Sequence record: phage_1
Length of the DNA stretch: 64,000 bases
Reading direction: 5' to 3' (one strand)
Shown: positions 1-64,000 of the stretch, piece by piece
How the letters are laid out: the number at the start of each line of letters is the position of its first letter
Position numbering within the stretch: position 1 is the stretch's first letter
Notes under the pieces: model-generated
What the model was told of the DNA's origin: nothing
Database searches by the model: none
The model's input: the letters and a program-made list of their open reading frames with translations, nothing else
Made by a program: the position numbers and the translations under genes

Positions 1-5
1 ATTTT

Positions 6-1181
6 GTGCCGACTGTGGCTATCAAAGATACAGTCTTAACGGTACGAGACGCGCTACCTGCAATAAACGACGCATTGGGGCTTACATTAGTTGCTTCTGA
101 TTTGCAGTCACCTGACGCAAGTTTACCTAAACCGAGCGCTTCGCCGCAGACGTTGAAATTAAATATCTCAGGTAATTGCCCTGCGTTTACAGGCAGCTTA
201 ACGATACGTTATACCGTCCCGAGTGGTGCAATTTACCCCGATTCTGGACCTGGCCCTAAAACGTTGCTGCAAGGTAACACTATCGCGGGTTATTTCGGAA
301 CAACCACAATTGCAGAGTTGTTTACACACTCTCAACTTCTTAATGCCACTATATCGGCCGGTGCGTTACCACCGGTACATTCTGGTGCCGAAGGTTGGTA
401 CAAGTTCTTTTACCAGGGTAGGGTTATTTACCTCCCGATTAGTCCTGTCGCTAGCTCCATCTCCTGGAATACGTTATATACAAACGGACTCGTTTACGGA
501 ACAGACGATAATGGTAAATACCCTGCGGCGACGCCCGTTAACCAGGGACGCATCATTAGCTTTACAGGCGCAGACAACAAAAGGTTTTACTTCCGCGTTC
601 GTCTACCTAGTGCCGGGAAAGACCCATACGTCAGCGGCACCCCAACTGCCGCTGAGTTAGCAGGTAGTGAGTTTGAGATGTTCAACTTTCTGTATAATGG
701 AACGTGGGACAAACCGATTAACAGTTACTGGACGCTGTTCTGTTTATTGAAAGATACACTGAACACCAACGTCGCCAATCATCGCATGGCGACGTTGTCT
801 GGAGCCAGTTGGACAAACTTAGGAAAATCATCGAGCGCAGGCAACTACTACTGGTTCCCGGTGCTAGAGTTGGTGGATAAGTCCACAGTTACCTTGGGTT
901 TAGAAGATATCCATGGTGCGGTAGATTACAGTCTCCAACCGNNCAGNGTGTCCGCAGAAAANNCNTTTAGNCTCANNCCNTTGGTNCTCGGTAATCCAGA
1001 TACTACCGATTTCGAACCGGTAGTTGTTACTTCAGAAAACAGTTTCGCACNGCATCCGCCTGCTTTAATGCTGCCGAAGACAGTCGACTTCCAACCCATT
1101 GCGGCTACCGCTGAAATGTATACGCCACCCGACAAGACATCGTTAACGTCACTTAACGGTGAACTGGACGGCTTTAAGTAG
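6..1181 (+). CDS. Virion/tail-fibre-associated protein, paralog type A (probably 5'-truncated by window edge)
   Basis: Core motif YPDSGPGPKTLLQGNTIAGYFG shared with the next five genes; C-terminal NGELDGFK; frame open to window start. Confidence 0.65.
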   Translation: MPTVAIKDTVLTVRDALPAINDALGLTLVASDLQSPDASLPKPSASPQTLKLNISGNCPAFTGSLTIRYTVPSGAIYPDSGPGPKTLLQGNTIAGYFGTTTIAELFTHSQLLNATISAGALPPVHSGAEGWYKFFYQGRVIYLPISPVASSISWNTLYTNGLVYGTDDNGKYPAATPVNQGRIISFTGADNKRFYFRVRLPSAGKDPYVSGTPTAAELAGSEFEMFNFLYNGTWDKPINSYWTLFCLLKDTLNTNVANHRMATLSGASWTNLGKSSSAGNYYWFPVLELVDKSTVTLGLEDIHGAVDYSLQPXXVSAEXXFXLXXLXLGNPDTTDFEPVVVTSENSFAXHPPALMLPKTVDFQPIAATAEMYTPPDKTSLTSLNGELDGFK

Positions 1182-1192
1182 AGGTATCATCC

Positions 1193-2191
1193 ATGTCTTT
1201 TACTTTGCGTTGGAAAAATCCAAACGTAATCTCTACGGTAGTAAAAATCTACCGTGACGTTAAAGATATCACACCGAGCGCTTTGCCTGAACCGATTGCA
1301 ACGCTCTCAAATGGCGAGACAGAATGGCGTGATACCACCGCCGCACCAGGCGCAACCTATTATTACCTTCTGACGGTAACCGCCAACGGTAAAACAGTGG
1401 CATCGTCTAGCCAGAAATACACCATTGAGATAAAGCGTGGGATTGGCCCAATGACTATTCTAAACGGTAACGACCGTTTAGGGTTTATGGGTGCGGTTCC
1501 TTACGACGAACAATGGCTTCCGTCGCAAATGCCACCTGCATTTTTGGCGATGTTCCCTAATCTATTAACCGATCGTGTGGCGTTGTATAAATTTACCCGA
1601 AACGGGAAAATCTATTACATGCTATCTAACACGTCGCAGTTCCCGAATACGCCTGTGGACTGGGCTTCCCTCTATCAAGCTGGTTTAGTCTATGGTACGG
1701 GCGATGCTGGTCCAGAGAACGGCCATGGAACGCTACCGGCCACTCCACAAGACGCTAAGATAGTCCACAAAGGGGATACGTACATTATGCGTCTTCCTCG
1801 CGGCCTGACGACGTCTAGCGAGCCTCCTGCGTATCCTTTCGTAGCTGACTATAATGGGAAAACCCATGATGAAATCGCTTCTCTAACCAACCCGTGTGAG
1901 TATAACGATTTACTTTACACGATGGTTAACGAGGTGCCGAAGAAACAGCGTTGGGCTAACTGGGCAACGTACAGTTATAATTATCTGGGGCAGGGTACTT
2001 TGGGAACCTCGGCAACGTATTTCGGCGGTGGTGTTCTCTGTATGGAACACGACACCACGGAAGACCGTGTGCTCCATCGTGGTATTTTTAACAATGCCGG
2101 TGGAACACCCGTATCCGCGATTCAGCGTATAAACTATTTATCACCCACCACGAAAGGGCGTTACTACCCTATCTTTGAACTGGTTGAGTAA
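1193..2191 (+). CDS. Virion protein, paralog type B (FN3/Ig-like N-terminus plus GPGP-family domain)
   Basis: N-term LRWKNPN..KIYRD..ATL..W.D..YYY pattern; clear paralog of 4647..5636. Confidence 0.65.
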   Translation: MSFTLRWKNPNVISTVVKIYRDVKDITPSALPEPIATLSNGETEWRDTTAAPGATYYYLLTVTANGKTVASSSQKYTIEIKRGIGPMTILNGNDRLGFMGAVPYDEQWLPSQMPPAFLAMFPNLLTDRVALYKFTRNGKIYYMLSNTSQFPNTPVDWASLYQAGLVYGTGDAGPENGHGTLPATPQDAKIVHKGDTYIMRLPRGLTTSSEPPAYPFVADYNGKTHDEIASLTNPCEYNDLLYTMVNEVPKKQRWANWATYSYNYLGQGTLGTSATYFGGGVLCMEHDTTEDRVLHRGIFNNAGGTPVSAIQRINYLSPTTKGRYYPIFELVE

Positions 2192-2200
2192 GGGGCAGTC

Positions 2201-3124
2201 ATGACTATACGGTTAAGCTGGCCGTCTCAAGCCAGTAAAGGTCTTACCGCGATTGAAATCTATCGCAAAGAAGGCTGGAACGCAACTATAGACGTTTACA
2301 ATCCAGGCACGCCCCACGCAACTTTATCTGGCAACGCGGTAGAGTTTGTAGATAATATCGATACCCTGACGAAGAATACAACCTATCGTTACTGGGTAGC
2401 TGCTGTAAAAGACAGTGAACGACTTATCGGCAATCCGATTACGCAAGGATTCTATCCGGACACCGGGCCGGGTCCGCAAACTATTTTGCGTGGTGACTGG
2501 GCTTCAGGTTATTTCGGTACAGTACCGAATACAGAGTTCTTTAATACAGCCGAGTTAAAACTCATGTTAACTGCGCAGCAGGGAAACATGTTTATCTACG
2601 ACCCTCAGGAATGGCACAAGTTTATTTTCCGTGGGCGAATTGTGTTCTTCCCAGCGTCGATGCATTCGAAAACCAACTCGGTACAAATGGCGTATCAGTA
2701 CGGTATGATGTACGGGACCGATGATGTCGGAAGTATTGTTCCGCTGGGAGCCACGGCCACCAAACAAGATTGTAAGGTCACGAAGGATGGTCGTACGTAC
2801 CGTATCCGGTTACCTTACGCAGTCCCGTACGATGCGACTCTCTCAGGACAGGATTACAACAACGGCGAATGGCGAAACACAATGGGCCGTTTGTATCCTG
2901 TCAGTGCACAGTTCCCAGCCCTTGGTCTTGGTGCCATCGATTCAATACCGGCGCAAGGTTCAACTTCCCAGCCTAACGAAACAGGTGCTGCTGCATTAGC
3001 CCCTTTATGGAGCAACAACATTTTCGCTTATGCGTACGGTTATGCGCCTATAGGGATTAGTAACACCTCAGGTGTCGGGAACTCGACCACGATGTTCTTT
3101 GCTTTTGAATTAGTCTTACCGTAA
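2201..3124 (+). CDS. Virion protein, paralog type C (FN3/Ig-like N-terminus plus GPGP-family domain)
   Basis: IEIYRK..ATL.G.A..F.D..NTTYRYW.AAVKD.ER; YPDTGPGPQTILRGDWASGYFG; paralog of 5639..6538. Confidence 0.65.
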   Translation: MTIRLSWPSQASKGLTAIEIYRKEGWNATIDVYNPGTPHATLSGNAVEFVDNIDTLTKNTTYRYWVAAVKDSERLIGNPITQGFYPDTGPGPQTILRGDWASGYFGTVPNTEFFNTAELKLMLTAQQGNMFIYDPQEWHKFIFRGRIVFFPASMHSKTNSVQMAYQYGMMYGTDDVGSIVPLGATATKQDCKVTKDGRTYRIRLPYAVPYDATLSGQDYNNGEWRNTMGRLYPVSAQFPALGLGAIDSIPAQGSTSQPNETGAAALAPLWSNNIFAYAYGYAPIGISNTSGVGNSTTMFFAFELVLP

Positions 3125-3137
3125 CGGAGTAAAAGCC

Positions 3138-4634
3138 ATGGGGTTGTATACAGAACCTTCAATGGAACTGCTCTGCCAACAAATTGTGCGTGACAATCCC
3201 GGTTTAGCAGGAAAAATCACCGCTGACTCCATTGGGGTCAGGGGNGTTCCTGTTGCGAAAAACGTTAACGGACGAAACACACAGATTACGTTGGTAGGAA
3301 AACCCGGTAAAGGATTTGCTGGGGAAATAACGGTATATTACGACCGGTTGAATCTGGCCAGTCTATTTAAGTCTGGCCCAAATATGGTGAGTATTCCACG
3401 TAGCGNACAAACCCATGCGGAAGNGTTACCGGCGTTCAATGAATTGAACGGGTTNAACTTAACCGCGAGTGATATCACCAGTCCAAACGTTGCATTAATG
3501 AAATACGCTACGCCGGAAACTGTAACTCTGACGGCGCACGCTAACTCCTTGTGTTATACCGGGTCATGCAAGATGACCTATGTTTACGAACCGATTGCGA
3601 TGTATCCGAAGTCGGGTCCTGGGCCAAAAGGATTAATGGCTGGTAATGAGTTATACGGATTCTTTGGGCTGGTAAGCGCGGAAGAGTTATTCACATCTGA
3701 TGAAATGGTGTATGCCCTCTATAACGGCACCACCTGGCCTAACCGCTACGCTATCAAGTGGCTCAAATTCTTTCTGAATGGGGNGGTAGTGTTTGTTCCG
3801 ACCCGTGCGNTTTGCAACGTTACCTGGGCAGACCTGTACAACAAGGGTGCAATATTTGATTCCGGAGACGCAGGACCTCGCCCGAAGTCGACTTACACAC
3901 CTGTCGATGTTGAACAGTTGAAATACATGGTAAAACGGGATGATGAAGGAACGCATTATTTCAGAATGTCTATCCCGTATTACACCGAGAACGCCGCCGC
4001 GCCTGATTGGAGTAAACCGCCGTCAATCACCTCTATCCTGTCACTGACCAGCAAATTGGGGTCGGTGAACGTATATGGGGAGTGGGGAACTCTTAGCACG
4101 ACTGATGCTAACTTCCTGGATTACGTGTGGTTACGACACCAGTTCGGTGCCGACCAAGCGTATTACCAGTCTATCAGTGGGAGCTATCGTTCATACACCT
4201 ACATCTACACCTCTTCTGGCTTTTGGCCAATCCTGGAGATGTTTGATGTTGCCAATGAACCTGTGCCGTTGATTGACGAAGGTGCAGAATTAACATGGGC
4301 ACCGTCCGTGGTTACTCTGACGGACATCGACCAAAATGAATCGCTTCGTGTGGTGCCTATTACGGAAACCTCCGCTGCAGCGAATCCACGTCCGTTAGTT
4401 TTCAACACCGACAACACCGAAACTGCCACCCCTGCCTGGGTGCGGGAAACGTCATCAGACTCACCACGTCCTCTGCTTGCCACGACGGACAATGATGAAC
4501 GTGCATATTCCGTCGCGGTAACAGGCATGGCTAGCGTTAAGATTAGACCGATTATTCTCACGACTGACCAAATCGCCCAACCTTCAAAAATTACTCTGGG
4601 CGATACTAACGGTGAGTTGGATGGATTCCAATAA
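3138..4634 (+). CDS. Virion/tail-fibre-associated protein, paralog type A'
   Basis: N-term RNTQITLVG..GKGFAGEITVYYDRLNL shared with 6629..7948; YPKSGPGPKGLMAGNELYGFFG; PRPL..TDN.E repeats; C-term NGELDGFQ. Confidence 0.7.
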   Translation: MGLYTEPSMELLCQQIVRDNPGLAGKITADSIGVRXVPVAKNVNGRNTQITLVGKPGKGFAGEITVYYDRLNLASLFKSGPNMVSIPRSXQTHAEXLPAFNELNGXNLTASDITSPNVALMKYATPETVTLTAHANSLCYTGSCKMTYVYEPIAMYPKSGPGPKGLMAGNELYGFFGLVSAEELFTSDEMVYALYNGTTWPNRYAIKWLKFFLNGXVVFVPTRAXCNVTWADLYNKGAIFDSGDAGPRPKSTYTPVDVEQLKYMVKRDDEGTHYFRMSIPYYTENAAAPDWSKPPSITSILSLTSKLGSVNVYGEWGTLSTTDANFLDYVWLRHQFGADQAYYQSISGSYRSYTYIYTSSGFWPILEMFDVANEPVPLIDEGAELTWAPSVVTLTDIDQNESLRVVPITETSAAANPRPLVFNTDNTETATPAWVRETSSDSPRPLLATTDNDERAYSVAVTGMASVKIRPIILTTDQIAQPSKITLGDTNGELDGFQ

Positions 4635-4646
4635 GAGGTAACGACA

Positions 4647-5636
4647 ATGGCTTTTACAATTCGTTGGNCGAACAATAACCCTGGGGCTTCGACCGTGAAG
4701 CTGTACCGCGACACCAAACCTCTGGTGCGTACGGCATTACCTGAACCCCTGGCAACGTTCACTAACGGGGAAACTGAGTATACTGACCGAACAGCGATAC
4801 TGGGGACAACGTATTACTACATGACCACTGTGACAGTGGGAAGCCGAACACTGTTCAGTCCGCAGAAATCAATTCTAATTCAGAACCGTCGCGGTATCGG
4901 CATCGTGGCTCCACAGTACGGTGATGACCGCTTTGCGTATTACGGGTACGTGGCGTACGGNGAATTACCTAGNGCGGGNGATTTTCCGCCAGGGTTTGNG
5001 GCCCTTTCTGGATACGACCCAACTGTTAAGCCGGGCTTGATGAAGTTCCAGCTAGACGGTAAAATTCTGTATCTGTTTAGTGGTCTTCGTGTGAACGGCA
5101 ACACGCTGTATAGCCGTGATGCGATTTATAACGCGGGTTTGCTGTACGGTGTGGCGGGACCTGGTCCGGAAGGCGGTCATGGCGATTTACCTGACGTTGA
5201 CCAGGCTGGGGAGTTTACGTGGTTGGGTGACCGCTATCGGATGCGCCTGCTGCGCGGTTTAACACTCGACAGTGAAAGCCCGGTCATGACACTCGATGCA
5301 CAGTGGGACGGTAAACTCCATGACGCGTCACCGTATACTGCCGATAGCGAATACAACCGACTCATCTATGGGATAAGTAGCTGGTTCCCAGAAAAGAAAA
5401 AAGTGATGTCCCTGATAAAGTGGTCGAACTCCAGCATATTTGGAAATGGATNNNTGGTGGCAGGCCGTGGGGCGCATTGTCAGGAGTTTGACCCAGAACN
5501 TAAGTTGGGGCTGACGCGCGGATTGGCGGCGGTGGATTCCACTGATACCGTGGATAACCTCCAGCGTATACAACATGTCCCTGGTGCGACCGTGGGCGGT
5601 ATTTGGATTCCAGTAATCGAGCTTATCGAGGATTAA
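4647..5636 (+). CDS. Virion protein, paralog type B'
   Basis: Colinear similarity to 1193..2191 (FTIRW.N, KLYRD.K..LPEP.AT..NGETE, GP.GGHG.LP, EYN.L.Y). Confidence 0.65.
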   Translation: MAFTIRWXNNNPGASTVKLYRDTKPLVRTALPEPLATFTNGETEYTDRTAILGTTYYYMTTVTVGSRTLFSPQKSILIQNRRGIGIVAPQYGDDRFAYYGYVAYXELPXAXDFPPGFXALSGYDPTVKPGLMKFQLDGKILYLFSGLRVNGNTLYSRDAIYNAGLLYGVAGPGPEGGHGDLPDVDQAGEFTWLGDRYRMRLLRGLTLDSESPVMTLDAQWDGKLHDASPYTADSEYNRLIYGISSWFPEKKKVMSLIKWSNSSIFGNGXXVAGRGAHCQEFDPEXKLGLTRGLAAVDSTDTVDNLQRIQHVPGATVGGIWIPVIELIED

Positions 5637-5638
5637 TC

Positions 5639-6538
5639 ATGCCTATTACATTACACTTTGCACAACGGAAGCCACAGGCGCTCGATAACATCGAAATCTA
5701 TCGCAAGACGCCGGGCAACGCCACAATTGATGTTAATGCACCGGGAACGCCTCTGGCAACCCTTCCGGGTGACGCTACATCGTACGAAGACAACGCTGTG
5801 GAAAACAACACCACTTACCGTTATTGGATAGCTGCGGTTAAAGACGGTGAGCGTGTCTTCAANACCCCNNCCNCCCAAGGGTTTTTTTTANACNCCGGGN
5901 CNGGCCCCCANAAANTGTTATACGGNGNCNGGCACNCNGGATACTTTGGAANANNAACNCCAGNAGANTTATTCACTAACACGGAACTGAACGGCCTCGT
6001 GGTGAATATGTTCAGTTCCGCCGTTGGTGCCTGGCATAAATTCATTTACAAAAACCGTATTCTGTTTATGTCCGATAACTCGATAATAAACGCTAGCCCG
6101 CAGTTCATTTATAACCAGGGGATGATGTACGGCCAGGATGGCAATGGATATGTACCGGGCTGGGCTACTGCACGTAACCAACGGCGCACGGTGACGAAAA
6201 ACGGTTACGAATACGTGGTGCGCTTGCCGTATTTGTTCGACTACAAATTCTGGACGTCTTACGTTGGAAGCGGTAACACTGAGTTGTATCTCGACGGTGA
6301 GTGGTTTAACACCTTCGCGCGCCTGTACAACNACAGGGGGCGGTTTCCGCGCTTTTACGAACTTCCGGTCGGTTCAATCGATTCGGTTACTGCCCAACAA
6401 TCTGCATTCTTTGCGGCTATGAATAACACGTCCAGTCAGTGGTACAACCGTCCACCTTACCCTGAGTCGCCGTCGTGGAGTAACTACGGTACCACTACAA
6501 TACGCTCCATTGCGGTACTTGAACTCGTTCTGCCTTAA
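5639..6538 (+). CDS. Virion protein, paralog type C'
   Basis: Colinear similarity to 2201..3124; start moved to MPITLHF; N-rich patch near 5860-5970. Confidence 0.65.
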   Translation: MPITLHFAQRKPQALDNIEIYRKTPGNATIDVNAPGTPLATLPGDATSYEDNAVENNTTYRYWIAAVKDGERVFXTXXXQGFFLXXGXGPXKXLYXXXHXGYFGXXXPXXLFTNTELNGLVVNMFSSAVGAWHKFIYKNRILFMSDNSIINASPQFIYNQGMMYGQDGNGYVPGWATARNQRRTVTKNGYEYVVRLPYLFDYKFWTSYVGSGNTELYLDGEWFNTFARLYNXRGRFPRFYELPVGSIDSVTAQQSAFFAAMNNTSSQWYNRPPYPESPSWSNYGTTTIRSIAVLELVLP

Positions 6539-6583
6539 CAGGAGACTTCATGGGATNGNATAGCGNACTTCACCATAACAGCT

Positions 6584-6617
6584 AAAAATAGGCCCTTCAG
6601 GGCCTATTTTCTTTTTT
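6584..6617 (+). terminator. Rho-independent terminator
   Basis: AAAAATAGGCCC-TTCA-GGGCCTATTTT followed by T-run. Confidence 0.75.
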
Positions 6618-6628
6618 AGGACGTTGCA

Positions 6629-7948
6629 ATGATCAACTATAACAAACCTGTCATGCAGCTGGTTTGGGATCAGATTAATCGTGATAACCCGCAGCTCAAG
6701 AAACCACTCAACGCAACCAACGTGGCGTTATTACAAGGTCCTTTAACCAATGCCTTGCGCGATGGCCGCAACAGCCGTATAGTGGTAAACGGATTACAGG
6801 GTGGCGGTTACAGCGGTAAGATGGACATCTACTACGACCGCTTAAACCTTTCGCAGTATTTTAAAGGCGTCAGCGTACCGGTTAAAGTACCTTATCGGGC
6901 GACGTCCTACCGCGACATCATCGACCGGATTTCCGCAGCTTGTGGGCTGGTGCTTACTGCTGACGATTTAACGTATCCTGACAGCCAGTTTGCAATGATC
7001 ACTGTGGCAACGGGCGATCGGACGGTGGCGATTAAATCGGATAACCCCGCATTCACGGGTCACATTCCTATTAGCTTTATTCGTGAAGAGCCCAGCTTTG
7101 CCGACTTGTACCACACCACCGAAACCGGAGCTTGGGAACCCATGGATGTTTACAGCACGGTCTATCGACTCGACTGGAGCATGTACACCCAACAGATAAT
7201 CAATATCCCGATGGGTACCCCGCTGCGACTAAACAGTAACTCGTACATGACCCAGTTCATCGCGGCGCTGTCGGCATGGTCGGGCATCCCGTTCACTATC
7301 GGTAATGCTGCTACTGATAACCCGTATGACCTCTATGGGTATGTCGCTACACGCAATAACAACCCAGGCTTAGACCCTGATATGCGTGGGGAGTACAATT
7401 ACTGCGTGAAGTTGACGCCACCTGAGGATATGGGTAATCTCCGCCGTCCGTTCTTCTTGCACTTTGGTCCGAAAAATAACGTGGCCNATTTGGCGCAGGA
7501 AAAGGANGNCGAACGTTATGCGCGTTACATGAGGTTCCGGGAAACCAGCCCAAATTCGATGAGCGTCACGTTGTATCAAAACGAGTACGTGTTGACTCGG
7601 GCAGAATCGCCTGAAACTGCGGATGATTTAACGGGTTCCCCGTATGGCACTCGATACTGTACCGGGAGTATTCGACGGCTGATGCAACACGCGTTTCCGA
7701 CCGAAGAGATGTTCCAAGAAAGTATTGCTAACCGGCGTCGGGTACTGTACCACACTGCTTACACCACCACGACATCAGCTATTACTTACCAGGGACTATA
7801 CCGTAACGGATACCAATCCAAACAAATGACGAGCCTCTACTCGAATTACTGTAACTATTTCATCTATTACGACCCAAGCAAAGGCGGCTATATGGTCTAC
7901 AGTCCATATAGCAAAACCGCCCCGGTCCCTTGGTATCCACCGCTATAG
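6629..7948 (+). CDS. Tail-fibre-family virion protein
   Basis: N-term RNSRIVVNG..GGGYSGKMDIYYDRLNL shared with 3138..4634; C-term motif shared with 7963..10131. Confidence 0.65.
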   Translation: MINYNKPVMQLVWDQINRDNPQLKKPLNATNVALLQGPLTNALRDGRNSRIVVNGLQGGGYSGKMDIYYDRLNLSQYFKGVSVPVKVPYRATSYRDIIDRISAACGLVLTADDLTYPDSQFAMITVATGDRTVAIKSDNPAFTGHIPISFIREEPSFADLYHTTETGAWEPMDVYSTVYRLDWSMYTQQIINIPMGTPLRLNSNSYMTQFIAALSAWSGIPFTIGNAATDNPYDLYGYVATRNNNPGLDPDMRGEYNYCVKLTPPEDMGNLRRPFFLHFGPKNNVAXLAQEKXXERYARYMRFRETSPNSMSVTLYQNEYVLTRAESPETADDLTGSPYGTRYCTGSIRRLMQHAFPTEEMFQESIANRRRVLYHTAYTTTTSAITYQGLYRNGYQSKQMTSLYSNYCNYFIYYDPSKGGYMVYSPYSKTAPVPWYPPL

Positions 7949-7962
7949 ACTAAGGTGTCACC

Positions 7963-10131
7963 ATGTCCTACACTCCTGATTTAGTGGCGACCNTGATTCG
8001 GTCGCTCAACCGTAAAAACGCGGTCGCCAAAGCAGTAGACCCCGCTAACGTTCGCCTGGTGTCCGTGGAGCATCGTGACGAAAAAACCCTAGACGTCACA
8101 CTGACAGGGGGTCCGGGGTATTCAAGTTACGGTCAAATTACGGCCCAAGTGACGAAGCAAAATATTGCTGATTATTTCGCTAAGGTTAAGTTGGATGCCA
8201 TTCCCACCTGTGCATCCATCCACGAGCTGTTGCCGCATTTAGACACTCTACTAGGGATTACCTTTTTAACCGACGACTTTGAAGACCTGCCTATCACTTG
8301 GACAAACAATGCTGCGCGCATCACGTTCCAGGCGAAACAGACAAGTCTTATCTGGTACGGCAGCCAAACGCTAGATGTGATAAACGGTGACGTGGATATC
8401 AACACTGTCTACACTGTTACCAATATCATTCTCACGCTAAAGGCTGCGAATAAACAGCAGTGGATTAACTTCTACTCTAATGCAGCCAAACGGATCGTGG
8501 ATCTTGATAAAGTCGATGTCAGCGCCCCGATGTCCCCGGAGGATATAGGCCAAACCTCTGCGTATAACAGCGTCGTGGCTTTGACCGCTAGACCGGGGAG
8601 CGGGATGTTTGGAACGAAGTATGTGTTCTTCTCACGTAACAAACTCGAGACATATGCAGGCAAAACCACATACGTCCCGGATGATTTCACCGGTAGCCTG
8701 CACGATGCTCTGGCCATCGAGACACTCGGCATTCGGAGCGTTTTTGATGTAAACGAAATTGCTCCTGTAGAGAACCTGGCAGGCGAGTGGCCGAGACAAG
8801 TGCAATTGGCACCCGTAGAGGGTTCGTACAAAGTCATGGGCAGCGCCACGTTGAATGTGGCACGCTATCAAGATAACGAGCAAACCCTTAACCTGAACTA
8901 CACAACTACGTCGCAAGTTTCGGACAGCTACTGGGCCACGACGTTGACCAACCATGCGGCGTGCGGGCGTTTGTTTNTTAACGTGACCGTAGANGNGGGG
9001 GNTTTNGTTTTTCGCNCCAACAACCTAAAACCGACGTTCGTTATCGACGAATTGCCGCAAATTGGCGAGGTGGTTTGGAACTTCGTTAACCGGGGAACCA
9101 TTCTTGGTCGNGGTGGTTCGGGTATGGTCTATTCTCTGCCTGCGAACACATCAGCAGACGGAGCTGACGCAATCCACATTACCGATACCTTCCGCGGCAA
9201 AGTCACCATCGAAAACTACGGCACCATCGCCGGAGGTGGGGGTGGGGGCGACTACTATGCGTTTACCACCNCCAAGNTCGGTGGAGCTGGTGGTGCGCCT
9301 CTCGGGCCAGGCGCGGCGGTACCCAGCGGCACCAATAACCGTAACGGCTTAGCTGGGTCCCGTGACAAAGGCGGTGCTACCCAGTTAGTCGTCGCACAAT
9401 TTACCGGCTACCAGAGTCGCNACTATGGCGGTCCTGGTGGCGATTGGGGCCAGCCGGGACGATATACAGCGTTCGAGCAATGGAACACCCCGGCTACCGG
9501 CTCGCCGGTCTATGTCTACGGTCGTGAAGACGGGATGTCATGGACTCGCCCTGGGATGGCAGGCGAAGCCGTCGGTGGGAATAAAAGTATCGTCAACNGG
9601 GTATCCNTCGNAACGGGGAAACCNAATTTCACCNACGAGTACCAANAGTTCCNCNNCNACCNCNCAGATTTAGATNCCAACCGATTGGCCAGTGCGGATG
9701 GGATAGATAAAGTCACCGACCCAACCAAACCTGTAGTTGTGGAGTTCTTAGGTACGATTATTTCAGGTACGCTNTTCAAAAAGCAAAACATACCCGGCGG
9801 TTTGGTGGGAACACCATACGGCGATGCTGTAGCCAACTTACCGAGCACCACATTGTTTGGTATCATGGCACACTGTGTATCGGAGTTTGATATTGTGCAC
9901 GACACTTGGCGTTACAACCGTGCGGTAATGTTCACCCTAAAACCCNCNCCTACCGGGGCGATTGGCCTCGCTGTGGAACGCAACCGGGTGAAATCGGCTA
10001 CCAGTAGTACACCGGTGGAGAGGTTCTATGTCGATCGCTTCGTGTATTACGATGCGTATCTCGGTAAAATGATGGAATGTAATCCGTATACCAAATCTGC
10101 CCCTAAACCGTGGGTGCGGCCAACGATATGA
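7963..10131 (+). CDS. Tail fibre with internal T-even gp38-like glycine-rich adhesin domain
   Basis: Two N-terminal family domains, then GTILG.GGSG..DGADAIHI..KVTIENYGTIAGGGGGG..GGAGGAPLGPG..GGPGGDWGQPG..GMAGEAVGGN, matching the gp38 polyglycine pattern. Confidence 0.65.
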   Translation: MSYTPDLVATXIRSLNRKNAVAKAVDPANVRLVSVEHRDEKTLDVTLTGGPGYSSYGQITAQVTKQNIADYFAKVKLDAIPTCASIHELLPHLDTLLGITFLTDDFEDLPITWTNNAARITFQAKQTSLIWYGSQTLDVINGDVDINTVYTVTNIILTLKAANKQQWINFYSNAAKRIVDLDKVDVSAPMSPEDIGQTSAYNSVVALTARPGSGMFGTKYVFFSRNKLETYAGKTTYVPDDFTGSLHDALAIETLGIRSVFDVNEIAPVENLAGEWPRQVQLAPVEGSYKVMGSATLNVARYQDNEQTLNLNYTTTSQVSDSYWATTLTNHAACGRLFXNVTVXXGXXVFRXNNLKPTFVIDELPQIGEVVWNFVNRGTILGXGGSGMVYSLPANTSADGADAIHITDTFRGKVTIENYGTIAGGGGGGDYYAFTTXKXGGAGGAPLGPGAAVPSGTNNRNGLAGSRDKGGATQLVVAQFTGYQSRXYGGPGGDWGQPGRYTAFEQWNTPATGSPVYVYGREDGMSWTRPGMAGEAVGGNKSIVNXVSXXTGKXNFTXEYQXFXXXXXDLDXNRLASADGIDKVTDPTKPVVVEFLGTIISGTXFKKQNIPGGLVGTPYGDAVANLPSTTLFGIMAHCVSEFDIVHDTWRYNRAVMFTLKPXPTGAIGLAVERNRVKSATSSTPVERFYVDRFVYYDAYLGKMMECNPYTKSAPKPWVRPTI

Positions 10132-10245
10132 TTATCGTAATTTAACGNGGAACTTGNCGGGTTTAAANCCNGAANANAACCCNNNCCCNNTTCCCCNCGG
10201 GGAAGNGGNTTTNTTTTTATGACCCTATCAACTCAGGAGGTTATC

Positions 10246-10836
10246 GTGGTCGATCGTTGGAGTAAAGAGGGCATTATTCGTGCCAAAGTAAACATCGAAG
10301 CCGGTTACGTTAATAACCCGAAAGATTTGGGCAAAGCAACGAACCGCGGTGTCACCGAACTCACTGCGCGAGAATATGGCTATAAAGGGGATATGCGTGA
10401 CCTGAGCTTAGAAATCGCGTTAGACATTTACAACAAGCTCTGGTGGCAGCGGATGCGTTTAGACCAGATTATGAAAATGAATGTCCTGCTAGCTGACCGA
10501 ATGTTTGATTTCGGCATCAACGCAGGACGCGGTAACTGTATCAAGTCCCTGCAACGTATTCTGAACGTATTAAACCGCCAGGGTAAACTATACGATGATA
10601 TCGATGCCGATGGTGGTATCGGGCCACGTACGTTAACAGCGTTAGAAGGCTTCATCAAAGCCCGTGGGGAAGAGGGCCTGAATCGACTGATGTTCGCTTT
10701 AACCTGTCATCAGGTTGCGTATTACACGGAAATCAGTGAAGGGCGTGAGGATAACGAAGAGTTTACTTACGGCTGGTATGGCCGCGTCTATCAGGAAATG
10801 CCAGACTACGTGGCTAAGTTGGGGATGTGCAAATGA
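10246..10836 (+). CDS. Endolysin, glycosyl hydrolase family 108 with peptidoglycan-binding C-terminus
   Basis: EAGYVNNPKDLGKATNRGVT (EGGY..P.D.GG.T..G[IV]T motif), FDFGINAG, DGGIGPRTL, FTYGWYGRV; AGGAGG SD 5 nt before GTG 10246. Confidence 0.85.
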   Translation: MVDRWSKEGIIRAKVNIEAGYVNNPKDLGKATNRGVTELTAREYGYKGDMRDLSLEIALDIYNKLWWQRMRLDQIMKMNVLLADRMFDFGINAGRGNCIKSLQRILNVLNRQGKLYDDIDADGGIGPRTLTALEGFIKARGEEGLNRLMFALTCHQVAYYTEISEGREDNEEFTYGWYGRVYQEMPDYVAKLGMCK

Positions 10837-10908
10837 AACAGAATTGGTTTGCTGCCTTAATGAAAGCTATCTGGCGCGCCCTTGTTTTTGCCNNAAGGAG
10901 AAAACGAA

Positions 10909-11061
10909 ATGACCCACCGTCCAACTCCGCCTAAGTTCCCCGAAGTACAAACCGTTCCGGAAACGTATTACGATTCTGGGTTCTTCAAACTATTACGCGC
11001 GATCTTCTGTCGGAGGGTAAAGCCATGCAATACGACAACGACGACTGGCCGAAAGGCTTAA
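10909..11061 (+). CDS. Small hypothetical protein (50 aa, not in ORF track)
   Basis: AAGGAG SD then ATG; MTHRPTPPKFPEVQTVPETYYDSGFFKLLRAIFCRRVKPC... Confidence 0.4.
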   Translation: MTHRPTPPKFPEVQTVPETYYDSGFFKLLRAIFCRRVKPCNTTTTTGRKA

Positions 11062-11117
11062 TGCCCATTTTACTGGGATTAATGGTCCTCACGATGCTCG
11101 TGCGTTATATGACGTGA
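11025..11117 (+). CDS. Small single-TM peptide (30 aa, not in ORF track)
   Basis: GGAGG SD; MQYDNDDWPKGLMPILLGLMVLTMLVRYMT; stop just before the next gene's start. Confidence 0.45.
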   Translation: MQYDNDDWPKGLMPILLGLMVLTMLVRYMT

Positions 11118-11124
11118 GGTCAGT

Positions 11125-11766
11125 ATGGAAGCACTTAAGTATAAGTTGTTAGAGAAGCCGTGGTTTATCCTCACGGATGATTTCCATTTCGAGTTTACGT
11201 TGCGCAGCCTCTATCGTGAGCACACCGGAATGGATGCGATGGTAGCATTAACAGGTGTACACCCGGATACTCCGTTATGGGTAACGGTACCGAAAGGATT
11301 TGTAACGGACCTGGCAAGCATTCCAGAAGCGNTNCNNCCTATCCTNCNNCCGGANGGGCCTTGGGCCGCNGCCNCTTGTGTGCATGATTTGTTTTACCAG
11401 AAACGTTCATCGGGGGTCTTGTACCCTGACACTGTCGAAGGTAATCTATCTCGTGCATGTGACAAAACATTCGCTGACCTGATGTTCTTACGTATCATGG
11501 AGGCATTAGGCGTTGACACCTTTATTCGTAAGTCCTTCTACCATGCCGTTCACGAGTTTGGTTGGCCGTCCTATGTAGACGATAACTCTAAGGTGGTTTA
11601 TAGCCGGCCGGTAGAAAAGACGTTGTCCTATAATCGCAACTACCTGTTCTTTAGAACGTCGCGTACGTTAGCGATTCCTGAACACGAACGTGTTGACATT
11701 ACTAATGGGCAACCGGTAAACGTGCAGTATTTGAATATCAAACGTGCGTTCCTGACTACCCCTTAA
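11125..11766 (+). CDS. DUF1353-family protein
   Basis: TVPKGFVTDLASIP...A..VHDLFY...AD..FLRIMEALGV. Confidence 0.75.
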   Translation: MEALKYKLLEKPWFILTDDFHFEFTLRSLYREHTGMDAMVALTGVHPDTPLWVTVPKGFVTDLASIPEAXXPIXXPXGPWAXAXCVHDLFYQKRSSGVLYPDTVEGNLSRACDKTFADLMFLRIMEALGVDTFIRKSFYHAVHEFGWPSYVDDNSKVVYSRPVEKTLSYNRNYLFFRTSRTLAIPEHERVDITNGQPVNVQYLNIKRAFLTTP

Positions 11767-11775
11767 GGAGAGAAA

Positions 11776-12291
11776 ATGTTTCATCCGAATCCTGCCAACT
11801 TCGCGTTAAAAGAGTTGATGCCGCAGGAGTACATCGCGAAATATGGTGAAGGTGCTATTCGTTTCCTTAATCCGTTACTGCTAATCTCGCTCCAACAGAT
11901 TCGTAATCGTTTTGGGCGGATGGTGATTTTAACCAGTTCCCAGCAACAGCGTAGTCTGCGTACCCTGCAGTTCTTTATTAATCAAGAGAAACCAAAGGGT
12001 GGAGATTGGCAAACTCGTGCAAACAAACTGTACGCCGAATCAGGCAGTATGCATAAATTCGGTAATGCGTTTGATGCAACAATGCTTGATACACCGTTGC
12101 AGAAAGTACACGACTATATTGCCGCGAACCCTAACGAGTTTCCGTTTATTCACTTTATCGAGTGCGATATTACCTGGCTGCATGTTGACGTACGCAACCA
12201 GCCTGATATCACCTTCTGGTCACCGACACGTGGTACCGTTAAAGTGGTTAAGCAACAACCCATCGATTGGAGCAAGCTAGTTAAAATCTAA
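11776..12291 (+). CDS. Peptidase M15-family Zn peptidoglycan peptidase
   Basis: RSL...SMHKFGNAFD...WLHVDVRN Zn-ligand motifs (H..D, H). Confidence 0.75.
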   Translation: MFHPNPANFALKELMPQEYIAKYGEGAIRFLNPLLLISLQQIRNRFGRMVILTSSQQQRSLRTLQFFINQEKPKGGDWQTRANKLYAESGSMHKFGNAFDATMLDTPLQKVHDYIAANPNEFPFIHFIECDITWLHVDVRNQPDITFWSPTRGTVKVVKQQPIDWSKLVKI

Positions 12292-12373
12292 GCCACTTTA
12301 ATCAAAAGTAATATCATTTATCATTTGATACGTTTAATGCGCTTAGAGAGCGTTACAGAGCGTTTTAGAGGGT

Positions 12374-12430
12374 AAATAAAGCCCTTACCCACTCCCCTTA
12401 CGGGAGTGGGTAAGCATTATTTATTTTCTT
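12374..12430. terminator. Bidirectional terminator (conserved family copy 1)
   Basis: CTTACCCACTCCC/GGGAGTGGGTAAG stem between convergent genes, A-run 5' and T-run 3'. Confidence 0.8.
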
Positions 12431-12908
12431 CTAACGGAACAATCGTAATCGGAGTAGGAACTTCACCGATAAACCCGCTGCTGCAGCGAAAGAATGTCAT
12501 CCCTTTACCTTCGCCGGTATACGGGTTCACATCCGAAAAAGAATAAGTGGGGCTATCGTTTACGGTTTTATTAATACGGTAATAACGCTCACCTGTGGTG
12601 GTGTTAACATTCCCGTCGATTTTGCCGATCACGTCTTTAAACATCATCGGTGACTCTAGTTTGCCACCGTCCCACGCTGCTACCCAGTTTGCACCCACAT
12701 CCATTACTGTTACTGACCGCGGCATCATTTGTAGGTTGTCCAGTACCGGACGGTAGTCTACAAACTTCTCCTGCGTCCCTGTGCATGTATAAATCACCAA
12801 GTCGTGATTCTTTACTGGTGTGGCGCTAAATTGTCCTATGTTGCTTGGCGACTGAACACAACCGGCCAACAGGTTTATAATCGCGAATACGATAAATAGA
12901 CGTTTCAT
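12417..12908 (-). CDS. Lipoprotein, unknown function
   Basis: MKRLFIVFAIINLLAGC: signal peptide II with LAGC lipobox. Confidence 0.7.
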   Translation of the reverse strand: MKRLFIVFAIINLLAGCVQSPSNIGQFSATPVKNHDLVIYTCTGTQEKFVDYRPVLDNLQMMPRSVTVMDVGANWVAAWDGGKLESPMMFKDVIGKIDGNVNTTTGERYYRINKTVNDSPTYSFSDVNPYTGEGKGMTFFRCSSGFIGEVPTPITIVPLEENK

Positions 12909-12996
12909 AGAGTATCCTTTCAGTGGTAAAAACTTTCTCGTTTAACAGCCAACTTTACTGTCATATTAAGCCCACTATGTTGTTTTTAGAACGATT

Positions 12997-13003
12997 TAGT
13001 ATG
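12997..13003 (+). promoter_or_regulatory. Candidate late promoter (TAGTATG)
   Basis: TATG core as in phiKZ late promoters, 30 nt upstream of a structural gene; same 7-mer class recurs before other structural genes. Confidence 0.4.
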
Positions 13004-13032
13004 CACCACAAACCTACTATAAGGAAACAACC

Positions 13033-13581
13033 ATGGCAGTCATCTCTGCAAAAGACCAACTCGTCGCGCTGTTTAATGCTGCAAACAGCGGACTGTCTAG
13101 TCCGTTAACTACTGCTGACGTTACATTCGGCGCTGTTGCTGACTATTCACCAGCAGATTCTGGAGACACTCGCAACTCCAAACTCACCATCACTGCCACC
13201 GCGGAATCCGCTAACTTTACGGGCGAGAAAGAGCTGCACTATACCCGCCTCGATTCATTGAACATCATCGGTGCGAAAGCAGTTACCGCTGACCAGGCAG
13301 AATGGGATACCGATGAAGAAGTGCTTGCTTTTGTCAACGCAGATCTAATTGCCGCCGGTAAAACGGAAGATGCGTTTGCATTGTCTGAACTCACCATTTC
13401 ACGCGAGGACGGCGACAGTGGTGAGAAAATCATCACTGTTATGGTGAAAGAAGGCCACATTAAATACCAGCCTGCCAGCCTTGCAGTTTATACTGTAACG
13501 CAGCCAATCGTTAAAACTGACCTGAGCACCACCAACGGTGAACTAGACGGATTCGTTTCACAAAACAACGTTAGTATGTAA
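13033..13581 (+). CDS. Virion structural protein, NGELDGF family
   Basis: RNSKLTIT....NFTGEKELHYTRL family domain; TTNGELDGF near C-terminus. Confidence 0.65.
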   Translation: MAVISAKDQLVALFNAANSGLSSPLTTADVTFGAVADYSPADSGDTRNSKLTITATAESANFTGEKELHYTRLDSLNIIGAKAVTADQAEWDTDEEVLAFVNADLIAAGKTEDAFALSELTISREDGDSGEKIITVMVKEGHIKYQPASLAVYTVTQPIVKTDLSTTNGELDGFVSQNNVSM

Positions 13582-13605
13582 CTAAGAAATTAGTAGTTTC
13601 TAAGA

Positions 13606-13660
13606 AATAAATAAAAGGTACCTACCTCCCTTCGGGGAGGTAGGGCCTTTATTTTCTTTG
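13606..13660. terminator. Bidirectional terminator (family copy 2); ends the long minus-strand tail/rSAM run
   Basis: CCTACCTCCC-TTCG-GGGAGGTAGG flanked by A- and T-runs. Confidence 0.8.
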
Positions 13661-13661
13661 C

Positions 13662-14333
13662 TTACATGCCGAGTGACTCGGACAATGTTTTTAATCCGGT
13701 GTAATCGCGCTTTTCAGCTAACTCACGGATTTGGCGTTTGTTATCTGCCATTGCTGAGTGCAACACTTGGTCACGTGCAACAATAGCGGCCAGCAACGCT
13801 TTACATTGGGCTACTGTAAACGGACTGTGCTTAGTATTCAGCGTATCGAGCCAGTATTCTGGTGCGGTATCTGCCTGAATGTATTGACCGAGGATGGTAC
13901 GCGACGATTCATCGGCTTGAAAGTGACTACCTTCAAACTCGATATAACCATGGCGCTCATCTTCGTAGCGGTGGTCGAGTTCCAACAGCATCTTCTGCAC
14001 GTCTTCGTAAATGTAACGTGCGGTAGATTTCAGATTCCCGCGAATTTCGTCGAGGTCAATCTCCAGCACATTAGCAATAAACTCTTTCGTGCGTTTCAAT
14101 GTGAAGTTAGCTTCAATCTCCGACATCTCATACAGCTTCATGCGTGCCAGGGCTTCTTTATCAGACATCCCTTCGATGAGATGGTAATGGAGTAATGCAC
14201 AAAATCCGGTACGACCCTGATCCTGCGCACCGATTCGTTCCATGAAATTACCGTGACGATCAATCGGCAAATCACGCTGGAAATAACNGGCGCGGATCTC
14301 TTCGTTCGTTAAGCTTTTGTCAGTAACAGACAT
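13662..14333 (-). CDS. DUF4376-like tail-fibre assembly protein with N-terminal extension
   Basis: C-half FQADESSRTIL....YWLDTLN..PFTVAQCKALLAAI..RDQ.LH fits the DUF4376 pattern. Confidence 0.65.
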   Translation of the reverse strand: MSVTDKSLTNEEIRAXYFQRDLPIDRHGNFMERIGAQDQGRTGFCALLHYHLIEGMSDKEALARMKLYEMSEIEANFTLKRTKEFIANVLEIDLDEIRGNLKSTARYIYEDVQKMLLELDHRYEDERHGYIEFEGSHFQADESSRTILGQYIQADTAPEYWLDTLNTKHSPFTVAQCKALLAAIVARDQVLHSAMADNKRQIRELAEKRDYTGLKTLSESLGM

Positions 14334-14875
14334 TCGTCCTCCTCAATCAGGCCAAGTTCTAACAACAAACCGAAGTCCAGCATCTGGAAGTCCTGATCGA
14401 GGTTACCGGCCCACAACAGAGAAATGTTGTGTTGCTCTTCTTCTTCCAACTGCGGGAGCAGGTGTTCTTCGAAGATTTGACGTTCTGTGTAATAAGCGTC
14501 AACCGGGTTATTGGAGCGTAAGTTACGAATACGCATCCGCGGGAATGACAAGCCCAATGCCACTAAACTTTCAGGACTGGCTTCATCAATAGAGTGACGT
14601 AGCAGTTCGATTTTGTGGCGTGGGTATGCAAGCAGTCGCTTCTCAAAGCCAGGGTTGCGCTTTTCGATTTCCGCGACAGACTCGTGTCCTTTCTCAACGC
14701 AGTAGACCGGGATCATCACATTCAGCCCGTATTTAATCAACAGGCTTTGGATTTCATCAGTGAAGTCTTCCCCTGCCACAATTGCGTGCACATTGTACAG
14801 CTTGCTTTTGCGCAGGAAGCGATCGACCAAGTGCAGTTTACGCTTCGTAAAATTGTGAATCAGTATTGACTTCAT
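14309..14875 (-). CDS. Hypothetical protein of the rSAM cluster (188 aa)
   Basis: GGAG SD before ATG 14875 (MKSILIHNF); overlaps both neighbours. Confidence 0.6.
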   Translation of the reverse strand: MKSILIHNFTKRKLHLVDRFLRKSKLYNVHAIVAGEDFTDEIQSLLIKYGLNVMIPVYCVEKGHESVAEIEKRNPGFEKRLLAYPRHKIELLRHSIDEASPESLVALGLSFPRMRIRNLRSNNPVDAYYTERQIFEEHLLPQLEEEEQHNISLLWAGNLDQDFQMLDFGLLLELGLIEEDECLLLTKA

Positions 14876-16166
14876 TCTGGGCTCCGTTTTGTAATTTTTC
14901 TGCTTCGGCACGTTGGCGTACACAACGTGAACAATAGCACATGGATTTATCATGCAAATCTGATGCGCGAGTCGTACCAGTTTTCTGATACCAATATTCC
15001 GCCGCCATCAGCTTCGCAGTAGTCCAACCACACTGACGACGCTCGGCGTGATACGCTTTACGGTCTTCCAGTGTACCTTCACCGTTTTCGTACGATGCTG
15101 CTGCGCAGCTACCGCAGCTGTGTTTCATCGGACACCCTAAACAAGTTTCTGGGTAGTTGGTGTACTGCGTTTGAATCTCTTCTAACAGCTTACCGCCGTC
15201 CAGGCTCACAAACTCACGACCGACCAGTTCCGCTACAGCAGAGCGGGAAGTTACCGTGGACATGAAACGGTTACAACCGTAAATCTTGCGATCAAAGCCG
15301 AGACAGGTCATGTGCGTCAACGTACCGCAGTACGGTTTCAGGCGTTCTGGGTCGAGACGAACAGAGTCGTCATGTAAGAGTTTGTCACGCCAATCCGGGT
15401 CCCAAGTTGCCATAAAGTTCAGGCCATCCGGGATGATGTGCGTAATCGTGTTACGCGGGTTGGTGTGCAGACCCTTCTCAATCCAGTAGTCCATCACGTC
15501 CATCATCTGGTTCGCGATATCCAACGCCATATGGCGCGGCAGGATATCTTCGTACGTCACGTTACCAGAAATGGTACCACCGCCGGACATGTCAATTAAC
15601 GATTTCATGCTGGCGGCATAGTGCGGCAATGTATCGATCGTAAACGTCGCCTTTACGCCCAGTTCAGCGATGCCAACACTCTTCAGATAATTGTAACCGC
15701 GTACCGCAGCTTCGTACGACCCTTCACGCGTCGTGGTAAAGATACGATATTTGTCATGGACTTCAGGTAAACCATCGATGGAGACCCCAATAGACAGTTT
15801 GTCTTTCCAGCGCTCGATAATTTCTTTGTTCAGCGGACGGTCCAGAAGCGTACCGTTCGTGGAGATACTGAACATATACGGGCGATTGTGTTCTGCGCAT
15901 AACTTCTCTGCGGTTTCAAAGGCCGCCAAAAGAAGTTTAGGCTGCATGAACGGCTCACCACCGATGATATCGATGATGACTTCAACGTTCGGGATATCTT
16001 TATCACGCTCGAAACAAGCGTGGATAAAATCAATCACGTCTGCTACTTTGTTGTTACGCGGATATTTACGCTCGTAGCAGTATTCGCAGTCCAGGTTACA
16101 TGACAAGTTAGTCACAACCTGATACGTGCGTGGTGTGTACTGGATTTGCTGTTCGTTATTACTCAT
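14838..16166 (-). CDS. Radical SAM/SPASM peptide maturase
   Basis: CNLDCEYCYE (CxxxCxxC), IGGEP, SISTNGTLL, SIDGLPEVHDKYR; C-terminal CG..H.TC..YGCNRF..CLGCPMKHSCGSCAA..QC auxiliary-cluster Cys. Confidence 0.9.
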   Translation of the reverse strand: MSNNEQQIQYTPRTYQVVTNLSCNLDCEYCYERKYPRNNKVADVIDFIHACFERDKDIPNVEVIIDIIGGEPFMQPKLLLAAFETAEKLCAEHNRPYMFSISTNGTLLDRPLNKEIIERWKDKLSIGVSIDGLPEVHDKYRIFTTTREGSYEAAVRGYNYLKSVGIAELGVKATFTIDTLPHYAASMKSLIDMSGGGTISGNVTYEDILPRHMALDIANQMMDVMDYWIEKGLHTNPRNTITHIIPDGLNFMATWDPDWRDKLLHDDSVRLDPERLKPYCGTLTHMTCLGFDRKIYGCNRFMSTVTSRSAVAELVGREFVSLDGGKLLEEIQTQYTNYPETCLGCPMKHSCGSCAAASYENGEGTLEDRKAYHAERRQCGWTTAKLMAAEYWYQKTGTTRASDLHDKSMCYCSRCVRQRAEAEKLQNGAQNEVNTDSQFYEA

Positions 16167-17073
16167 TGTTCGCCGCCCGTTTACGCTTAGCAGAAATTAC
16201 ACGGTTGATGTAGTTATACGCATCAACGCCGATAGAACGCGCCAGGCGATTACAGCCGACTTCCAATATCTCTGGGGCGTTCTGAATTTGCTCCTGCGTA
16301 CCGTCGGCGTTAAGCCACAGCACTTCACTGCACGTGTTGCACTCGGTATCGAACATTTTACTGATCGCAAGCCCACATTCAGAATCGTTCTGCATGTTAA
16401 GGCGTTCGATATTGTCGAGTATTTTCCAATACCCGTACATGAAGTTCATGACGTGGTCTGGCGATAACGGTTTCGGCATCATCGCATCAAACAACAACGA
16501 CACACCACCTGGACGGTAATGATAGATTGCTCGGTGCAGCTCGATGAAATCTTCGTACCAGCGTTTATCGCCTAACTGGTCACGCGTCATCACACCCCAG
16601 GTGTAATAATTGTCCAGCTCGTACAGCACTTCCAGCGCTTCGTGATTACCACCGTTTACAAAGTTCATAAACGGACGTTCCGACTTCTTGTAGCCGTCAA
16701 TGGACACAAAGATAAGGTCGAACTGTTTCAGCAACGGCAGATGTGATTTACGCATCTTTAAACCGTTGGTGTACATGTGATGACGGAGGTTCGGATGAGA
16801 CTCCTTCAACTCGTTCACGAAGTCTTCAATCTTACGCTGCGCTAACAGCGGCTCACCGCCCGTCCAATGAATCTCACCGATATCCGGATTCTTCTCTAAA
16901 ATCGAGAGAATCTCTTCACGTTGAAACTCACGAGAAGTATCTTCTCTATCCATGTAATAAGCCCCTCCACAGAAGCTACAGTCTAAGTTACACTTAGAAG
17001 TTGCGACAACCGACAGAATTGACGGTTTGTCGTACAGTTCAGACGAGATCCTGGATTCTACTTGATCTGTCAT
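16159..17073 (-). CDS. Second radical SAM protein (short, reduced C-terminal Cys domain)
   Basis: CNLDCSFCGG, WTGGEPLL, YTNGL, VSIDG; C-term CNTC...GCNR. Confidence 0.85.
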   Translation of the reverse strand: MTDQVESRISSELYDKPSILSVVATSKCNLDCSFCGGAYYMDREDTSREFQREEILSILEKNPDIGEIHWTGGEPLLAQRKIEDFVNELKESHPNLRHHMYTNGLKMRKSHLPLLKQFDLIFVSIDGYKKSERPFMNFVNGGNHEALEVLYELDNYYTWGVMTRDQLGDKRWYEDFIELHRAIYHYRPGGVSLLFDAMMPKPLSPDHVMNFMYGYWKILDNIERLNMQNDSECGLAISKMFDTECNTCSEVLWLNADGTQEQIQNAPEILEVGCNRLARSIGVDAYNYINRVISAKRKRAANNE

Positions 17074-17094
17074 TGCAGGTTGCTCCAGTATTTT

Positions 17095-17982
17095 TTAAAT
17101 ATAATCAATGGCGAATAAAGGATCTTCGTCTACGTTAGCGCCAGGCACCAGTAACATCGGGTCGTGATAGGCAGCTAAAATTTTGTTCAGGTCGGCGTGT
17201 CTTTCGTTCAGACGTTTCAAATCGGCCAACGTTACCGAACGACCACGAATCTCAGAAACAGCTTCTGCTTCTTCTTTCGTTAAATCCACCTTCGTTAAGA
17301 GGAAACTTACCAGCTTACTCAAATCCGCTTCTGTCGCCGGGTAATCCCCATATCGGGTTTGAACCAGGTGTTGCATCCACGGCTTACGAATACGTTTGGT
17401 GATTTCAAAATCGTCAGTCAGCGCATACCAGACAGAACGCTTTTTATCCCACACGAACTTATAGCTATACGCCATCATGTCCGCTAAACGGGTGATGCCG
17501 AGTTCTTTATACCCCTCGATATCGATGTATGGTTCGGTGTCGAAATACGTTTCCGTATCGGCAGGTACCAGTACAAAGTAGTAAGGGAACGAGCCCAGAT
17601 AGTCCGGACTCCACCAACGGCGCGCCATCGGTTTTGCTTCAAGTTCGTCAAACGGTGTAAACATCAGTTCTAAATCGACGCTGTTGTTCAAAATCCCTTC
17701 GCTGAAGAAATACTTACCGTCGACTAACACGCCACGAGAGTTACCATCGCCGTTAAAGATAACGATGGCCTCTGCAACCATATCACGGATCTTAAACGTA
17801 TTTTCTACGGTGTAGTTCTTCTTGTCGGTCAAGAAGCGACCACGAACCTTTGGCCACTCACCAGGAATCTGTGCAATCAGTCTGACTTTGTCAGCAAGGT
17901 GCGCACGCACTGAATCTGGGGAAGATAGATGCAGCGGGTGGTTGAATGTGGTTTTATACGCAAGATGCAAATCGTTTTTCAT
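17095..17982 (-). CDS. Hypothetical protein of the rSAM cluster (295 aa)
   Basis: Long clean ORF with SD between peptide genes and rSAM genes. Confidence 0.65.
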   Translation of the reverse strand: MKNDLHLAYKTTFNHPLHLSSPDSVRAHLADKVRLIAQIPGEWPKVRGRFLTDKKNYTVENTFKIRDMVAEAIVIFNGDGNSRGVLVDGKYFFSEGILNNSVDLELMFTPFDELEAKPMARRWWSPDYLGSFPYYFVLVPADTETYFDTEPYIDIEGYKELGITRLADMMAYSYKFVWDKKRSVWYALTDDFEITKRIRKPWMQHLVQTRYGDYPATEADLSKLVSFLLTKVDLTKEEAEAVSEIRGRSVTLADLKRLNERHADLNKILAAYHDPMLLVPGANVDEDPLFAIDYI

Positions 17983-18004
17983 TTAATACTCCGAACGTTT
18001 TCTG

Positions 18005-18211
18005 TTATCGATTCCCCGCTCCACGGCTACAGCTTCCGCTGCAGGACCAGCTACACCCACCATTACAGTTATAGTGAGAAAGCGGTAAGCCAGCCAGGTT
18101 ATTTGTGGTCGACACGGTGCCCTGGTTAGCGATATAGTTGTTTGCCTGTGCGGTTGTAATGTAACCTTCTACCGTAACGAGACGGTTTCGAATAGTCTTG
18201 AGACTGATCAT
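18005..18211 (-). CDS. Cys-rich precursor-like peptide 3 (68 aa, 4 Cys)
   Basis: Leader ISLKTIRNRL..; core SHYNCNGGCSWSCSGSCS; GGAGG SD. Confidence 0.8.
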   Translation of the reverse strand: MISLKTIRNRLVTVEGYITTAQANNYIANQGTVSTTNNLAGLPLSHYNCNGGCSWSCSGSCSRGAGNR

Positions 18212-18226
18212 ATAAGCCTCCGTCAG

Positions 18227-18631
18227 TTAGGAGTTAGGACCTGAACAACCACCAGAACACGCGCCGGAGCAGTTTGCGGAACAGGATTTGCCACAGCCGC
18301 CAGAGCAGTTACCAGTACACGTTCCGCTACAACCACCAGAACATGAAGAGCTGCAACCCGTACAGCTGCTGCTACAGCCCGATACACAGTTTGCGGAACA
18401 AGTCGACCCACAACCACCCGTAGCAGACCCAGTACACCCGCCAGAACAACTCGAGCAACTAAAAGAGCATGTGCCACCACAGTCATAGTGCGAACGGCCT
18501 TGACCTGCGAACAAGTCGGCGTTATTCGTAGCTTTATTGCGAATGTAGTTTTGCACATTCGTGGTGTTCTTTAAAGCGTTTGCATCGATCGTGTTTAATC
18601 GGTTATTCAGTTCTTTTAATCCAATTGCCAT
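18227..18631 (-). CDS. Cys-rich CxxxC-repeat precursor-like peptide 2 (134 aa, 20 Cys)
   Basis: Leader IGLKELNNRL..; core SHYDCGGTCSFSCSSC(SGGC..)n. Confidence 0.85.
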   Translation of the reverse strand: MAIGLKELNNRLNTIDANALKNTTNVQNYIRNKATNNADLFAGQGRSHYDCGGTCSFSCSSCSGGCTGSATGGCGSTCSANCVSGCSSSCTGCSSSCSGGCSGTCTGNCSGGCGKSCSANCSGACSGGCSGPNS

Positions 18632-18641
18632 TTAATCCCCC

Positions 18642-19034
18642 TTAGCGACCTGAACAGCCGCCGGNGCAGGCCCCGGNGCAGTTTGCGGAANAGNAGCCNC
18701 CNCAACCNNCTGAAAAGTTACCGGTACAGCTACTACTGCAACCACCAGAACAACCAGAGCAACCAGAACAGTTACCGCCACACGTCGAAGAACAGCTACC
18801 GATACAAGAAGCAGAACAGCTTCCTGAACAGCTCGAACAGCCATGCGAGCAACCGTTAGAGCANGTCCAAGAACATGTCCCGCCGCAATCTAGCTGTGCT
18901 TTCGTCCAACCCCCAAATCGGTCTGCTGCATTATGGGCTTTAGAGGCCACTTGCGCCTCGATGCGGGGGCCTGTCGCCATGTTAGCTTCGACNATCTGGA
19001 CGCGGTTTCTGACGTCTTTAATAGATATCGCCAT
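18642..19034 (-). CDS. Cys-rich CxxxC-repeat precursor-like peptide 1 (130 aa, at least 18 Cys)
   Basis: Leader ISIKDVRNRV..; core LDCGGTCSW.CSNGC..; some N bases. Confidence 0.85.
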   Translation of the reverse strand: MAISIKDVRNRVQXVEANMATGPRIEAQVASKAHNAADRFGGWTKAQLDCGGTCSWXCSNGCSHGCSSCSGSCSASCIGSCSSTCGGNCSGCSGCSGGCSSSCTGNFSXGXXGXXSANCXGACXGGCSGR

Positions 19035-19099
19035 TACGCTTCCTTAAAAAGTAGAACGAGCGGACTATGTCCATAAACATAGTCCGGCTCGTAAACAAG

Positions 19100-20302
19100 T
19101 TACTTAGTACCCGCTTCAGCTTGAACATCGTCGCGCGAGGTGAGGCTGTTGTTGACGTGAACAGCAGCCTGCACAACACCTCCATACTGTTTATGGAGGT
19201 AATTCGGGTGTGGGTTATCCGCAGCCGCATGGTTCGCCAGATTCTGGTTTGCCTGCGAAATTGCGTTGGTGTTGTTTATAACCTGAGTTTTAAGACTGTT
19301 GATTTGTCCTTGCAGGTTATCAATTTGCTGTTGGAAGTCTTTGCCCTGATTCTCAAGATCCGTGACGCGCTGATTTGTTTCATTCAGTGCAGACTGAAGA
19401 TCGTTAACCATCTTCTGTAATTGCAACACCAGAGAATTAAGGTTAGCTAATGCTAACGACATTTTCTGGTAATTTTGAGCAACCACGTTAAGCTGGTCGT
19501 TCCACGCGGCTAACGAAGCCACAATTGCATCGATGCGTTGCCCCAACGCCGTGTCTGCTNCTCTTAAGTCGCCGATATCGTTGATAGTGGCGTCAATGGC
19601 AGTCTGTACACTTTGAATCAGGGCACGAATCTCCGTCTCCGTCAGGCCATTAACCTGATGAATGTCGAGATTGTGTACGTTACCTTCGGCGTTGATGTGT
19701 GTATTTAAGGCGTCGAGGAAGTCGTTTCTCAGACCGTCCAGAATACCTTTAATTTCTTCCAGCTGTACTGCAGAGCCGGAGTTAATCGCATCTTTAATCC
19801 CCGCGAGTACGGTAATGATATACTCAAAACCGTAGATATCGCCAAGGTCTTTATACGTCGGGGCGGACGGGAACGTATCGGGTACGTTTCGAAGATCCTT
19901 GAAGTCCACCACACGGTCTTCAATTTTCAGCGACGCAATCGCTTGTCGGATGCCTTCGACGTTCGCGGACTGAAAACCACCAACGACTTGCGCAGAGACT
20001 TCGATATCAGTAGGAATGGCCGAGTTAGTTACCACCACACCCATGACCACTTCGCGGTTCTTGGTCATTTTCTGATATGCAGTATGTGCAAAAATCAGTT
20101 CGTAGTCTGTGCCGCGTTTGTACGGGTAGACACCTGGTTTATTCGCAGCTGCCAAGCGGAAGGTATCCGCGTAGAAAGCTCCGTCAGGAAAAGCAAAAGC
20201 CCGGTTAACTTTACCAGAACCTAACGTAATACGCCGTGTAACGGCGTTCGACGTTAATGTCCCGGTAAGGTCGAGCGGGTACTGATGAATGATTTCGGCC
20301 AT
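19100..20302 (-). CDS. Coiled-coil tail fibre / virion structural protein
   Basis: N-term YPLDLTG typical of phiKZ-like tail paralogs; long heptad region; HAAADNPHPNYL fibre His motif; AAGGAG SD before ATG 20302. Confidence 0.7.
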   Translation of the reverse strand: MAEIIHQYPLDLTGTLTSNAVTRRITLGSGKVNRAFAFPDGAFYADTFRLAAANKPGVYPYKRGTDYELIFAHTAYQKMTKNREVVMGVVVTNSAIPTDIEVSAQVVGGFQSANVEGIRQAIASLKIEDRVVDFKDLRNVPDTFPSAPTYKDLGDIYGFEYIITVLAGIKDAINSGSAVQLEEIKGILDGLRNDFLDALNTHINAEGNVHNLDIHQVNGLTETEIRALIQSVQTAIDATINDIGDLRXADTALGQRIDAIVASLAAWNDQLNVVAQNYQKMSLALANLNSLVLQLQKMVNDLQSALNETNQRVTDLENQGKDFQQQIDNLQGQINSLKTQVINNTNAISQANQNLANHAAADNPHPNYLHKQYGGVVQAAVHVNNSLTSRDDVQAEAGTK

Positions 20303-20349
20303 TGCCAAACTCCTTTGATTGGGGCTTCCTTGCCCCATAGCGCTATCTG

Positions 20350-23300
20350 TTAGGTACGGAACATAAGATTGACCTGGATAATATCAGGCTGTTGACGTCC
20401 TCTCTCGTTCACCCAATCGTGTGCAATCGTTAACGTAAGATCATCGCCTTCCCACGACACGATCGGTGGTGGGAATAAACCCTGAGCGCCCGTGGTAACA
20501 ACCGGGATTGCACCTGCCACATTCGTAAACGTATAGCTACGACTGTTCAGAACAACCGGTGTGCCGTGGGTCTCTCCCGGCTGTGGTAAGATTTGAATCT
20601 TACTATCCGAAAGATCGGTGGTGATTGGTAGACCCCCAGCGTCCGTGAAAAGCCAAGAGCAAATATNCTGGTTNGCTGTTTCGAGCGCTGAAGAACTCTT
20701 CACAGCCGCGAAAGTAAAGGTGCACGGCACGCCTGCTGGCAGAGAGTGCTGTTTGTGGTGCACGGTATGTGGTGACGGCAATAACACTTCTGGATTTTCG
20801 TCAATGTTAACATCCGTACCTTCCGCCTCGACGTTGTAGAAAAAGCCATCCACCGCCTCCCATGGGGCAACGTGGACATTAAAGGTCGTTTCTACTCCCG
20901 GTGTACCTGGGACGACGAATTTACTTTGCACCACCACCATCATAGTTCTTGAGGTCGGTGAGAAAGCGGGCGTTGGAATACCTACCCACTCCATTCCCAA
21001 CGATGCCGCTTCACCGTTCTCATCAGCCGTTACCGTCGCGATTGTTGTAGGATGTTTCCAAAACGCCCCCGACTTGTTTGCCTGAGTAAACGCCGGCAAA
21101 GTTTTCAAGCCTTCGAAACGTTTGGACACCATCGCTTTACCGCGACGCTGTGCGTCAGATACGGTATAAAGCAACTGACTATCCAGATAGCCTTTCGTAG
21201 CATCGATCGACAAAGGACCCATCGCTTCTTTACGCAATGGTGCCAGTCTGCCCGTTGCTGCATCCCTTCCCACTTCCACATCATGCTTATTCTCAACCGC
21301 CGCATGTTCCAACAGTTGTTTCACCGCCCCCAATCGCTTAGCATGTTCGACGTTAGTCTCGACGACTCGTGACGAGCCCGTTTTAACATACCCGATATAG
21401 AGTTCCGTTTCAGTGTCTGGATGTTGAATCACGTCCATTACGTACTTCGGTGTACCATTTTCTACCTTGGCGTGCAGGTAGAATGTCCGGTTCTGATGGT
21501 TTGTTGGAAATGCTGCGCTGAGGTCAATATACCACGTAGGCAGCTTATAAGTGCTCGAGCCGAAACGCAGGTCAACTTCCTCAGTCACATATACCAGCCA
21601 ACCTTCGGCTGTTTCCACNCCAGCAATGACGACCGATTCAGTCGGGCCACTAAAATTAGGAGCCGCGACAAAATCACTCGACGACATTGCGATACCACCA
21701 CAATAGACGTAGTCGAGAGATGAGTTGTGTAGCATCACCTGATCACGATGAGCCAGATAAGCTGGGCTGACTGGAGTGTGTGATGGTGCCATGCGTCCAA
21801 TGCCGTGTGGAGCAGAAGAACGCGTCCAGGTACCATTAGACAGCGTAAGACCAACACCGTAGTTAAGCGCACCCAAGTCGCCAATTTGGCGCAAGGTTAA
21901 CGTGTGTGGAAGATACAACCCGAACTGCGTACCATCTACTGACACCAGTGTAGGTTGTCCCGGCCGGCGTGTTTTTCCTCCCGTTATCTCACCCAACGTA
22001 GCATAGTTCAAGCCATAGTCGAGGTTGTTATAGAAGTCAAACAATGCCAATATCGCTGCCGGGAATGTTACCTGCCCGTTACTGATTGTTGGTTTCAGTG
22101 TAAAGTAGTAGATATCCAACAAGTTAACATTGTTCACAGTACGCGTACATGCTACTTGTGCTAACGTGAGCGGTGTGGCCGTACCAATGCCGATGAACCA
22201 AATGGAGAACAGTGCCTTTCCGGCGTTATTTGCGGCAAGGATAAATTCCGAAGCATAACCATTCGCAGCGCCAGCCGGTGCGCCGTCGATAATCATCTGC
22301 TTCATCTTATCCCATTCGGCTTGTGACAGCGTCAACCGATCGGCATGAATCGTGAAAGTGCCAGAAACGTTGTGGTAAGGGAATGTTTCTGGTCCTGTGC
22401 AATACCAGCCGTTTAACTCTGTACCAGGCGACGCCGGTGTAACAATGTGGCACATCTGCGACAGATTCTCGTACGTGGTAGAATCTACTACACGACGATT
22501 GTTAGTTGGTCCATACCCCGCTTTACCTGAATAAGTGGTGTTCGGATCAAACTCAACTTCAATTGCCAAACGGGTACGCGGCTGTGACAACCAGATAAGT
22601 CTGGAATTCGCTCCCAGAGTCAGCGGATACGCCATGCCCAGCTCGTAGATAGAACCACGACCTTGGTTTAACATTACCGCACTAAAACTTCTGGCAGTGA
22701 AGTTGTAGTCGCACGACAGGTACTCGTACCAACTCACACCGTCATCTAACGTTGTAATCGTGACATAAGGCATTAGGTCGCGATCGCCTGCATGTCCTTG
22801 CGAAACGATATACTTGTCTTGCGATGTTGCAAAGGTTCGGTTATTAGCTTGACCTTCGCCCCATTTCCGGCTCGGAATCCCAATCTCAGCGCCACCGTTA
22901 TAACGAACCGTGGTAAGATCGGCCACAATAGGGAATCGATCAGCACCTTCCAGCGTTATCGTCATTGAACTACAATCAACAACAAAGCTTGACACCCATT
23001 GTTTAAAGTTAATAGTTTGCCCTGTAGTAGAAGCAAACCAAACCGTTGGAGTTAAACCAACACGAAAGTTCAGCCCATCCACACCAATCGCGTGATTACA
23101 TTCCGGACCATGGACAAATTTCGTCGCACTATTCCACTTCGCCGATGCGTCTGCGTAGATTTGTGTTACTGGCGCTACCAACACATCTGTATCAGAACGN
23201 TTCTGACCCTGACGCAAGTAGATATTATCTCCCGACGTTAACATCCCACCTGTTAACACATCCGCCACAAACGTGTTGCTACCACCCAGATTAAGTTCGT

Positions 23301-25533
23301 CGAGTGCGATGCTACGCATACTCACGAAATAGTCACCGGAGGTAAGCACAGTACGGAGCAGATAAACCCGCTCGTTGCAAACGATCAAATCGTTTGTTGA
23401 TGGATCAACAACCCATGGAGCGGTTGTAACTGACACCGGCCCGTTACCATTTCGGTAATCGCCCAACTGAACTTTAACAACACGATGATGTTTTGCATGG
23501 TCAATGGTGCCGTCAAAGATGACCAGGTAGTACGCACCGTCACTGCCTAAGCAGATCATTGCATCTGTACCGGTAATCACAATAGCAACCAGATTCACCC
23601 CAGGATACGCCGACATTCCAGCGGGTCGATAACGTACGGACGTCTGCTGCATATTTTCCAGCGTATTGCTTGGCGACACATCAGCATAGGCGTAATAGAT
23701 AGCCCAGTCACCTGGTGGATTCCCGTTAGAACCATTACGGAGCGAGTAAACCTTACCAGACTCGTAACGCGCCAAACCTTTCTGCCAGGTTTGGTTTTTG
23801 GTATACCCTTCGTAGTTCCCCTGGACAGGTATAGGCAAGAAGTTATTGTTGCCGTACGATGATCCGCCGACAGTCCATGCGGGCAACAGCGTAGCAATCT
23901 TGTCATTCAGTGTGTCAATCTTTTGTTCAAGCAAGAAGCCCTGACGCGAAGTGACCATCTTATCCGAGGTAGTGTCGATTGCATCCCACAGTTTAGCCAA
24001 ACCTGTAACAGACGTGGATGCGTACGGCACGTTATCGAGATCTGCAATGGTGTGGGTGTGCGTTGTAAGCGCTTTGCCTGATAGCACGGTGCGCAACGCA
24101 TTAGTAACCGGTTTCTCCAGCGGCCCGGTATTGTTCATCTTCTCAATACCGAAATCTGCCGCGGTTAAGGTCAGATGCATCTGCCCGTTTGAATCTAATA
24201 CAAACCCTTTACCATTGACTGTATACGTGTCGTCCACATATCCGTCGAGTTTGTTCTTCAAGTCAGTAACAGCTTTTTGGGAAATCGCTGTGGANGCCGC
24301 AGCGGACGCCGAAAGGTTAGTAATCGCAAACAAACCCTGCACAGTTGTGGTTGCTGCAGGCAGCTCCGCATTCATGTAAACTTTGTTTGTTTCTTTACCA
24401 GAGCCGTAAATCTTCAACGTGTCGCTGGACTTGAAGTAGGCGTTTGCTGGAAGTATCTTCACCGAGGTCAAGTACATCTTAACCATATCCGGTGTAACGA
24501 GATACACGCTGTTATACACAGGTGCAAGCACACCTGCATCATAAGCGCCCCACTTGTCACCTGCTTTACCCGAGTGAACCCAAAGCGTGTTCAGACCAGC
24601 ACTGAACTCCGTAGCGATACCCGGTTCGTTGTTATCCCGGTCAGCTTTTAATACCAGCGGTTTTGTCGAGGTGATAATGAACTTCTCACCCTTCATGCTG
24701 ATAACGTGACCAGACGTTGTTTGGAACGTAATCGCGTCGTTATTCAGAACACGCATACGGCCCAGTAAATCGCCCAGGGTATTATCCAGAAGCATGTCAA
24801 CGTGTTTCTGTTGGATGCCACTGGTAGACATTAACGTCACTAACTCTGCCAGTGTACGTCCAAACGCTTTAGTCGCATCCACGGCCTTACCGAGCACAGG
24901 GAGTGCGCCAATGTCACCGCAGGTGTAACCATGTGCATTTTTAATCAGGTGGTGTTGATACATTTCGTCATCAAACACCTGTTTACCGTTCTGATAAATC
25001 AAATCGGTAACTTCGGCAAATGCCTCATCCAGTTCGTGGGCGCGCTCTAAAATACCCAGACGGATATCTTCCAACGCCTTTACGATTTCATCGCGAAGAA
25101 TCGCTTCTTCGAGATCTTTTGGCGGGTCGATTGGCGAGATAATCGGTGGATATTTCATCAGCTCAGACCAATCGCAGTTGCGCGGGTCTTTCATATCCGT
25201 CTTAACCAGATACTTGCCGATTTCAGAAGCAGGGATGCGGTACTGTCGACCAACCGACAACAACTCGTATTCTACCTCTGTGGCGTTCAGCAGCATTATG
25301 CTGCCGTATATTGCATCGTTCTCAGCCTCGGCTAATTCCTGGAAGTAATGTCCTAAGAAATAATCAAGACCTTCTATTAACTTGCGTTTGGTTCCGGTTA
25401 TTTTATCGGTAACGGTTAACGTTAACCCGATGCGATAGAACGGTGCTTCGACGGGAATGACCGTCGAATAACGGTTCGGGTAAGTAGCGGTACTGAGGGT
25501 ACCGTTAAACTGCGCCGCATCTTCTCTCGGCAT
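20350..25533 (-). CDS. Giant tail fibre / baseplate-attached protein (about 1727 aa)
   Basis: H..KNAHG.T motif, ATTTVQGL and ASTSVTGL fibre repeats, LTAADFGIEKMNNT..KPV motif; AGGAG SD before ATG 25533. Confidence 0.7.
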   Translation of the reverse strand: MPREDAAQFNGTLSTATYPNRYSTVIPVEAPFYRIGLTLTVTDKITGTKRKLIEGLDYFLGHYFQELAEAENDAIYGSIMLLNATEVEYELLSVGRQYRIPASEIGKYLVKTDMKDPRNCDWSELMKYPPIISPIDPPKDLEEAILRDEIVKALEDIRLGILERAHELDEAFAEVTDLIYQNGKQVFDDEMYQHHLIKNAHGYTCGDIGALPVLGKAVDATKAFGRTLAELVTLMSTSGIQQKHVDMLLDNTLGDLLGRMRVLNNDAITFQTTSGHVISMKGEKFIITSTKPLVLKADRDNNEPGIATEFSAGLNTLWVHSGKAGDKWGAYDAGVLAPVYNSVYLVTPDMVKMYLTSVKILPANAYFKSSDTLKIYGSGKETNKVYMNAELPAATTTVQGLFAITNLSASAAXSTAISQKAVTDLKNKLDGYVDDTYTVNGKGFVLDSNGQMHLTLTAADFGIEKMNNTGPLEKPVTNALRTVLSGKALTTHTHTIADLDNVPYASTSVTGLAKLWDAIDTTSDKMVTSRQGFLLEQKIDTLNDKIATLLPAWTVGGSSYGNNNFLPIPVQGNYEGYTKNQTWQKGLARYESGKVYSLRNGSNGNPPGDWAIYYAYADVSPSNTLENMQQTSVRYRPAGMSAYPGVNLVAIVITGTDAMICLGSDGAYYLVIFDGTIDHAKHHRVVKVQLGDYRNGNGPVSVTTAPWVVDPSTNDLIVCNERVYLLRTVLTSGDYFVSMRSIALDELNLGGSNTFVADVLTGGMLTSGDNIYLRQGQXRSDTDVLVAPVTQIYADASAKWNSATKFVHGPECNHAIGVDGLNFRVGLTPTVWFASTTGQTINFKQWVSSFVVDCSSMTITLEGADRFPIVADLTTVRYNGGAEIGIPSRKWGEGQANNRTFATSQDKYIVSQGHAGDRDLMPYVTITTLDDGVSWYEYLSCDYNFTARSFSAVMLNQGRGSIYELGMAYPLTLGANSRLIWLSQPRTRLAIEVEFDPNTTYSGKAGYGPTNNRRVVDSTTYENLSQMCHIVTPASPGTELNGWYCTGPETFPYHNVSGTFTIHADRLTLSQAEWDKMKQMIIDGAPAGAANGYASEFILAANNAGKALFSIWFIGIGTATPLTLAQVACTRTVNNVNLLDIYYFTLKPTISNGQVTFPAAILALFDFYNNLDYGLNYATLGEITGGKTRRPGQPTLVSVDGTQFGLYLPHTLTLRQIGDLGALNYGVGLTLSNGTWTRSSAPHGIGRMAPSHTPVSPAYLAHRDQVMLHNSSLDYVYCGGIAMSSSDFVAAPNFSGPTESVVIAXVETAEGWLVYVTEEVDLRFGSSTYKLPTWYIDLSAAFPTNHQNRTFYLHAKVENGTPKYVMDVIQHPDTETELYIGYVKTGSSRVVETNVEHAKRLGAVKQLLEHAAVENKHDVEVGRDAATGRLAPLRKEAMGPLSIDATKGYLDSQLLYTVSDAQRRGKAMVSKRFEGLKTLPAFTQANKSGAFWKHPTTIATVTADENGEAASLGMEWVGIPTPAFSPTSRTMMVVVQSKFVVPGTPGVETTFNVHVAPWEAVDGFFYNVEAEGTDVNIDENPEVLLPSPHTVHHKQHSLPAGVPCTFTFAAVKSSSALETXNQXICSWLFTDAGGLPITTDLSDSKIQILPQPGETHGTPVVLNSRSYTFTNVAGAIPVVTTGAQGLFPPPIVSWEGDDLTLTIAHDWVNERGRQQPDIIQVNLMFRT

Positions 25534-25554
25534 TGCAAACACTCCTAATCTGTA

Positions 25555-25595
25555 ATAAAACGGAGACCGCCCTCCCAATAACGGAAGGGCGGTTT
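25555..25595 (-). terminator. Internal terminator/attenuator between two giant fibre genes
   Basis: Imperfect ACCGCC..GGCGGT stem followed by T-run on minus strand. Confidence 0.5.
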
Positions 25596-25628
25596 ACCTA
25601 CGGACTACCCGCCCGTAGGCAGTCCGTC

Positions 25629-28600
25629 CTAAGAGGCCCACTCACCCGAGTTGTTGCCTTCGTTTCTACGTTCAGTATCCAACGTTTGTAAAATCCAATC
25701 CCATGTCCTGGTGGGGATGTGGAATGGATTACGCTTCTCAATGAGAATCGTCTCGCCACCCGTGCGAAGTTCCACCGGTGTCGTTTCAGTAATCACGAAC
25801 ATCGGATTACCACTACTACCCACACCGTTAATAGTGAACTTCGCTTGTAGCGGCGGCACAGAACCTTCCGGAGGCACGAACACGATGTGAATTGGCTGCA
25901 TCGGTTTCGTGCGGGCAAGAGTCCCAGATATCTGAACAGCTGTTGTCGATGCACTGAAAGGTATAACATTACCCGGAATTTTCTCACTACCCACGACGAT
26001 ATATCCAGGGTAGTTAGAGAGCATTGTCCCATTTACCGACACAAAACGCTCAGTTTGAGTTGGGCGATAAGCCCGCATAAAGCCGTACTTCCATTCACCA
26101 CCGTTAGACGTATAGTCTGCAGGAGCCGACTCAAGTAGCGGAGCACCACGTTTCTGCAGCCCTTTATAAAACGGCGCTGGGAGTTTACCGTTCGGTGCAA
26201 GTTCCGGATAACCCTCACTTGCAGCAGACATCGTGATGTATTCCGTAACCGGGTGATCAACGTTATCTCCAAATGACGCAAAAGGTACCGTTGTTACTGT
26301 CATCTCCTCGTGGCCGGAAGACTGTCTATCTGGTGTCCTTTCAATATACGACTCAAACAGTGAACGTAAATAATGGAAACGATTTATATCCACATCTGAG
26401 ATGATCGGCTGCATCAAACCGTGGTTAATAGTCACGTTGTCTCCAGTTTCAATACCGGAAACGTGGATGGCTAGCGCCCCACCTTTAAAGTAATCGATCG
26501 CATCAAACGGAATGTCGTATTCCATTTCGTAAACCTGCACCAGCGGATTGGCTATCAACTTAGAAACCATTGAGATGCGCAGTACCTGCGTATCAACAAT
26601 GTATCGATAACGTACAAGCCAACGATCTCCAAGCGGCGCAAGCTCACTATCGGTATGAACCGAAAGAAAATCTAAACACTCGGTAGATTGGCTCGTCAGG
26701 TTTTTAATTACCCTCGGATTTTCAAGCACCTTATTTGTAACACTGCCCTGCGTGGTCGAGATGATGCCTCCAGTTGCTTGGTTATAAGGAGACGTGATGA
26801 AGCCACAATTCAATTCTGGACGATTGCCACTCCATCTCAGTACCCTAGTCTTGCTTTTATCATCTGCAGACGGGGCCATGAAGTTTAATGTGATATCGCG
26901 ATCGCGAACAGTTTGCGCTTCCGACAAATCAACATCGACCACCACAGAACCTTCAAACGTCGCCATCCCTTTTTCTTTCGGGTTGCTTGGTGTAAACCAG
27001 CAGTACGGTGATGCGCTTTCTGTGGAGACAACCGCTCCAACAAACACTAGGCTTGAAATGGTGCTATCAAATTTATAATCGAATAACCCTCGGTCTAATC
27101 GAATATAGTGGTTACCAGAAACTGGACTATTAGGGTACGCATAAAGCCACTGTTTAGGCAACGGATCGACTTTGTTTAGCGGTAACATTTTTGGGTTATC
27201 CGTCAACGACCAGTCGGCATTACTCACTCCGTGTGCCAGACGTGTTTCGAAGTGCCGTTTAAGTTCGGACGCCATGCCAAAATCAAACGTCGTTTCAAAC
27301 TCGTAAGTCGTACCTGCAACCAATCCCGTCTCTGGTACATCAATATGTCCGATATAGCCGCGTTCCAAGTTAATACCTTCCGTGTCCACAATAGGTTCGG
27401 CGCGCGAATATAACGCATCGGTTATCATGTTCACATAGAGGTAATGCCTTAAACCATTCGGCGTCTTAACAAACTCCTGCAGGCGGGCAACTTTGGTGTT
27501 TTTATCCGAGGCCCCAACCGCAAAGTCACCGTCGTAAATTGTGAAACGAATTGCGGCTGCTTTAGCGCTATCGTTACACTCGGCACGGAATGCTAAGCAG
27601 TGTTGCTTCCACCCCTCCTTGACAGTCGCCTCCAGATACCCCGCTTCTGTAATACCCGCACCGATAATTTCACCGTCCAGATAAACAGAAACAGCACCAC
27701 CGCCACGAACCCAAATCCGCAGCTTACCAGAGTCGCAACGAACCCACGTTTTCGCCAAGAGGTTAACGACTGACAAATCACCCATTCCGGTTGTCGTTAA
27801 ACCAATCTGCGCACCGTAGTTCGTTTCCGGGACGGCAACCTCAAACCCACTAAAATCAATACCGGCACCGGTATTAATTACCGCGTTCTGCCACGTTCTT
27901 TCCATACGGTTATCTGGAGAGAACCACTGGAACATCGGTGTGGTTTGCAGGTCTATCGAACCAGATACCGTCCCCTCTTTACGTGCGCCATTTAACAGAT
28001 AGAAATAATTCAAATCCGTTATGGCGAGTGTGGTACGTGCTGACCCCACAGTCCAAGTCTTACCACGCACAGCGGCAAAATCGGTCACGGAATCCTCTTT
28101 CGCGTTTGCTAGCGCAGCTGCAACTACGTCTAAACGTTTTGACAAATCGTTCAGAACGTTCGGGGTAACGCCGCGATTACCCGACAAGCCGTTTAGGTTG
28201 GTAGAATATCGAGCGATACCGGGAACTGTTTGAGAAGCCGTTGGGATCTGTAAATCGGCGAAGTTGTGATGATGGCCTTTATCGCTAAGACCGGTAACTG
28301 CTTCTGCCAACGCATCAGAAAGTGGTTTATCGACGTCAGCTGTGTTATCAGCCAAGTCCAGACCCAAATCCTTTTTCGTTAGCGTTCGGCTACCAGTGTC
28401 CATCGGCTGGTTATTCAGCAGCGTTGTCTTCCTGACGTACGAAGACAGATCACCCTCGTACGGTAAGAGCGAAGCTGGGGTGGCTGCTTGTCCTTTGACT
28501 ACATCGCTCGGCTTATCAGTCAGCGTCACAACGCCGGGTTCAGAGGTCGTGGCGGGTTTGGCTGTAACCTTCCCGGTGACGGGATCGGCTTTTGACCCTT

Positions 28601-29759
28601 TGCCCGTGAAAGTAATACCGTTCACCCCGCTAATGTACAGTTTGTTGTCATCCGGGTCAACGGTACCGCCGCCGGTACCAGGGTCTTGTTGATAGCCCAT
28701 GAGAGCGGTGGTGGTCAGCAACGTTGTTCCGTTAAGTGTCAGCTTATCCATCCCCAAGGCACTGCCGGTTGACTCAATACGTAACGTATTGATGCCTGCT
28801 TTCCACTCCATAAACCGGACGGTTCCAGTAGTGTCAGCATACCCACACGCCAGCACGACAGAGCCATTAGATTTAAGAGTGAATGCCTCAGCAGAGAACA
28901 CAATTTCGGATTCGCCAGCAGGAGAACGGAACAGGGCACGAGTACCAGATATCGTCGCGTTAAACACCCCTTTGGATTCTTTCGATACCCATTTAGAAAT
29001 GTACTTGTCGATATCCGATTGTTGCAGGCCCAGTGCACGGACCTCGCTGGTTAATTGACGCAACGTCTTTCCATACGCCAGGAAAGTATCTGGCGTTTTC
29101 AGGTTGACAGGATGCGCCCCGGCCTGCGCCGCGGTAGTCCCATGAGGGTTAGTGGACGCAATGTGTCCGGGGTAGTTAAATGTGGCGATTTCAGTTCCTA
29201 AGCCCAGAACCGTATCTTTCAGCTCGGTAAGCTTTTCACGAATCTGCTCGTTGGCCGCCCCGGCATCTAACTCCACATCATGCACTGCAGAGGCAACATA
29301 CTTTTTATTCAGCATGTCTGACCAAGCTACCGCTGCGGGGGTGGCTGGGTACAGGGAAGGTCGATTACCTAAAAGCAGCCAATCTGCAGCCGTTGGATTG
29401 TTGAGAGCCTTAATTAACTCATCCAACATCTCAATCAGACCACTGTAAAACGTACCCCCGAGCATCTGGCCTTCAAAGACCACTGCACCACGCAGTTTAG
29501 GGTTAATAAGATGCACCCCACAGAACACCGGGGTCGTCACCGAGTCGTCCAACGGCGTTAAAGCATACTCCAGCTCATAGTCCGTCCCGCGGGTAAGCGG
29601 TATGGTCGAGCCGGCGAGCATTACCACCAATCCTTCGAAAAATGGGCGATGATCTAGCATCACCACCCGATCGTTAGGATTGTCGGAGTCGATGATACGT
29701 TCCTCGATGAAGTGACACTCGGGATTTACACCCCGAGGATCGTAAGGATACGTTTTCAT
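25629..29759 (-). CDS. Giant tail fibre paralog (1376 aa)
   Basis: YPYDPRG N-term; HIASTNPHGTT; ATTSEPGV and ASQTVPGI repeats; LTKKDLGLDLADNTADVDKPLS. Confidence 0.7.
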   Translation of the reverse strand: MKTYPYDPRGVNPECHFIEERIIDSDNPNDRVVMLDHRPFFEGLVVMLAGSTIPLTRGTDYELEYALTPLDDSVTTPVFCGVHLINPKLRGAVVFEGQMLGGTFYSGLIEMLDELIKALNNPTAADWLLLGNRPSLYPATPAAVAWSDMLNKKYVASAVHDVELDAGAANEQIREKLTELKDTVLGLGTEIATFNYPGHIASTNPHGTTAAQAGAHPVNLKTPDTFLAYGKTLRQLTSEVRALGLQQSDIDKYISKWVSKESKGVFNATISGTRALFRSPAGESEIVFSAEAFTLKSNGSVVLACGYADTTGTVRFMEWKAGINTLRIESTGSALGMDKLTLNGTTLLTTTALMGYQQDPGTGGGTVDPDDNKLYISGVNGITFTGKGSKADPVTGKVTAKPATTSEPGVVTLTDKPSDVVKGQAATPASLLPYEGDLSSYVRKTTLLNNQPMDTGSRTLTKKDLGLDLADNTADVDKPLSDALAEAVTGLSDKGHHHNFADLQIPTASQTVPGIARYSTNLNGLSGNRGVTPNVLNDLSKRLDVVAAALANAKEDSVTDFAAVRGKTWTVGSARTTLAITDLNYFYLLNGARKEGTVSGSIDLQTTPMFQWFSPDNRMERTWQNAVINTGAGIDFSGFEVAVPETNYGAQIGLTTTGMGDLSVVNLLAKTWVRCDSGKLRIWVRGGGAVSVYLDGEIIGAGITEAGYLEATVKEGWKQHCLAFRAECNDSAKAAAIRFTIYDGDFAVGASDKNTKVARLQEFVKTPNGLRHYLYVNMITDALYSRAEPIVDTEGINLERGYIGHIDVPETGLVAGTTYEFETTFDFGMASELKRHFETRLAHGVSNADWSLTDNPKMLPLNKVDPLPKQWLYAYPNSPVSGNHYIRLDRGLFDYKFDSTISSLVFVGAVVSTESASPYCWFTPSNPKEKGMATFEGSVVVDVDLSEAQTVRDRDITLNFMAPSADDKSKTRVLRWSGNRPELNCGFITSPYNQATGGIISTTQGSVTNKVLENPRVIKNLTSQSTECLDFLSVHTDSELAPLGDRWLVRYRYIVDTQVLRISMVSKLIANPLVQVYEMEYDIPFDAIDYFKGGALAIHVSGIETGDNVTINHGLMQPIISDVDINRFHYLRSLFESYIERTPDRQSSGHEEMTVTTVPFASFGDNVDHPVTEYITMSAASEGYPELAPNGKLPAPFYKGLQKRGAPLLESAPADYTSNGGEWKYGFMRAYRPTQTERFVSVNGTMLSNYPGYIVVGSEKIPGNVIPFSASTTAVQISGTLARTKPMQPIHIVFVPPEGSVPPLQAKFTINGVGSSGNPMFVITETTPVELRTGGETILIEKRNPFHIPTRTWDWILQTLDTERRNEGNNSGEWAS

Positions 29760-29771
29760 TCAAAAATCTCC

Positions 29772-32700
29772 TTAATCACGAATAATAAGTGTTCGACCTG
29801 ACGTGTTTTTCGGATTGAACGTCATCATCTTGGATGGGTGCGCCGCCGGTGGAATTTTACCTGTATCCACTGGTCGGAACGAACTGTATGAATAGTTGCA
29901 CATCGCGCTGTTCATCTCATTAATCGTTGAACCTGCATCCACCACGCCAGTAAAGAATCTTGCGCGGTTTAAGCCGGAATAGTTAATCGCATAGTCAAGG
30001 AACGTGGCGTAATAACGATTCTTTGTCGGCATCGTGTTCAGGTTAGCGTAAGTCAAACGCGCTTCTGTGTCGGAACTAAACAAACCACCCACGCCGTGAT
30101 AAATCGGCGTACTCGGATCGGTAATCAGTTTCGTCAAGTCGATATAGTCAGGACGGAGACGGGTAGACAAATCCTCAGTCCACGACTCGCCGGTCGACTG
30201 CAAGGTGTATTTCAGCGTCTTTGTTGTCGCGGTTAGCGTCAGCTCAAAGTTGATCGTTTTGGAATCGATGTTAATCGTTCCCACGAACGAAATACCGTCC
30301 GCTGTTCGCGCGTGGCTGAAACGCACCGATGGATTAAGTGCCGTCCAGTCATGGCCGGAACCAGTGACGCCGTTCAAGCCAATAACAACCTGTGCAGCAC
30401 GTCCGTAGTTAACCGCGATTCCCGCATACGTGCTCACGCCGCCTGGAGTGGTAATACGCCCTGCGGTGCGTGCGACGAGTACAGAAATACGGTGCATGAA
30501 CGTGGCCGAGTGATGGCAACACCCAATTACCGTTTCTAGCACACTGTCCGCTGTTGCGGTTAAAGGTGTCCACGTCGCGGTAATGCCGTTATTCTGGAAC
30601 ATCGGGAATGTGTTGTGGACAAAACGATAATNGGTTACAGATAAACTGGTTGTTTTAAACGTCCATTTATCAGCAGCCGGATCGTAGTCCGCTTTCAACA
30701 TAGGCGTATAGCTGCTAGCCTGCGCGTAACGCCAATCGGCATCTATACGTTTTGTACCCGGTGCACCCGTGGACCACACAGGCCCGCCCGTACCGTAAGT
30801 AAATCCGAAATCAGCTTGCGTCATGCCCCGACGAATATGGGCGTTATCATCCTCGATATGCTCGCCTAATTCACGGAACTCACCTAAACGCGTCACGTTG
30901 CGGATTTCTACAAAAACCACACCGGTTTCACTGGTGACGATGGAACCTATTTTGGTCATCGTCTCAGTTTCTGCCGTGTTTGGATTTTCGTAGATAATGT
31001 ACTTGCCATCATNGCCCGCCGCGTCAACATACACGCCAAACTCGGCATCTTCGTGCGTCGCTGGGAATAGCTCAGCCAAGTTAAATGTGGAGAGAGGTAC
31101 TTTGTACTCGCGACCAACGAAATAATCGTTCGCTTTAATAGTAACCATCCAGTCGGTGTAAGTGATGCCGTTTTCAATGATATCCGTGCCGGGTAAACCG
31201 TAACGAATAATGTTGATTGAAGCACCAGAGTCGACTGTCTTCGCAACCTTCTCTATCTCTGTGATGGCGTCCGCCTGTCGGATGACCTCAGCGCCGTCTA
31301 ATGCCAGCGTGGCATCGTCAACCGCGGTGCCGAACTGTACTAAACCGAACTCCGTCGTTGTTGCACGCTTAATCCCGAGCGCATCAGGAGTGTGTGTGTG
31401 ACCGACGACTGCATACTTGTCCAGCTCAGCTCGTTGGAGCGGGGAAATCGGCAATTGCACATCTGGGATGTTCTGTACGTTCGATAAGCCGAAGTTAGTT
31501 TTATCGATGTAAATGGAACNCGTCAGCGGCATGTCGTTGATGTACGATTTAACGGCAACCAACTTGCCCGTAAACTGCTGATCCAATTTCTTGATGAGTG
31601 CCGGCGTTGCGGCCAAGTCCTCACGATCACCGAATTCAGTAGCCAACAAACGGACAGCCATCAGGCCAAGGTCATCGGACTCCGGTGGAACAAAAGTACA
31701 AATGAACGGAACAGACTGAATACCGTTACCGTTAATGGTTACAGTAGCTGTGGATGTTCCGTAAAACAGTCCATCACCACCCGACTCGTTACCCGGCAGG
31801 TACGGCCCGACCGTAGTAGGGTCCAACAGTTTCTTACCGTTGAACTCCAATCCACGGGAATCCGGATAAAGGATGAGTTGGTTAGCCCCACCTTGCCATG
31901 TAATCGGATTGTTCCCGGCGTTAACGGTTTGCGAATCGCGTCCAATAAAACGNATAACCCTCGGGTCAACCGTAAATTGTGCACCCACGCCTTCAGACTC
32001 ATCGGTACCCACTGCCGACGTTATTGAAGTCAGGCCAGGCTTCATGCCGAACGTGCCGTTGATAGACTGTGCAGCCGTCGGTAAACGTAAAAGCTTATTC
32101 GCCAGCGCTGACAGTTTCGGCAACAGATTGTTAACGTAATCTGTCAGCTGCGGTTGCGTTTTTCCGTATACCAGTGTCGCGTCCGAAGCAATACCGTTAT
32201 TCTCCAAAGCACGGATTGCGCCCCACGAATCGCGATGCGGGTTATCCTTGCGCGGCACGTGTGTGTGTGCCGGTGCATCACGGTACAGTTTATCGACAAT
32301 CTGGTGATATTTTACCAGCAGCTGGTACACGTCATTGTTAACGTCAGGTGACGGTGCGCCTGGTAATGAACGAATCTGGACGTAATCGTTCTCACCCGCC
32401 CACCAGTTTAGGTTGACGCCCGATTTAAACTTCAACCATTTAGCGACATCAGTTTTCTGATACCCTGGTGCAAATTCGCTCGGCGGGTTGTCAACGTTAA
32501 AGCTGTAGTTAACGGTTTGCTTGCTTGTTTTAACGGTGATGTCGTAAATGCCGTTACCTTCGCGTCTGACCACGCTAAACTCAACCTCACCCGCCAACTC
32601 GGCATCGGTCAGGCCAGTCGTCAACGTATAGCTGTAATTAGACGAACCGGAACCAATCGCTGTCGTTAAGGTAAGATAAATCGCGCGTTGCTTCAACTGA

Positions 32701-33485
32701 AGACGCAGGATACTTGCCCCACCGTTTGCGTAACAGAGCATCCAATCGATCAACTCGCCTGGATTCAACGTTGTTTCCGGTGGAATGCTCGGTAAACGGT
32801 ATTTTACCGCTAACGAATACGCACCGAACGTCGTGTTCTGGTAAGATAACGAATAACGACGACGCGACGCGTTATACGTGTAGCCGCCAGTACCGTCGTA
32901 CGTCGCATACTGCTCGGATGTGATAAGCGTGACACCGGCGCGATATTGAAGGTCTAACGTGTTACGAGCAATCGGGTCAACGCGACTGATCGCTTCACCG
33001 AGCTTAGCACCAACCGCAACAATGGCTTCCATCAACTCGGATTCGCCACGCCAGTTTTCCCAGTCGAACTTAATATCGACCGGTGGGAAATATAAGTCCC
33101 CAATGACGTTATCCCATTGGCAGTCTACGGGATAGCGATCTTTATTCGCTTCTCGTTCTGCGGCGATCATTTCTGCAGTGGCTTCACCGATGCCAATTGC
33201 GTGGTAATCGAGTGTAAAGCCACTCTGATATTTCGGGTTGGTAATCCACACGCCGCCGTGACAAACATGGCCAGTGCGTGCCATGCCCGTAACGTACGCA
33301 TGGGTGATGACGTAATCATCACCTAATGTTAATTTCTTGCCGCCACTCTTGACCACCAGGGATGTGGTATAAAAGGGGGCGTGTGCGGGGAACAGCATCC
33401 GGTACTTAGTACCGATCGGCGTTACCGCTTCACCGGTCTGCATATTCCCCGGTTCTTGATAGTGCGGGTCAGGGACGACAGCCAT
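29772..33485 (-). CDS. Giant tail fibre paralog (1237 aa)
   Basis: HVPRKDNPH; IDKTNFGLSNVQN..D..LPIS; ATTTEFGLVQF; module shared with 20350..25533. Confidence 0.7.
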   Translation of the reverse strand: MAVVPDPHYQEPGNMQTGEAVTPIGTKYRMLFPAHAPFYTTSLVVKSGGKKLTLGDDYVITHAYVTGMARTGHVCHGGVWITNPKYQSGFTLDYHAIGIGEATAEMIAAEREANKDRYPVDCQWDNVIGDLYFPPVDIKFDWENWRGESELMEAIVAVGAKLGEAISRVDPIARNTLDLQYRAGVTLITSEQYATYDGTGGYTYNASRRRYSLSYQNTTFGAYSLAVKYRLPSIPPETTLNPGELIDWMLCYANGGASILRLQLKQRAIYLTLTTAIGSGSSNYSYTLTTGLTDAELAGEVEFSVVRREGNGIYDITVKTSKQTVNYSFNVDNPPSEFAPGYQKTDVAKWLKFKSGVNLNWWAGENDYVQIRSLPGAPSPDVNNDVYQLLVKYHQIVDKLYRDAPAHTHVPRKDNPHRDSWGAIRALENNGIASDATLVYGKTQPQLTDYVNNLLPKLSALANKLLRLPTAAQSINGTFGMKPGLTSITSAVGTDESEGVGAQFTVDPRVXRFIGRDSQTVNAGNNPITWQGGANQLILYPDSRGLEFNGKKLLDPTTVGPYLPGNESGGDGLFYGTSTATVTINGNGIQSVPFICTFVPPESDDLGLMAVRLLATEFGDREDLAATPALIKKLDQQFTGKLVAVKSYINDMPLTXSIYIDKTNFGLSNVQNIPDVQLPISPLQRAELDKYAVVGHTHTPDALGIKRATTTEFGLVQFGTAVDDATLALDGAEVIRQADAITEIEKVAKTVDSGASINIIRYGLPGTDIIENGITYTDWMVTIKANDYFVGREYKVPLSTFNLAELFPATHEDAEFGVYVDAAGXDGKYIIYENPNTAETETMTKIGSIVTSETGVVFVEIRNVTRLGEFRELGEHIEDDNAHIRRGMTQADFGFTYGTGGPVWSTGAPGTKRIDADWRYAQASSYTPMLKADYDPAADKWTFKTTSLSVTXYRFVHNTFPMFQNNGITATWTPLTATADSVLETVIGCCHHSATFMHRISVLVARTAGRITTPGGVSTYAGIAVNYGRAAQVVIGLNGVTGSGHDWTALNPSVRFSHARTADGISFVGTINIDSKTINFELTLTATTKTLKYTLQSTGESWTEDLSTRLRPDYIDLTKLITDPSTPIYHGVGGLFSSDTEARLTYANLNTMPTKNRYYATFLDYAINYSGLNRARFFTGVVDAGSTINEMNSAMCNYSYSSFRPVDTGKIPPAAHPSKMMTFNPKNTSGRTLIIRD

Positions 33486-33516
33486 TTTACACTCCTTTTC
33501 TCTGAGGGCGTCGAGT

Positions 33517-33527
33517 TCATACTATGA
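33517..33527. promoter_or_regulatory. Candidate back-to-back late promoters
   Basis: TCATACTATGA near-palindrome gives TATG on both strands between divergent structural genes. Confidence 0.5.
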
Positions 33528-33552
33528 CCCGAATCCTTAGAGGAAACAGCCA

Positions 33553-34815
33553 ATGACTACTGCTTATCAAGTGCGGGCCGACAGCGCTTTTGGCTTCTCT
33601 CGAGACACCCGAACTTGGGGAACCATCGATGTCACGCAGCCCTTAAATACCCTTTGTGCTAACTACCACTTTTTCGAAGTAGGACTAGAAGCACTAGGTG
33701 CTGAATACACCTTCTATAGCCAGTATCACCTGGCTGATTTACAAAACCGTACGGACACGTTGCAAGATTGGTTAAACACCAANNCAGGAACCCCGATTCC
33801 CACGCTTGGGAAGGGCCTNCCGAANCTCNAATTNNTTGNGGCANATTACCAGTCTATTAATGCAGATGTGCCCGTAGAAACGCACCTGTGCCCTCCTGGG
33901 TACCACTACACTCAGGACTTCAATCCTGATGATGCACACGACGTTGTTGTAGTCTGCGACGATGAGTGGAAAGAGAAATACCGTACTGGGGTACTGTACA
34001 ACATCAACGGTCAATGGGTACCGCACCAATCTGACCCAGTGGGTGTTCGCTTAACCGGCGCTGGTAACATCGTGCGGAGAGCCAACACACCCNACANCGG
34101 CNGTCTAGTGATGGCGAATATTGGTAAAGTGAAGACTTACCCCATATCCGGTTTAACGATGAACAAACTCGATACTACGCGAGATTACTATTCTTCGTTA
34201 ATGTTGACCTTACCCGATTCCATTACAGGGAAAACCGTTGGGTTCGTCATCGGGGGTATTCTGCATTGGTTGCCACCGCAGGGCTATTTCAGCGACCGTG
34301 CGATTATGCTGAGTCTGCCAAACCTTAGCGTGGCGAAGATTGTATTGGAAACCCGTCGCTATTACGATTGGGACGCCATCGGTGTAGGTGATTTAAGTAC
34401 GCCTACGTCCGTTCAACGTATTCGTAACTCAGAAACGTTAAAAGCGTTGCTGACGCACGAATCCTCGTTTATCTTTACGATAGACAACCCGTATCTCGAA
34501 AAAGAGATTCACGGAATAAGCCACAACGCTATCTGGGGCCGGTTCTATTTAAAAGACCCGACTGACCCAGATGGGAAGAAGACGCTAGGTCCTATCTTTA
34601 ACCGTATTGGTAAATGTGTAGGGTACTGGCCGACCTGGGAAGAAGGGGAGTGGGTCTTTAATACCACATTCTTCGACCGGGAAAACTTTTTNTTGGGGAA
34701 CGCACGTTGGTNTAACCAGAATTTGGNAAANGACNCNCAGGNAATNGNNGGGCCTTTCGGGGNTTGGGGTAAGCCGTTTNTTGAAATGCATCGCTACAAA
34801 GNAAGAAAAAAATAA
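33553..34815 (+). CDS. Probable virion (baseplate) structural protein
   Basis: 420-aa clean ORF divergent from the tail operon; function from context only. Confidence 0.5.
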   Translation: MTTAYQVRADSAFGFSRDTRTWGTIDVTQPLNTLCANYHFFEVGLEALGAEYTFYSQYHLADLQNRTDTLQDWLNTXXGTPIPTLGKGXPXLXXXXAXYQSINADVPVETHLCPPGYHYTQDFNPDDAHDVVVVCDDEWKEKYRTGVLYNINGQWVPHQSDPVGVRLTGAGNIVRRANTPXXGXLVMANIGKVKTYPISGLTMNKLDTTRDYYSSLMLTLPDSITGKTVGFVIGGILHWLPPQGYFSDRAIMLSLPNLSVAKIVLETRRYYDWDAIGVGDLSTPTSVQRIRNSETLKALLTHESSFIFTIDNPYLEKEIHGISHNAIWGRFYLKDPTDPDGKKTLGPIFNRIGKCVGYWPTWEEGEWVFNTTFFDRENFXLGNARWXNQNLXXDXQXXXGPFGXWGKPFXEMHRYKXRKK

Positions 34816-34865
34816 AAGGTAAACCCTACTCCCAATGGGAGNAGGGNACCTATATNTTTTTTTTG
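34806..34865. terminator. Bidirectional terminator (family copy 3)
   Basis: AATAAAAG..CCCTACTCCC-AAT-GGGAGnAGGG then T-run; convergent genes. Confidence 0.7.
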
Positions 34866-34877
34866 CCNGNNGGCCGA

Positions 34878-35087
34878 TTACGCGTTTACNTAATANATGG
34901 CGTTGCCGAACATTTTGTTGTTGCCGCCACAAGCGGTAACTTTAAATGCTACGCCGCCTTCAGCTTCGGCTTTCTTAGCCAGCGCTTCGGTAACTTCGGT
35001 AACGGTGCTCAGTCCAGAAACCTGAACGGTGCCTGCTTCTACCAGACCAGAAACGTCGCTGCCTGCGGTGATTTCACGAATGCTCAT
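34878..35087 (-). CDS. DUF1471 (YdgH/BhsA/McbA-like) small protein lacking a signal peptide
   Basis: GTVQVSG...EALAKKAEAEGGVAFKVT..GNNKMFGNA.Y matches the BhsA-type pattern; GGAG SD; in-frame TAA directly before ATG. Confidence 0.65.
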   Translation of the reverse strand: MSIREITAGSDVSGLVEAGTVQVSGLSTVTEVTEALAKKAEAEGGVAFKVTACGGNNKMFGNAXYXVNA

Positions 35088-35295
35088 TTACTTATCTCCA
35101 TTAACAAATGATAGCAGAAGAACCCTATGTTCAACTACTTGTACTTCGAGGCATATTAACTGCCCCGTCTCGTAAATTAGTTGACAATAAACCGGCTTTT
35201 GTGCGAAAAAAGTGGCTAACCGTGTACAAGCGATTTGGGTTATCGTTNCAGTTAGGNGGTTTATTGTCACAATATACAGCTCACACGTAATTAAA

Positions 35296-36228
35296 TTAGT
35301 GCGGTGTGCTAGTGTCGTTGCCCGGACCATGGCCAGTATGCAAGTGAAGACTAAAGGTAATGCCGCCGATAACCGATTCGGTAACTGTGAATGTACCCTT
35401 ACCTTCACCCTTGCCATTATAGAGGAAATCCTTACCTACTTCCAGGTTGCCGGTAAATAGATTCGTTGGACAATCGGTCTTCCAGTCTTCAGTCGTCCAT
35501 GCCATGTTTTTCGACGCTGTAGAGTTGCGAGTTTCGCACTTCTCGTTAATCGTTTTTGTCTCGAGATTAATAGAACGTTTAGCATAAATGAAAGCGTCCT
35601 CTTTATTGATATTAACCTTCGATCGGCAGGCGTTTTCAAACCCTAAGTCATCCTCTGGGGAGTTAAGGTAGAACTTACGCCCTTCGTCATCTACTAACTG
35701 GAAAAACCCATCGCGTGTGTTCAATTGAAATAGATACGCATTTTTCTCACCGTTAGTCATACTGGTACGTAAAGTAACGTGACCATCCATCGGGGAGATA
35801 TTCAGTACGTAGGCGTTAGAGAGGTCATCGGCCATCTGGTTTACTGGGTCAGCAGACCAGGCGTATACCCCATCTTCCAGTCGCTTAACGTTACTGTTGT
35901 TTAAATCTTCCCAGAAGTACATATCAGTTTCACCGATACGCCAGATTCTTACGTAGTCTTCTTTTTTCACATCCGGAGGGTTAACCCGGTTGCTGTTGGA
36001 CTTCATCCATTTTGCAGTGATGGCATTACCTTGCTTTACAGTAAGGTTGTCAGTACCACTTAAACTGTTGTGTTGCTTCTCTACAGGTGTCTCTGTTGCA
36101 TCGACAGCTGTAGGATTAATAAAGTTAACTTCGATAGGGATGACTTTAACTCGAGTGGCACCACGAGGTTTATCTTCCGCGACGATACCTATCGAGAAGA
36201 TGTGCAACCCTGACTTAGATTTATTCAT
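35296..36228 (-). CDS. Baseplate central spike (gpV/gp138/phiKZ gp164-like)
   Basis: OB-like N-term, beta-helix-like repeats, C-terminal GGITFSLHLHTGHGPG (HxH iron-binding apex). Confidence 0.8.
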   Translation of the reverse strand: MNKSKSGLHIFSIGIVAEDKPRGATRVKVIPIEVNFINPTAVDATETPVEKQHNSLSGTDNLTVKQGNAITAKWMKSNSNRVNPPDVKKEDYVRIWRIGETDMYFWEDLNNSNVKRLEDGVYAWSADPVNQMADDLSNAYVLNISPMDGHVTLRTSMTNGEKNAYLFQLNTRDGFFQLVDDEGRKFYLNSPEDDLGFENACRSKVNINKEDAFIYAKRSINLETKTINEKCETRNSTASKNMAWTTEDWKTDCPTNLFTGNLEVGKDFLYNGKGEGKGTFTVTESVIGGITFSLHLHTGHGPGNDTSTPH

Positions 36229-36241
36229 ACCACCCTCCTCT

Positions 36242-36248
36242 CATACTA
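36242..36248 (-). promoter_or_regulatory. Candidate late promoter (TAGTATG)
   Basis: Immediately upstream of the spike gene SD. Confidence 0.4.
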
Positions 36249-36408
36249 CACTTTTTTACGTTTCGATCTCATCGTTTGACAATCGAGGAGTGTACGGGGG
36301 TAAGGGGGTTTATGTATTGGATGCGAACATAAACGGAGGTATCCGTAGGATACCGACATCCTTTTTGTAGTTGACCTTGACTTTTAACCTAACGAGGAGT
36401 GCAGTACC

Positions 36409-36726
36409 ATGTCTTTATTTCAAACCATTAAAAGTGCATTAGAGCGTAATGATGCAGACAGTGCCTTTACTGCGTTACAGAAAGCCAGTAACGGGAAGCT
36501 AGACAGCGTCTTTGCTAACAATCAAAGAATGCGCTTTTACAAAGTGGGGGAAGTAGACCAGTTCTACGACGAACTGTTTACGGGGGTAGTGCAAAGCGCG
36601 GTATACGCCATGCCGACTGAACAATTAAGTCAGTTTGAAAAAGGGATGCGTTACCAGCGGTTAAGTAACGACTACGCATTACTGAATCTGGCTATCGATG
36701 ACTGCGTCGTGCTGGTCGTATACTAA
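36409..36726 (+). CDS. Hypothetical protein
   Basis: GAGGAG SD, 105-aa ORF. Confidence 0.55.
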   Translation: MSLFQTIKSALERNDADSAFTALQKASNGKLDSVFANNQRMRFYKVGEVDQFYDELFTGVVQSAVYAMPTEQLSQFEKGMRYQRLSNDYALLNLAIDDCVVLVVY

Positions 36727-36756
36727 GTTTTTACAGATAGATGTCATCTTAGTGAG
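36725..36756 (+). promoter_or_regulatory. Candidate phage early promoter
   Basis: AAGTTTTTACAGATAGATGTCAT..GTGAG; motif repeated five times in intergenic positions. Confidence 0.55.
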
Positions 36757-36846
36757 CATTGTGTATAAACCCACAGTCGCTTAAACACCAACTGTTCTTT
36801 AGTAACAGTTTTTGGTCGCTTTAGTGTACTTTAAAGGAAATACCAA

Positions 36847-38085
36847 ATGTATAACGAATACGAATTAGTTTACCAGACACCGAAAGAAGCATTCTTTAAT
36901 GCAGTAATTACTAACTCAATTGTACTGTTGGGAATGCAGTTCAGTATTCGGAGTATGGCTTACAGCGACGTAACGTGGCAGGATTGTGCGTACCTGCCAC
37001 AAAAGCTCTCAACCGTTGTCGAAAAGCGGCTGCTTGACAAAGGGGAAGTAAAGTGCCGTTTAGGCCACCACGTCTCTGACTTTGAGCCGTGGGTTGAGTT
37101 AACCATGACATTCGAAGGGGATTCGCGGGTAGCTTACCTATCGGGTAATCAAAACATCGGACGCGCCATTGCTGAGGGTAACACAATGTGGGTGCACTAC
37201 ATTCTTACTCTGCTGACCGGTAAACCGGTGTTCGAGTTAACACCTGACATGCCCGCACTAAGCGATAGCAACTGGTGGACTGGCGGAGAGCTGAATACAG
37301 GGTTTAATGAGAAATTACAAAACTTTAATTCAGAGCGACTCGATGTTGATGCGGAAGTGTTAGTGCAGCAGTTCCCCGAATTCACTGCGTACCAAATTAC
37401 TACCGTATGGAATAGAGCGGTAAGCAAGCGCAGATTCTACACGAAAAACGCACCGCGTGAAGCAGCCAAACCTGTGGAAATTGACGAAGACACCAAAGAA
37501 GCACTGCGTGATCTAGTCACCATAGCCAATGATAGCAATATGATGTTCTGGACATCTGATGAAAACGCTAACCATTATTTCGGTGAGATGTTAGACGCCG
37601 ATGTTTGGTCAGTAATGCCGATAGCAGAGCCCGGAAACCTTAAAGATTACCATAAGGTCGAAAAAGGCGATGTGGTTAATGAGAAGGTCGTCACCCTTCT
37701 TAACGTTTTCCGCGAAGTTATCCAGTCAGAAATACTGTTAAGCATCTATAAACGCAAGACCCCGGCCAGTGAAAATGACACGGCGTGGGTATTTGACTGT
37801 CGACCGACAAATACAATATCGCCTGCGTTCTGGATACAGGTGACAGGAAAGCTGCAGCGTGTGAACAGTTCCGTTGTTTCTCGCCTGCCAGATTCTGAAA
37901 NGCGCTCCGTTGCCGAACCTGCTTATTTGNTGTCGGNGAAGGNGGTANGGGATGCGTGGGGTACCAACGAACTGAAACAGTGGCATTACGATGCCATCAT
38001 CAAATGGGGTGTTAACAATGGCTGGAAAGAAGTGACTAAGTACGGCCGTCAACTATTGTTTGTCGCTGATTTGCGTTTACTGTAA
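36847..38085 (+). CDS. Hypothetical protein (412 aa)
   Basis: Long ORF with SD; no motif recognised. Confidence 0.6.
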   Translation: MYNEYELVYQTPKEAFFNAVITNSIVLLGMQFSIRSMAYSDVTWQDCAYLPQKLSTVVEKRLLDKGEVKCRLGHHVSDFEPWVELTMTFEGDSRVAYLSGNQNIGRAIAEGNTMWVHYILTLLTGKPVFELTPDMPALSDSNWWTGGELNTGFNEKLQNFNSERLDVDAEVLVQQFPEFTAYQITTVWNRAVSKRRFYTKNAPREAAKPVEIDEDTKEALRDLVTIANDSNMMFWTSDENANHYFGEMLDADVWSVMPIAEPGNLKDYHKVEKGDVVNEKVVTLLNVFREVIQSEILLSIYKRKTPASENDTAWVFDCRPTNTISPAFWIQVTGKLQRVNSSVVSRLPDSEXRSVAEPAYLXSXKXVXDAWGTNELKQWHYDAIIKWGVNNGWKEVTKYGRQLLFVADLRLL

Positions 38086-38145
38086 TCTCGTCATCGGGGG
38101 TCTTGTACCCCCTTCTTATTTTTTAACCGTAAAGAGTATTTAACC

Positions 38146-38727
38146 ATGCCACAACCAATTATTGAACAACATGAAATGAACTACGAAGAACTGACCCGCC
38201 GCTATCGCGTGAAAGCCCCACGGGTAGTAGAAGGTTGCGAGAAATACAAAGAAGCAGACTTCGTGGTATTCCAACGCGAAGGTGTTCCGATGCTGGTGTT
38301 CGTAAAACACGTCACCACCGATAACGACGACCGTCTAGTGATGCTGTATAACGTGATGGCTACCGTACTAGATACTGATATTGGGTTGTTACGTCGTTAT
38401 AAATCATCCTACGAACAGAAAGCGAAGGTGGTTGCTTTTGACTTACCACGCACGGTACTAGTAGATGGTTCCCGTCCGGCTATTCTTCGTTTTACGAAAA
38501 GCGAAGACGACAGTAACCCAGCGCATATTGTTCAGCCACTAACGCTGTCGCAAGATACGTTACAGCAGAACGGTGGGATGGATTGGCTAAACGTCATGTT
38601 ACCGGGCCTAGCTGAAGGTCAGGAACTGCATCTGGTTTGCTACACCCCATCCGTCGAGCACACCTATGCGCGTTACCTTACCGAAGAACACGGTTTCCGT
38701 AACCACCGTGGTATTTACATTGCGTAA
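38146..38727 (+). CDS. Hypothetical protein
   Basis: ORF in tightly packed run. Confidence 0.55.
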   Translation: MPQPIIEQHEMNYEELTRRYRVKAPRVVEGCEKYKEADFVVFQREGVPMLVFVKHVTTDNDDRLVMLYNVMATVLDTDIGLLRRYKSSYEQKAKVVAFDLPRTVLVDGSRPAILRFTKSEDDSNPAHIVQPLTLSQDTLQQNGGMDWLNVMLPGLAEGQELHLVCYTPSVEHTYARYLTEEHGFRNHRGIYIA

Positions 38728-38736
38728 GGTGAGTGT

Positions 38737-39300
38737 ATGTTCCGTTTACTAGAAATTCGAAACGATATCTGGCAAGAGCACATCCGCAACGATCCGGAGT
38801 GGGAAGGGGTTGAAAGTGATTTACCGGATAACCCCGACCAGCTGTTGGTGTTCCTTTATAGCGATAAAGCCAAACAGATCAAGGGGATATTTGAACGTAA
38901 AACGACAAGCTTGTCGACCTTACTGAGCTGCATTTGCTGTGGCGTCAGTGAGCTTGATCCCAATCTATTCACCAACTATCTTGCGCGTAAAGTCCGTACA
39001 CCGCTACTGGAGGTTACACTCCCGCCAGATATTCGTATCAGTAAAACTGTACCGACTGTTTTGCGTTTACAGGATGTCTCTGGCAGCAGCGACGACGGGG
39101 AAACAACGATTACCCTTTCCTCGTCAGAGAGTGAACTCGCAACCGAATCGTTTCTTAGCGAAGTCGAGGCCGGATTAAAGCAGGACGTAATCGTCTATAA
39201 TCTCGGCGGTGTGCCCATTGAGCCCATTTTACACTTCTTTGAAAGCCAAACCTGCCATCTCGTAGAGAGCTTAACATATCACTTTAAAGGAGCCTTATAA
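38737..39300 (+). CDS. Hypothetical protein
   Basis: ORF with SD, stop overlaps next start. Confidence 0.55.
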   Translation: MFRLLEIRNDIWQEHIRNDPEWEGVESDLPDNPDQLLVFLYSDKAKQIKGIFERKTTSLSTLLSCICCGVSELDPNLFTNYLARKVRTPLLEVTLPPDIRISKTVPTVLRLQDVSGSSDDGETTITLSSSESELATESFLSEVEAGLKQDVIVYNLGGVPIEPILHFFESQTCHLVESLTYHFKGAL

Positions 39301-39584
39301 TGAAACTCGAAGGTTATATTGTTACTGATAAGCCGTTTGTTGAGGCTAACCTTTCACGTTCTCAAGTTGTCTATAAAGACATCGATGTCCCTGCTGAAAT
39401 TGTTAAAGCGAANCCCAGCTGGCNAATCAACCNCGTTTCTTTGGAAATCACNAANCCGTTTATCAACGANCCAACCGNCCCATTTGTCGACATGGGTAAT
39501 TTCCGCGAGATTCTTTCCCCGCATCAATACCAGACAGTTGCACAGAAGAAAGGGAAGCTGCTCATTGAAACGTTGAGTGTGTAG
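39300..39584 (+). CDS. Hypothetical protein
   Basis: Coupled start, followed by terminator. Confidence 0.5.
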   Translation: MKLEGYIVTDKPFVEANLSRSQVVYKDIDVPAEIVKAXPSWXINXVSLEIXXPFINXPTXPFVDMGNFREILSPHQYQTVAQKKGKLLIETLSV

Positions 39585-39589
39585 TTTAT

Positions 39590-39632
39590 CTCCAGTAACC
39601 ACGAGGGTTACTGGAGTCCTCTTATTTTTTAC
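39590..39632 (+). terminator. Rho-independent terminator
   Basis: CTCCAGTAACC/GGTTACTGGAG stem plus T-run. Confidence 0.7.
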
Positions 39633-39663
39633 ACTTAACTCAAATTAATTTGAGGTGTGGTAT

Positions 39664-40251
39664 ATGACAGAACGTATTTTACGACTGCAAGAGAACAAGT
39701 TAGAAGACCTGCACGTAATGCGTAGTCGTGGCTTGTTTCCGGTGGGGCTTGATGTGAGTGGATTATTAACTGCCGCAGAGCACGGGGATAGGGTCATTAC
39801 AATGCATTCGCGTGGGAGCGAAGTGGTCTCTGCGATTTTCATCGATAAGGTTATTCCAGACTCGGAAAGCGGTAGGGAGGCAGGACACATCATTTACGAA
39901 TACTTTCGCAGCATTCTATACGAGGAAAAGATAAATGTCAAAACTTTTATGGAGTACGCTAAGCGAAATAACTACATCGATGCGCGACTGATGGTCACGG
40001 AAGGCACCCCAACTATAAACGGTAAAGTCCATCATCGTTTACTTGGGGCGCAGTTGCCGAGACTGGGTGAGTTACCGACGNNGNTAGAGCTANACCAAAA
40101 AACAGATTGGCGACACAAAATCGAAGTGCTTCACAAGCTTTACGATTTATCGATCGTTCAAATCAAACTGGTGGACTTCACGCCTGCAAATATGCAAATC
40201 GCTAAGCGAGCATTGGGTTTTCGTATTCTTAACACAACCTTCACATTGTAA
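39664..40251 (+). CDS. Hypothetical protein
   Basis: GAGGTG SD before ATG 39664. Confidence 0.55.
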   Translation: MTERILRLQENKLEDLHVMRSRGLFPVGLDVSGLLTAAEHGDRVITMHSRGSEVVSAIFIDKVIPDSESGREAGHIIYEYFRSILYEEKINVKTFMEYAKRNNYIDARLMVTEGTPTINGKVHHRLLGAQLPRLGELPTXXELXQKTDWRHKIEVLHKLYDLSIVQIKLVDFTPANMQIAKRALGFRILNTTFTL

Positions 40252-40281
40252 AATATCTCAGATATATATTACCTAGGTGAG
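40251..40281 (+). promoter_or_regulatory. Candidate phage early promoter
   Basis: CAGATATATATTAC..GTGAG; contains TATATTAC (40265-40272), the phiKZ early promoter core. Confidence 0.6.
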
Positions 40282-40356
40282 AGTTAAGAGATTAACTCAA
40301 CTGGCTACCCTCGGGTAGCCTATTCTTTTTTAAACCAATCGACTATAGAGTAAAAC

Positions 40357-40758
40357 ATGACTATCAAGAAGTTCTTACAAGCAGTAGTAGTTCTGGCCGC
40401 ATGTGGTATTGCAGCAACTTATGCTTTCGATAAGCCAGACGTGACTGAATACACATCAGCTGATTCGGATTATGGCATTGCACCGAATGAAAAACCGGAA
40501 CTGATGCGTGAGGTCGAACAGTTACAAATCTACAGACTGACGGACGGTAAGAACTGCACAGGGCTGGTTATCGCTGATAAGAAATTGAAAATGTATCAGC
40601 GGTTAATCGACATATCGTGCAATCAACCAAAAGTCACCTCGGTCAGTGTATCGCCACTGGAATTACCGAATTTGGTTGCTGTGAGCTTTTATCACAACGA
40701 TGTGCTCGTCGGTCGCATCACCCTCAATCGTGGAGATATCAAAAATGAAATGCAATAA
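40357..40758 (+). CDS. Exported hypothetical protein
   Basis: MTIKKFLQAVVVLAACGIAATYA signal peptide; mature Cys pair. Confidence 0.6.
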   Translation: MTIKKFLQAVVVLAACGIAATYAFDKPDVTEYTSADSDYGIAPNEKPELMREVEQLQIYRLTDGKNCTGLVIADKKLKMYQRLIDISCNQPKVTSVSVSPLELPNLVAVSFYHNDVLVGRITLNRGDIKNEMQ

Positions 40759-41236
40759 CGTCAATCGCCNCTTGGCCAAAGTGGTGCTTTTTACTGTGCT
40801 GTTGATGGCAGTTGTTGTTGGGCTACGGATTTCTAAGGCACGCGCTGACGAATTCAGCGGGTTCCAGGGCAGTATTAACGGCAGCATTCCAGCATATACC
40901 CGCACCATCAATCTTAATGATAAGCCGTTCTGGTGCAATGCGCGTAAGCTGCTTAAGAAACAGTGTCGTGTAGTTGACATATCCTTCAACGGTCGTGTCG
41001 CTATCGTACACCGTCCTGGCGATAAAGATTGCCCAGGTGGTTGGTGGGGTGCAGTCGACCGTCACAATGGTGACGCGTTATGGCTTATCCCTAATCGTGA
41101 TGAACTATCAGTGGAGAAAATTTGCAGCAAAGATTTCAGGGCCGGTTTTGTACAGCGACCGGATACCAAAACTCTGGCCTCCATCGCTATGTACTACGGT
41201 ATGGAAACCATCAAAACAATCGACTATTCAGAATAA
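40745..41236 (+). CDS. Exported 4-Cys family protein 1
   Basis: Hydrophobic N-term; FWC-x9-C-x21-C-x30-C. Confidence 0.6.
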   Translation: MKCNNVNRXLAKVVLFTVLLMAVVVGLRISKARADEFSGFQGSINGSIPAYTRTINLNDKPFWCNARKLLKKQCRVVDISFNGRVAIVHRPGDKDCPGGWWGAVDRHNGDALWLIPNRDELSVEKICSKDFRAGFVQRPDTKTLASIAMYYGMETIKTIDYSE

Positions 41237-41258
41237 CTCAAAAAATTGAGGTACTATT

Positions 41259-41669
41259 ATGAAACATTTTTTATTACCAGTTTTACTTGCTACTCTGGCC
41301 ATTAGCTTCTTCGCTCGCGCTGGAAGTATCGAGTTACCAAAAGTTGTTAACGATCACGAATACGGCGGGCCGTTCTGGTGCCAGAACTCTGACGTACAAG
41401 GCGGTAGCTGTCAGATCGTTGCGATGTCCGATAACAACCGTTACCTGTTAGTGAAAACGATGGGCGGTGTCGCATGTGGCGACCCTGAATACGGGGTTAT
41501 TAACATGGCAACAGGTCAGGCCGAATCCATGAACTACAATGATAACCAAGCCTGCAGTGGTGAAGCCGTTGCTGAGTTTACTCGCGACCCAGGTGATAAT
41601 GCCCTGACGGTTATCATGTACGACCCTACGATTAAGAAAAACGTGGGCATCAATAAACTCGACTTTTAA
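41259..41669 (+). CDS. Exported 4-Cys family protein 2
   Basis: MKHFLLPVLLATLAISFFARA signal; FWC-x9-C-x21-C-x25-C. Confidence 0.65.
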   Translation: MKHFLLPVLLATLAISFFARAGSIELPKVVNDHEYGGPFWCQNSDVQGGSCQIVAMSDNNRYLLVKTMGGVACGDPEYGVINMATGQAESMNYNDNQACSGEAVAEFTRDPGDNALTVIMYDPTIKKNVGINKLDF

Positions 41670-41682
41670 GTAAGGAAACAAC

Positions 41683-42066
41683 ATGCGTGGACTTATGGGT
41701 ATTATCGCGGCGGTGTTCTTGACCGCTTCTGCTTCAGCTACAACCAGCGTAGAAGATTTACTGCCAGGCACACCGTATCAGTACAACCCGCCTTCATTCG
41801 AAGTCTGTACTGGCGACAATGGCAGATGTGAAGAAGTCAGCCGTCACGACGAGTATATCCTGGTCCACGCAAAGGGCGAGGAAACTTGTCCGGCTGGTTA
41901 CTACTTCTTGTTGAACTCAAAGGCACAAGAGATTGTGCCGGTAGAGACAATAACGTGCGACCCGACGCTTCGCGCGTCGCTCGCTTACAATACGAAAACC
42001 AAACAACGCCTCCTGGTTATTGAACAGCAAGGGGTGGTGCGTGGTTCAGTAGCGCTCGACCAGTAA
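41683..42066 (+). CDS. Exported 4-Cys family protein 3
   Basis: MRGLMGIIAAVFLTASASA signal; C-x6-C-x19-C-x22-C. Confidence 0.65.
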   Translation: MRGLMGIIAAVFLTASASATTSVEDLLPGTPYQYNPPSFEVCTGDNGRCEEVSRHDEYILVHAKGEETCPAGYYFLLNSKAQEIVPVETITCDPTLRASLAYNTKTKQRLLVIEQQGVVRGSVALDQ

Positions 42067-42069
42067 CCG

Positions 42070-42100
42070 AAAAGTTTTCAGACAGATGTTATAACGTGAG
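42070..42100 (+). promoter_or_regulatory. Candidate phage early promoter
   Basis: AAAAGTTTTCAGACAGATGTTAT..GTGAG. Confidence 0.55.
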
Positions 42101-42195
42101 ATGACGACCCATCTCACTTTGGCCCTGCGGTGATTTCCCCAACACTTAGCCGCAGGGTCCTTTTTAATCGACTATTACTCGTAAGGATTAAGCAA

Positions 42196-42696
42196 ATGAA
42201 CATGAACATTCTCGACGATACCCGTTCTTCTTTCTTTACTCAGATGAACGTCAATCCCGAACGTACCCNTGCCATTCTTTCCACTGGCTGGAAGTTAAAG
42301 CTGTTAGGCGAGTTAACCCTAAACCGCACCGACTGGCCAGAAGAAGCGACCGTATTGATTAACAGCATTCACAGCGAGTGGCTAGATGCTGCGTTGAATG
42401 CCCCACAACTACGTCCGTACTATCGGATGCTTCATGCGGGTTATGAAGTATACCGCAAAGGTTGGTACGCTGCAGCCACTTATTGCAAAACCCCTGAAGG
42501 TCGTGAAGACAACACTGTCGACCACGTATTAGTAAACAATTTCTGGGGCGACCAAATCGAAGTCTTACAACTTTCCACCGGNGACCGTATTCCGGCCTGT
42601 GAGTTATTCGAAACTAACGCACAAATGTACGAACCATATGCAATGATTCGTGGCCGTAAGGTCCCAATCATTTCCCTTATGCATATGGGGCTGTAA
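42196..42696 (+). CDS. Hypothetical protein
   Basis: AAGGA SD before ATG 42196. Confidence 0.55.
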   Translation: MNMNILDDTRSSFFTQMNVNPERTXAILSTGWKLKLLGELTLNRTDWPEEATVLINSIHSEWLDAALNAPQLRPYYRMLHAGYEVYRKGWYAAATYCKTPEGREDNTVDHVLVNNFWGDQIEVLQLSTXDRIPACELFETNAQMYEPYAMIRGRKVPIISLMHMGL

Positions 42697-42701
42697 ATAC
42701 G

Positions 42702-42732
42702 AGAGGTAGCCCGTAGGCTACCTTCTTTTTTT
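42702..42732 (+). terminator. Rho-independent terminator
   Basis: AGGTAGCC-CGTA-GGCTACCT plus T-run. Confidence 0.75.
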
Positions 42733-42750
42733 GTTGAAGAAGGATTAAAC

Positions 42751-43377
42751 ATGAACGAGATTACCCTGATTCGTTTCATCGACGACATGGTGACGTGTCA
42801 GAAAGCGAATCGTCAGGATACCAAACTGCGTATCAATCTGATGGAAGAAGAGGTAGAAGGGTTTCTGGAATACCCGCGATTGGTGAAGTGGTTTAAAGAA
42901 GCGCTGCCGCGTAGCTGGGAACAGCTAGAAGCGTGGTTTGCTCTACCTATTGCAGAACGTAATCCCAATAATACGATCTTCACCGGAACTACTGCATTAG
43001 ATTTGGCTGGTTCGGTGGAGCAACCTAAACGTTTAGTTTTCTTCTACGTCAATGGCGATTCAATAATGGCTGATACAGTTAACTGGATTTCCGATGAGTT
43101 AACTGTAAACACCACTTTGGTCGGTAGCGCTGCTGATGCCTGGGTTGTTGGTCAGCACCAATCGCAACCGTACGAAGAAATCAAAACCGGTTATTTAATC
43201 CCGATATATCTCGACGGCGTGGCACCGGGTCGCAGCGCAGAACTGTTCAAATTCCTGCTTACTGAAACGTTAAAGGTTGTCGATTCTGATGCCGGGCGTG
43301 CGTGGTATGAATTAACCAAAGAGCGCACCGATAGTTTTTGGGAATCACTCGGACACCGTAAGTTTATTCCGCAATAA
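42751..43377 (+). CDS. Hypothetical protein
   Basis: 208-aa ORF with SD. Confidence 0.55.
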   Translation: MNEITLIRFIDDMVTCQKANRQDTKLRINLMEEEVEGFLEYPRLVKWFKEALPRSWEQLEAWFALPIAERNPNNTIFTGTTALDLAGSVEQPKRLVFFYVNGDSIMADTVNWISDELTVNTTLVGSAADAWVVGQHQSQPYEEIKTGYLIPIYLDGVAPGRSAELFKFLLTETLKVVDSDAGRAWYELTKERTDSFWESLGHRKFIPQ

Positions 43378-43387
43378 CTCTCCTCTC

Positions 43388-43420
43388 TGGAACCCTTCGG
43401 GGTTCCATTTNTTCTTTTTT
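43388..43420 (+). terminator. Rho-independent terminator
   Basis: GGAACCC-TTCG-GGGTTCC plus T-run. Confidence 0.75.
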
Positions 43421-43473
43421 ACGCATGACCTTTTGGATATGAACNNCTAATNCTTTCTCATTANAAGGCAAAC

Positions 43474-45984
43474 ATGCACAAGGTCGAACGTATCATTTTN
43501 AAAGNNTTTACCGGCATGGGGTTACATGAAANNNAAANNTTTGATTTCACCCTTAANTCAACCGTTACCANCATCCTCGGTGGCAACGGCTGCGGTAAAA
43601 CAAGCCTCCTGTCTGTTTTTCTCCCCTTAGCTCCAGCAAAATCAGAATTCCGTGAAGGTGGTTCCTACACTAACTACGCGTTAGTTGGGGACGACCGTCT
43701 TAAGTTTGAAGTCCTGCGTCGTGGCTCTTCTCTGTCTTGTAGTATTTTCAATATCACTAAAGGTGTCTCCATCGTAGACTCGGTAAACGCCAAAGTTTAC
43801 AACTCCATGGTGGAGCAATTAACCGGAATCACCAAAGAAATCAAAGAGTTAATTAATGGTGAGACCTTATTAACTGACGCCACTACCGAAGTTCGTCGTA
43901 AATGGTTTACGTTAATGTCAGAATCTGATCTGACGTACGTTGTTGGTTGCTATCGACGTTTGCGTAAACTCGCTTCCAGTTTAAGTGGGGCCATTGAGCA
44001 CACCGGCCGTAAAATCGGTGAGGCAAAAATGCGCGTGGTGGACGATGAAGAAGATCGTGCACGTTTAGAAGTTCGTTTGAAAGAACTCGATGCTGAGCTT
44101 CAGGAATTAAACCGCACAATTGAAGCGAGACCCGGTTTAGATAACGCCGTTTCGGTTGATAGTATCCGGAAACGCATTGCTTCGTTGCAACCGGCTGTAA
44201 AACTCATTATGGAACGTTATGGCGTTCTGCCTTCTGACGAACTGATTAACGAGTTTCAAAGTCGTGTGGTTGCCTGGCGTGAGCAAGCTGCCTCTGCTGA
44301 AACTGAATGCAACATGTACAATAAAGAGTTGTCACAGCTACTGGATGAGGAGTCGCGTCAAGCGTATCTGATGCGCAACCATACCGGTCTAAAACAAACA
44401 ATCGACAGCTTAAAACAGGAACTGGCAACGTTCCAACAGAACTGGATGTTCCCGGCTCTGTTTGAAGGTACCCGCATTGATGTGGATAGCATTCAGAACG
44501 CGTTAAACGATGCCTGTAACTGGAATTTACCGTTGTCCATGCATCTGGACCAGTTAAAGACAACAGATCGCCTGGGAGCGTTAGAGAAGCGTTTACAGGG
44601 TATGGATTTAACCTCTGCGGGTCTATCTGAAAAGCTGCAACGTTGTGAGAATGTGCTACACGGTTTATACCACGACCGTCAACACTTCTTAGAAACTGCA
44701 GAAGTTGATTGTCCACAGTGTAACCACCGTTTCCGTCCTGGGATTCGTAAGTCGTTACCTGAAATTGAAAAGGCCATCAACGATAATGAAGGTTGGAAGA
44801 AGCAGCTGAAAGACGAAATGGATAGTCTTTTGCGTGACCGCAAAGAGATTGAAGAGGACGTCCGTAGCTTACGTACGATTCGCGAAATCGTCATGTCGTA
44901 TTCCAACCATCCTGTTGTCGGTTTGTTTTTCCGTAAACTGCAGGAGCTGGATATCTTCACCACGGCGCGGGATCGTTACGGTGCCATTGCACGTGCCTTT
45001 ACTGAAGAGCTAGATTCGGCCATGATGTATCTGCGTCAATCGGCGAAGCTTGCAACAGCGGAACGGGAATGGCAAGAGGCTGTTGCCGCAGTAGGTAACG
45101 TTGATGGTGCGCTGAGCCAGAAAATTGAACATATCCGTTCACAACTGGACGGGGCTAACCGTCGACTGATAGAATACCGCAGACAAGCCAATGAGCTGGA
45201 ACGCGAAACCACCCAACTGCAACAAACCAAAGAAGCAATCGAACGTTTCCAAAAAGGCTACGAACATCTGGTATCGGAAATGAACATCTCCGTTAACAAC
45301 GTCGTGGTTCGTGAGTTGTTAAACCGACGCGAAGCGAAGCTCGATGCGTATACTTCAGCTCGTGAACGGTTTCGTCAAATGGAAGGGGCTATTGCACGTT
45401 TAGCGGAATTGGAAAAAGAGCAAGCTGAGTTGCTCAAAGAACACCATCNNGNCNGATTGATTATCAATGCCGTCTCACCCGAAAAAGGATTATTGCGTCG
45501 TTACTTTTATGCTGCGATTACCCGCATCATGGATTTAATGAATCGGTATATCGAAATGGTGTGGGCATATCCGATGCAGGTTATTCCATGCGATCTAACC
45601 GACGGGGATTTGGATTATACTTTCCCGGTGCGATTAAAAGACCATGAAGAACTGGTGCCGGATGTGAAGAAAGGTTCGAAGGCACAGCGTATTATCTTTA
45701 ACATGATGTTTCGTTTAACGGCGTATAAAGCGCTTGGTTTACAAAACTATCCTTTGTTNTTNGATNAANCCNCNNAAGGCATGGATGAANAACANAAAAA
45801 NCGCCTGGTCAACTTCTTTAAATCGTTGGNGTTGTTGGGGGAGTTTTCTNAANTGCTGGTCGTTTCGCATGAAGCGGAAGTTCATTCTAAACTTAACGAA
45901 GCCACCTACTGTGTCGTGGAGCCAGAAGGTGTAACGCTTCCACCGGTTTATAACGAAGGGGTAATAATCAAATATGCATCATAA
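43474..45984 (+). CDS. sbcC: SbcC/Rad50-like SMC ATPase
   Basis: Walker A GGNGCGKTS, long coiled coils, CPQC zinc hook, GSKAQ signature, Walker B region, VSHE. Confidence 0.85.
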   Translation: MHKVERIIXKXFTGMGLHEXXXFDFTLXSTVTXILGGNGCGKTSLLSVFLPLAPAKSEFREGGSYTNYALVGDDRLKFEVLRRGSSLSCSIFNITKGVSIVDSVNAKVYNSMVEQLTGITKEIKELINGETLLTDATTEVRRKWFTLMSESDLTYVVGCYRRLRKLASSLSGAIEHTGRKIGEAKMRVVDDEEDRARLEVRLKELDAELQELNRTIEARPGLDNAVSVDSIRKRIASLQPAVKLIMERYGVLPSDELINEFQSRVVAWREQAASAETECNMYNKELSQLLDEESRQAYLMRNHTGLKQTIDSLKQELATFQQNWMFPALFEGTRIDVDSIQNALNDACNWNLPLSMHLDQLKTTDRLGALEKRLQGMDLTSAGLSEKLQRCENVLHGLYHDRQHFLETAEVDCPQCNHRFRPGIRKSLPEIEKAINDNEGWKKQLKDEMDSLLRDRKEIEEDVRSLRTIREIVMSYSNHPVVGLFFRKLQELDIFTTARDRYGAIARAFTEELDSAMMYLRQSAKLATAEREWQEAVAAVGNVDGALSQKIEHIRSQLDGANRRLIEYRRQANELERETTQLQQTKEAIERFQKGYEHLVSEMNISVNNVVVRELLNRREAKLDAYTSARERFRQMEGAIARLAELEKEQAELLKEHHXXXLIINAVSPEKGLLRRYFYAAITRIMDLMNRYIEMVWAYPMQVIPCDLTDGDLDYTFPVRLKDHEELVPDVKKGSKAQRIIFNMMFRLTAYKALGLQNYPLXXDXXXXGMDEXXKXRLVNFFKSLXLLGEFSXXLVVSHEAEVHSKLNEATYCVVEPEGVTLPPVYNEGVIIKYAS

Positions 45985-46165
45985 AGGTTGGCGCTTATGG
46001 GCTTGGTGGGGTTTCCAGTTCCTTCAGTTTGTTGTGATGGTACTGTACCTCTCCTTTTGTGCAACCGTAGTGGTTATCGCTGCGGTCGTTTATTTAGCTG
46101 CTGCTCTTAAAGAACGTCTGTTCGACACGCGTTGTGAGTGGCGAGATATGGGGGAACGGACATGA
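45974..46165 (+). CDS. Small membrane protein
   Basis: 63 aa, long hydrophobic stretch. Confidence 0.55.
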   Translation: MHHKGWRLWAWWGFQFLQFVVMVLYLSFCATVVVIAAVVYLAAALKERLFDTRCEWRDMGERT

Positions 46166-46266
46166 TTGAAGGTATCGTATTAACCGGTATTGCACTGTGG
46201 TTGATTCGTGGTGCCTGGGGTTGGATTATCCGCACGAAAGGATGGGCGTTCCATGGCAACACGTAA
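46162..46266 (+). CDS. Small membrane protein (34 aa, not in ORF track)
   Basis: MIEGIVLTGIALWLIRGAWGWIIRTKGWAFHGNT; ATGA overlap with upstream stop. Confidence 0.5.
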   Translation: MIEGIVLTGIALWLIRGAWGWIIRTKGWAFHGNT

Positions 46267-46444
46267 ACCACGTCGCTTAAAATCTTGGGNGGTTGTGGTA
46301 ATGCACACTGTAGTGTTGCTGGGTNTTTTCTTGTCTCGTGCCACNCCTGCCTTTTGGGGCTTAGTTGTTTTGGTGTTCTTAGAAGGGGTTTACTTCGGTA
46401 ATCTGTGGAGCAAGCCCCCCGNGTTTAAGGGACCCGGCTTATGA
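46253..46444 (+). CDS. Small membrane protein (63 aa)
   Basis: MATRKPRRLKSW followed by two hydrophobic segments. Confidence 0.5.
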   Translation: MATRKPRRLKSWXVVVMHTVVLLGXFLSRAXPAFWGLVVLVFLEGVYFGNLWSKPPXFKGPGL

Positions 46445-46572
46445 CAGTCGTGAATAGTGTCAACGCGGCGATGATTGNAACGGGTGCGTATGACGGTGCC
46501 ACATGGACAGATGTTGGTATCACGCTTATCATTTGCGCAATCGGAGCGTTTGTAGCAACATGGTTATTTTAG
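46441..46572 (+). CDS. Small membrane protein (43 aa, not in ORF track)
   Basis: ATGA overlap; ...DVGITLIICAIGAFVATWLF. Confidence 0.5.
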   Translation: MTVVNSVNAAMIXTGAYDGATWTDVGITLIICAIGAFVATWLF

Positions 46573-46667
46573 TGAAATGGGTTGGGTGTATCGTCTGTAG
46601 CCTGATACTAGGAGCGGGCGCATACGCCCTAGGCGCAATCCTTGCATTGACGCAAGGTTGGTTTTAA
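46572..46667 (+). CDS. Small membrane protein (31 aa, not in ORF track)
   Basis: TAGTG overlap; MKWVGCIVCSLILGAGAYALGAILALTQGWF. Confidence 0.45.
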   Translation: MKWVGCIVCSLILGAGAYALGAILALTQGWF

Positions 46668-46685
46668 CAGGAGGGTAATTACGAA

Positions 46686-46964
46686 GTGGGAGAAGTATCA
46701 TGTAACAGTGAAACAGTCTCTGATCCCGTGGTCGTGGGTTCAGGGGCGGCCGAGCCAACCCGGCGTATCGTTCTTTCGAGCGCGGGGATGGCTATAGGGT
46801 CTTCAAAGAACCTTCTAGCAGACATCGCGGAAGTCTGCGGGCCGGATGATTTTGCAGTTTCACGTACAGTCGGGGAAGACTGGCGTGGTAATCAGAAGCG
46901 CCATGAGCGAATGTGGCGACGGAAGGTTACCTCAGCATCGCGACGTTTTCAACGTCGTTGCTGA
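46686..46964 (+). CDS. Hypothetical protein, basic C-terminus
   Basis: AGGAGG SD, GTG start. Confidence 0.45.
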   Translation: MGEVSCNSETVSDPVVVGSGAAEPTRRIVLSSAGMAIGSSKNLLADIAEVCGPDDFAVSRTVGEDWRGNQKRHERMWRRKVTSASRRFQRRC

Positions 46965-47110
46965 TTATAGACACGGTTCCGATAGAGAACTGGTCTTCAC
47001 CTCTGGCGGTATACACCGCTTAAGTTTACCGGTAAACTTAAGAAAACACAAACCCAATTCTTCGTTACTCNCTTTCATCGCAGGTGAAAGCTCACTTAGG
47101 AATTCAGCTC

Positions 47111-47599
47111 ATGGCCGAAATTGTCATTCTTTCCTCATCCTCAGATTTAACGGAAGCACAAAATAAACAGCTGTTGGGGCTGCATTATAAATTTCTGAAC
47201 CACCAACGTACCATACTCCATATCGAAAAAGGTGAGATTCCGAACCTCACTCTGGAGAAACTGTTGGCGGGGAACCGTGCTTGTGTTGCTCTGGAAGGGG
47301 GTACCCCTGTTGGTTACTGTTTGTATCGCGTAATCGCTGGGGTTCTGAAGATTCGTACGATGTTCGTGTCTGAAATGGCACGCCGTCGTAAAACGATGAC
47401 GCAGATTTTTGATGCGCTTGATGTGAATGNGCAGTTCACCAGTGCGCATGGGGGAATATACGCTTGCCAGGAAGCTGGTATTGCGTTCTTTACCNCTCGC
47501 GGTTTTGACAAGACCGTCTCTACAGACGGACAATGGCTTGAATTTAAGAAGCAGGTTCTTGCGGAAGCAGATGAACCTTTAAGGACTGCGGTAGCATAG
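47111..47599 (+). CDS. GNAT-family acetyltransferase
   Basis: VALEGGTPVGYCLY..LKIRTMFVSEMARRRK (motif A-like) ..AGIAFF..RGF (motif B-like). Confidence 0.65.
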   Translation: MAEIVILSSSSDLTEAQNKQLLGLHYKFLNHQRTILHIEKGEIPNLTLEKLLAGNRACVALEGGTPVGYCLYRVIAGVLKIRTMFVSEMARRRKTMTQIFDALDVNXQFTSAHGGIYACQEAGIAFFTXRGFDKTVSTDGQWLEFKKQVLAEADEPLRTAVA

Positions 47600-47607
47600 T
47601 CCTGTTT

Positions 47608-47667
47608 TAGCACTCCTTACGATTATGCCTCACTATGAGTGGGGTATTTTTTACGCGAGGAGTGCTA
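47608..47667 (+). promoter_or_regulatory. Nested hairpin: SD-sequestering outer stem around a terminator-like inner hairpin
   Basis: TAGCACTCCT (47608-17) is the exact reverse complement of AGGAGTGCTA (47658-67), which contains the SD; inner stem 47625-47647 then T-run. Confidence 0.55.
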
Positions 47668-47670
47668 TTT

Positions 47671-47880
47671 ATGTTTCACCGTCCCGGGTTTTCAGCTTTA
47701 AACACCGATGTCTGTTGGGCTGAGTACGAGCGGGTGAAGGAGTTCTTACCCGTAAATCCTAAACACATCAACGTGGGTACTATCGGGCGTGTTGCGTTCG
47801 ATGACACTCCGCTGAGTACGTGTATTAAAGCTGCGCTTGGTACGCTGCCGGCGTCTATAGTGTTTGAGGAATTAAAATGA
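47671..47880 (+). CDS. 69-aa mini-protein with EF-Tu G1/P-loop-like segment
   Basis: KHINVGTIGRVAFDDTPLSTCIKAAL versus EF-Tu [32 protein letters not shown] SD. Confidence 0.6.
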   Translation: MFHRPGFSALNTDVCWAEYERVKEFLPVNPKHINVGTIGRVAFDDTPLSTCIKAALGTLPASIVFEELK

Positions 47881-48395
47881 CGGACATTCGTGTTGACATA
47901 TATGGGGAAATTCATACCACGGCCGATCGTAATCGTGTTGAATGGGCTATCATCGATAACCATCGGAAAAAACCATACGATTTTTTACTGTGTGAAGAAC
48001 TGGGGCCGTATGAACATCACACTGCAAAAGCGCAAGATAAGGCATTAAAGGAGAAGATGTACTCTATTGGACCCATGGGGCTGGAGTTGGCTAAGAAACT
48101 CGGCATCCCTGCTATTGGGATCGATGACTGGAGCGACGCAACCTACGCTAAAGATATCAAGGATAAAAAGGGAATGGCTGTAAACTTTAGCCGTTCTTTT
48201 TATATTNGTGAAACTAAAATGGTTGCAAAAATTAAAAAGTATATGGCAAAAGGGCGTTGTGCTGTTATGCTTGGCGACTCACACTTGCGCACCACGAAAA
48301 CTAAAGAGCTTGGTGATGCGTCCCTTATCTGGGAAACGTTTAAGGATAATCCTGAAGTGAAGTTTCACAGGAGCCCTAAACGCGAGATTGATTAA
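47877..48395 (+). CDS. ChaN/TraB/EreA-superfamily-like metallohydrolase
   Basis: YGEIH, DFLLCEE, IPAIGID, ETKMV, VMLGDSHL motifs in canonical order. Confidence 0.5.
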   Translation: MTDIRVDIYGEIHTTADRNRVEWAIIDNHRKKPYDFLLCEELGPYEHHTAKAQDKALKEKMYSIGPMGLELAKKLGIPAIGIDDWSDATYAKDIKDKKGMAVNFSRSFYIXETKMVAKIKKYMAKGRCAVMLGDSHLRTTKTKELGDASLIWETFKDNPEVKFHRSPKREID

Positions 48396-48413
48396 ATCTA
48401 AAGGAGCATTAAA

Positions 48414-48836
48414 ATGGTTACCGCTATTCGCGAAACAAAATCACTATACGATCATTTATCAGAAGAAGAAACAGCCTTATTCTACGACCTGTTACCTGAA
48501 ACCAAAGCAAATGTTCAGTGGTGGTTACGTTTAGCGCTACGTGATAAAGTTGGGGAAACGCCGGTTAGTATTCTCGCACACACGTTGGACATGACACCCA
48601 TGATTGAAATCGCGATTACCCGCCCTAAATTCTGGCGACCTGGTATGGTGCGTGAGGCGTATCTACTCCAACGCTTAGGTGTTGACCCGGAGAAGTGTTG
48701 GCGTAAGATGGACGACCATCGCTACCGTGAAGAAATTACGAATAGCCTCAACACTATGTTGGCAATGAAACGACTCGGTATCGAANACGAAGGTTTCGAG
48801 TCTGCGGTGCAAGCGTGGGTGAGAAGGAATAGCTAA
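48414..48836 (+). CDS. Hypothetical protein
   Basis: AAGGAG SD. Confidence 0.55.
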   Translation: MVTAIRETKSLYDHLSEEETALFYDLLPETKANVQWWLRLALRDKVGETPVSILAHTLDMTPMIEIAITRPKFWRPGMVREAYLLQRLGVDPEKCWRKMDDHRYREEITNSLNTMLAMKRLGIEXEGFESAVQAWVRRNS

Positions 48837-49085
48837 ATGCAAAAAACAATCATCGGAATAATGGTTAGTTCTTTCTGTGGTTTCCCTACCCCGCAGACAG
48901 AACCCCAATATTTGGGCGCAGGCAAACCTGATCCGGAAGTCCGTAAGTTGCGCGAAGAAGCAAAAGCCAGAGTTCTTACTGAGCTGGAATCGTTGCTTCA
49001 GTCTCCGGTTATTTCACAATGGGGTATGGCAATAGATGTCACTCGAACTGATCGACGAGGCTATTATCTCCCACGACCTGTTTAA
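48837..49085 (+). CDS. Hypothetical protein
   Basis: Starts directly after upstream stop. Confidence 0.45.
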   Translation: MQKTIIGIMVSSFCGFPTPQTEPQYLGAGKPDPEVRKLREEAKARVLTELESLLQSPVISQWGMAIDVTRTDRRGYYLPRPV

Positions 49086-49536
49086 CGCGCCTGAGCGCTT
49101 CAAGGTCGTTACAGTTAACTGTGTTGGTGCAATGGGAAGGGGCATTGCCTTGGCGTGCCGAGAACGCTTCCCATCGCTTTATAATGACTATCGCCAGAAA
49201 TGTCGTAAAGAGCAAATCGTTATCGGTGAGGTCTATTGTTATCCTGAGGAAGGGGTAATACTCCTTCCTACTAAAACCCATTTTCGCTATAAATCGCAGA
49301 TTTACTATGTCACGTCCGGCATTGATGCGCTGGCGCGACTAGGGGAAGACTTAGAAGGAGGGATTGCGATACCNCCCCTAGGGATGGCTAACGGTTGGTT
49401 ACGTTACCATGAGCGATTGGAAATCTTTATACACTTACAGAAACGACTACAGCACACGGAGCAGACTTATCGATTCTATTTACCAGACACCCTGCTGAGG
49501 GAAGCAGAGAAAATCATCCCAAAAAGTTTCAAATAG
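49036..49536 (+). CDS. Macrodomain protein, DarG/TARG1-like ADP-ribosyl hydrolase
   Basis: TVNCVGAMGRGIALACRERFP, LLPTKTHFR.KS, IAI.PLGMANGWL. Confidence 0.8.
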   Translation: MSLELIDEAIISHDLFNAPERFKVVTVNCVGAMGRGIALACRERFPSLYNDYRQKCRKEQIVIGEVYCYPEEGVILLPTKTHFRYKSQIYYVTSGIDALARLGEDLEGGIAIXPLGMANGWLRYHERLEIFIHLQKRLQHTEQTYRFYLPDTLLREAEKIIPKSFK

Positions 49537-49551
49537 ATATTATTATCAGGG
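49522..49551 (+). promoter_or_regulatory. Candidate phage early promoter
   Basis: AAAAGTTTCAAATAGATATTAT..AGGG. Confidence 0.5.
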
Positions 49552-49635
49552 CACATTACAAAGGAGCACAATGCCGTCCGCGCCGTCTTCCCGGATTGGG
49601 AACGGAAAAGTATAAATCCGTTTGGAGATACATCC

Positions 49636-50358
49636 ATGTTTCNCACCATTTTATTTCTTCTGGTAGCAGTGACCACATTCAACAGCAACGCTTCTTACCA
49701 GACCACCAGTAACAAACACCAAAAAGAATTCGTCCTTATCCAGGACCAGTTCAATGAGATTAAACCTCTCATCGTCACCGCATCTCGAAAACAAGGCGTA
49801 CATGCCGGGATGCTCGCGACCACCATTTATCGTGAATCCCGTTTTAATAAAAACGTGGGTAAGAATAAATCGAGCAGTGCTAGTAGTGTTGTCCAAATGA
49901 CGACAGGCACTAAACGCTCCATGATACGTCTGTATGGGAAACAACTTAACATCCCAAAGAATGCGGACCTTAATAAACCGAAGTATGCTGTACAGCTTGC
50001 TGCCGTTTACATGAAACACATCGAGGATCATCTGACAAAACAACTCAAACGCAAGCCGAGCACAGCCGAAATCGCTTTAGGCTATCGCTTCGGTGAGGGT
50101 GCCGCTGTTGCGATGATTAAAAAGAAATCACCGGTCGGGAAACGCTGGATGGCNNGCNACNGAAAAGACGCAGCATTCTACGGTGCGAAAATGACACCAC
50201 CGAAAGNTGAAANACNNCNGNTTNNNTTTGNGNAGGNAGNCCANGNCCAACGNGTCGCCGAACTTCAGAAAATCTGGGATACGCTGTACACCAAAATATC
50301 ACCTGCGGCCGGTACATTACTGGCAAATAACACTATCATGAAAGGAGCATTGCTATGA
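49636..50358 (+). CDS. Exported SLT-family lytic transglycosylase-like protein
   Basis: Signal-like N-term; IYRESRFN (catalytic Glu), SVVQM, DLNKP..VQLAAVYM, LGYRFGEG. Confidence 0.7.
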   Translation: MFXTILFLLVAVTTFNSNASYQTTSNKHQKEFVLIQDQFNEIKPLIVTASRKQGVHAGMLATTIYRESRFNKNVGKNKSSSASSVVQMTTGTKRSMIRLYGKQLNIPKNADLNKPKYAVQLAAVYMKHIEDHLTKQLKRKPSTAEIALGYRFGEGAAVAMIKKKSPVGKRWMXXXXKDAAFYGAKMTPPKXEXXXXXFXXXXXXQXVAELQKIWDTLYTKISPAAGTLLANNTIMKGALL

Positions 50359-50948
50359 CACTCGTAACACGCCCCTGGTATCCAGGTCTTAAAACAGCCG
50401 NACAAATCACCGCCAAAGACGTTTACGAACTGATTCGCGCGGGTGCGGAACACGTTCAAACCAATCCGAACTACGTTGAGCGTCCTATCGGTGAAGTCGA
50501 TGGGGAAGCTGTCGAAGCACCTGTCTACGTTGAGTACGGCGAATGGTTCGCAGAGAACCACGGTTTCTACGACGCGTTAAACGCGGCGTTTGGTGATGAC
50601 GAAGACGAAGGTATCGAATTCGACTGGAACGTTAATCTGGCGCTGATGTGGATTTGTGGTTTACGTCCAGCAATTAACGAAACCGAAGCAGGCTTCGTGC
50701 TGACGTGGCGACAGTCGGCGGGTTACGATAAAGAACTCGACTTCAAACAGGCGTATATGGATGTGTCGATTGCACTGCAGAAACTGTTCTTCGGCGATCG
50801 TGCTTTCTGCCAGCTCAGCTGGTTGACCATCCTGGAAAAACTGGCAACGTGCCACAAACTGTGGCGAGCAGAAGATGCCCCAGAACATCTTTTCGTGCTC
50901 GAATATGCAGTGGTACCGAACCAGCCGTTCTTTGAGGCCGAAGCGTAA
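50355..50948 (+). CDS. Hypothetical protein
   Basis: ATGA-coupled 197-aa acidic ORF. Confidence 0.55.
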   Translation: MTLVTRPWYPGLKTAXQITAKDVYELIRAGAEHVQTNPNYVERPIGEVDGEAVEAPVYVEYGEWFAENHGFYDALNAAFGDDEDEGIEFDWNVNLALMWICGLRPAINETEAGFVLTWRQSAGYDKELDFKQAYMDVSIALQKLFFGDRAFCQLSWLTILEKLATCHKLWRAEDAPEHLFVLEYAVVPNQPFFEAEA

Positions 50949-50953
50949 TTAAC

Positions 50954-50990
50954 GGTCAGACCTTCGGGTCTGACCNCCTTTTATTTAATT
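50954..50990 (+). terminator. Rho-independent terminator
   Basis: GGTCAGACC-TTCG-GGTCTGACC plus T-rich tail. Confidence 0.75.
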
Positions 50991-50999
50991 CTTGGGTGT

Positions 51000-51266
51000 G
51001 TGTTCGTGAAACGTTTAATAAATATTCTCTACTGGATGGAGAAACGCTATAGCCACAACATTCCGATGATGTATAGTTTGTTATTCTCTACGGTAATGTT
51101 GGTGATCGGTGCGATTGTCGCGCATCTGATGGAACTCACGTCTCCATGGGCGCAACTCTTTCTTACCATCTGGATGTTGTTCTCAGGCTACCACATACGT
51201 GGTTTCATAACCCGATTCTTTCGCTGGCGTAGTACCTGGCACGTCTTTAATTCCGACCGTAACTAG
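51000..51266 (+). CDS. Small two-TM membrane protein
   Basis: Two hydrophobic segments. Confidence 0.5.
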   Translation: MFVKRLINILYWMEKRYSHNIPMMYSLLFSTVMLVIGAIVAHLMELTSPWAQLFLTIWMLFSGYHIRGFITRFFRWRSTWHVFNSDRN

Positions 51267-51326
51267 TTTTTTACAGCAGTAACTAATCATCTGAAAATAC
51301 CATTGACTTTTATAAGGACTATTAAC

Positions 51327-52460
51327 ATGCAATTTCCAATTTCCGTAATCGAAGATATGGCTCGTGTAGTACGTGACCGTGCGTATGTGCTTAGCTACGA
51401 AGGTATTCGTGCATATTCAGAAGCTCTGATTGCACAACACGTCACTGGCACCGGTGTTATCAACCCGGATCTTTACAATGCGCTGGTCGATAACAATGTG
51501 GAGGCTTATCTGCCGCTGCCGCACCTGCGTAATAAGTTGTGCCTTTCTTCTCAAACTCTTCAGTTTGATAACCTGCCGCCACTGAAATATTCGCCAGATG
51601 ACCGTTGGGGAAGTATGCTGGGCGTAGCTTTCCAAAATTGCCACGCGCCTTATAACTGGTCTATTCTCGTTGAAGGTGTTGATGGTGTCTGGTATGCCAT
51701 TGCACATTCTGACGGATTCTTCTTCGAACCAGGTGAGTTGATTAAACCAGTAAGTGCCCCACAAGGTCGTGCTAAGGTTGGGCATTGTTACATTGAATTG
51801 ACTCATGTCCAGTGGACTATCGAAGACTGGCGTGCTGCCTCCGTTATCTTCGGTGACGGTAAACCACACTCAGTTACTTTCGAGCGTTGTGAAGCAGAGC
51901 ATGTTGAAGAGACTGACAATGACGAAGTGGGAGATCGTTACGCGCCGCTGGAAGAGTGTCGTAACATCGNNAACANCNACTGGGTGAAAGTCTTTACGGC
52001 CAACCCCGGTTTCCGTGGCCANACNATCAACCCCGGNGAAGNAACCTGGGAAGGTTTCGTACAACTCGCAGATAAACTCGGTTATGACGTGTGGGATTAT
52101 ACCTACAAACGTCCATACCCGAATGCGTCGGAAGATGAAGACCACGATGAAATCATTCTGGAAAACCTGGCTGATATCGAAAACGTGTTCATCGATGATG
52201 AAATCTTCATCACCCTCGGCATTGAGCGTCCGAAATCAACCGCATATCCGGTATCGGTTGCCAGCGTTATTCAGGAACTGGGCAAGATGCAGGAGCAGAC
52301 CGTCGAAGTGAAAATCGACGAAGAGCAAATGCATATCGTTGCACAGGTACAGAAAACTCTGAACCTGGATAAACTGTACGCGGAAATCCGCAAGCAGCCG
52401 AAAAAGAAACGTACTGCTGCCACAATCAAAGCAATGATGCGTGAAATTATCGGCAAGTAA
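51327..52460 (+). CDS. Hypothetical protein
   Basis: AAGGA SD before ATG 51327; acidic region and basic C-terminus. Confidence 0.6.
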   Translation: MQFPISVIEDMARVVRDRAYVLSYEGIRAYSEALIAQHVTGTGVINPDLYNALVDNNVEAYLPLPHLRNKLCLSSQTLQFDNLPPLKYSPDDRWGSMLGVAFQNCHAPYNWSILVEGVDGVWYAIAHSDGFFFEPGELIKPVSAPQGRAKVGHCYIELTHVQWTIEDWRAASVIFGDGKPHSVTFERCEAEHVEETDNDEVGDRYAPLEECRNIXNXXWVKVFTANPGFRGXXINPXEXTWEGFVQLADKLGYDVWDYTYKRPYPNASEDEDHDEIILENLADIENVFIDDEIFITLGIERPKSTAYPVSVASVIQELGKMQEQTVEVKIDEEQMHIVAQVQKTLNLDKLYAEIRKQPKKKRTAATIKAMMREIIGK

Positions 52461-52465
52461 TGCGA

Positions 52466-52517
52466 TAAAAAATAAAAGCCTACCTACTCCCAAGGGAGTA
52501 GGTAGTTCTTTTTTTCT
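52466..52517. terminator. Bidirectional terminator (family copy 4)
   Basis: CTACCTACTCCC/GGGAGTAGGTAG stem with a very short written loop; A-run before, T-run after. Confidence 0.8.
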
Positions 52518-53141
52518 TTAATTTGTTAACCCGTTATCTTTCAGGATTTTCAACATCGCATCATTCAACGCCTGCAGTTCTTGATTCTGCTTAGTGAGTG
52601 TTGCAACTTGTTCTGTCAGAGGAACCTGCTCACGGATTTTGGCTTTACGCACCGCTTCCATTTGCAAGTGTTCTTCTTCCGTCACCGTCCCTTCGTAATC
52701 CATCGATGTGATGTCCACACGTGCATCGATTCCTAAACCGCGTTCTAAGATGCTTTTCAGGTCGTTCGTTAGCAGTGTGACATCGACGTATTCGGGTATT
52801 AATGCCAGGTCAATAACCACCACATTGCGTCTATAATTTAACCCGTTCAGTCCAGGATACGTCTCAATGTACGTATCAGGCAACTCGTAGACTTGACCGT
52901 CCCTCGACTTTAATGTTACAATCGAGGCTTCGACATTAGCGTCGCTGATATAGTCGTCACGAGTTAGGCCGACAGGTTTATAATACTTGTTATAAACGTC
53001 AATATTATTACGTTGGAGTTTCGGAAAGTTCTGTACCGCGTCAACACGGTAAATCACTTTATCTGGCAACGTATAAGGTGCCTTAACCTTGAACAACCCC
53101 TCAAGGTTAACCTGAGGCGTGTTAGGCAACAGTTGTGCCAT
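52518..53141 (-). CDS. Hypothetical protein, probably virion-associated
   Basis: Co-oriented with 53152..54531; C-terminal coiled coil; function from context only. Confidence 0.5.
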   Translation of the reverse strand: MAQLLPNTPQVNLEGLFKVKAPYTLPDKVIYRVDAVQNFPKLQRNNIDVYNKYYKPVGLTRDDYISDANVEASIVTLKSRDGQVYELPDTYIETYPGLNGLNYRRNVVVIDLALIPEYVDVTLLTNDLKSILERGLGIDARVDITSMDYEGTVTEEEHLQMEAVRKAKIREQVPLTEQVATLTKQNQELQALNDAMLKILKDNGLTN

Positions 53142-53151
53142 TTAACCCTCC

Positions 53152-54531
53152 TTAGGCTTCTGGCTCTGCCNCAGGGACATCCCAAACAGCTTTGCGGGCC
53201 AAGACACGATACTCCACGTTATCGAATTCGAAGACGTAGAAGTAAACGTTAGGATCGACGTCGTCTACGAGCTTCACGATATCCAGCGGGGTGGAATGTG
53301 GGTGATACTCTTCCGCTGCGATTAACGCCTGGAAGAACAAGTCCAGCCACTCGGTGGTTTTCTTCGACATTCTCGCAATATCTGCATTGTTAGTGCCGAT
53401 TAATGCGTAGTCGGGAATCGTATCATGCAGGGTCGTTTTGCGTGAATCGTTTTCAGGGCCCGCGATAACTACAGCGTTTAGTGATTTATAGATGGACGGT
53501 AAATCCGTTACATCGGTAGTTGGAGTTGAGATTGCTCCACTATTTTTTTCCGTAATGGTTTGAACAGTCCACTCCCCAAATCGGGAGATTGCTTTGACCC
53601 AGAAATCATATGGGAGAATCGGCGAGTATAATGCCGCAACGTCTTCCTCATTTGGAANCCCACNAATTGACCAACCGGGAACAATTGTGAANTTGGNGGT
53701 CGTAAANATTTCTGGGAACACCTTGACACCCAACGCCACAGNAAAACTGGNGTTTNCCAAAATGTAATCACNNAACNCTTGTTTAATCCTGNTCGGGTTA
53801 CGACCCGCGCGTCCGTAGATGATAGCCGACATCGGTATCGGTAAGGTGGAATCAAAGTCTTCCTGGTCGTGCCAAGTATAGATGTTAGTAATCAGGCTAG
53901 TGTACGGATAACCGTCAGCTAATTCGTTAATCTTATTATGGTGATCCGGAAGGTTGAACCCTTCCATTGCCTTTTCGACTACAGATTTCACAGCCAAGAA
54001 AGTATCAACCGGTAATATCGGCATTTGGACTTCAATTTCAAATCCGGTATAGTCCTGATTGAAATCTTCATCAGCAAACCAGAGAATAATCTGGTTATTC
54101 ACATCAGATGGGTCTTCGACTTTATCTGCTGTGGTTTCAAGTTTCCAACTGACCCAACGTGGGAACCAGTTACTGTTAGTCTGAATCATCGCGCCAGACT
54201 GAACACCGCTGATGACACTATTAAATTGCCCCAACAGCAAACGCTGGAATTCAACTTCGTCGTTTCTTAAGTTGCCCAGGATAGACTGTTGGTAGATCCA
54301 TTGGGAAACAGTAAGAACGTGGTCGCTAAAGACGGCCGGGGTCTTAATAGGCAACTCGTCACGTTTAGAAGTAAAAGCAACCAGTTCCACCTGCAGATTT
54401 TCTTTAGTAAAATACTGCTTGCTTTTAGCGAACGAATATGACAGCTCAGACAACTCACCTACCGGAGCGGTGTTGCCAGGGCCATTATCAATCAGAGCCG
54501 CTATTTGAATAAAGCCTTGTAAATCATACAT
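53152..54531 (-). CDS. Probable virion structural protein
   Basis: 459-aa ORF; position near RNase H resembles phiKZ-like synteny (from memory). Confidence 0.5.
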   Translation of the reverse strand: MYDLQGFIQIAALIDNGPGNTAPVGELSELSYSFAKSKQYFTKENLQVELVAFTSKRDELPIKTPAVFSDHVLTVSQWIYQQSILGNLRNDEVEFQRLLLGQFNSVISGVQSGAMIQTNSNWFPRWVSWKLETTADKVEDPSDVNNQIILWFADEDFNQDYTGFEIEVQMPILPVDTFLAVKSVVEKAMEGFNLPDHHNKINELADGYPYTSLITNIYTWHDQEDFDSTLPIPMSAIIYGRAGRNPXRIKQXXXDYILXNXSFXVALGVKVFPEXFTTXXFTIVPGWSIXGXPNEEDVAALYSPILPYDFWVKAISRFGEWTVQTITEKNSGAISTPTTDVTDLPSIYKSLNAVVIAGPENDSRKTTLHDTIPDYALIGTNNADIARMSKKTTEWLDLFFQALIAAEEYHPHSTPLDIVKLVDDVDPNVYFYVFEFDNVEYRVLARKAVWDVPXAEPEA

Positions 54532-54555
54532 AATTAAAAACTCTCCGAGGTGAGC

Positions 54556-55065
54556 ATGATAGCATCAGTTTTCAAACTGCTTCCATTCTTACAAATGCTG
54601 TGGGAAGCATTTAAACCGGGCGAGGGGGAGAAAGTAACACGAGCCGGGAAAATAGTGACACTAGTGATAGTGGCACTGATCGCGTTCTCTGCATTTGTCT
54701 CATACGCCTACATTGTTCAATACCACACACTGGTTAGCGTTCAATCGCGTACTCAGTATCTGGAGATATCCTATAAGGAGCTAAAAGAGAAGTCCGATCA
54801 TGGCGAAGTGGAGAACAATAAGTTGTACGATCGTCTCTTCACGTGCCTGGGTTCTCGACCGCCATATGATGGTACCAAATCTCCAACAGGAACAGGCACT
54901 GAGGCCGCGGTTCCGCCTGTANAAANCAANCCNGTAANNCCNCCGGCNCCGTTNAATCCNTCTANCCCNCCNNCCAAGAAATACCNGGCCNCTTCTCNCC
55001 CGGTAGGGTCGCAGGAGGCAAATGATTTCCGACAGGAGATTATCAGTACGCTTAATAATCCATGA
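54556..55065 (+). CDS. Inner-membrane protein, candidate i-spanin
   Basis: Single TM (IVTLVIVALIAFSAFVSYAYIV) followed by helical segment with one Cys and a Pro-rich tail. Confidence 0.4.
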   Translation: MIASVFKLLPFLQMLWEAFKPGEGEKVTRAGKIVTLVIVALIAFSAFVSYAYIVQYHTLVSVQSRTQYLEISYKELKEKSDHGEVENNKLYDRLFTCLGSRPPYDGTKSPTGTGTEAAVPPVXXXXVXXPXPXNXSXXXXKKYXAXSXPVGSQEANDFRQEIISTLNNP

Positions 55066-55074
55066 GGAGCATAC

Positions 55075-55554
55075 ATGAAGTTATTTTTGGTGGCGATACT
55101 GGTGCTATTGTTGACAGGATGCCCTGGAGCCATCCGTCACGTAGACCCAGATTACTCCTCAACCGGAGATTGGCCTTTTCGTCCTTTAGAACACCCACCA
55201 GTTTATGCTGGTGGGAACAGTCCTGAGGCGAAAAAGCTGGCAGGGAAAATGTTTGTTGCGGATGTGAACGCTTATGCTTATTACGTTTATCTGTACGCTA
55301 AGTCGTTGAACAATTACGCAGAAGCTAAGGGGTGGCGCACCCCGATGGCCGCACCGCTTTGTGAAGAGTTTATTCGCCCCACTCTTCATGATATACCCTC
55401 CGGGATATATCTCGACCCTGGTTCTCGTAGCCCTCAAGACATTAGTCGTGATTTGTCACGACAGATTAAGTCNCTCATTCGCAGCTATCGCGAAGACAGA
55501 GAGTCTTTTAATCATGCCTACGAACGGCACAAAAGTAGTTGCCTTGTGCAATGA
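55075..55554 (+). CDS. Lipoprotein, candidate o-spanin
   Basis: MKLFLVAILVLLLTGC lipobox; Pro-rich mature N-term; directly follows a TM protein. Confidence 0.5.
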   Translation: MKLFLVAILVLLLTGCPGAIRHVDPDYSSTGDWPFRPLEHPPVYAGGNSPEAKKLAGKMFVADVNAYAYYVYLYAKSLNNYAEAKGWRTPMAAPLCEEFIRPTLHDIPSGIYLDPGSRSPQDISRDLSRQIKXLIRSYREDRESFNHAYERHKSSCLVQ

Positions 55555-55642
55555 AAACTCCCTCTTACCTTCGGGTAAGAGGGGATTTCCTTTTTTANNT
55601 TAATANTCAATANTGTGATATATAATCTCNTGGNGAGTTGAA

Positions 55643-56362
55643 ATGACATATCCTAAAATTCTGCCTGTTTTAACGCCCACCGTTGTTGTTGGGACGGACT
55701 TAGAGACCCTGGCTTTACGTCCAGATGCCTACATCTTAACGTTGGCAAACGTGGCATTCGATGTTCCGACAATGAAAATGATCGGTTCATGTTACCACAA
55801 AATCGACCCCAATGATGCAAAAGCAAAAGAAATCTTCTACATCGATCCACAAACGGTCGGTTATTGGGAAGGTAAAGGCGACCCCGAATACGCACCGAGC
55901 GAGAAAGCACGTATTGAAGCGTTTTCTGGGACCACTCCACTGCCAGAAGCACTGTGGGCGGCCAAAAAATGGTTGGATGATCTGGGCAACGTGAAAATGG
56001 TTATCACCATGCGCGGTCCCGATTTCGATGCTCCAATTCTGATGAACGCATTCGCGCAGTGCGATATCCCGCCGGGCAAGTACCGCAAGTTTTCTATATT
56101 GGACTCTGACCGGACTGCAGAACGTATTGCATATGCGTTTGGCCTGGAACCGAACTGGCACGCAGAAGCGCACCATTGGACCCGTGGCAAAGAAGCGTAC
56201 GAGCATAACGCTAGCTTCGATGCTGCGAAGGAAGCGTATTCTACGGCACGCATCTATCATTTGGCCCTGGTCGCGCGTACGTACGGCTTCGAACGCATGT
56301 TAGAAGCCCACCGCGAAATGTGCACAGGTGAATACATTCCACCGCAGTTGCGAGGAGAATAA
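55643..56362 (+). CDS. DEDDh 3'-5' exonuclease (RNase T/Rv2179c-like)
   Basis: TDLETLA (Exo I), DFDAPIL (Exo II), HNASFDA (Exo III). Confidence 0.8.
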   Translation: MTYPKILPVLTPTVVVGTDLETLALRPDAYILTLANVAFDVPTMKMIGSCYHKIDPNDAKAKEIFYIDPQTVGYWEGKGDPEYAPSEKARIEAFSGTTPLPEALWAAKKWLDDLGNVKMVITMRGPDFDAPILMNAFAQCDIPPGKYRKFSILDSDRTAERIAYAFGLEPNWHAEAHHWTRGKEAYEHNASFDAAKEAYSTARIYHLALVARTYGFERMLEAHREMCTGEYIPPQLRGE

Positions 56363-57876
56363 TGAAAGACGTCGACGTAGCGGTTATTTATACCGATGGT
56401 AGTCATACTGAGTCCCCGAAAGGTTCGGGGGCTGGTATTCATGGTTATTTATTCAACAACGGAGATTTGGAAGACAGTCAGGCTTATAGCCATCCGGGTG
56501 TTTCANAANGGATTACCACTGTTGGATANAAAAAAGNGCCGCAGGNTGNGAAGTGTCCGGNGTTGCCGGACACCGTTNAATTTNTNGACGCCGTTNTTCC
56601 CGTTCCNAAANAGTTNTNCNCAGATGTGGGNGNGTTAATCNCCTTCATCACGTTNTTTGAGAACGCGCCCTTCCGCGCGAAGAACTATATCATCTACGTG
56701 GATGCCAGTTACGTTGTAAACACTTTTAACGAGTGGATAGACGGCTGGCATAAACGTGGTTGGGTTCGTGCTGACGGTACTCCGCTGGCGAACAAAGAAC
56801 TTATTGTTCGTATCTGGGAAATCAAACAGCAGATGAAAAAAGAAGGACGGGGTGTTAAGGTTATCAAAATCAAAGGACACTCCGGCCACTACGGTAACGA
56901 CCGGGCGGACGAATTGGCTAGAAAAGGTTCAGCCATCACAGCGACCAACGACGGCGTTCCATATCAGCCGTACTGGTCGAAGGATGAGTTGCCTGCATCC
57001 GCGGAACCCGAGCCCATCGCCGCTGGGATGAACCTTGCGGCATATCCGCCTATTTGTACGGTTAAATATTGCTATCCGTTGGTGAACGAGGACCATCCTA
57101 CTGTAAAAGTGAAAGATGAAACTTTCTATTACATGTTTGGTGGCAACCATGCAAAGAACAAGGACGACTTGGTGTTTATTGGGAAAATGATTCCTGATGC
57201 ACACTTTTCCGTAATGTTCACTAAACAACCGTGGGATAACATCTACACGATTGTAAATACCCACGCCGCCCTGGCATGGAAAGATACACCGAAGATGCGG
57301 CAGTATGATCCAATCGGTGTTGTTAACAATGAGTTCGTTAAACGTAAGAAGTTCGTTGATGTGGCAGGTGATGGATTACCGGCAGACAAGATGCATTTCA
57401 GTGGAGAAGATTCCAATGTCTGGTTCTTTGAAGACCTGGCCATCTCCAGAATGCTTCGCCCGCCCTTATTGTCGTACCGTGCGCTGGATATTCGTGATGA
57501 ACTCGCTACAACGTTGCGAGATGTTCTGCATCAGGAAAAGGGTTACGTCTTAAACGACATTACCGACTTGCTATTCGACGACAAAGGTAAACCTGTCAAG
57601 GAATACTACCGTAGCGTCGATAAGTCAATAACGTTAAAGATTGACTTTCCGATGGGTAAACGACCTGTCTCGGTTATTTTGACTCGCGGTATCGATATTC
57701 CATCACGTACGGAAATCAACCGTATTAAAGAACCCGAAGGCCGTTATTACATCGCGGTGTGTCGTCCTGAAAAATACTACATCCGTTACTTCTTAATCTA
57801 TATCGGTAAAGAGTATCATGGGTTGTGGTGTGCGTATTACGCAAACCGTCGCATACTGCGAGAAGAAGAGGTGTAA
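56362..57876 (+). CDS. rnhA: Ribonuclease HI with long C-terminal extension
   Basis: IYTDGS, YVDASYV..W..GW..RGW..ADG.PLANKEL, KIKGHSGHYGNDRADELARKG. Confidence 0.9.
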   Translation: MKDVDVAVIYTDGSHTESPKGSGAGIHGYLFNNGDLEDSQAYSHPGVSXXITTVGXKKXPQXXKCPXLPDTVXFXDAVXPVXKXXXXDVXXLIXFITXFENAPFRAKNYIIYVDASYVVNTFNEWIDGWHKRGWVRADGTPLANKELIVRIWEIKQQMKKEGRGVKVIKIKGHSGHYGNDRADELARKGSAITATNDGVPYQPYWSKDELPASAEPEPIAAGMNLAAYPPICTVKYCYPLVNEDHPTVKVKDETFYYMFGGNHAKNKDDLVFIGKMIPDAHFSVMFTKQPWDNIYTIVNTHAALAWKDTPKMRQYDPIGVVNNEFVKRKKFVDVAGDGLPADKMHFSGEDSNVWFFEDLAISRMLRPPLLSYRALDIRDELATTLRDVLHQEKGYVLNDITDLLFDDKGKPVKEYYRSVDKSITLKIDFPMGKRPVSVILTRGIDIPSRTEINRIKEPEGRYYIAVCRPEKYYIRYFLIYIGKEYHGLWCAYYANRRILREEEV

Positions 57877-57877
57877 C

Positions 57878-58618
57878 ATGTTGCGAGTCGTGAGTGAATC
57901 GCTCACGCTCCACACACAAAGTCTGATTAACTGTGTGGAGCAATACGGATGGATGTCGTGGATGGCAACGAACCGTGAGTTTGGTGCTGCGCCCATGGAA
58001 GATTACGACGTGTTGTACAAGTGGGGATTTGAAGCGGCTTGTGATGTTGTGGCAGAGCTGGTTACCGAAACAATTGCGCGTTACAACGCAAGATGTGATG
58101 AACCGATGCCTAAACAAGTCCCGCCGCAAATACCTCCGCTACCGACAATCGATCGTGAGCATTGTCGAATCTGGACAATGGAAGAGTTGTACGACGAACA
58201 CGTTAGAATGCTGAAACCGAACGAGCTAATAACCGGTGCGTTGAACTGGTTCTTACATCGTTTCTGGACAGAGTTGGTCGATGTGGCGGGTGACGAAGAT
58301 AATTGTTCTCAGGTTATTTGGTACGATCGAGCGATGTTTCATCGCAGTCTTAAAGATCGTAGTCTCTGCAACCTGTATATTGTTGACCCGTGTGAAGACA
58401 TTGTAAAGGTTGCAGAAGGTAACTCTTATTCCGACTTGGTGATGCCCGTGGTAGAAAAACCGATGGGTATTTTCCTGCAGGGNGACGNTTGGGTTTTAAC
58501 GGATGATATCTCGGGCTACCTGCTGGACCCGGATGACATTCACTCGGACGAACCTGATACCATCGAGTATTTTCACTTTACAGAACAGGCAGCACGCTTC
58601 TTGCATCTCTTAAAGTAA
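57878..58618 (+). CDS. Hypothetical protein
   Basis: GAGGTG SD before ATG 57878. Confidence 0.55.
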   Translation: MLRVVSESLTLHTQSLINCVEQYGWMSWMATNREFGAAPMEDYDVLYKWGFEAACDVVAELVTETIARYNARCDEPMPKQVPPQIPPLPTIDREHCRIWTMEELYDEHVRMLKPNELITGALNWFLHRFWTELVDVAGDEDNCSQVIWYDRAMFHRSLKDRSLCNLYIVDPCEDIVKVAEGNSYSDLVMPVVEKPMGIFLQXDXWVLTDDISGYLLDPDDIHSDEPDTIEYFHFTEQAARFLHLLK

Positions 58619-58643
58619 TCTGAGATAGATATTATCTACAGGG
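58612..58643 (+). promoter_or_regulatory. Candidate phage early promoter
   Basis: AAAGTAATCTGAGATAGATATTAT..AGGG. Confidence 0.55.
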
Positions 58644-58671
58644 ACGTAACCTTAAGGAGAATTTATTCACG

Positions 58672-59406
58672 ATGCTTAAAGTCGAAGTGCCAGTGCTTTT
58701 AAACCTCACGCCCCAGTTCTTTGAAGCGTTGTTCGAAAAGCATTGGCCCGCGTTCGCGAAGAACGAACTAAAGGATAACCCACAGTGGTATCCACTGCGC
58801 GATGAATTCAAGTACACAGCCATCAACGTCTGTATAGAAGTCTTCACTGCGTGGTTACAAGAGATGTACGACTGCATCAACACCGAACGGTTGTTCACGC
58901 TAGAACATGTAGAGATTAATGTTGTTGACGTCTACGAAGGTTACACCTACGAAGAAGGCATTACTGCCACGGGGTTAAGCCAACAAGACGTTGAAGAACA
59001 AATCTTTGCGTGGATCGAGTGGTTCACGGAAAAGTTGATGCTGGCTGATTTTGTCACGCAGGTGGAAGATGTATTCATCCCAATGTACGAGCGGTTAGCT
59101 GAGATACGTCGTAACCATCGTCTGCTCGGTTACTGGTATGACACTTATACCACCTCCTCAACATTGTGGTCTTCCGCTACTGCCGCATTTGGCATAACTG
59201 AAGGCGATTACGATGTCATTCATTCCGGCCCTTGGCAGTATGGTTTCGGCACCCTGTGGCACGAGCTGACCGATGCCATGTGCCTGGACTTTTATCTGTG
59301 TGGAGGTAAGTTTTACACGGATAACTGCGTGAGCCAAATTCCGAATGGTGCGATGGTGGTGATGTGTCGCATCCGTAAAGAAGTCGCTGAGAAACTAAAC
59401 TACTGA
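58672..59406 (+). CDS. Hypothetical protein
   Basis: AAGGAG SD, 244 aa. Confidence 0.55.
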   Translation: MLKVEVPVLLNLTPQFFEALFEKHWPAFAKNELKDNPQWYPLRDEFKYTAINVCIEVFTAWLQEMYDCINTERLFTLEHVEINVVDVYEGYTYEEGITATGLSQQDVEEQIFAWIEWFTEKLMLADFVTQVEDVFIPMYERLAEIRRNHRLLGYWYDTYTTSSTLWSSATAAFGITEGDYDVIHSGPWQYGFGTLWHELTDAMCLDFYLCGGKFYTDNCVSQIPNGAMVVMCRIRKEVAEKLNY

Positions 59407-59419
59407 AGGAGTATTTAAA

Positions 59420-59791
59420 ATGACGCAAGACGAATTTGAAACGATGGTAAAACAGTATTACAAAGAAGGGACTATTCTGTACATAGTCGCACCCGAGAGC
59501 GAAAACTGGTTGACGTTATCGTCGCGGGTAACCACCCTACGCGGCCCAGTTTCTCAAGAAATAAGACAGATGGCTCGTATAGTTCGAGATACCGCCATCC
59601 AGGGCGGTAAAGTCGTCAGCTTCTCCCACCTCTCTCCGATCGGCCACTCTAACTTAGAAACCGAAGTTGATGTCGTTGCTACTGTTGGTTTTGATTTAGA
59701 TGGCTCTCCAGGCTCGAACCTTGTCGTGATTAAGAAATGGCGTGGATACGATGCAATCCCATCGCCAGGGGTGTGGCCGGCAACCAACTAG
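59420..59791 (+). CDS. Hypothetical protein
   Basis: AAGGAG SD. Confidence 0.55.
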   Translation: MTQDEFETMVKQYYKEGTILYIVAPESENWLTLSSRVTTLRGPVSQEIRQMARIVRDTAIQGGKVVSFSHLSPIGHSNLETEVDVVATVGFDLDGSPGSNLVVIKKWRGYDAIPSPGVWPATN

Positions 59792-59801
59792 AGGGGTCGC
59801 T

Positions 59802-60209
59802 ATGTTAAAGGTGTATAGCGAGTCATTGATGGACTTGCAAGAGTATCTAAAGCATGTGGAAATTAACGGCAACCGTGGAATGATATACTCCATGGTTGTC
59901 GAGATTTTAATTAAAATCGTGCTTGTTTCATTCCACGTAGCAGAAAATGGCACTGCTGTACCAGGAGATGTTTATAAAGGCGTTATTAAGCATCTTAGCG
60001 AGCGCTACAGTTGTTTACGTGAACCGGATATCTTTAATGAGGTGCAGCGTGTTGTGTTGCTTATCCTCGACAACCGTGAAGACTTGGCGTACAAGCTTGC
60101 GCATGAATTGGCAGACACGTCACAGCACGGTGGACAACTGAAATATAACGTTGTGGATCTCGTAGCGTGCAGATACTGGTATACGCAGCCCGAGGTAAGT
60201 AACTTTTAA
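59802..60209 (+). CDS. Hypothetical protein
   Basis: GAGGGG SD before ATG 59802. Confidence 0.55.
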   Translation: MLKVYSESLMDLQEYLKHVEINGNRGMIYSMVVEILIKIVLVSFHVAENGTAVPGDVYKGVIKHLSERYSCLREPDIFNEVQRVVLLILDNREDLAYKLAHELADTSQHGGQLKYNVVDLVACRYWYTQPEVSNF

Positions 60210-60219
60210 GGAGCATTAG

Positions 60220-60759
60220 ATGCAAATCGTAATTGACTTCGCTCTGTCGGAGTCGAGACGTCAGCTAGATGAAATTCTGTTAGGATTAAAACGTGACGTG
60301 GAATTTGAACTTCACGATGCGTTGGCCGTCCACGAAAATCGTTTGTCTGACGAAATAGGTTCGGGTGTAGATGTGGCTATCTGTGACACTGGGGATATGG
60401 TAAATCAGCTTATTGAACGTATGTTCACGCGGCTGCGTAACATTCTGAACTATCCCCATCGTTTTGAACTGGTAGAAGGGACGGACCAAATCACCGACTT
60501 ATTGAGTGAAGCCTTTGATAAGGTTGGTGAATCTCTGGCGGGGTTACATCAAGAGAACCTGGGCGAGACATATGTTGCTGTGGTCATTAACGGGCAAACG
60601 TCGAACGTTACGGATACGGTAACATGGTCCGATATCGTTGACCAGCCAATCATTGACAAAATCACCAAGCTGTATCNTGAGGCGGAGATGAAGGTGCTGG
60701 CTATCTGTCGTCGCGAACTGCTCTATCTCGGCGAGAAATATGGGAAACCTGTTGAATGA
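60220..60759 (+). CDS. Hypothetical acidic helical protein
   Basis: AAGGAG SD. Confidence 0.55.
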   Translation: MQIVIDFALSESRRQLDEILLGLKRDVEFELHDALAVHENRLSDEIGSGVDVAICDTGDMVNQLIERMFTRLRNILNYPHRFELVEGTDQITDLLSEAFDKVGESLAGLHQENLGETYVAVVINGQTSNVTDTVTWSDIVDQPIIDKITKLYXEAEMKVLAICRRELLYLGEKYGKPVE

Positions 60760-61298
60760 AAATATTCATTGATTTACTCGATGACGAATTTCGTGAAATA
60801 TTTCCAGCGGCGTTGTTCGAGTTTAAGCGTAAGTGTGAAGACTATCTGATACCGAAGAATATCGATCGTCAACACCTCGCTGGACTTATCTCTGCGGCGT
60901 ACGTCAATATCGCGGTAAATGAAGTTCATCAACTCGCGCAACGTATTGCGTGTTTCGAATACAACGACGAAGACATTGAAGACGGCTTCCTGCAGTCTAA
61001 GATGGGTCGCTTCTCACTCGAACTCAAGACCGATGAGGTTATTGATAAGGTCGGTAAAGCCTTTGATGAAATGAAGGACATCGAAATGATGATTAAGATG
61101 TCTGGACCGGAAGCAGGCCCATTGAAAGAAGCGTGGGAACATCTCAACCGCGACGAGTATAAAGAGATGTACATGGGTGAGTTCACCACCATGCTACGTC
61201 ACCTCGAAGCACAGGTCTGGGAGCATATCGTTTCACGTCTGAAAGAAATACTGATTGTGATTGAGCCAATGCAGCCACTCGCTATTAGTAAATTCTAG
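60756..61298 (+). CDS. Hypothetical acidic helical protein
   Basis: ATGA-coupled ORF. Confidence 0.55.
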   Translation: MKIFIDLLDDEFREIFPAALFEFKRKCEDYLIPKNIDRQHLAGLISAAYVNIAVNEVHQLAQRIACFEYNDEDIEDGFLQSKMGRFSLELKTDEVIDKVGKAFDEMKDIEMMIKMSGPEAGPLKEAWEHLNRDEYKEMYMGEFTTMLRHLEAQVWEHIVSRLKEILIVIEPMQPLAISKF

Positions 61299-61303
61299 TT
61301 AAA

Positions 61304-61337
61304 CGGACACTCTTCGGGGTGTCCGTAGTTTTATTTT
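61304..61337 (+). terminator. Rho-independent terminator
   Basis: CGGACACTC-TTCG-GGGTGTCCG (one G-U pair) plus T-rich tail. Confidence 0.7.
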
Positions 61338-61366
61338 AATCGACCATTAATCTAAAGGAGTATTAA

Positions 61367-62290
61367 ATGGACAGCTTTCTTTTTGATTTGGCAGAATCGG
61401 TAAATGTAGATGTAATCGGTATGCGCGAATCCCCGAGTAATTTCTTAAACGGTCTTACTAAAATCGACGAACGTGTGAAATCCAGAAGTGGAGATCCCGC
61501 CATCATCGAGCAATACGCAATAGCCCATTGTGGCGAGATAGGCCAGCACTTTATACCGATTGAGGCGTTCCTAAAGAACTGCTTCGCCGAAGAATGCACC
61601 GCAGACTTCCTGTCTCTTGCCTACGGCTGGCGATACGGGGGTATCCAAATGGAATTTGATCTTAATATTTTTGAACAAGTTCTACTTGGCGACGTTCTCA
61701 CTGAGATACCACGCAGCTGGATAGACAAGATTCCCGGTTGGGCCGTCTCCTTTTCAGTGTGCTATCGCGCTAAAGATATCGGTATCCAAGAAAAGACTTA
61801 CGTTTTCGGTCGGCGAATGTTTAAAGGGAAAGATTGTTTAACAATGATGATTTTTGGAAAACGTATCGAGGGGGAAACCTTTGAAATCGTGGACGTGGGT
61901 GACGGCTTTGTATCCTTGCGTGTGGCGGAAACTGGTACGCCGGCCAATGAGAAAACGTTACGCATTGTCGGCGCTACCATGTTTACATTCTCACTGATCC
62001 CGCACAACCCTACACCCGTCAAACTGAGACAATTAACTGGAAAGAAACGTATCGCCAATTACCACATTGAACCAAAATCTAAACCGACTGTCCTCTCCAC
62101 CGTAAAAGCACAAAGCGAGTATCTTGAAGAATTTGATACTGATACGGAGAAAAGAACACAAGGTAGCAGATGTGCGCATATGCGTCGTGCACACTGGTGT
62201 ACTTACTGGCTCGGTCCACGTGACGGGAATCGGACAAAGATTTTGAAATGGATACCGCCGACATTTGTCAACGGTTCTAAATGCAAATAA
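61367..62290 (+). CDS. AcrVA2/FinQ-like protein
   Basis: C-term HMRRAHWCTYWLG..KWIPPTFVNG and N-half YGWRY..FD..IF..EIP..IPGWAV resemble recalled AcrVA2 motifs; similar length (307 aa). Confidence 0.6.
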   Translation: MDSFLFDLAESVNVDVIGMRESPSNFLNGLTKIDERVKSRSGDPAIIEQYAIAHCGEIGQHFIPIEAFLKNCFAEECTADFLSLAYGWRYGGIQMEFDLNIFEQVLLGDVLTEIPRSWIDKIPGWAVSFSVCYRAKDIGIQEKTYVFGRRMFKGKDCLTMMIFGKRIEGETFEIVDVGDGFVSLRVAETGTPANEKTLRIVGATMFTFSLIPHNPTPVKLRQLTGKKRIANYHIEPKSKPTVLSTVKAQSEYLEEFDTDTEKRTQGSRCAHMRRAHWCTYWLGPRDGNRTKILKWIPPTFVNGSKCK

Positions 62291-62345
62291 AATAAAGCCT
62301 ACCCACTCCCGTAAGGGGAGTGGGTACTGCTTACTTNNTNTTTAT
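62285..62345. terminator. Bidirectional terminator (family copy 5)
   Basis: TACCCACTCCC/GGGAGTGGGTA stem between convergent genes. Confidence 0.8.
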
Positions 62346-63097
62346 TTTTTGTTTGCTTTCAGGGTCTTGAGGCGATCACCGGTTACGTTCAGACATTCTG
62401 TCAGTTCATTAATCTGTTTCATAAACAGTCCGAACAGCTCAACCCAGTCAGCACCCATGTCAGCCATTTTCACTAACTCTGCCGCCACATTAGGATGGAC
62501 TTGTGAATTAGAGATAATGTCTACAGAGACGTTGATGCTTTCAACTGTACGGTCAATACCTTTCTGGAGTTTCTTAGTCACTTCCAGGTTCAGCGCTTTG
62601 GCACGATTAAACGCAACGTCAATCTCACCTGCACTGTGGTAGGTCTTTTCAATCGCACGCTGGTCGATCACATTGTTGGTGTACGACTTCGCCAGTTTTT
62701 CAACCAGGTCTTTCGGATTGATGTTTTTCAGTGGATAGTTCAGGTCTTTGAACTTAAACCNAATCGNNNGAGTTAACATGCCCNGGTCGTGTGTCATCGC
62801 GCCGAAACGTTTGTCGATGGGACTTAAAACCCCTTCCTGAATCTTCTGGAGCACAGCCCATACAGATTCCAACCGTTCTATGTGGTCCATCACATACGTG
62901 TTGAAGCCCGGTGGTACGGGTACAAGCATTCCGGTAAAGTTTAAAAACTTCTCTTGCTGCATCCACTTGGACACATCAGACATGTCGTCATAGGTGGTCA
63001 GCGCGAGTTCCTGTTGAGAGCCGCTGAAGGCTTTAGGCAGAATCGTGGATGCTTTGGCAACAAAGCCCGACAACGCTGCAAGTGGATTAACATTCAT
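62342..63097 (-). CDS. Probable virion structural protein
   Basis: 251-aa helical ORF with TACTATG late-like motif upstream (63132-63138); function from context. Confidence 0.45.
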   Translation of the reverse strand: MNVNPLAALSGFVAKASTILPKAFSGSQQELALTTYDDMSDVSKWMQQEKFLNFTGMLVPVPPGFNTYVMDHIERLESVWAVLQKIQEGVLSPIDKRFGAMTHDXGMLTXXIXFKFKDLNYPLKNINPKDLVEKLAKSYTNNVIDQRAIEKTYHSAGEIDVAFNRAKALNLEVTKKLQKGIDRTVESINVSVDIISNSQVHPNVAAELVKMADMGADWVELFGLFMKQINELTECLNVTGDRLKTLKANKK

Positions 63098-63195
63098 TCT
63101 ATCAACCTCGAATATATAAGGGATTGGGCTACATAGTAAGTCTTTTACGTATCACCCAAACCTTATGTACGAGAACTGCAAAAAGGTAACACCTG

Positions 63196-63495
63196 ATGAA
63201 AATCAAATTACTGACTCGTGCTTTAACCTCTCGTATCGAACCTGAGATTTACACCACCCCGACGAAGAAGAATACCGATGGTAGTCCGATCGTGGTTGGT
63301 AAAATCCTGAACGTGACCACACGTGCTGATGGTCAACGCGTTCTGGAAATCGAAATCGACGAACGTAACCGTAACCGCTTCAAAAGCATTTCTAACATCA
63401 ATCCTAAGGATGACAACCAAGTCACCGAGTGGGCAGAAGTGCATTTCGAAGTTTGGCATAAACGTCGTCTGTTACTCCCACTGAAAAAACGCTAA
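63196..63495 (+). CDS. Hypothetical protein
   Basis: AAGG SD, 99 aa. Confidence 0.5.
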   Translation: MKIKLLTRALTSRIEPEIYTTPTKKNTDGSPIVVGKILNVTTRADGQRVLEIEIDERNRNRFKSISNINPKDDNQVTEWAEVHFEVWHKRRLLLPLKKR

Positions 63496-63510
63496 TTGAC
63501 GGNGCGNTAA

Positions 63511-64000
63511 ATGGCAGGTCCAGCTAAACAAGTCATGGGTGAAGTGATTCGCCCTCGTTTTAACGTATATACCATCATGGACCACGCTCTCGGTAACTAC
63601 GAGCGCGGGGAAGATGGTTTGTACTACCTCAACGGTGGTTTTGCCCACATCATGGGCTTCGCAGGTCGTGGGAATACCTTTAAGTCTACCTTATTGGACT
63701 TCTGTATTTTCATGATTCTGCAACGTTATAATGCAGCCTGGGGATCGAAATACGATACCGAAGTTACGGCAGCATTAAGTCGTCTGGAAACGGGGTACAT
63801 TTCCGCAGCGAAAGCAAACGGATTAGAAGTATCGCCAACAGGCGGCGTGCTGGACCTGATCCACGAAGGTCGTTACAACATGGTTGGCTCGGATATCATG
63901 GCGGGTGAGGAGTATTACTCTGCTTATATCCGTGACGAAGTCGAAAAACGTTTCAAAGAGTATATGGCTGGTAAGGCACGTGAAACACCGTTCCCGGACC
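63511..64000 (+). CDS. uvsX: UvsX/RecA-like recombinase ATPase (3'-truncated by window end; not in ORF track)
   Basis: Manual translation MAGPAKQVMGEVIRPRFN..NGG..IMGFAGRGNTFKSTL (Walker A) ..KYDTE; open to window end. Confidence 0.7.
   Translation, partial: MAGPAKQVMGEVIRPRFNVYTIMDHALGNYERGEDGLYYLNGGFAHIMGFAGRGNTFKSTLLDFCIFMILQRYNAAWGSKYDTEVTAALSRLETGYISAAKANGLEVSPTGGVLDLIHEGRYNMVGSDIMAGEEYYSAYIRDEVEKRFKEYMAGKARETPFPD

What the first reader, a model, noticed from the sequence alone, without database searches (positions are those of the whole stretch)
13662..19034. Phage-encoded radical SAM / CxxxC-repeat peptide (RiPP-like) gene cluster
Seen: eight tightly packed, co-oriented genes. Three encode peptides with a shared leader and (C-x-x-x)n Ser/Gly cores (at least 18, 20 and 4 Cys). 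They are followed by a 295-aa unknown, a short radical SAM (CNLDCSFC), a radical SAM with SPASM-type Cys (CNLDCEYC), a 188-aa unknown and a DUF4376-like protein. Established: rSAM/SPASM enzymes next to Cys-rich peptides install thioether or C-C crosslinks (sacti-, ranthi- and triceptides), and Cys-repeat target systems are described in bacteria (TIGR04114/TIGR04115, recalled). Inference: a complete peptide modification pathway on a lytic jumbo phage, with no recognisable transporter or leader protease, so the product is probably not a secreted bacteriocin.
Basis: partly seen in the sequence, partly recalled or inferred. Interest (0 to 1): 0.93.

Follow-up and report, generated by a model that had tools for sequence, protein, structure and literature searches.

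The report
Radical-SAM-matured cysteine-repeat phage fibre proteins
A giant Salmonella/E. coli phage carries three small proteins with a cysteine at every fourth residue beside two radical SAM enzymes. The same gene module in unrelated phages has this cysteine repeat at the tip of real tail-fibre proteins, so it is probably an undescribed enzymatic cross-linking of phage fibres, not a free antibiotic-like peptide.

Summary
Eight co-oriented minus-strand genes (13662-19034) in an SPN3US-like jumbo phage encode three paralogous Cys-repeat proteins (A about 21 Cys, B 20, C 4), a 295-aa unknown, a small radical SAM enzyme, a radical SAM/SPASM enzyme, a 188-aa unknown and a DUF4376 protein. The trio and the enzymes are conserved in all 13 related loci from four genera.

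The SPASM enzyme scores best against the uncharacterised 'CXXX-repeat target' maturase model and PapB, below both cut-offs. Its closest solved structure is the thioether synthase CteB.

The new point is context. Distant homologues of the enzyme pair and of the 295-aa protein form the same module in P2-like, lambda-like, T4-like and T7-fibre-bearing phages. There the CXXX repeat is the C-terminal domain of fibre-like proteins, or sits just after a fibre gene, joined by the motif N-A-x-x-L-x-G-x5-Y-Y-R-C-x-x-C-S-W-T-C. The jumbo-phage 'leaders' contain this motif.

Best reading (about 0.55): small fibre-associated proteins whose Cys-repeat tip is cross-linked by the enzyme pair. The chemistry and virion location are inferred. 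The published SPN3US virion proteome used an annotation that lacks these genes. No paper describing this was found.

The parts
18642..19034 (-). pepA: 130-aa Cys-repeat protein. It has an N-terminal region of about 49 aa ending in the fibre-type junction, then a CXXX core. 21 Cys in the N-free SPN3US copy.
   Evidence: phrog_6085 via its phiEaH2 orthologue.
18227..18631 (-). pepB: 134-aa Cys-repeat protein, 20 Cys. Junction sequence NNADLFAGQGRSHYDCGGTCSFSC.
   Evidence: Weak TIGR04114 hit: 16.3 bits against a cut-off of 20.
18005..18211 (-). pepC: 68-aa short paralogue with the same N-terminal region and junction but a minimal core (4 Cys here, 2-3 in Derbicus/Wellington viruses).
17095..17982 (-). 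295-aa accessory protein (SPN3US gp165 family). It is the fourth conserved member of the module. No known domain or fold.
   Evidence: phrog_8030. AF2 pLDDT 89, no PDB or BFVD fold match except its own orthologue. Homologues sit in the same slot in 10 or more unrelated phage loci.
16159..17073 (-). Small radical SAM enzyme (gp164 family, 304 aa): CX3CX2C motif, GGE motif and three conserved C-terminal Cys (twitch-like/partial SPASM).
   Evidence: PF04055, 58.8 bits. Alignment A5. Paired with the SPASM enzyme in all modules.
14838..16166 (-). Radical SAM/SPASM enzyme (gp163 family, 442 aa): CX3CX2C at C23/C27/C30 and seven invariant SPASM Cys. No N-terminal RRE.
   Evidence: Closest solved structure is CteB 5WGG/5WHY, E 5.6e-38, aligned from CteB residue 100.
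14309..14875 (-). 188-aa unknown (gp162 family). Conserved only in SPN3US-like phages.
   Evidence: phrog_7988, residues 27-213 of the long ORF. Annotation. No homologue in distant modules.
13662..14333 (-). DUF4376 protein (gp161 family, 223 aa). Last gene of the unit. Clade-specific, with a weak link to a phage 'tail protein' PHROG.
   Evidence: PF14301, 38.8 bits. phrog_8169, and phrog_2837 'tail protein' at E 8e-4.
13621..13644 (.). Bidirectional intrinsic terminator-like hairpin (10-bp stem, 7 GC pairs) that ends the minus-strand unit.
19100..20338 (-). Context: virion structural protein (SPN3US gp167 family) with a long coiled coil, immediately upstream.
   Evidence: Found in the virion by MS (PMC5694885 supplement).
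20350..25578 (-). Context: 1742-aa baseplate/tail-fibre candidate (SPN3US gp168 family).
   Evidence: PMC5105663 and PMC5694885.

Best explanation
The cluster is a phage tail-fibre-associated protein-maturation module. pepA, pepB and pepC are small fibre-type proteins: a short helical N-terminal part, the conserved fibre junction N-x-x-x-[LF]-x-G-x5-6-C-x-x-C-S-W/F-x-C, then a C-[S/T]-G-x repeat tip.

During late infection, in the cytoplasm, the gp163-type radical SAM/SPASM enzyme uses 5'-deoxyadenosyl radical chemistry to link the repeat cysteines covalently to neighbouring residues. Thioether (sactionine/ranthionine-type) bridges are the most likely product. The gp164-type small radical SAM enzyme carries out a second step, and the gp165-type protein acts as an obligatory partner (recognition, scaffold or chaperone).

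The product would be a compact, redox-insensitive, protease-resistant cross-linked domain. It would be incorporated into, or dock onto, the baseplate/fibre apparatus encoded just upstream (gp167-gp170), where it would serve adsorption or fibre stability.

Shown: gene content, conservation, the four-family module, the fusion of the CXXX domain to fibre proteins elsewhere, and homology to thioether synthases.

Inferred: that the CXXX proteins are the substrates, the thioether chemistry, the division of labour between the enzymes, and virion incorporation in SPN3US-like phages.
For: 1. Enzyme family. gp163's best family hits are the CXXX-repeat-target maturase TIGR04115 (3e-36) and the PapB ranthipeptide maturase (1e-32). 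It has a full SPASM Cys set. The closest solved structure is the thioether synthase CteB.

2. Strict co-occurrence.
- All 13 SPN3US-like loci keep exactly three leader-bearing ORFs next to gp165, gp164 and gp163.
- Distant gp163 homologues (32-39% identity) again sit beside a second rSAM, a gp165 homologue and a CXXX protein.
- In the reverse direction, 5 of 5 junction-type CXXX proteins taken from a sequence-only profile search are followed by an unknown of about 240-320 aa, a small rSAM and a larger rSAM.

3. Fibre identity.
- The CXXX domain is the C-terminus of proteins with HxH fibre repeats (L020, L023, L039), collagen-like repeats (L037) or long coiled coils (L042).
- One such protein follows a T4 gp13-like gene (L021). 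Others follow GpJ-type tail-tip genes (L020, L023, L042).
- In L037 the module lies between Baseplate_J/Tail_P2_I and the sheath/tube genes, which is the P2 H/G slot.
- In L040 a stand-alone 76-aa CXXX peptide overlaps the stop codon of a gene with a T7 tail-fibre N-domain.

4. The junction motif is shared by the jumbo-phage peptides and all fibre-fused versions.

5. In the window the cluster is co-transcribed downstream of virion tail/fibre genes gp167-gp168 and ends at a terminator (PMC5694885).

6. There is a precedent for rSAM/SPASM thioether cross-links on a protein rather than a peptide: CrpA/CrpC (PMC13692751).
Against: - No direct evidence exists that the peptides are in virions. The SPN3US virion proteome lists gp167-171 and nothing from gp161-166. 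However, pepA and pepC are not annotated in the SPN3US GenBank record, and gp166 there is a wrong-frame ORF, so the peptides were not in that annotation.
- The jumbo-phage versions lack any fibre shaft, so they could have been co-opted for another role.
- gp163 does not reach the curated cut-off of any characterised family, so the chemistry is extrapolated.
- AlphaFold gives no confident structure for pepB (pLDDT 43).
- gp165 has no recognisable fold.
Confidence: 0.55

Rival explanations
1. Classical RiPP. The roughly 50-aa N-terminal region is a true leader that is removed, and the cross-linked Cys-rich core is released. It would then act inside the infected cell (for example in counter-defence or metal/redox handling) or be set free at lysis as an antimicrobial or signalling peptide.
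For: - The architecture is a shared N-terminal region with variable Cys cores, next to an rSAM/SPASM enzyme of the peptide-maturase type.
- Stand-alone 76-79-aa CXXX peptides with only a 14-aa N-terminus exist in L040 and L041.
Against: - No leader protease, transporter or RRE was found in the cluster or enzyme.
- The 'leader' carries the junction that elsewhere joins a fibre shaft to the same domain.
- The modules sit in tail-fibre slots.
- Even the stand-alone peptides directly follow a tail-fibre gene.
- pepC keeps the N-terminal region and junction while almost losing the core, which is odd for a leader whose only role is to deliver a core.
Confidence: 0.2
2. Metal- or iron-sulfur-binding Cys-rich proteins (metallothionein-like, or a metal-stapled fibre tip analogous to His-x-His iron sites in fibre needles). 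In this reading the cysteines stay as thiolates, and the rSAM enzymes either use these proteins as cluster donors or modify something else.
For: - The core is 27% Cys in a Gly/Ser/Thr matrix.
- Fibre-fused versions also carry HxH repeats.
- The authors speculate that CrpA-like proteins bind metals.
Against: - The co-occurrence with a maturase-type rSAM/SPASM pair plus a dedicated accessory protein is obligatory across very different phages. This is hard to explain if the cysteines are not the substrate.
- The nearest enzyme relatives all modify Cys in peptides or proteins.
Confidence: 0.12
3. The same substrates and enzymes but different chemistry or a transient role. Examples are Cys-to-formylglycine oxidation of the anSME type, C-C cross-links or epimerisation. 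Alternatively the CXXX domain could be a trimerisation/assembly clamp that is cleaved off after fibre assembly, like intramolecular chaperone domains.
For: - anSME is the second closest solved structure (2e-18).
- Two different rSAM enzymes imply two reactions.
- Removable C-terminal assembly domains are known in fibre and spike proteins (general knowledge).
Against: - CteB-type thioether synthases and PapB score far better than anSME.
- No protease domain is present.
Confidence: 0.13

Closest known systems
TIGR04115 / TIGR04114 'CXXX-repeat target' radical SAM maturase system (NCBIfam; defined in silico, with no experimental paper found)
   Same: An rSAM/SPASM enzyme sits next to proteins with Cys at every fourth residue. 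TIGR04115 is the best family hit for gp163. A gut-phage relative (L007) nearly reaches the cut-off (300.6 of 350 bits), and its 193-aa neighbour passes TIGR04114.
   Different: gp163 (125.6 bits) and pepA/B/C (16.3 bits or less) are below the curated cut-offs. The phage clade is about equally distant from PapB. It also has an obligatory second rSAM, a gp165-type protein and a fibre-type junction motif. I could not check whether these features belong to the TIGR definition.
CteB/SCIFF and PapB/freyrasin thioether (sacti-/ranthipeptide) maturases
   Same: Same enzyme architecture of rSAM core plus 7-Cys SPASM. CteB is the closest solved structure (5.6e-38). PapB is the second-best family. Both use repeated Cys donors.
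   Different: There is no RRE domain: the alignment starts after CteB residue 100. The acceptors would have to be Ser, Thr or Gly rather than Asp, Asn or Thr within defined motifs. The substrates are fibre-type proteins of 68-570 aa, and no export or cleavage genes are present.
CrpA/CrpC (TIGR04463) protein thioether cross-linking in Methanococcus voltae (PMC13692751)
   Same: An rSAM/SPASM enzyme installs thioethers in the C-terminal Cys-repeat region of a protein. Paralogous substrates share an N-terminal region of about 47 aa. A third protein improves processing.
   Different: It is a different rSAM family (gp163 against TIGR04463: only 7e-16). CrpC has an RRE. The repeats are 17 aa long with C-x-x-Q/D. 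The system is cellular, not viral, and the function is unknown.
His-Xaa-Ser system (HxsA repeat substrate, HxsB rSAM/SPASM, HxsC small rSAM, HxsD), recalled from TIGRFAMs
   Same: It has the same four-part logic: a short-period repeat substrate, a large SPASM rSAM, a small rSAM and one unknown protein. gp163 hits HxsB (4e-21) and gp164 hits HxsC (6e-12).
   Different: Scores are far below the cut-offs. The repeat is Cys-based. gp165 has no NCBIfam hit.
Phage tail-fibre assembly chaperones (for example P2 gpG, the Tfa class) and covalent virion cross-links (HK97 capsid isopeptide bonds)
   Same: The module occupies the fibre/fibre-assembly slot and would act on the fibre's distal domain. There is a precedent that virions are stabilised by covalent cross-links.
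   Different: It would be enzymatic, radical-based post-translational chemistry rather than a folding chaperone or autocatalytic bond formation. There is no sequence relationship.

Membership tests
Radical SAM superfamily (PF04055) | CX3CX2C cluster motif and a Pfam score above the gathering threshold | tested here: met
   gp164 scores 58.8 bits and gp163 55.6 bits against a cut-off of 29.5. The motifs CNLDCSFC and CNLDCEYC are conserved.
SPASM-domain rSAM enzymes | Seven-Cys C-terminal motif binding two auxiliary [4Fe-4S] clusters | tested here: met
   C280, C298, C342, C345, C351, C354 and C379 are invariant in 18 homologues. The alignment to CteB runs through the SPASM region. Pfam PF13186 itself was not reported for gp163. 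gp164 has only three conserved C-terminal Cys.
TIGR04115 rSAM_Cxxx_rpt | Score at or above the curated cut-off (350 bits) | tested here: not met
   125.6 bits, although it is the top hit. The L007 gut-phage enzyme scores 300.6 bits.
TIGR04114 tSAM_targ_Cxxx repeat | Score at or above the curated cut-off (20 bits) | tested here: not met
   pepB 16.3 bits, pepC 13.7 bits, pepA orthologue no hit. The fibre-fused relative in L021 (20.7) and the L007 protein (21.3) pass. Precomputed PF27846 hits exist on L021, L045, L047 and L050 proteins.
PapB-family ranthipeptide maturase (NF047865) | Score at or above the curated cut-off (340 bits) | tested here: not met
   113.6 bits. As a positive control, a true PapB-type enzyme in L043 scores 381.8 bits.
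Classical RiPP pathway | Leader recognised by an RRE domain; leader protease and/or exporter in the cluster | tested here: not met
   gp163 starts at the rSAM motif and aligns to CteB only after its RRE. There were no protease, transporter or RRE hits in Pfam, NCBIfam, PHROG or PADLOC for any of the eight proteins. The gp165 fold matches no RRE. gp162 was not modelled.
Sacti-/ranthipeptide-type product | Cys sulfur to carbon thioether cross-links (-2 Da each, loss of free thiol) | not testable with these tools
   This needs MS of co-expressed or native protein.
Phage tail-fibre / fibre-associated protein | Encoded in the tail-fibre module and sharing sequence features with fibre proteins | tested here: met
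   The genes lie downstream of gp167-gp170 virion tail genes. The junction motif is shared with fibre-fused CXXX proteins. The modules sit in fibre slots of P2-like, lambda-like, T4-like and T7-fibre contexts.
Phage tail-fibre / fibre-associated protein | Physical presence in the virion | not testable with these tools
   The published SPN3US virion MS tables list no gp161-166. pepA and pepC are unannotated in that genome, and gp166 is a wrong-frame ORF.

The most novel reading that the evidence does not exclude
Radical SAM enzymes install a ladder of covalent (thioether-type) cross-links in a Cys-every-fourth-residue domain at the distal end of phage tail fibres. This would be a previously unrecognised class of virion post-translational modification. 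A portable four-gene module would carry it across jumbo, T4-like, P2-like, lambda-like and T7-fibre-bearing phages of both anaerobes and enterobacteria. SPN3US-like phages would carry it as three separate mini-fibre subunits.
Probability: 0.45. Interest if true: 0.9.

Novelty: new variant of a known kind. Interest (0 to 1): 0.8.

Why it matters
If true, phage receptor-binding organelles can depend on oxygen-sensitive radical chemistry. This would have four consequences:
- It would add a new kind of covalent virion modification alongside HK97-type cross-links.
- It would explain a conserved block of 'hypothetical' genes in a widely used giant-phage model (SPN3US) and in many prophages.
- It would give the orphan CXXX-repeat rSAM family a biological role and a genetically tractable system.
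- It would matter in practice for phage engineering and heterologous fibre production, because fibres would need their maturases and Fe-S supply.

It also shows that gene callers routinely miss or mis-frame these Cys-repeat genes, so proteomic databases lack them.

Tried and rejected
- AlphaFold2 of pepB with a 27-sequence alignment gave pLDDT 43. Only the N-terminal helices were weakly predicted, so no structural inference was drawn.
- Fold search with the confident gp165 model (pLDDT 89) found nothing in the PDB (best E 0.23). In BFVD it found only its own Asesino orthologue.
- A word-indexed homology search with the pepB leader returned only 3 proteins. These genes are mostly not called in public data.
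- PADLOC gave only generic viperin-like rSAM-core hits, so a defence-system reading was rejected.
- A leader HMM run against all window ORFs found no other protein sharing the N-terminal region.
- Tandem Repeats Finder found only weak DNA repeats.
- Single-sequence locus searches found only close relatives. Alignment-based searches were needed.
- Ten literature searches found no paper on phage rSAM/CXXX systems. One search was wasted on loose terms.
- The SPN3US infection-proteome paper (J Virol 2019) could not be read.
- I considered that the rSAMs might act on the giant fibre proteins gp168-170. I rejected this because those proteins have no Cys-rich region in their true frame.


Full report
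**What is there**

The window is an SPN3US-like (Seoulvirus) jumbo phage. Region 13662-19034 is 99.8% identical to Escherichia phage vB_EcoM_Lh1B and 97.8% identical to Salmonella phage SPN3US. All eight genes lie on the minus strand:

| Gene | Coordinates | Size |
|---|---|---|
| pepA | 18642-19034 | 130 aa |
| pepB | 18227-18631 | 134 aa |
| pepC | 18005-18211 | 68 aa |
| unknown (SPN3US gp165) | 17095-17982 | 295 aa |
| small radical SAM protein (gp164) | 16159-17073 | 304 aa |
| radical SAM/SPASM protein (gp163) | 14838-16166 | 442 aa |
| unknown (gp162) | 14309-14875 | 188 aa |
| DUF4376 protein (gp161) | 13662-14333 | 223 aa |

- Directly upstream are a virion structural protein (gp167) and the 1742-aa baseplate/fibre candidate gp168.
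- A strong bidirectional terminator at 13621-13644 ends the unit.
- pepA contains N bases in the window. The SPN3US copy has 21 Cys.

**The peptides are real genes**

- Between four genera, substitutions concentrate at third codon positions, and 20 of 20-21 Cys columns are invariant.
- Each gene has a Shine-Dalgarno site.
- All three belong to phrog_6085.
- The SPN3US GenBank 'gp166' is a wrong-frame ORF over pepB, and pepA and pepC are not annotated there.
- The repeat unit is C-[S/T]-G-[S/T/G]. The spacing is 4 in 85% and 3 in 15% of intervals.
- DNA-level tandem repetition is weak.

**The enzymes**

- Both pass Pfam Radical_SAM, and both fall in phrog_1802.
- gp163 has CX3CX2C at C23/C27/C30 and seven invariant C-terminal Cys, a complete SPASM set.
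- Its best NCBIfam hits are TIGR04115 'CXXX-repeat target family' (3e-36, 125.6 bits, cut-off 350) and PapB (1e-32, 113.6 bits, cut-off 340).
- The closest solved structure is the thioether synthase CteB (5.6e-38), aligned only from CteB residue 100. gp163 therefore lacks the RRE. anSME follows at 2e-18.
- gp164 keeps CX3CX2C, the GGE motif and three conserved C-terminal Cys.
- pepB and pepC touch TIGR04114 and TIGR04117 only below their cut-offs.

**Conservation within the clade**

- The order gp168, gp167, pepA, pepB, pepC, gp165, gp164, gp163, gp162, gp161 is kept in Erskinevirus phiEaH2, Derbicusvirus CR5 and Phobos, and Wellingtonvirus.
- All 13 SPN3US-like loci examined contain exactly three leader-bearing ORFs: A with 21 Cys, B with 20-23 and C with 2-5.

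**The decisive finding: the same module in unrelated phages, attached to fibres**

Homologues of gp163 at 32-39% identity were traced to their contigs:

- **Deferribacter abyssi prophage (L020).** A GpJ-type tail-tip gene is followed by a 302-aa protein with HxHxxxYYTE fibre repeats ending in '...KATNADQLGGQAGSYYRCSDCSWTCSSSC...' (29 Cys). Next come a gp165 homologue, a small rSAM and the SPASM rSAM.
- **L023 and Desulfoluna (L039).** Same arrangement.
- **213-kb T4-like contig (L021/L022/L036).** A 568-aa fibre-like protein with 30 C-terminal Cys follows a T4 gp13-like gene and carries a precomputed PF27846 tSAM_targ_Cxxx_rpt hit.
- **P2-like myovirus (L037).** The order is Baseplate_J, Tail_P2_I, three small genes, a 401-aa collagen-like CXXX protein, rSAM, a gp165 homologue, SPASM rSAM, sheath, tube. 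This is the fibre/fibre-assembly slot.
- **Synergistaceae prophage (L042).** The order is a GpJ-like tip, a small gene, a 475-aa coiled-coil CXXX protein, two gp165 homologues, the SPASM rSAM and a GH108 endolysin; no separate small rSAM ORF was seen there.
- **Thalassospiraceae MAGs (L040/L041).** A stand-alone 76-79-aa CXXX peptide overlaps the stop codon of a 577-aa protein with a T7 tail-fibre N-domain (PF03906). It is followed by a gp165 homologue and both rSAMs.

The reverse test gave the same answer:

- A profile of the junction plus core found 601 representative proteins at E <= 1e-3 among 1.84 billion.
- Among the best 150, 42 carry the C-x-x-C-S-W-x-C junction and 97 have the repeat within 15 residues of the C-terminus.
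- Five of five junction-type proteins looked up are followed by an unknown of about 240-320 aa (a gp165 homologue in four, weak in L045), a small rSAM and a larger rSAM.
- Their neighbours are phage genes, including a tail Collar domain protein, endolysins and an integrase.

The 'leader' of pepA/B/C ends in the same junction, for example NNADLFAGQGRSHYDCGGTCSF.

**Interpretation**

The conserved core is four families: the CXXX protein, a gp165-like protein, a small rSAM and a SPASM rSAM. gp162 and gp161 are clade-specific. The module behaves as a fibre-tip maturation system.

The most likely chemistry is thioether cross-linking. This follows from:
- the enzyme's nearest relatives;
- the recent demonstration that an rSAM/SPASM enzyme installs thioethers on a Cys-repeat protein, CrpA/CrpC (PMC13692751).

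A redox-insensitive substitute for disulfides would make sense for particles released into reducing habitats. Many of the hosts are anaerobes. This point is inference.

The four-part layout also parallels the His-Xaa-Ser system, which I recall from TIGRFAMs.

**What is not shown**

- That pepA/B/C are substrates.
- What the bonds are.
- What gp164 and gp165 do.
- Whether the products are in virions. The SPN3US virion proteome lists gp160 and gp167-171 but nothing from gp161-166. The peptide genes are missing from the SPN3US annotation, so that absence says little about them. It does suggest that the enzymes and gp165, gp162 and gp161 are non-virion assembly factors.

**Rivals**

Three alternatives keep a combined probability of about 0.45: a free RiPP, a metal-binding protein, and other chemistry or a transient assembly clamp.

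**Novelty**

No paper describing a phage rSAM/CXXX system or rSAM-modified tail fibres was found in ten searches. The enzyme-substrate pairing exists as uncharacterised NCBIfam/Pfam models. This is therefore a new variant of a known kind, an rSAM/SPASM maturase with a Cys-repeat substrate, in a new biological setting.

Noticed in passing
window 18223-18558 (-), which corresponds to SPN3US_0166: The SPN3US GenBank record annotates a 111-aa wrong-frame ORF over pepB and omits pepA and pepC. Several other records annotate nothing here. Proteomic databases built from them cannot detect the Cys-repeat proteins.
   Followed up: yes
window 18694-18749, 18864 and 18993: Ambiguous bases (N) lie inside pepA. 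The matching GenBank locus (L002) reads the same way. Three of the 21 Cys codons are therefore unreadable in the window.
   Followed up: partly
L033-L035 (Derbicusvirus) and L006 (Wellington), pepC orthologues: pepC keeps the N-terminal region and the C-x-x-C-S-W junction but has only 2-3 Cys and ends in '...SSGGAKAVTWPS'. It is a conserved paralogue with almost no repeat core, and its role is unexplained.
   Followed up: partly
L050 6001-11040 (P0164) and similar representatives P0165-P0169: Giant proteins of 1400-1800 aa have about 600-aa uninterrupted CXXX tracts (150 or more Cys) plus Flg_new domains. The one looked up (P0164, in L050) lies about 3.9 kb from an intein-containing radical SAM gene (one gene between) on a 114-kb phage-like contig.
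   Followed up: partly
L040 5003-5233 and L041 5005-5244: Stand-alone 76-79-aa CXXX peptides have a start codon that overlaps the stop codon of a T7-type tail-fibre gene (ATGA). This could be translational coupling or a split fibre gene.
   Followed up: partly
window 12417-12908 (-): A 163-aa ORF (SPN3US gp159 position) has a lipoprotein-type signal and lipobox (…LLAGC…). It sits alone on the minus strand between plus-strand genes, and its function is unknown.
   Followed up: no
window 13033-13581 (+) and 13621-13644: gp160 homologue, reported as a highly abundant head protein (more than 300 copies; PMC5694885). It converges on the cluster, with a shared bidirectional terminator between the two units.
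   Followed up: partly
L023 5306-8134; L042 5352-6972: Module variants: L023 has three radical SAM genes in a row, and L042 has two tandem gp165-like genes.
   Followed up: no
window 11776-12291 (+): A 171-aa ORF at the SPN3US gp158 position. Phobos gp159, annotated 'putative peptidase M15A', lies next to a 'tail assembly chaperone' gene; I did not test that it is this ORF's orthologue. If it is, the fibre module may include a cell-wall hydrolase.
   Followed up: no

What the first reader, a model, noticed from the sequence alone, without database searches (positions are those of the whole stretch)
13662..20302. The rSAM/peptide cluster sits inside the tail-fibre operon: possible post-translationally crosslinked virion appendage
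Seen: the cluster follows four tail-fibre genes on the same strand with only a 65-nt gap (19035-19099) and no obvious hairpin. It ends with a DUF4376-like tail-fibre assembly gene and a single terminator at 13606-13660. The peptide leaders have a heptad-like pattern (LKELNNRLNTIDANAL), like the coiled coil of the upstream fibre. Inference: the peptides may be structural fibre tips, whiskers or sensors that are crosslinked or metal-loaded by the rSAMs during late assembly. I know of no described rSAM-matured virion component.
Basis: inference. Interest (0 to 1): 0.8.

Follow-up and report, generated by a model that had tools for sequence, protein, structure and literature searches.

The report
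Radical-SAM-matured cysteine-rich tail-fibre proteins
A giant Salmonella/E. coli phage carries three small, overlooked cysteine-rich proteins beside two radical-SAM enzymes in its tail-fibre genes; relatives fuse the same cysteine-rich tail to real tail-fibre proteins, so this is probably an enzyme-crosslinked fibre part, a kind of virion component not yet described.

Summary
The window is an SPN3US-like jumbo phage (Seoulvirus), 99.8% identical to Escherichia phage vB_EcoM_Lh1B.

**Observation.** Almost all of it holds. The order is fibre genes, three Cys-rich peptide genes, an unknown protein, two radical SAM genes, another unknown, a DUF4376 (Tfa-type chaperone) gene and a bidirectional terminator. 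One claim is wrong: the 65-nt gap holds a strong hairpin, present in five genera, with a TATG in its loop.

**What it is.** rSAM1 is a SPASM enzyme. Its nearest family is the uncharacterised CXXX-repeat maturase family (TIGR04115), but it scores below the cut-off.

**Main new evidence.**
- In lambda-like prophages of Deferribacter and Desulfoluna, the same junction motif and Cys-repeat tail end a 257–302-aa protein. That protein sits just after the central tail fibre J gene, followed by gp165-like and two rSAM genes.
- In 12 of 14 lineages examined the module lies among tail, baseplate or fibre genes.
- In some, the Cys tail ends 516–568-aa tail-like proteins.

**What is not shown.** Virion presence and the chemistry are untested. 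SPN3US virion proteomics could not detect the peptides, because SPN3US gp166 is called out of frame and the other two genes are unannotated.

**Verdict.** Interest is high.

The parts
29772..33485 (-). Fibre/baseplate protein, SPN3US gp170 homologue (context)
   Evidence: ORF of 1237 aa. gp170 is in the SPN3US virion proteome as a baseplate/tail-fibre candidate, paralogue family C.
25629..29759 (-). Fibre/baseplate protein, gp169 homologue (context)
   Evidence: ORF of 1376 aa. Virion protein and tail-fibre candidate.
20350..25578 (-). Fibre/baseplate protein, gp168 homologue (context)
   Evidence: ORF of 1742 aa. Called a tail protein and tail-fibre protein in PMC5105663 and PMC7411985.
19100..20302 (-). 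gp167 homologue: virion structural protein with a long C-terminal coiled coil
   Evidence: phrog_2163, E 8.8e-109. Many coiled-coil family hits over residues 235-400. In the SPN3US virion at 1.90 spectral counts per kDa and not assigned to the head.
19056..19092 (-). Conserved intergenic hairpin with TATG in its loop, followed by a U-rich stretch; lies 22 nt upstream of the first peptide's ATG
   Evidence: -24.3 kcal/mol, z -3.7. Hairpins at the same place in four other genera, with diverged stems and a TATG at the tip. TATG is the phiKZ late-promoter motif (PMC4666361). Its function here is inferred.
18642..19034 (-). pepA: 130-aa Cys-rich protein (about 50-aa helical leader, junction motif, C-x3-C repeats); contains masked N positions
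   Evidence: phrog_6085, E 2.6e-35. Orthologues in all relatives are 127-131 aa with exactly 21 Cys. Good ribosome-binding site.
18227..18631 (-). pepB: 134-aa Cys-rich protein
   Evidence: phrog_6085, E 1.8e-41. Weak TIGR04114/TIGR04117 CXXX-repeat hits. SPN3US gp166 is the out-of-frame ORF over this gene.
18005..18211 (-). pepC: 68-aa protein, same leader with only one short Cys motif
   Evidence: phrog_6085, E 2.8e-25. A relative carries a 145-aa C-terminal extension (P0054 in L010).
17095..17982 (-). gp165 homologue: conserved partner of unknown fold
   Evidence: phrog_8030, E 2.8e-150. Homologues accompany the system in the Deferribacter prophage (phrog_8030, E 1.9e-11) and in L008. AF2 pLDDT 90.5, with no match in PDB or BFVD apart from its own orthologue. 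Not in the SPN3US virion.
16159..17073 (-). rSAM2 (gp164 homologue): radical SAM enzyme with no SPASM-domain hit
   Evidence: Pfam Radical_SAM, E 9.8e-16, CX3CX2C motif. Paired with rSAM1 in all close relatives. An extra copy lies between pepA and pepB in L026.
14838..16166 (-). rSAM1 (gp163 homologue): radical SAM/SPASM peptide maturase
   Evidence: Best NCBIfam hits are TIGR04115 (3e-36) and PapB (1.1e-32), both below cut-off. Closest solved structures are CteB (5wgg, E 3.1e-10) and anSME. Eight invariant C-terminal Cys.
14309..14875 (-). gp162 homologue: conserved alpha/beta protein of unknown function
   Evidence: phrog_7988, E 8.2e-87. Homologues only in this phage clade. AF2 pLDDT 90.6, with only weak TIM-barrel-like and radical-SAM-like fold matches.
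13662..14333 (-). gp161 homologue: Tfa-type tail-fibre chaperone candidate (C-terminal DUF4376)
   Evidence: PF14301, E 1.4e-09, above cut-off. Role of the domain taken from PMC7882524 and PMC10579305. Not detected in the SPN3US virion.
13621..13644 (.). Bidirectional intrinsic terminator between convergent genes
   Evidence: 10-bp GC-rich stem with T-runs on both strands. -27.5 kcal/mol, z -5.5.

Best explanation
The cluster is a tail-fibre accessory module.

**The proteins.** pepA, pepB and pepC are short fibre-like proteins. Each has an N-terminal helical segment of about 45 residues with heptad spacing. A junction motif follows (N-A-x-x-L/F-x-G, five residues, then C-x-G-x-C-S-W-x-C-S). 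The C-terminus is a rod of C-x3-C repeats made almost only of Ser, Gly, Cys and Thr.

**The proposed mechanism (inferred).**
- Late in infection the SPASM radical SAM enzyme rSAM1 works along the Cys repeats, helped by the smaller rSAM2 and probably by the conserved partner gp165.
- It most likely installs intramolecular thioether (sactionine- or ranthionine-type) crosslinks.
- This would turn a floppy low-complexity tail into a compact, covalently braced structure.
- The N-terminal part is not a throw-away leader. It serves as the recognition handle for the enzymes and as the oligomerisation or attachment piece.
- The Tfa-type chaperone gp161 then helps mount the product on the fibre/baseplate apparatus built from gp167-170.

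**Shown:** gene content, conservation, enzyme class, the fusions and the synteny.
**Inferred:** the crosslink chemistry, the timing, and the presence of the products in the particle.
For: 1. **Enzyme class.** rSAM1 has the CX3CX2C motif and a SPASM-like C-terminal Cys set that is invariant across six sequences. Its best families are the CXXX-repeat maturase family and PapB, and its best solved structure is the thioether-forming CteB.
2. **Substrates next door.** There are three paralogous Cys-rich ORFs. 87% of Cys-Cys spacings are C-x3-C. pepA has exactly 21 Cys in every relative.
3. **Conserved synteny.** The order fibre, gp167, pepA/B/C, gp165, rSAM2, rSAM1, gp162, DUF4376 holds in Seoulvirus, Erskinevirus, Wellingtonvirus and Derbicusvirus.
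4. **Same motif on fibre-position proteins.** In Deferribacter (L081) and Desulfoluna (L082) prophages the order is central tail fibre J (phrog_31, E 1e-148 and 3.5e-110), two small ORFs, then a 302- or 257-aa protein. That protein ends in the same junction motif and Cys repeats (phrog_6085). In L081 a gp165-like gene (phrog_8030, E 1.9e-11) and two rSAM genes follow. L082 has an unscanned 288-aa ORF in that place, then two rSAM genes (38-39% identical to rSAM1).
5. **Larger fusions.** L028 has a 568-aa protein after a baseplate wedge gene. L029 has a 516-aa RCC1-propeller protein with a Cys tail. L083 has a 607-aa tail-fibre ORF with an abutting Cys-rich ORF.
6. **Unrelated phages.** Distant viral contigs with true TIGR04115 enzymes (L047, 446.5 bits) place the Cys-rich gene between tape measure, tail-fibre and baseplate genes. 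Of 14 lineages examined, 12 have a tail-module context.
7. **No processing or export genes.** No peptidase or exporter was found in any cluster.
8. **Tfa-type chaperone** ends the cluster.
9. **Precedent.** A SPASM enzyme crosslinking a full-size Cys-rich protein is known: CrpC on CrpA (PMC13692751).
Against: - No direct evidence places the peptides in virions.
- The 86-protein SPN3US virion list has none of gp161-166, although the correct peptide ORFs were not in the annotated gene set.
- rSAM1 scores far below the curated cut-offs of every named family, so the chemistry is extrapolated.
- The core has no Asp or Glu acceptors like those used by PapB, CrpC or QhpD.
- A short leader plus a Cys-rich core with a Gly-Gly at the junction also fits a classical released RiPP.
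- The fibre-like nature of the N-terminal parts of the L081 and L082 proteins rests mainly on gene position. PHROG hits to tail-fibre families are weak (E 8e-4) and there are no PDB matches.
- One lineage (L051) is not in a tail module.
- A conserved hairpin separates the peptides from gp167, so co-transcription is not established.
Confidence: 0.5

Rival explanations
1. A phage-encoded RiPP natural product. The three peptides are classical precursors. The leader guides the rSAM enzymes and is then removed, and the crosslinked Cys-rich cores are released at lysis. They would act outside the particle, for example against competing bacteria or phages or as a signal. Their place among the fibre genes would reflect only shared late timing.
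For: Typical RiPP layout: several precursors, then maturases. A conserved leader of about 50 aa, a Gly-Gly at the junction and a repetitive core. The nearest enzyme families are RiPP maturases. The maturases and gp165/gp162/gp161 are absent from virions.
Against: No peptidase or exporter in any version of the cluster. The 'leader' is replaced by 200-460-aa tail-like proteins in relatives. pepC has almost no core, and in one relative it carries a 145-aa C-terminal domain. Recurrent tail-module context in unrelated phages. Core length and Cys number are strictly conserved rather than hypervariable.
Confidence: 0.15
2. A transient assembly factor. The crosslinked Cys-rich proteins act as scaffolds or caps that help the large fibres gp167-170 fold or trimerise, together with the Tfa-like gp161, and are shed before or at particle completion. 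They would be tail-fibre-linked but not virion components.
For: Tail-fibre context and the adjacent Tfa-type chaperone. Tail-fibre chaperone 'caps' that are transient are described for Alteromonas phages (title and abstract of PMC10579305). None of gp161-166 is in the virion list.
Against: In relatives the Cys tail is the C-terminal end of the fibre-position protein itself, not a separate helper. Heavy enzymatic investment (two or three rSAM enzymes) is odd for a discarded part. The virion list could not have included the peptides anyway.
Confidence: 0.15
3. A metal- or iron-sulfur-binding module rather than a crosslinked one. The Cys repeats would chelate metals or clusters, as fibre tips of other phages bind metal ions (from my own knowledge). 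The rSAM enzymes would then either modify another substrate, such as the large fibres, or load the metal sites.
For: 25% Cys with regular spacing. CrpA, the closest studied protein-size analogue, is suspected to bind metals (PMC13692751).
Against: The nearest characterised enzymes form thioethers on Cys-rich substrates encoded beside them. Tight co-occurrence of a Cys-rich ORF with the rSAM in nearly every locus fits an enzyme-substrate pair. No metal chaperone or transporter lies in the cluster.
Confidence: 0.1

Closest known systems
CXXX-repeat peptide / radical SAM maturase system (NCBIfam TIGR04115 enzyme, TIGR04114/TIGR04117 targets)
   Same: A SPASM radical SAM enzyme lies next to proteins whose C-terminus is a run of Cys-x-x-x repeats. 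TIGR04115 is the best NCBIfam hit of rSAM1. Phage relatives L047 (446.5 bits) and L029 (340 bits) are at or near membership.
   Different: rSAM1 scores 125.6 bits against a cut-off of 350. A second rSAM and the gp165, gp162 and DUF4376 partners are added. As far as I know this family is defined by genome context only, with no chemistry or biological role. I found no paper on it in the library, nor one linking radical SAM enzymes to tail fibres.
CrpA/CrpC of Methanococcus voltae (TIGR04463; PMC13692751)
   Same: A SPASM radical SAM enzyme installs thioether (ranthionine) crosslinks on a full-size Cys-rich protein. Its N-terminal part engages the enzyme and its C-terminal part is repetitive. Paralogous substrates share the N-terminus.
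   Different: A different enzyme family (57.9 bits against a cut-off of 525). CrpC has an RRE domain, whereas rSAM1 has none ahead of its cluster motif. CrpA repeats are 17 residues with C-x-x-Q/D acceptors. It is cellular, with a suspected metal role and no link to a virus particle.
PapB / ranthipeptides and CteB / SCIFF thioether maturases
   Same: They are the second-best family (PapB, 1.1e-32) and the closest solved structure (CteB 5wgg, 3.1e-10). Both form Cys thioethers on Cys-rich peptides.
   Different: Below cut-offs. The substrates here are 68-134 aa (up to 568 aa in relatives) and lack Asp/Glu acceptors. No leader protease or exporter. Tail-fibre context.
Tfa-type tail-fibre assembly chaperones (phage Mu U, Alteromonas V22 gp27; DUF4376)
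   Same: gp161 has the DUF4376 domain above Pfam's cut-off and sits at the 3' end of a fibre gene block.
   Different: Here a set of radical SAM enzymes and Cys-rich proteins lies between the large fibre genes and the chaperone. Which protein it serves is unknown.
QhpC/QhpD (quinohemoprotein amine dehydrogenase gamma subunit and its SPASM maturase)
   Same: A SPASM enzyme crosslinks Cys residues of a small protein that stays as a subunit of a larger assembly (cited as such in PMC13692751). TIGR03906 is among the hits.
   Different: Weak similarity (3.7e-15, rSAM domain only). Enzyme-subunit context, not a virion.

Membership tests
Radical SAM / SPASM peptide maturases (general) | CX3CX2C cluster motif and Radical_SAM domain | tested here: met
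   PF04055 E 9.6e-15 (rSAM1) and 9.8e-16 (rSAM2), both above cut-off. Motifs are visible in the translations.
Radical SAM / SPASM peptide maturases (general) | C-terminal Cys set for auxiliary clusters (SPASM) | tested here: inconclusive
   rSAM1 has eight invariant C-terminal Cys in a six-sequence alignment (C280, C288, C298, C342, C345, C351, C354, C379). The PapB model aligns to position 319 of 330. Pfam SPASM itself was not reported for rSAM1, although it was for the relative in L047. rSAM2 has no SPASM hit.
TIGR04115 CXXX-repeat maturase | Score at or above the curated cut-off (350 bits) | tested here: not met
   125.6 bits, in two stretches, the best covering residues 18-235. Relatives: L047 446.5 (met), L029 340.1, L028 157, L081 155.
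TIGR04115 CXXX-repeat maturase | Adjacent target with Cys-x-x-x repeats (TIGR04114) | tested here: inconclusive
   Repeats are plainly present (87% C-x3-C), but TIGR04114 scores 16.3 and 13.7 against a cut-off of 20.
PapB-type ranthipeptide system | NF047865 score at or above 340; C-x3-Asp/Glu acceptor motifs in the core | tested here: not met
   113.6 bits. Asp and Glu do not appear in the core composition.
SCIFF/CteB-type sactipeptide or ranthipeptide maturase | N-terminal RiPP recognition element ahead of the rSAM domain | tested here: not met
   The cluster motif starts at residue 23 of rSAM1. The alignment to CteB starts at its residue 106.
TIGR04463 (CrpC) protein-crosslinking maturase | Score at or above 525 bits | tested here: not met
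   57.9 bits, N-terminal half only.
Classical RiPP | Leader removed by a dedicated or shared protease; product exported | not testable with these tools
   No protease or transporter family was found in the cluster or its relatives. Cleavage itself cannot be read from sequence.
Tfa-type tail-fibre chaperone | C-terminal DUF4376 domain, gene downstream of fibre genes | tested here: met
   PF14301 38.8 bits against 25, residues 121-205 of 223. It is the last gene of the block.
Phage tail fibre / virion component | Physical presence in purified particles | not testable with these tools
   The published SPN3US virion list lacks gp166. gp166 is the out-of-frame ORF, and pepA and pepC are unannotated.
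Phage tail fibre / virion component | Homology or fusion to proteins at tail-fibre positions | tested here: met
   phrog_6085 plus the junction motif occur at the C-terminus of the proteins that follow central tail fibre J (L081, L082), follow a baseplate wedge gene (L028), or carry an RCC1 propeller (L029). A Cys-rich ORF also abuts the tail-fibre ORF in L083.

The most novel reading that the evidence does not exclude
A widespread and so far unrecognised class of phage tail-fibre ends. In these, a C-terminal Cys-x3 repeat rod is covalently crosslinked by dedicated radical SAM/SPASM enzymes encoded in the tail module. SPN3US-like jumbo phages would carry three free-standing 'mini-fibre' versions. 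That would make them the first enzymatically thioether-braced virion components, and it would give the orphan CXXX-repeat rSAM family (TIGR04115) a biological role.
Probability: 0.4. Interest if true: 0.85.

Novelty: new variant of a known kind. Interest (0 to 1): 0.75.

Why it matters
- **New to phage assembly.** Tail fibres are thought to reach their stability through folding, trimerisation, chaperones and sometimes bound metal ions. An enzyme-installed covalent bracing step that needs oxygen-sensitive iron-sulfur enzymes inside the infected cell would be new to virion assembly.
- **A role for an orphan family.** The CXXX-repeat radical SAM family has had no known function.
- **A second example.** It would add a case of RiPP-type chemistry acting on protein-size substrates, after CrpA/CrpC.
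- **Annotation errors in a model phage.** Three conserved genes of SPN3US are mis-called or missing, so they have been invisible to every proteomic study of this phage.
- **Cheap to test.** Existing mass spectra can be searched again with the corrected ORFs.

Tried and rejected
- **Leader paralogues.** A leader profile searched against all ORFs of at least 60 aa in the window found only the three peptides. The claimed likeness to gp167's coiled coil has no sequence basis.
- **Leader in public proteins.** A search of 1.84 billion representative proteins gave 26 hits, nearly all from the same family. The 1061-aa hit P0070 is a repeat protein and looks like a chance match. The word-based search found only three proteins, probably because gene callers miss these ORFs.
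- **gp165 fold.** A confident model, but no PDB match (best E 0.25) and only its own orthologue in BFVD.
- **gp162 fold.** A confident model with only weak TIM-barrel-like and rSAM-like matches. I assign no function.
- **PDB sequence searches.** gp165, gp162, pepB, the L082 fibre-position protein and the L028 protein gave nothing significant.
- **tblastn.** The N-terminal 190 aa of the L081 protein against isolated phages gave only three short hits in archaeal viruses.
- **PADLOC.** Only generic rSAM-domain overlaps with viperin models. I rejected a defence-system reading.
- **TATG-loop hairpins.** Not enriched in the window (8 found, 7.5 expected), so this is not a general promoter signature here.
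- **Covariation in the gap hairpin.** The MAFFT/RNAalifold count was uninformative because the alignment is not structure-aware. I rely on the individual folds instead.
- **Infected-cell proteome paper.** The SPN3US paper PMC6384053 is not held, so expression timing could not be read.
- **L008 upstream gene.** It looked to me like a lectin-type receptor-binding tail. Pfam gave no hit, so I make no claim.

Full report
**Identity of the window.**
The region 13600-20400 is 99.8% identical to Escherichia phage vB_EcoM_Lh1B and 97.8% identical to Salmonella phage SPN3US. SPN3US is the type member of Seoulvirus, a phiKZ-related jumbo phage. In SPN3US numbering the minus-strand genes run gp170, gp169, gp168, gp167, a mis-annotated stretch, then gp165, gp164, gp163, gp162 and gp161.

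**Checking the observation.**
- The gene order, the strand, the 65-nt gap (19035-19099), the DUF4376 hit (PF14301, E 1.4e-9, above cut-off) and the terminator (13621-13644) are all as described.
- gp167-170 are virion proteins. gp168-170 are called baseplate/tail-fibre candidates in the SPN3US literature.
- DUF4376 is the conserved C-terminal domain of Tfa-type tail-fibre chaperones, such as Mu U and Alteromonas V22 gp27 (PMC7882524, PMC10579305).
- One statement is wrong. The gap contains a 16-bp hairpin at 19056-19092 (-24.3 kcal/mol, z -3.7), followed by a U-rich stretch.
- The homologous gap folds into a hairpin in phiEaH2, Wellington, CR5 and Phobos as well. The stems have diverged, yet a TATG sits at the tip in every case.
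- TATG, with its G as the start site, is the late-promoter motif of phiKZ (PMC4666361).
- The gap may therefore hold a terminator or attenuator after gp167, a late start site for the peptide genes, or both. That is inference.
- TATG-loop hairpins are not enriched in the window as a whole.

**The three peptide genes are real, and public records call them badly.**
- All three match phrog_6085 (E 2.6e-35, 1.8e-41, 2.8e-25).
- They share a leader of about 50 residues and have good ribosome-binding sites.
- They are conserved as a set of three in Seoulvirus, Erskinevirus, Wellingtonvirus and Derbicusvirus.
- pepA has exactly 21 Cys and 127-131 residues in every relative examined. pepB has 20-23 Cys.
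- Of the Cys-Cys spacings, 87% are C-x3-C and 13% are C-x2-C. The residue after Cys is Ser or Thr in 82% of cases. The core is 28% Ser, 26% Gly, 25% Cys and 9% Thr.
- SPN3US gp166 is the out-of-frame ORF lying over pepB (window 18223-18558). pepA and pepC are not annotated there. In Phobos and CR5, ORFs are called on the opposite strand.
- This matters for the published virion proteome. It lists 86 proteins, including gp167-173, gp160 and gp157, and none of gp161-166.
- That absence bears on the enzymes, gp165, gp162 and the Tfa-like protein. It is silent on the peptides themselves.

**The enzymes.**
- rSAM1 (442 aa) has the radical SAM motif at residues 23-30, so no recognition domain precedes it. 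It also has a C-terminal set of eight invariant Cys.
- Its best NCBIfam hits are TIGR04115, the 'CXXX-repeat target family' maturase (3e-36), and PapB (1.1e-32). All are far below the cut-offs.
- The closest solved structures are the thioether-forming CteB and anSME.
- rSAM2 (304 aa) is a radical SAM protein with no SPASM-domain hit.
- gp165 and gp162 gave confident AlphaFold models (pLDDT 90.5 and 90.6) but no informative structural neighbours.
- No peptidase or transporter is present.

**Comparative evidence that decides the reading.**
A profile of rSAM1 relatives was used to fetch loci from viral contigs and from bacterial genomes.

- *Prophages.* In Deferribacter abyssi (L081) and Desulfoluna butyratoxydans (L082) the order begins with central tail fibre J (phrog_31, E 1e-148 and 3.5e-110) and two small ORFs.
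  - Next comes a protein of 302 or 257 aa.
  - In L081 a gp165-like protein (phrog_8030, E 1.9e-11), an rSAM2-like gene and an rSAM1-like gene follow (38-39% identity).
  - L082 has an unscanned 288-aa ORF in the gp165 place, then two rSAM genes.
  - The 302- and 257-aa proteins end in the same junction motif and Cys repeats as the window's peptides.
  - By my own knowledge, this is the place where lambda-type phages keep their side tail fibre and its assembly gene.
- *Larger proteins with the same tail.*
  - L028 (a 213-kb viral contig) has a 568-aa protein with the motif and Cys tail at its C-terminus, after a baseplate wedge gene.
  - L029 has a 516-aa protein with RCC1 propeller repeats (Pfam E 2.5e-27) that ends in a Cys tail. 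A 115-aa paralogue with the same ending follows it.
  - In L083 a 607-aa ORF with many tail-fibre PHROG hits is directly followed by a 79-aa Cys-rich ORF in another frame.
  - L008 has a 211-aa precursor with an extra N-terminal domain of about 95 aa, followed by rSAM2-like, gp165-like and rSAM1-like genes.
- *More distant viral contigs.* Their enzyme is a true TIGR04115 member (L047, 446.5 bits; L029, 340 bits).
  - Their Cys-rich proteins are 200-324 aa with up to 55 Cys.
  - In L047, L031, L053, L046 and L057 these genes lie among tape measure, tail-fibre, tail and baseplate genes. L057 has a tail protein upstream and an endolysin downstream.
  - L032 gave weak tail hits, L034 gave none, and L051 lies beside nucleotide-metabolism genes.
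- *Tally.* Of 14 lineages examined, 12 have a tail-module context.
- *Variants within the SPN3US clade.* One relative has pepC with a 145-aa C-terminal extension (P0054 in L010). Two relatives have an extra rSAM2 copy between pepA and pepB.

**Interpretation.**
- The 'leader' of the window's peptides is the remnant of, or the minimal form of, a fibre shaft. It has a short heptad-spaced helix and a junction motif.
- The Cys-repeat tail is a C-terminal fibre module that always travels with its radical SAM enzymes.
- The most economical mechanism is that rSAM1, with rSAM2 and gp165, crosslinks the Cys repeats into a covalently braced rod or knob. The product would then be mounted on the fibre/baseplate apparatus with help from the Tfa-like gp161.
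- The nearest experimental precedent for protein-size substrates is CrpC acting on CrpA (PMC13692751).
- The chemistry, the timing and the presence of the product in the particle are all inferred.
- Rivals remain open:
  - a released RiPP;
  - a transient assembly factor;
  - a metal-binding module.

**Literature.**
Ten searches of the full-text library found no paper that links radical SAM enzymes to tail fibres or describes these peptides. The library does not hold most subscription journals. The SPN3US infected-cell proteome paper could not be read.

**Verdict.**
The enzyme-substrate pair belongs to a known kind, so I rate this a new variant of that kind. Its setting as a tail-fibre maturation module is the new part.

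- a generic tail-fibre motif;
- a variable-region-like pattern of lectin-type receptor-binding proteins;
- the usual SPASM cysteine spacing.

The motifs quoted here come from tool outputs, and the impression about the L008 upstream gene is marked as unsupported.

The masked N positions in pepA were neither filled nor looked up. One script translation resolved a codon whose third base is N, purely through codon degeneracy.

Noticed in passing
window 18223-18558 (and 18632-18844), minus strand: Out-of-frame ORFs over the Cys-repeat DNA. SPN3US gp166 is the first of these, so the real peptide genes are mis-called or missing in SPN3US. In Phobos and CR5, ORFs are called on the opposite strand.
   Followed up: yes
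L026:6543-7454 (also L012): In two metagenomic relatives (83% rSAM1 identity) an extra rSAM2-like gene of 303 aa lies between pepA and pepB. This hints that rSAM2-type enzymes are matched to particular precursors.
   Followed up: partly
L010:10001-10633 (P0054): In a 222-kb relative, pepC carries a 145-aa C-terminal extension of unknown fold. P0065 is a second variant of this kind.
   Followed up: partly
window 19056-19092 and the homologous gaps in L004-L007: A TATG sits at the tip of the conserved hairpin in all five genera although the stems differ. TATG is the phiKZ late-promoter motif, with G as the start site.
   Followed up: partly
window 25566-25593, minus strand: A strong terminator-like hairpin (12 pairs, 8 GC) lies between the gp169 and gp168 homologues. 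The fibre gene block is therefore punctuated by hairpins at more than one junction.
   Followed up: no
L083:6180-8244: A 607-aa tail-fibre ORF and a 79-aa Cys-rich ORF abut in different frames in a Thalassospiraceae MAG. This could be an assembly error, a frameshift or two genes. I left it as it stands.
   Followed up: no
L051:8789-10486: An exception to the tail context. A 276-aa Cys-rich ORF and a short rSAM-like ORF lie beside an anaerobic ribonucleotide reductase gene and a phosphatase gene.
   Followed up: partly
L036 (also L038-L045, L059): A group of 110-180-kb viral contigs carries a 108-aa Cys-rich ORF near the rSAM gene. In L036, the only one mapped, the surrounding ORFs are highly fragmented under table 11, which may mean a different genetic code.
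   Followed up: no
Phage records SPFM5, 7, 9, 12, 14, 15 and others: These records match the cluster only in many small pieces (40 pieces, 37% coverage) at 99% identity, and their proteins appear truncated in the protein searches. They look like error-rich assemblies.
   Followed up: no
L008:3-629: The gene upstream of the 211-aa precursor looked to me like a lectin-type receptor-binding tail. Pfam gave no hit, so this is an unverified impression.
   Followed up: partly

What the first reader, a model, noticed from the sequence alone, without database searches (positions are those of the whole stretch)
18005..19034. Three precursor paralogs share leader and a C-[GN]-G-[TG]-C-S-[WF]-S-C junction but differ greatly in core length
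Seen: all begin I[SG][LI]K.[ILV].NR[LV]..[VI][ED]; all have an N-rich mid-leader; two have SHY[DN]C; all start the core with an aromatic-containing motif (one position is N in peptide 1). The core then stops after 4 Cys or extends to about 20 Cys. Inference: the leader is the enzyme recognition element. The invariant W/F could be a cyclophane (triceptide-type) site separate from the Cys repeats, which would explain having two rSAMs.
Basis: partly seen in the sequence, partly recalled or inferred. Interest (0 to 1): 0.68.

Follow-up and report, generated by a model that had tools for sequence, protein, structure and literature searches.

The report
Phage fibre-like peptides with radical-SAM cysteine tails
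Three small genes in the tail-fibre region of a giant Salmonella/E. coli phage each join one tail-fibre repeat to a tail with a cysteine at every fourth residue; a conserved pair of radical SAM enzymes probably cross-links that tail, so the products look like chemically stapled fibre parts, not a secreted peptide antibiotic.

Summary
Three minus-strand ORFs (18005-18211, 18227-18631, 18642-19034) share an N-terminal region and a C-x-G-x-C-S-[W/F]-[S/T]-C junction. They carry 4, 20 and about 20 cysteines, mostly spaced C-x3-C. They are under strong purifying selection and are conserved, in the same order, across four jumbo-phage genera (SPN3US-like).

The interpretation needs revision.
- **The 'leader':** its part next to the cysteines is one copy of the ANNAxxLxGQxxxxYY shaft repeat of long tail fibres. 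In other phages the same junction and Cys tail form the C-terminus of real 250-570 aa tail-fibre proteins.
- **The module:** Cys-tail protein, gp165-like protein, short rSAM and SPASM rSAM recur in unrelated phages and prophages, always in tail regions.
- **The two rSAMs:** both persist where the junction W is absent, and they are fused into one protein in one phage. This speaks against a W-specific cyclophane enzyme.
- **The SPASM enzyme:** it is a sister group of the CXXX-repeat-target (TIGR04115) and PapB families, below their cut-offs.

Best reading: these are small fibre subunits whose Cys tails are cross-linked, probably by thioethers, by a paired rSAM machine. The chemistry and presence in the virion are inferred, not shown.

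The parts
18005..18211 (-). pep1 (68 aa). N-terminal helix motif, a degenerate fibre repeat (TTNNLAGLPLSHY), the junction CNGGCSWSC, and only 4 Cys. Ends GAGNR.
   Evidence: phrog_6085 at E 2.8e-25
18227..18631 (-). pep2 (134 aa). N-terminal helix, the fibre repeat KATNNADLFAGQGRSHY, the junction CGGTCSFSC, and a 20-Cys Cxxx tail. Repeat plus junction lie at about 18455-18535 and the Cys tail at about 18239-18481.
   Evidence: phrog_6085 at E 1.8e-41; weak hits to TIGR04114/TIGR04117
18642..19034 (-). pep3 (130 aa, 8 masked bases). N-terminal helix, the fibre repeat KAHNAADRFGGWTKAQL, the junction CGGTCSWTC, and a Cxxx tail. Orthologues have 21 Cys.
17095..17982 (-). gp165-like accessory protein (295 aa, no Cys). 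It is the only non-rSAM partner conserved with the module. The predicted fold is confident but matches no known fold.
   Evidence: phrog_8030; 49 homologues; AF2 pLDDT 90.4; no PDB match; homologues in L008, L009, L011 and L040-L044
16159..17073 (-). rSAM2 (304 aa). Short radical SAM protein with CX3CX2C at residues 28/32/35 and three conserved C-terminal Cys (245, 248, 274). No full SPASM domain.
14838..16166 (-). rSAM1 (442 aa). Radical SAM/SPASM maturase with CX3CX2C at residues 23/27/30 and eight conserved C-terminal Cys. Its start overlaps the end of rSAM2 by 8 nt.
   Evidence: TIGR04115 at 3e-36 and PapB at 1e-32, both below cut-off; CteB is the best PDB hit; conserved Cys
14309..14953 (-). 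gp162-like protein (phrog_7988). Specific to this phage lineage and absent from the remote modules. The true start is probably Met27.
13662..14333 (-). gp161-like DUF4376 protein, the last gene of the operon. Specific to this phage lineage.
13621..13644 (.). Bidirectional terminator-like hairpin (10 bp, 7 GC pairs) that closes the minus-strand operon.
19056..19092 (-). Stable stem-loop followed by a U-rich run (19045-19055). It lies between the stop of the gp167-like gene and the pep3 ribosome-binding site.
   Evidence: -24.3 kcal/mol, z -3.7
19100..20338 (-). gp167-like virion structural protein. Its N-terminal domain is shared with the large fibre and baseplate paralogues, followed by a long coiled coil. 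It lies directly upstream of the three peptides.
   Evidence: gp167 was detected in SPN3US virions (PMC5694885 Suppl. Table 1)

Best explanation
The three ORFs encode small tail-fibre-type subunits, not classical leader-core antibiotic precursors. Each has four parts: a short N-terminal helix, one copy of the tail-fibre shaft repeat (ANNAxxLxGQxxxxYY), a conserved junction (C-x-G-x-C-S-W/F-S/T-C), and a Gly/Ser-rich tail with a cysteine at every fourth residue.

The Cys tail is the substrate of a conserved machine encoded just downstream. That machine is a SPASM-type radical SAM enzyme (rSAM1), a shorter radical SAM partner (rSAM2) that acts with it as a pair, and the gp165-like protein, probably a substrate-handling or assembly factor.

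The most likely chemistry is a series of radical-mediated cysteine thioether cross-links (sactionine or ranthionine type). These would turn the flexible tail into a covalently stapled rod or knot. The modified protein would stay whole and be built into the fibre or baseplate apparatus, next to gp167-170.

Shown here:
- The genes are real and conserved.
- The 'leader' is homologous to a fibre repeat.
- The same junction and tail occur as the C-terminus of true fibres.
- The module is conserved, and its two rSAMs are fused in one phage.

Inferred, not shown:
- That the tails are modified at all.
- The type of cross-link.
- That the products sit in the virion.
- The role of the gp165-like protein.
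For: 1. **Context.** The window is an SPN3US-like jumbo phage. The peptides sit in one tightly packed minus-strand operon between the virion proteins gp167-170 and the rSAM genes. The operon ends at a terminator at 13621-13644.
2. **Fibre-repeat homology.** A profile of leader plus junction (alignment A4), searched against 1.84 billion proteins, gave 70 hits. About a third are long, Cys-free tail fibres. These match PHROG 'long tail fiber distal subunit' and Pfam Peptidase_S74. Each carries 5-16 tandem matches to the profile segment just before the Cys, for example ANNATNLGGQNAAHY.
3. **Fibre-fused relatives.**
   - The Deferribacter prophage protein L008:2490-3398 (302 aa) ends in ...ATNADQLGGQAGSYYRCSDCSWTCSSSC..., with 28 Cys in all.
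   - A T4-like contig has a 568 aa fibre ending in ...NAVTLGGQPPDFYTCGGSCSWSC....
   - L039, L043 and L044 have strong tail-fibre N-termini, with PHROG E-values down to 1e-54.
   - P0184 combines collagen-like repeats with the whole 'leader' and a Cys tail.
4. **Module conservation.** The gp165-like protein, the short rSAM and the SPASM rSAM follow the Cys-tail gene in L008, L009, L011 and L040-L044.
5. **Enzyme type.** rSAM1 best matches the CXXX-repeat-target maturase, PapB and CteB, and has conserved SPASM cysteines.
6. **A wider pattern.** 429 viral contigs encode relatives of rSAM1, and 70 of the 74 loci examined have a Cxxx-repeat ORF nearby. Many of these proteins have a globular C-terminal domain after the repeats, so the repeats sit mid-fibre.
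7. **Paired enzymes.** The L043 protein is an rSAM2-rSAM1 fusion. rSAM1 and rSAM2 also resemble the paired HxsB and HxsC models.
8. **Selection.** Within the genus the Cys core is more constrained than the N-terminus: 49:4 against 17:10 synonymous to non-synonymous changes for pep2. Cys counts are nearly fixed at 21, 20-23 and 2-4.
9. **Precedent.** A SPASM rSAM installs thioethers on a large Cys-rich protein in the CrpC/CrpA system (PMC13692751).
Against: - There is no chemical evidence of any modification.
- SPN3US virion proteomics lists gp167-173 but none of gp161-166. The three peptides were not testable there, because SPN3US annotates only a wrong-frame ORF at this place.
- AlphaFold gives no confident fold for pep2: pLDDT 43.7, with only the N-terminal helix moderately confident.
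- These peptides have no distal receptor-binding domain. pep1 has only 2-4 Cys.
- The cores contain no Asp or Glu, the usual acceptor residues of PapB-type ranthionines.
- rSAM1 scores far below the TIGR04115 cut-off: 125.6 bits against 350.
- RNA-library contigs cover the region but do not prove transcription.
Confidence: 0.58

Rival explanations
1. Classical RiPP. The N-terminal ~48 residues are a leader bound by the maturase system. The Cys core is cross-linked, the leader is cut off, and a small product is released. That product would act as a bacteriocin, a host-takeover factor or an anti-defence factor.
For: - The architecture looks like leader plus core, and three paralogues share the N-terminus.
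- The rSAM/SPASM enzyme is related to RiPP maturases.
- In the CrpA/CrpB system, shared N-termini were read as leaders.
- gp161-166 are absent from the virion proteome, so the operon's tail end encodes non-structural proteins.
Against: - No protease, exporter or immunity gene was recognised in the operon.
- No RRE-containing protein was recognised. rSAM1 starts directly with the rSAM core.
- The 'leader' is a tail-fibre repeat and is internal to large fibres in relatives.
- The core is more conserved than the leader within the genus.
- The module always sits in tail regions.
Confidence: 0.2
2. One rSAM modifies the Cys repeats. The second rSAM makes a triceptide-type cyclophane at the invariant W/F of the junction.
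For: - The aromatic residue is nearly invariant across about 50 jumbo-phage copies and in several remote fibres.
- W-[S/T]-C formally fits an aromatic-X-X motif.
- The rSAMs give weak hits to the YhhB, AmcB and FxsB models.
Against: - L009, L011, L039 and L043 keep both rSAMs but have no junction W.
- The two enzymes are fused in L043, which points to one joint job.
- The cyclophane-family scores (at most 59 bits against cut-offs of 310-450) are no better than those for dozens of other rSAM families.
- rSAM2 has only three conserved C-terminal Cys, not a SPASM domain.
- In single-rSAM TIGR04115 systems, a Leu or Met occupies a similar early position, CxxxC[ST]G[LM]C in 26 of 46 cases. This suggests a structural or start-signal role for the hydrophobic residue.
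Confidence: 0.07
3. The Cys tails are not enzymatically modified. They act as metal- or Fe-S-binding tails (metallothionein-like) or form disulfide-rich tips after lysis. The rSAM pair acts on some other substrate.
For: - Regular Cys arrays can bind metals.
- There is no chemical evidence of modification.
- AlphaFold sees no fold for the unmodified tail.
Against: - Cxxx-repeat genes sit next to SPASM rSAM genes in 70 of 74 viral loci and in unrelated phage lineages.
- The same enzyme family (TIGR04115) was defined by this co-occurrence.
- No other candidate substrate is conserved with the module.
Confidence: 0.1

Closest known systems
CXXX-repeat radical SAM target (TIGR04114/TIGR04117; Pfam PF27846 tSAM_targ_Cxxx_rpt) with its maturase TIGR04115
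   Same: Targets with a Cys at every fourth residue sit next to a radical SAM/SPASM enzyme. TIGR04115 is the best family match for rSAM1. True members, scoring 434-499 bits, occur in other viral contigs beside Cxxx-repeat proteins. PF27846 is recorded on the 568 aa fibre of L010.
   Different: rSAM1 scores 125.6 bits against a cut-off of 350, so it belongs to a sister group. Here there are two rSAMs plus a gp165-like protein, where the canonical loci have one maturase. The targets carry a tail-fibre repeat and a CSW junction. As far as I know the family has no published chemistry, and the paper searches found none.
Ranthipeptide and SCIFF maturases: PapB (freyrasin) and CteB
   Same: All are SPASM radical SAM enzymes acting on repeated Cys motifs. 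PapB is the second-best family hit at 1.1e-32, and CteB is the best solved structure at 3e-10.
   Different: The cores have no Asp or Glu acceptor (CX3D). rSAM1 has no N-terminal RRE-like extension. The scores are far below the family cut-offs. The substrates resemble fibre proteins, not short secreted peptides.
CrpC/CrpA of Methanococcus voltae (PMC13692751)
   Same: A SPASM rSAM installs thioethers on a large Cys-rich repeat protein. Paralogous substrates share an N-terminus.
   Different: CrpC belongs to a different enzyme family (TIGR04463; rSAM1 scores 57.9 bits against it). It has 17-residue repeats with C-X-X-Q/D motifs, is archaeal, and has no virion context.
Paired radical SAM systems: HxsB/HxsC, and TrnC/TrnD of thuricin CD
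   Same: These pair a SPASM rSAM with a shorter rSAM acting on a repeat peptide. rSAM1 hits HxsB at 4e-21 and rSAM2 hits HxsC at 6e-12. Two rSAMs acting together on one substrate are described for thuricin CD in an abstract listed (PMC12093266), which I did not read further.
   Different: The similarity is weak and the targets are different (His-Xaa-Ser repeats, sactipeptides). The pairing here is supported by synteny and by one natural fusion.
Long tail fibre distal subunits with ANNAxxLxGQxxxxYY repeats and a C-terminal Peptidase_S74 chaperone
   Same: The segment before the first Cys is one copy of their shaft repeat.
   Different: Those fibres have no cysteines and end in a self-cleaving chaperone domain. 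Here the repeat is followed by the Cys tail, and folding or stapling would depend on separate enzymes.

Membership tests
TIGR04115 CXXX-repeat-target rSAM maturase | Whole-protein score at or above the curated cut-off (350 bits) | tested here: not met
   rSAM1 scores 125.6 bits. Control viral proteins L062, L048 and L092 score 434-499 bits.
TIGR04115 CXXX-repeat-target rSAM maturase | Radical SAM CX3CX2C motif plus a SPASM domain with 7-8 Cys | tested here: met
   C23/C27/C30, and C280, C288, C298, C342, C345, C351, C354 and C379, are conserved across 23 sequences.
TIGR04115 CXXX-repeat-target rSAM maturase | An adjacent gene encoding a Cys-x-x-x repeat target | tested here: met
   Inter-Cys gaps are almost all 3. 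TIGR04114 gives only 16.3 bits against a cut-off of 20, and TIGR04117 is sub-threshold.
Ranthipeptide (PapB/freyrasin type) | Cys-X3-Asp/Glu motifs in the core, giving an S-to-Cbeta/Cgamma thioether | tested here: not met
   The cores contain no Asp or Glu. Their composition is S, G, C, T, A and N. The chemistry itself cannot be tested here.
Ranthipeptide/sactipeptide maturase | An N-terminal RRE (PqqD-like) domain on the maturase, or a separate RRE protein | tested here: not met
   The rSAM core starts at about residue 18 of rSAM1. No Pfam hit other than Radical_SAM and Fer4_12. The gp165-like model has no winged-helix match above noise.
Triceptide / three-residue cyclophane system | A maturase belonging to a cyclophane-forming rSAM/SPASM family (XyeB, GrrM/OscB, YhhB, FxsB, AmcB) | tested here: not met
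   The best scores are 59 bits (rSAM1 against YhhB, cut-off 445) and 36 bits (rSAM2). These are no better than the scores for many unrelated rSAM families. rSAM2 lacks a SPASM domain.
Triceptide / three-residue cyclophane system | An aromatic-X-X motif that co-occurs with its dedicated enzyme | tested here: not met
   The W-[S/T]-C motif is present, but both rSAMs persist in modules that lack the junction W: L009, L011, L039 and L043.
Classical RiPP precursor | A dedicated N-terminal leader that is removed, with a protease or exporter in the cluster | tested here: inconclusive
   No protease or transporter family was found in the operon. The 'leader' is homologous to a fibre repeat and is internal in relatives. 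Cleavage itself cannot be tested here.
Phage tail fibre protein | Homology to fibre shaft repeats and a location in the tail-fibre gene block | tested here: met
   for homology; for context
Phage tail fibre protein | Presence in purified virions; a trimeric fibre structure | not testable with these tools
   The published SPN3US virion search used annotations that lack these ORFs. The monomer AF2 model has low confidence. No oligomer prediction could be run.

The most novel reading that the evidence does not exclude
Radical SAM 'RiPP-type' chemistry is used by phages to build virions. Cxxx-repeat segments of tail fibres would be turned into covalently laddered, protease- and heat-resistant shafts or tips by SPASM maturases. 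In SPN3US-like jumbo phages this takes the form of three separate mini-subunits, possibly a heterotrimer docking on the gp167 stub fibre, processed by an obligate rSAM pair plus a protein with a fold that matches nothing known. With relatives of the maturase in more than 400 viral contigs, this would be a widespread and so far undescribed class of enzymatically cross-linked virion proteins.
Probability: 0.45. Interest if true: 0.85.

Novelty: new variant of a known kind. Interest (0 to 1): 0.7.

Why it matters
- If the Cys tails are cross-linked and built into the virion, this would extend radical SAM peptide chemistry from small secreted natural products to structural proteins of viruses.
- It would explain why SPASM maturases are so common in phage genomes.
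- It would give a function to a conserved five-to-eight-gene block of a model giant phage (SPN3US gp161-166). Three of its genes are missing or mis-framed in the reference annotation.
- It offers a tractable system, since amber-mutant genetics and virion proteomics already exist for SPN3US. That system could settle the unknown chemistry of the CXXX-repeat family and test how two rSAM enzymes cooperate.
- For phage engineering, an enzymatically stapled fibre element would be a new handle on virion stability.

Tried and rejected
- **Complex prediction** of the gp165-like protein with pep1 gave no answer (score 0.00). It counts neither for nor against binding.
- **AlphaFold of pep2** with a 22-row alignment gave pLDDT 43.7. 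Only the helix at residues 5-20 is moderately confident, and nothing can be said about the tail.
- **Fold searches with the confident gp165-like model.** Foldseek against the PDB found nothing below E 0.2. VIA-align wide gave a best Z of 5.4 over 69 residues, within noise. The ESM Atlas gave no usable hit.
- **RNA evidence.** It was repeated on the N-free stretch 14300-18664. Contigs from RNA libraries (runs X9-X11 and X1) span the whole stretch at about 98% identity. Contigs of 17-20 kb in such libraries can be carried-over DNA, so transcription is not shown.
- **Own assembly.** It is not held, so the rest of the genome was not searched.
- **Literature.** Searches for SPN3US with radical SAM, gp163-167, CXXX-repeat or TIGR04115, phage RiPPs, SPASM with tail fibre, and radical SAM with tail fibre and cysteine found no description of this locus or of rSAM-modified fibres. 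Absence from this library does not prove the finding is new.
- **Rejected: chance ORFs in low-complexity DNA**.
- **Rejected: the 111 aa frame annotated in SPN3US as the real gene.** That frame has stops in the relatives.
- **Masked bases.** None were filled. Relatives were compared only as homologues.
Full report
**1. What is there**

The window is part of an SPN3US-like jumbo phage (Seoulvirus). The stretch 14000-20400 is 99.8% identical to Escherichia phage vB_EcoM_Lh1B and 97.8% identical to Salmonella phage SPN3US.

The finding covers three minus-strand ORFs:
- pep1: 18005-18211, 68 aa.
- pep2: 18227-18631, 134 aa.
- pep3: 18642-19034, 130 aa. It holds eight masked bases, which I left as X.

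Their alignment confirms the shared N-terminal motif, the junction C-x-G-x-C-S-[W/F]-[S/T]-C, and the very different tail lengths of 4, 20 and about 20 Cys. Cys spacing is nearly always three residues. Each ORF has a good Shine-Dalgarno sequence 5-6 nt before its ATG, and the pep3 stop lies inside the pep2 ribosome-binding site (read).

**2. The genes are real**

- Against orthologues, differences fall at third codon positions. For the pep2 core against STsAS, 5/4/50 sites differ at positions 1/2/3, giving 49 synonymous and 4 non-synonymous codon changes.
- The frame is open in all four genera compared.
- The overlapping 111 aa frame is the only CDS that SPN3US GenBank and RefSeq annotate at this place (gp166). 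That frame carries stops in the relatives.
- The three paralogues recur in the same order (long, long, short) in Seoulvirus, Erskinevirus, Derbicusvirus and Wellingtonvirus phages and in 17 IMG/VR jumbo contigs.
- Cys numbers are almost fixed: 21, 20-23 and 2-4.
- Within the genus the Cys core is more constrained than the N-terminal part: 49:4 against 17:10 for pep2, and 42:2 against 16:13 for pep3. This is the opposite of what a classical RiPP shows.

**3. Neighbours**

Downstream on the same strand, with short gaps or overlaps, lie:
- a 295 aa protein with no family annotation (SPN3US gp165; phrog_8030);
- a 304 aa radical SAM protein (rSAM2);
- a 442 aa radical SAM protein (rSAM1);
- a phrog_7988 protein;
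- a DUF4376 protein;
- a strong terminator at 13621-13644.

Upstream are the gp167-like virion protein and three very large paralogues sharing its N-terminal domain. A published SPN3US proteomics study calls gp168-170 baseplate or tail-fibre candidates, and it detects gp167-173 in virions but not gp161-166 (PMC5694885). The three peptides could not have been found in that study, because they are not in the annotation.

**4. The enzymes**

- **rSAM1** has CX3CX2C plus eight conserved C-terminal cysteines, that is, a SPASM domain.
  - Its best family matches are the CXXX-repeat-target maturase TIGR04115 (3e-36, 125.6 bits, cut-off 350) and PapB (1e-32). Weaker hits include HxsB and SCIFF.
  - Its best solved relative is CteB.
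  - It starts directly with the rSAM core, so it has no N-terminal RRE.
- **rSAM2** has CX3CX2C and only three conserved C-terminal cysteines. Its family matches are non-specific and include HxsC.
- **The peptides** hit the Cxxx-repeat target models weakly.
- **True TIGR04115 members** (434-499 bits) do occur in other viral contigs, each as a single maturase beside a Cxxx-repeat protein. The window's enzyme and its closer relatives (L008, L010) score about 125-157 bits, almost equally to PapB. They therefore form a sister group, not members.

**5. The key comparative result**

The nearest cellular relative of rSAM1 (38% identity, Deferribacter abyssi) lies in a prophage tail module. Its gene order is:
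- a GpJ-like tail protein;
- three further genes, the last encoding a 302 aa fibre-like protein that ends ...ATNADQLGGQAGSYYRCSDCSWTCSSSC... with 28 Cys in all;
- a gp165-like protein, a short rSAM and a SPASM rSAM.

The same module occurs elsewhere:
- a T4-like contig, with a 568 aa fibre ending ...NAVTLGGQPPDFYTCGGSCSWSC... (Pfam PF27846 on record);
- further phage contigs whose Cys-tail proteins have strong tail-fibre N-termini, namely L039, L043 and L044, with PHROG E-values down to 1e-54;
- a contig in which a 79 aa Cys peptide with a 13-residue N-terminus starts 2 nt after the stop of a T7-like fibre gene (L009).

gp165-like homologues accompany the module in L008, L009, L011 and L040-L044. 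gp162 and gp161 do not.

**6. The 'leader' is a fibre repeat**

I built a 58-position profile of leader plus junction (A4) and searched it against 1.84 billion representative proteins. I used this costly search because the family scans left the N-terminal region unexplained. It returned 70 hits.
- About a third are long, cysteine-free tail fibres of 569-1746 aa. They match PHROG 'long tail fiber distal subunit' and Pfam Peptidase_S74.
- These fibres carry 5-16 tandem matches to profile positions about 14-49. The repeat reads ...ANNAxxLxGQxxxxYY.
- pep2 reads KATNNADLFAGQGRSHY just before its first Cys.
- Other hits place the entire 'leader' inside larger proteins, for example behind collagen-like repeats in P0184.

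**7. Why two rSAMs**

- Modules without a junction Trp (L009, L011, L039, L043) keep both enzymes.
- In L043 the two are fused into one 686 aa protein with two CX3CX2C motifs.
- Neither enzyme scores specifically with cyclophane-forming families.

The pair therefore looks like one machine acting on the Cys tail, comparable in layout to HxsB/HxsC. It does not look like two enzymes with two separate sites.

The conserved aromatic residue may be structural or a start signal. In single-maturase systems, 26 of 46 non-redundant Cys runs begin CxxxC[ST]G[L/M/I/V]C. In all, 36 of 46 have a hydrophobic residue in the first 12 positions of a tail otherwise almost free of hydrophobic residues.

**8. Scale**

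A scan of IMG/VR with the rSAM1 alignment found 429 viral contigs encoding relatives. Of the 74 loci examined, 70 have a Cxxx-repeat ORF nearby. Many of these proteins are 170-570 aa with a globular C-terminal domain after the repeats. That fits the repeats acting as a shaft element.

**9. What stays open**

- Nothing here shows that the tails are modified, what the cross-link is, or that the products are in the virion.
- The gp165-like protein folds confidently (pLDDT 90.4) but matches no known fold.
- The complex prediction with pep1 gave no answer.
- The pep2 model has low confidence.
- RNA-library contigs cover the locus but may be DNA carry-over.
- I found no paper that describes this locus or rSAM-modified fibres.
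- The closest experimental precedent is CrpC/CrpA, where a SPASM rSAM installs ranthionines on a large Cys-rich protein (PMC13692751).

**10. Verdict**

rSAM substrates: yes. A dedicated leader and a Trp cyclophane as the reason for two rSAMs: no.
- The best explanation is small fibre-type subunits with Cys tails cross-linked by a paired rSAM machine (confidence about 0.58).
- This is a new variant of the bioinformatically known CXXX-repeat/rSAM kind, set in a virion-structural context that I did not find described.

**Compliance with operator limits**

- No masked base was filled.
- Read laying was kept under 6,000 letters.

Noticed in passing
window 18223-18558 (-), compared with SPN3US loci L001 and L002: SPN3US GenBank and RefSeq annotate only one CDS here (gp166, 336 nt), and it is in the wrong frame. 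pep1 and pep3 are not annotated at all, and several other phage records show 'none' under the match.
   Followed up: yes
window 19045-19092 (-): A 16-bp stem-loop (-24.3 kcal/mol, z -3.7) followed by a U-rich run lies between the gp167-like stop and the pep3 ribosome-binding site. It could be an attenuator or an mRNA-stabilising hairpin that sets the peptide-to-gp167 ratio.
   Followed up: partly
L043:6137-8197: A natural fusion of the short rSAM and the SPASM rSAM into one 686 aa protein, with two CX3CX2C motifs at residues 23 and 299.
   Followed up: yes
L009:1192-3256: A 79 aa Cys-repeat ORF starts 2 nt after the stop of a 607 aa T7-like tail-fibre gene, in another frame. A frameshift-made fusion, or tight translational coupling, is possible.
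   Followed up: no
P0173 (210 aa): A pep1-type sequence continues beyond ...CSKGAGG into a roughly 145 aa non-Cys domain in some relative. This is either a natural fusion carrying a distal domain or an assembly or frameshift artefact.
   Followed up: no
L016 and L017, about 3975-6000: In two IMG/VR jumbo contigs an rSAM2-like gene lies between pep3 and pep2, so the gene order of the block is rearranged.
   Followed up: no
window 19100-33485 (-): The gp167-like protein and the three giant proteins upstream (1742, 1376 and 1237 aa) share an N-terminal domain (phrog_2163). gp167-like is a 'stub' made of that domain plus a coiled coil, so it could be the docking partner of the three small proteins.
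   Followed up: partly
window 14309-14953 (-): The 214 aa ORF overlaps the end of rSAM1 by 116 nt. The PHROG match starts at residue 27 and SPN3US annotates 188 aa, so the real start is probably an internal Met.
   Followed up: partly
window 13621-13644: A perfect 10-bp GC-rich hairpin with T-runs on both strands. It is a bidirectional terminator between the convergent genes at 13033-13581 (+) and 13662-14333 (-).
   Followed up: partly
whole window: 328 single-base N positions are scattered through the window, eight of them in pep3. They were treated as masked, not filled.
   Followed up: yes
window 11125-12291 (+): A tail assembly chaperone (phrog_1158) and an endolysin-like protein (phrog_894) lie just beyond the operon on the other strand.
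   Followed up: no
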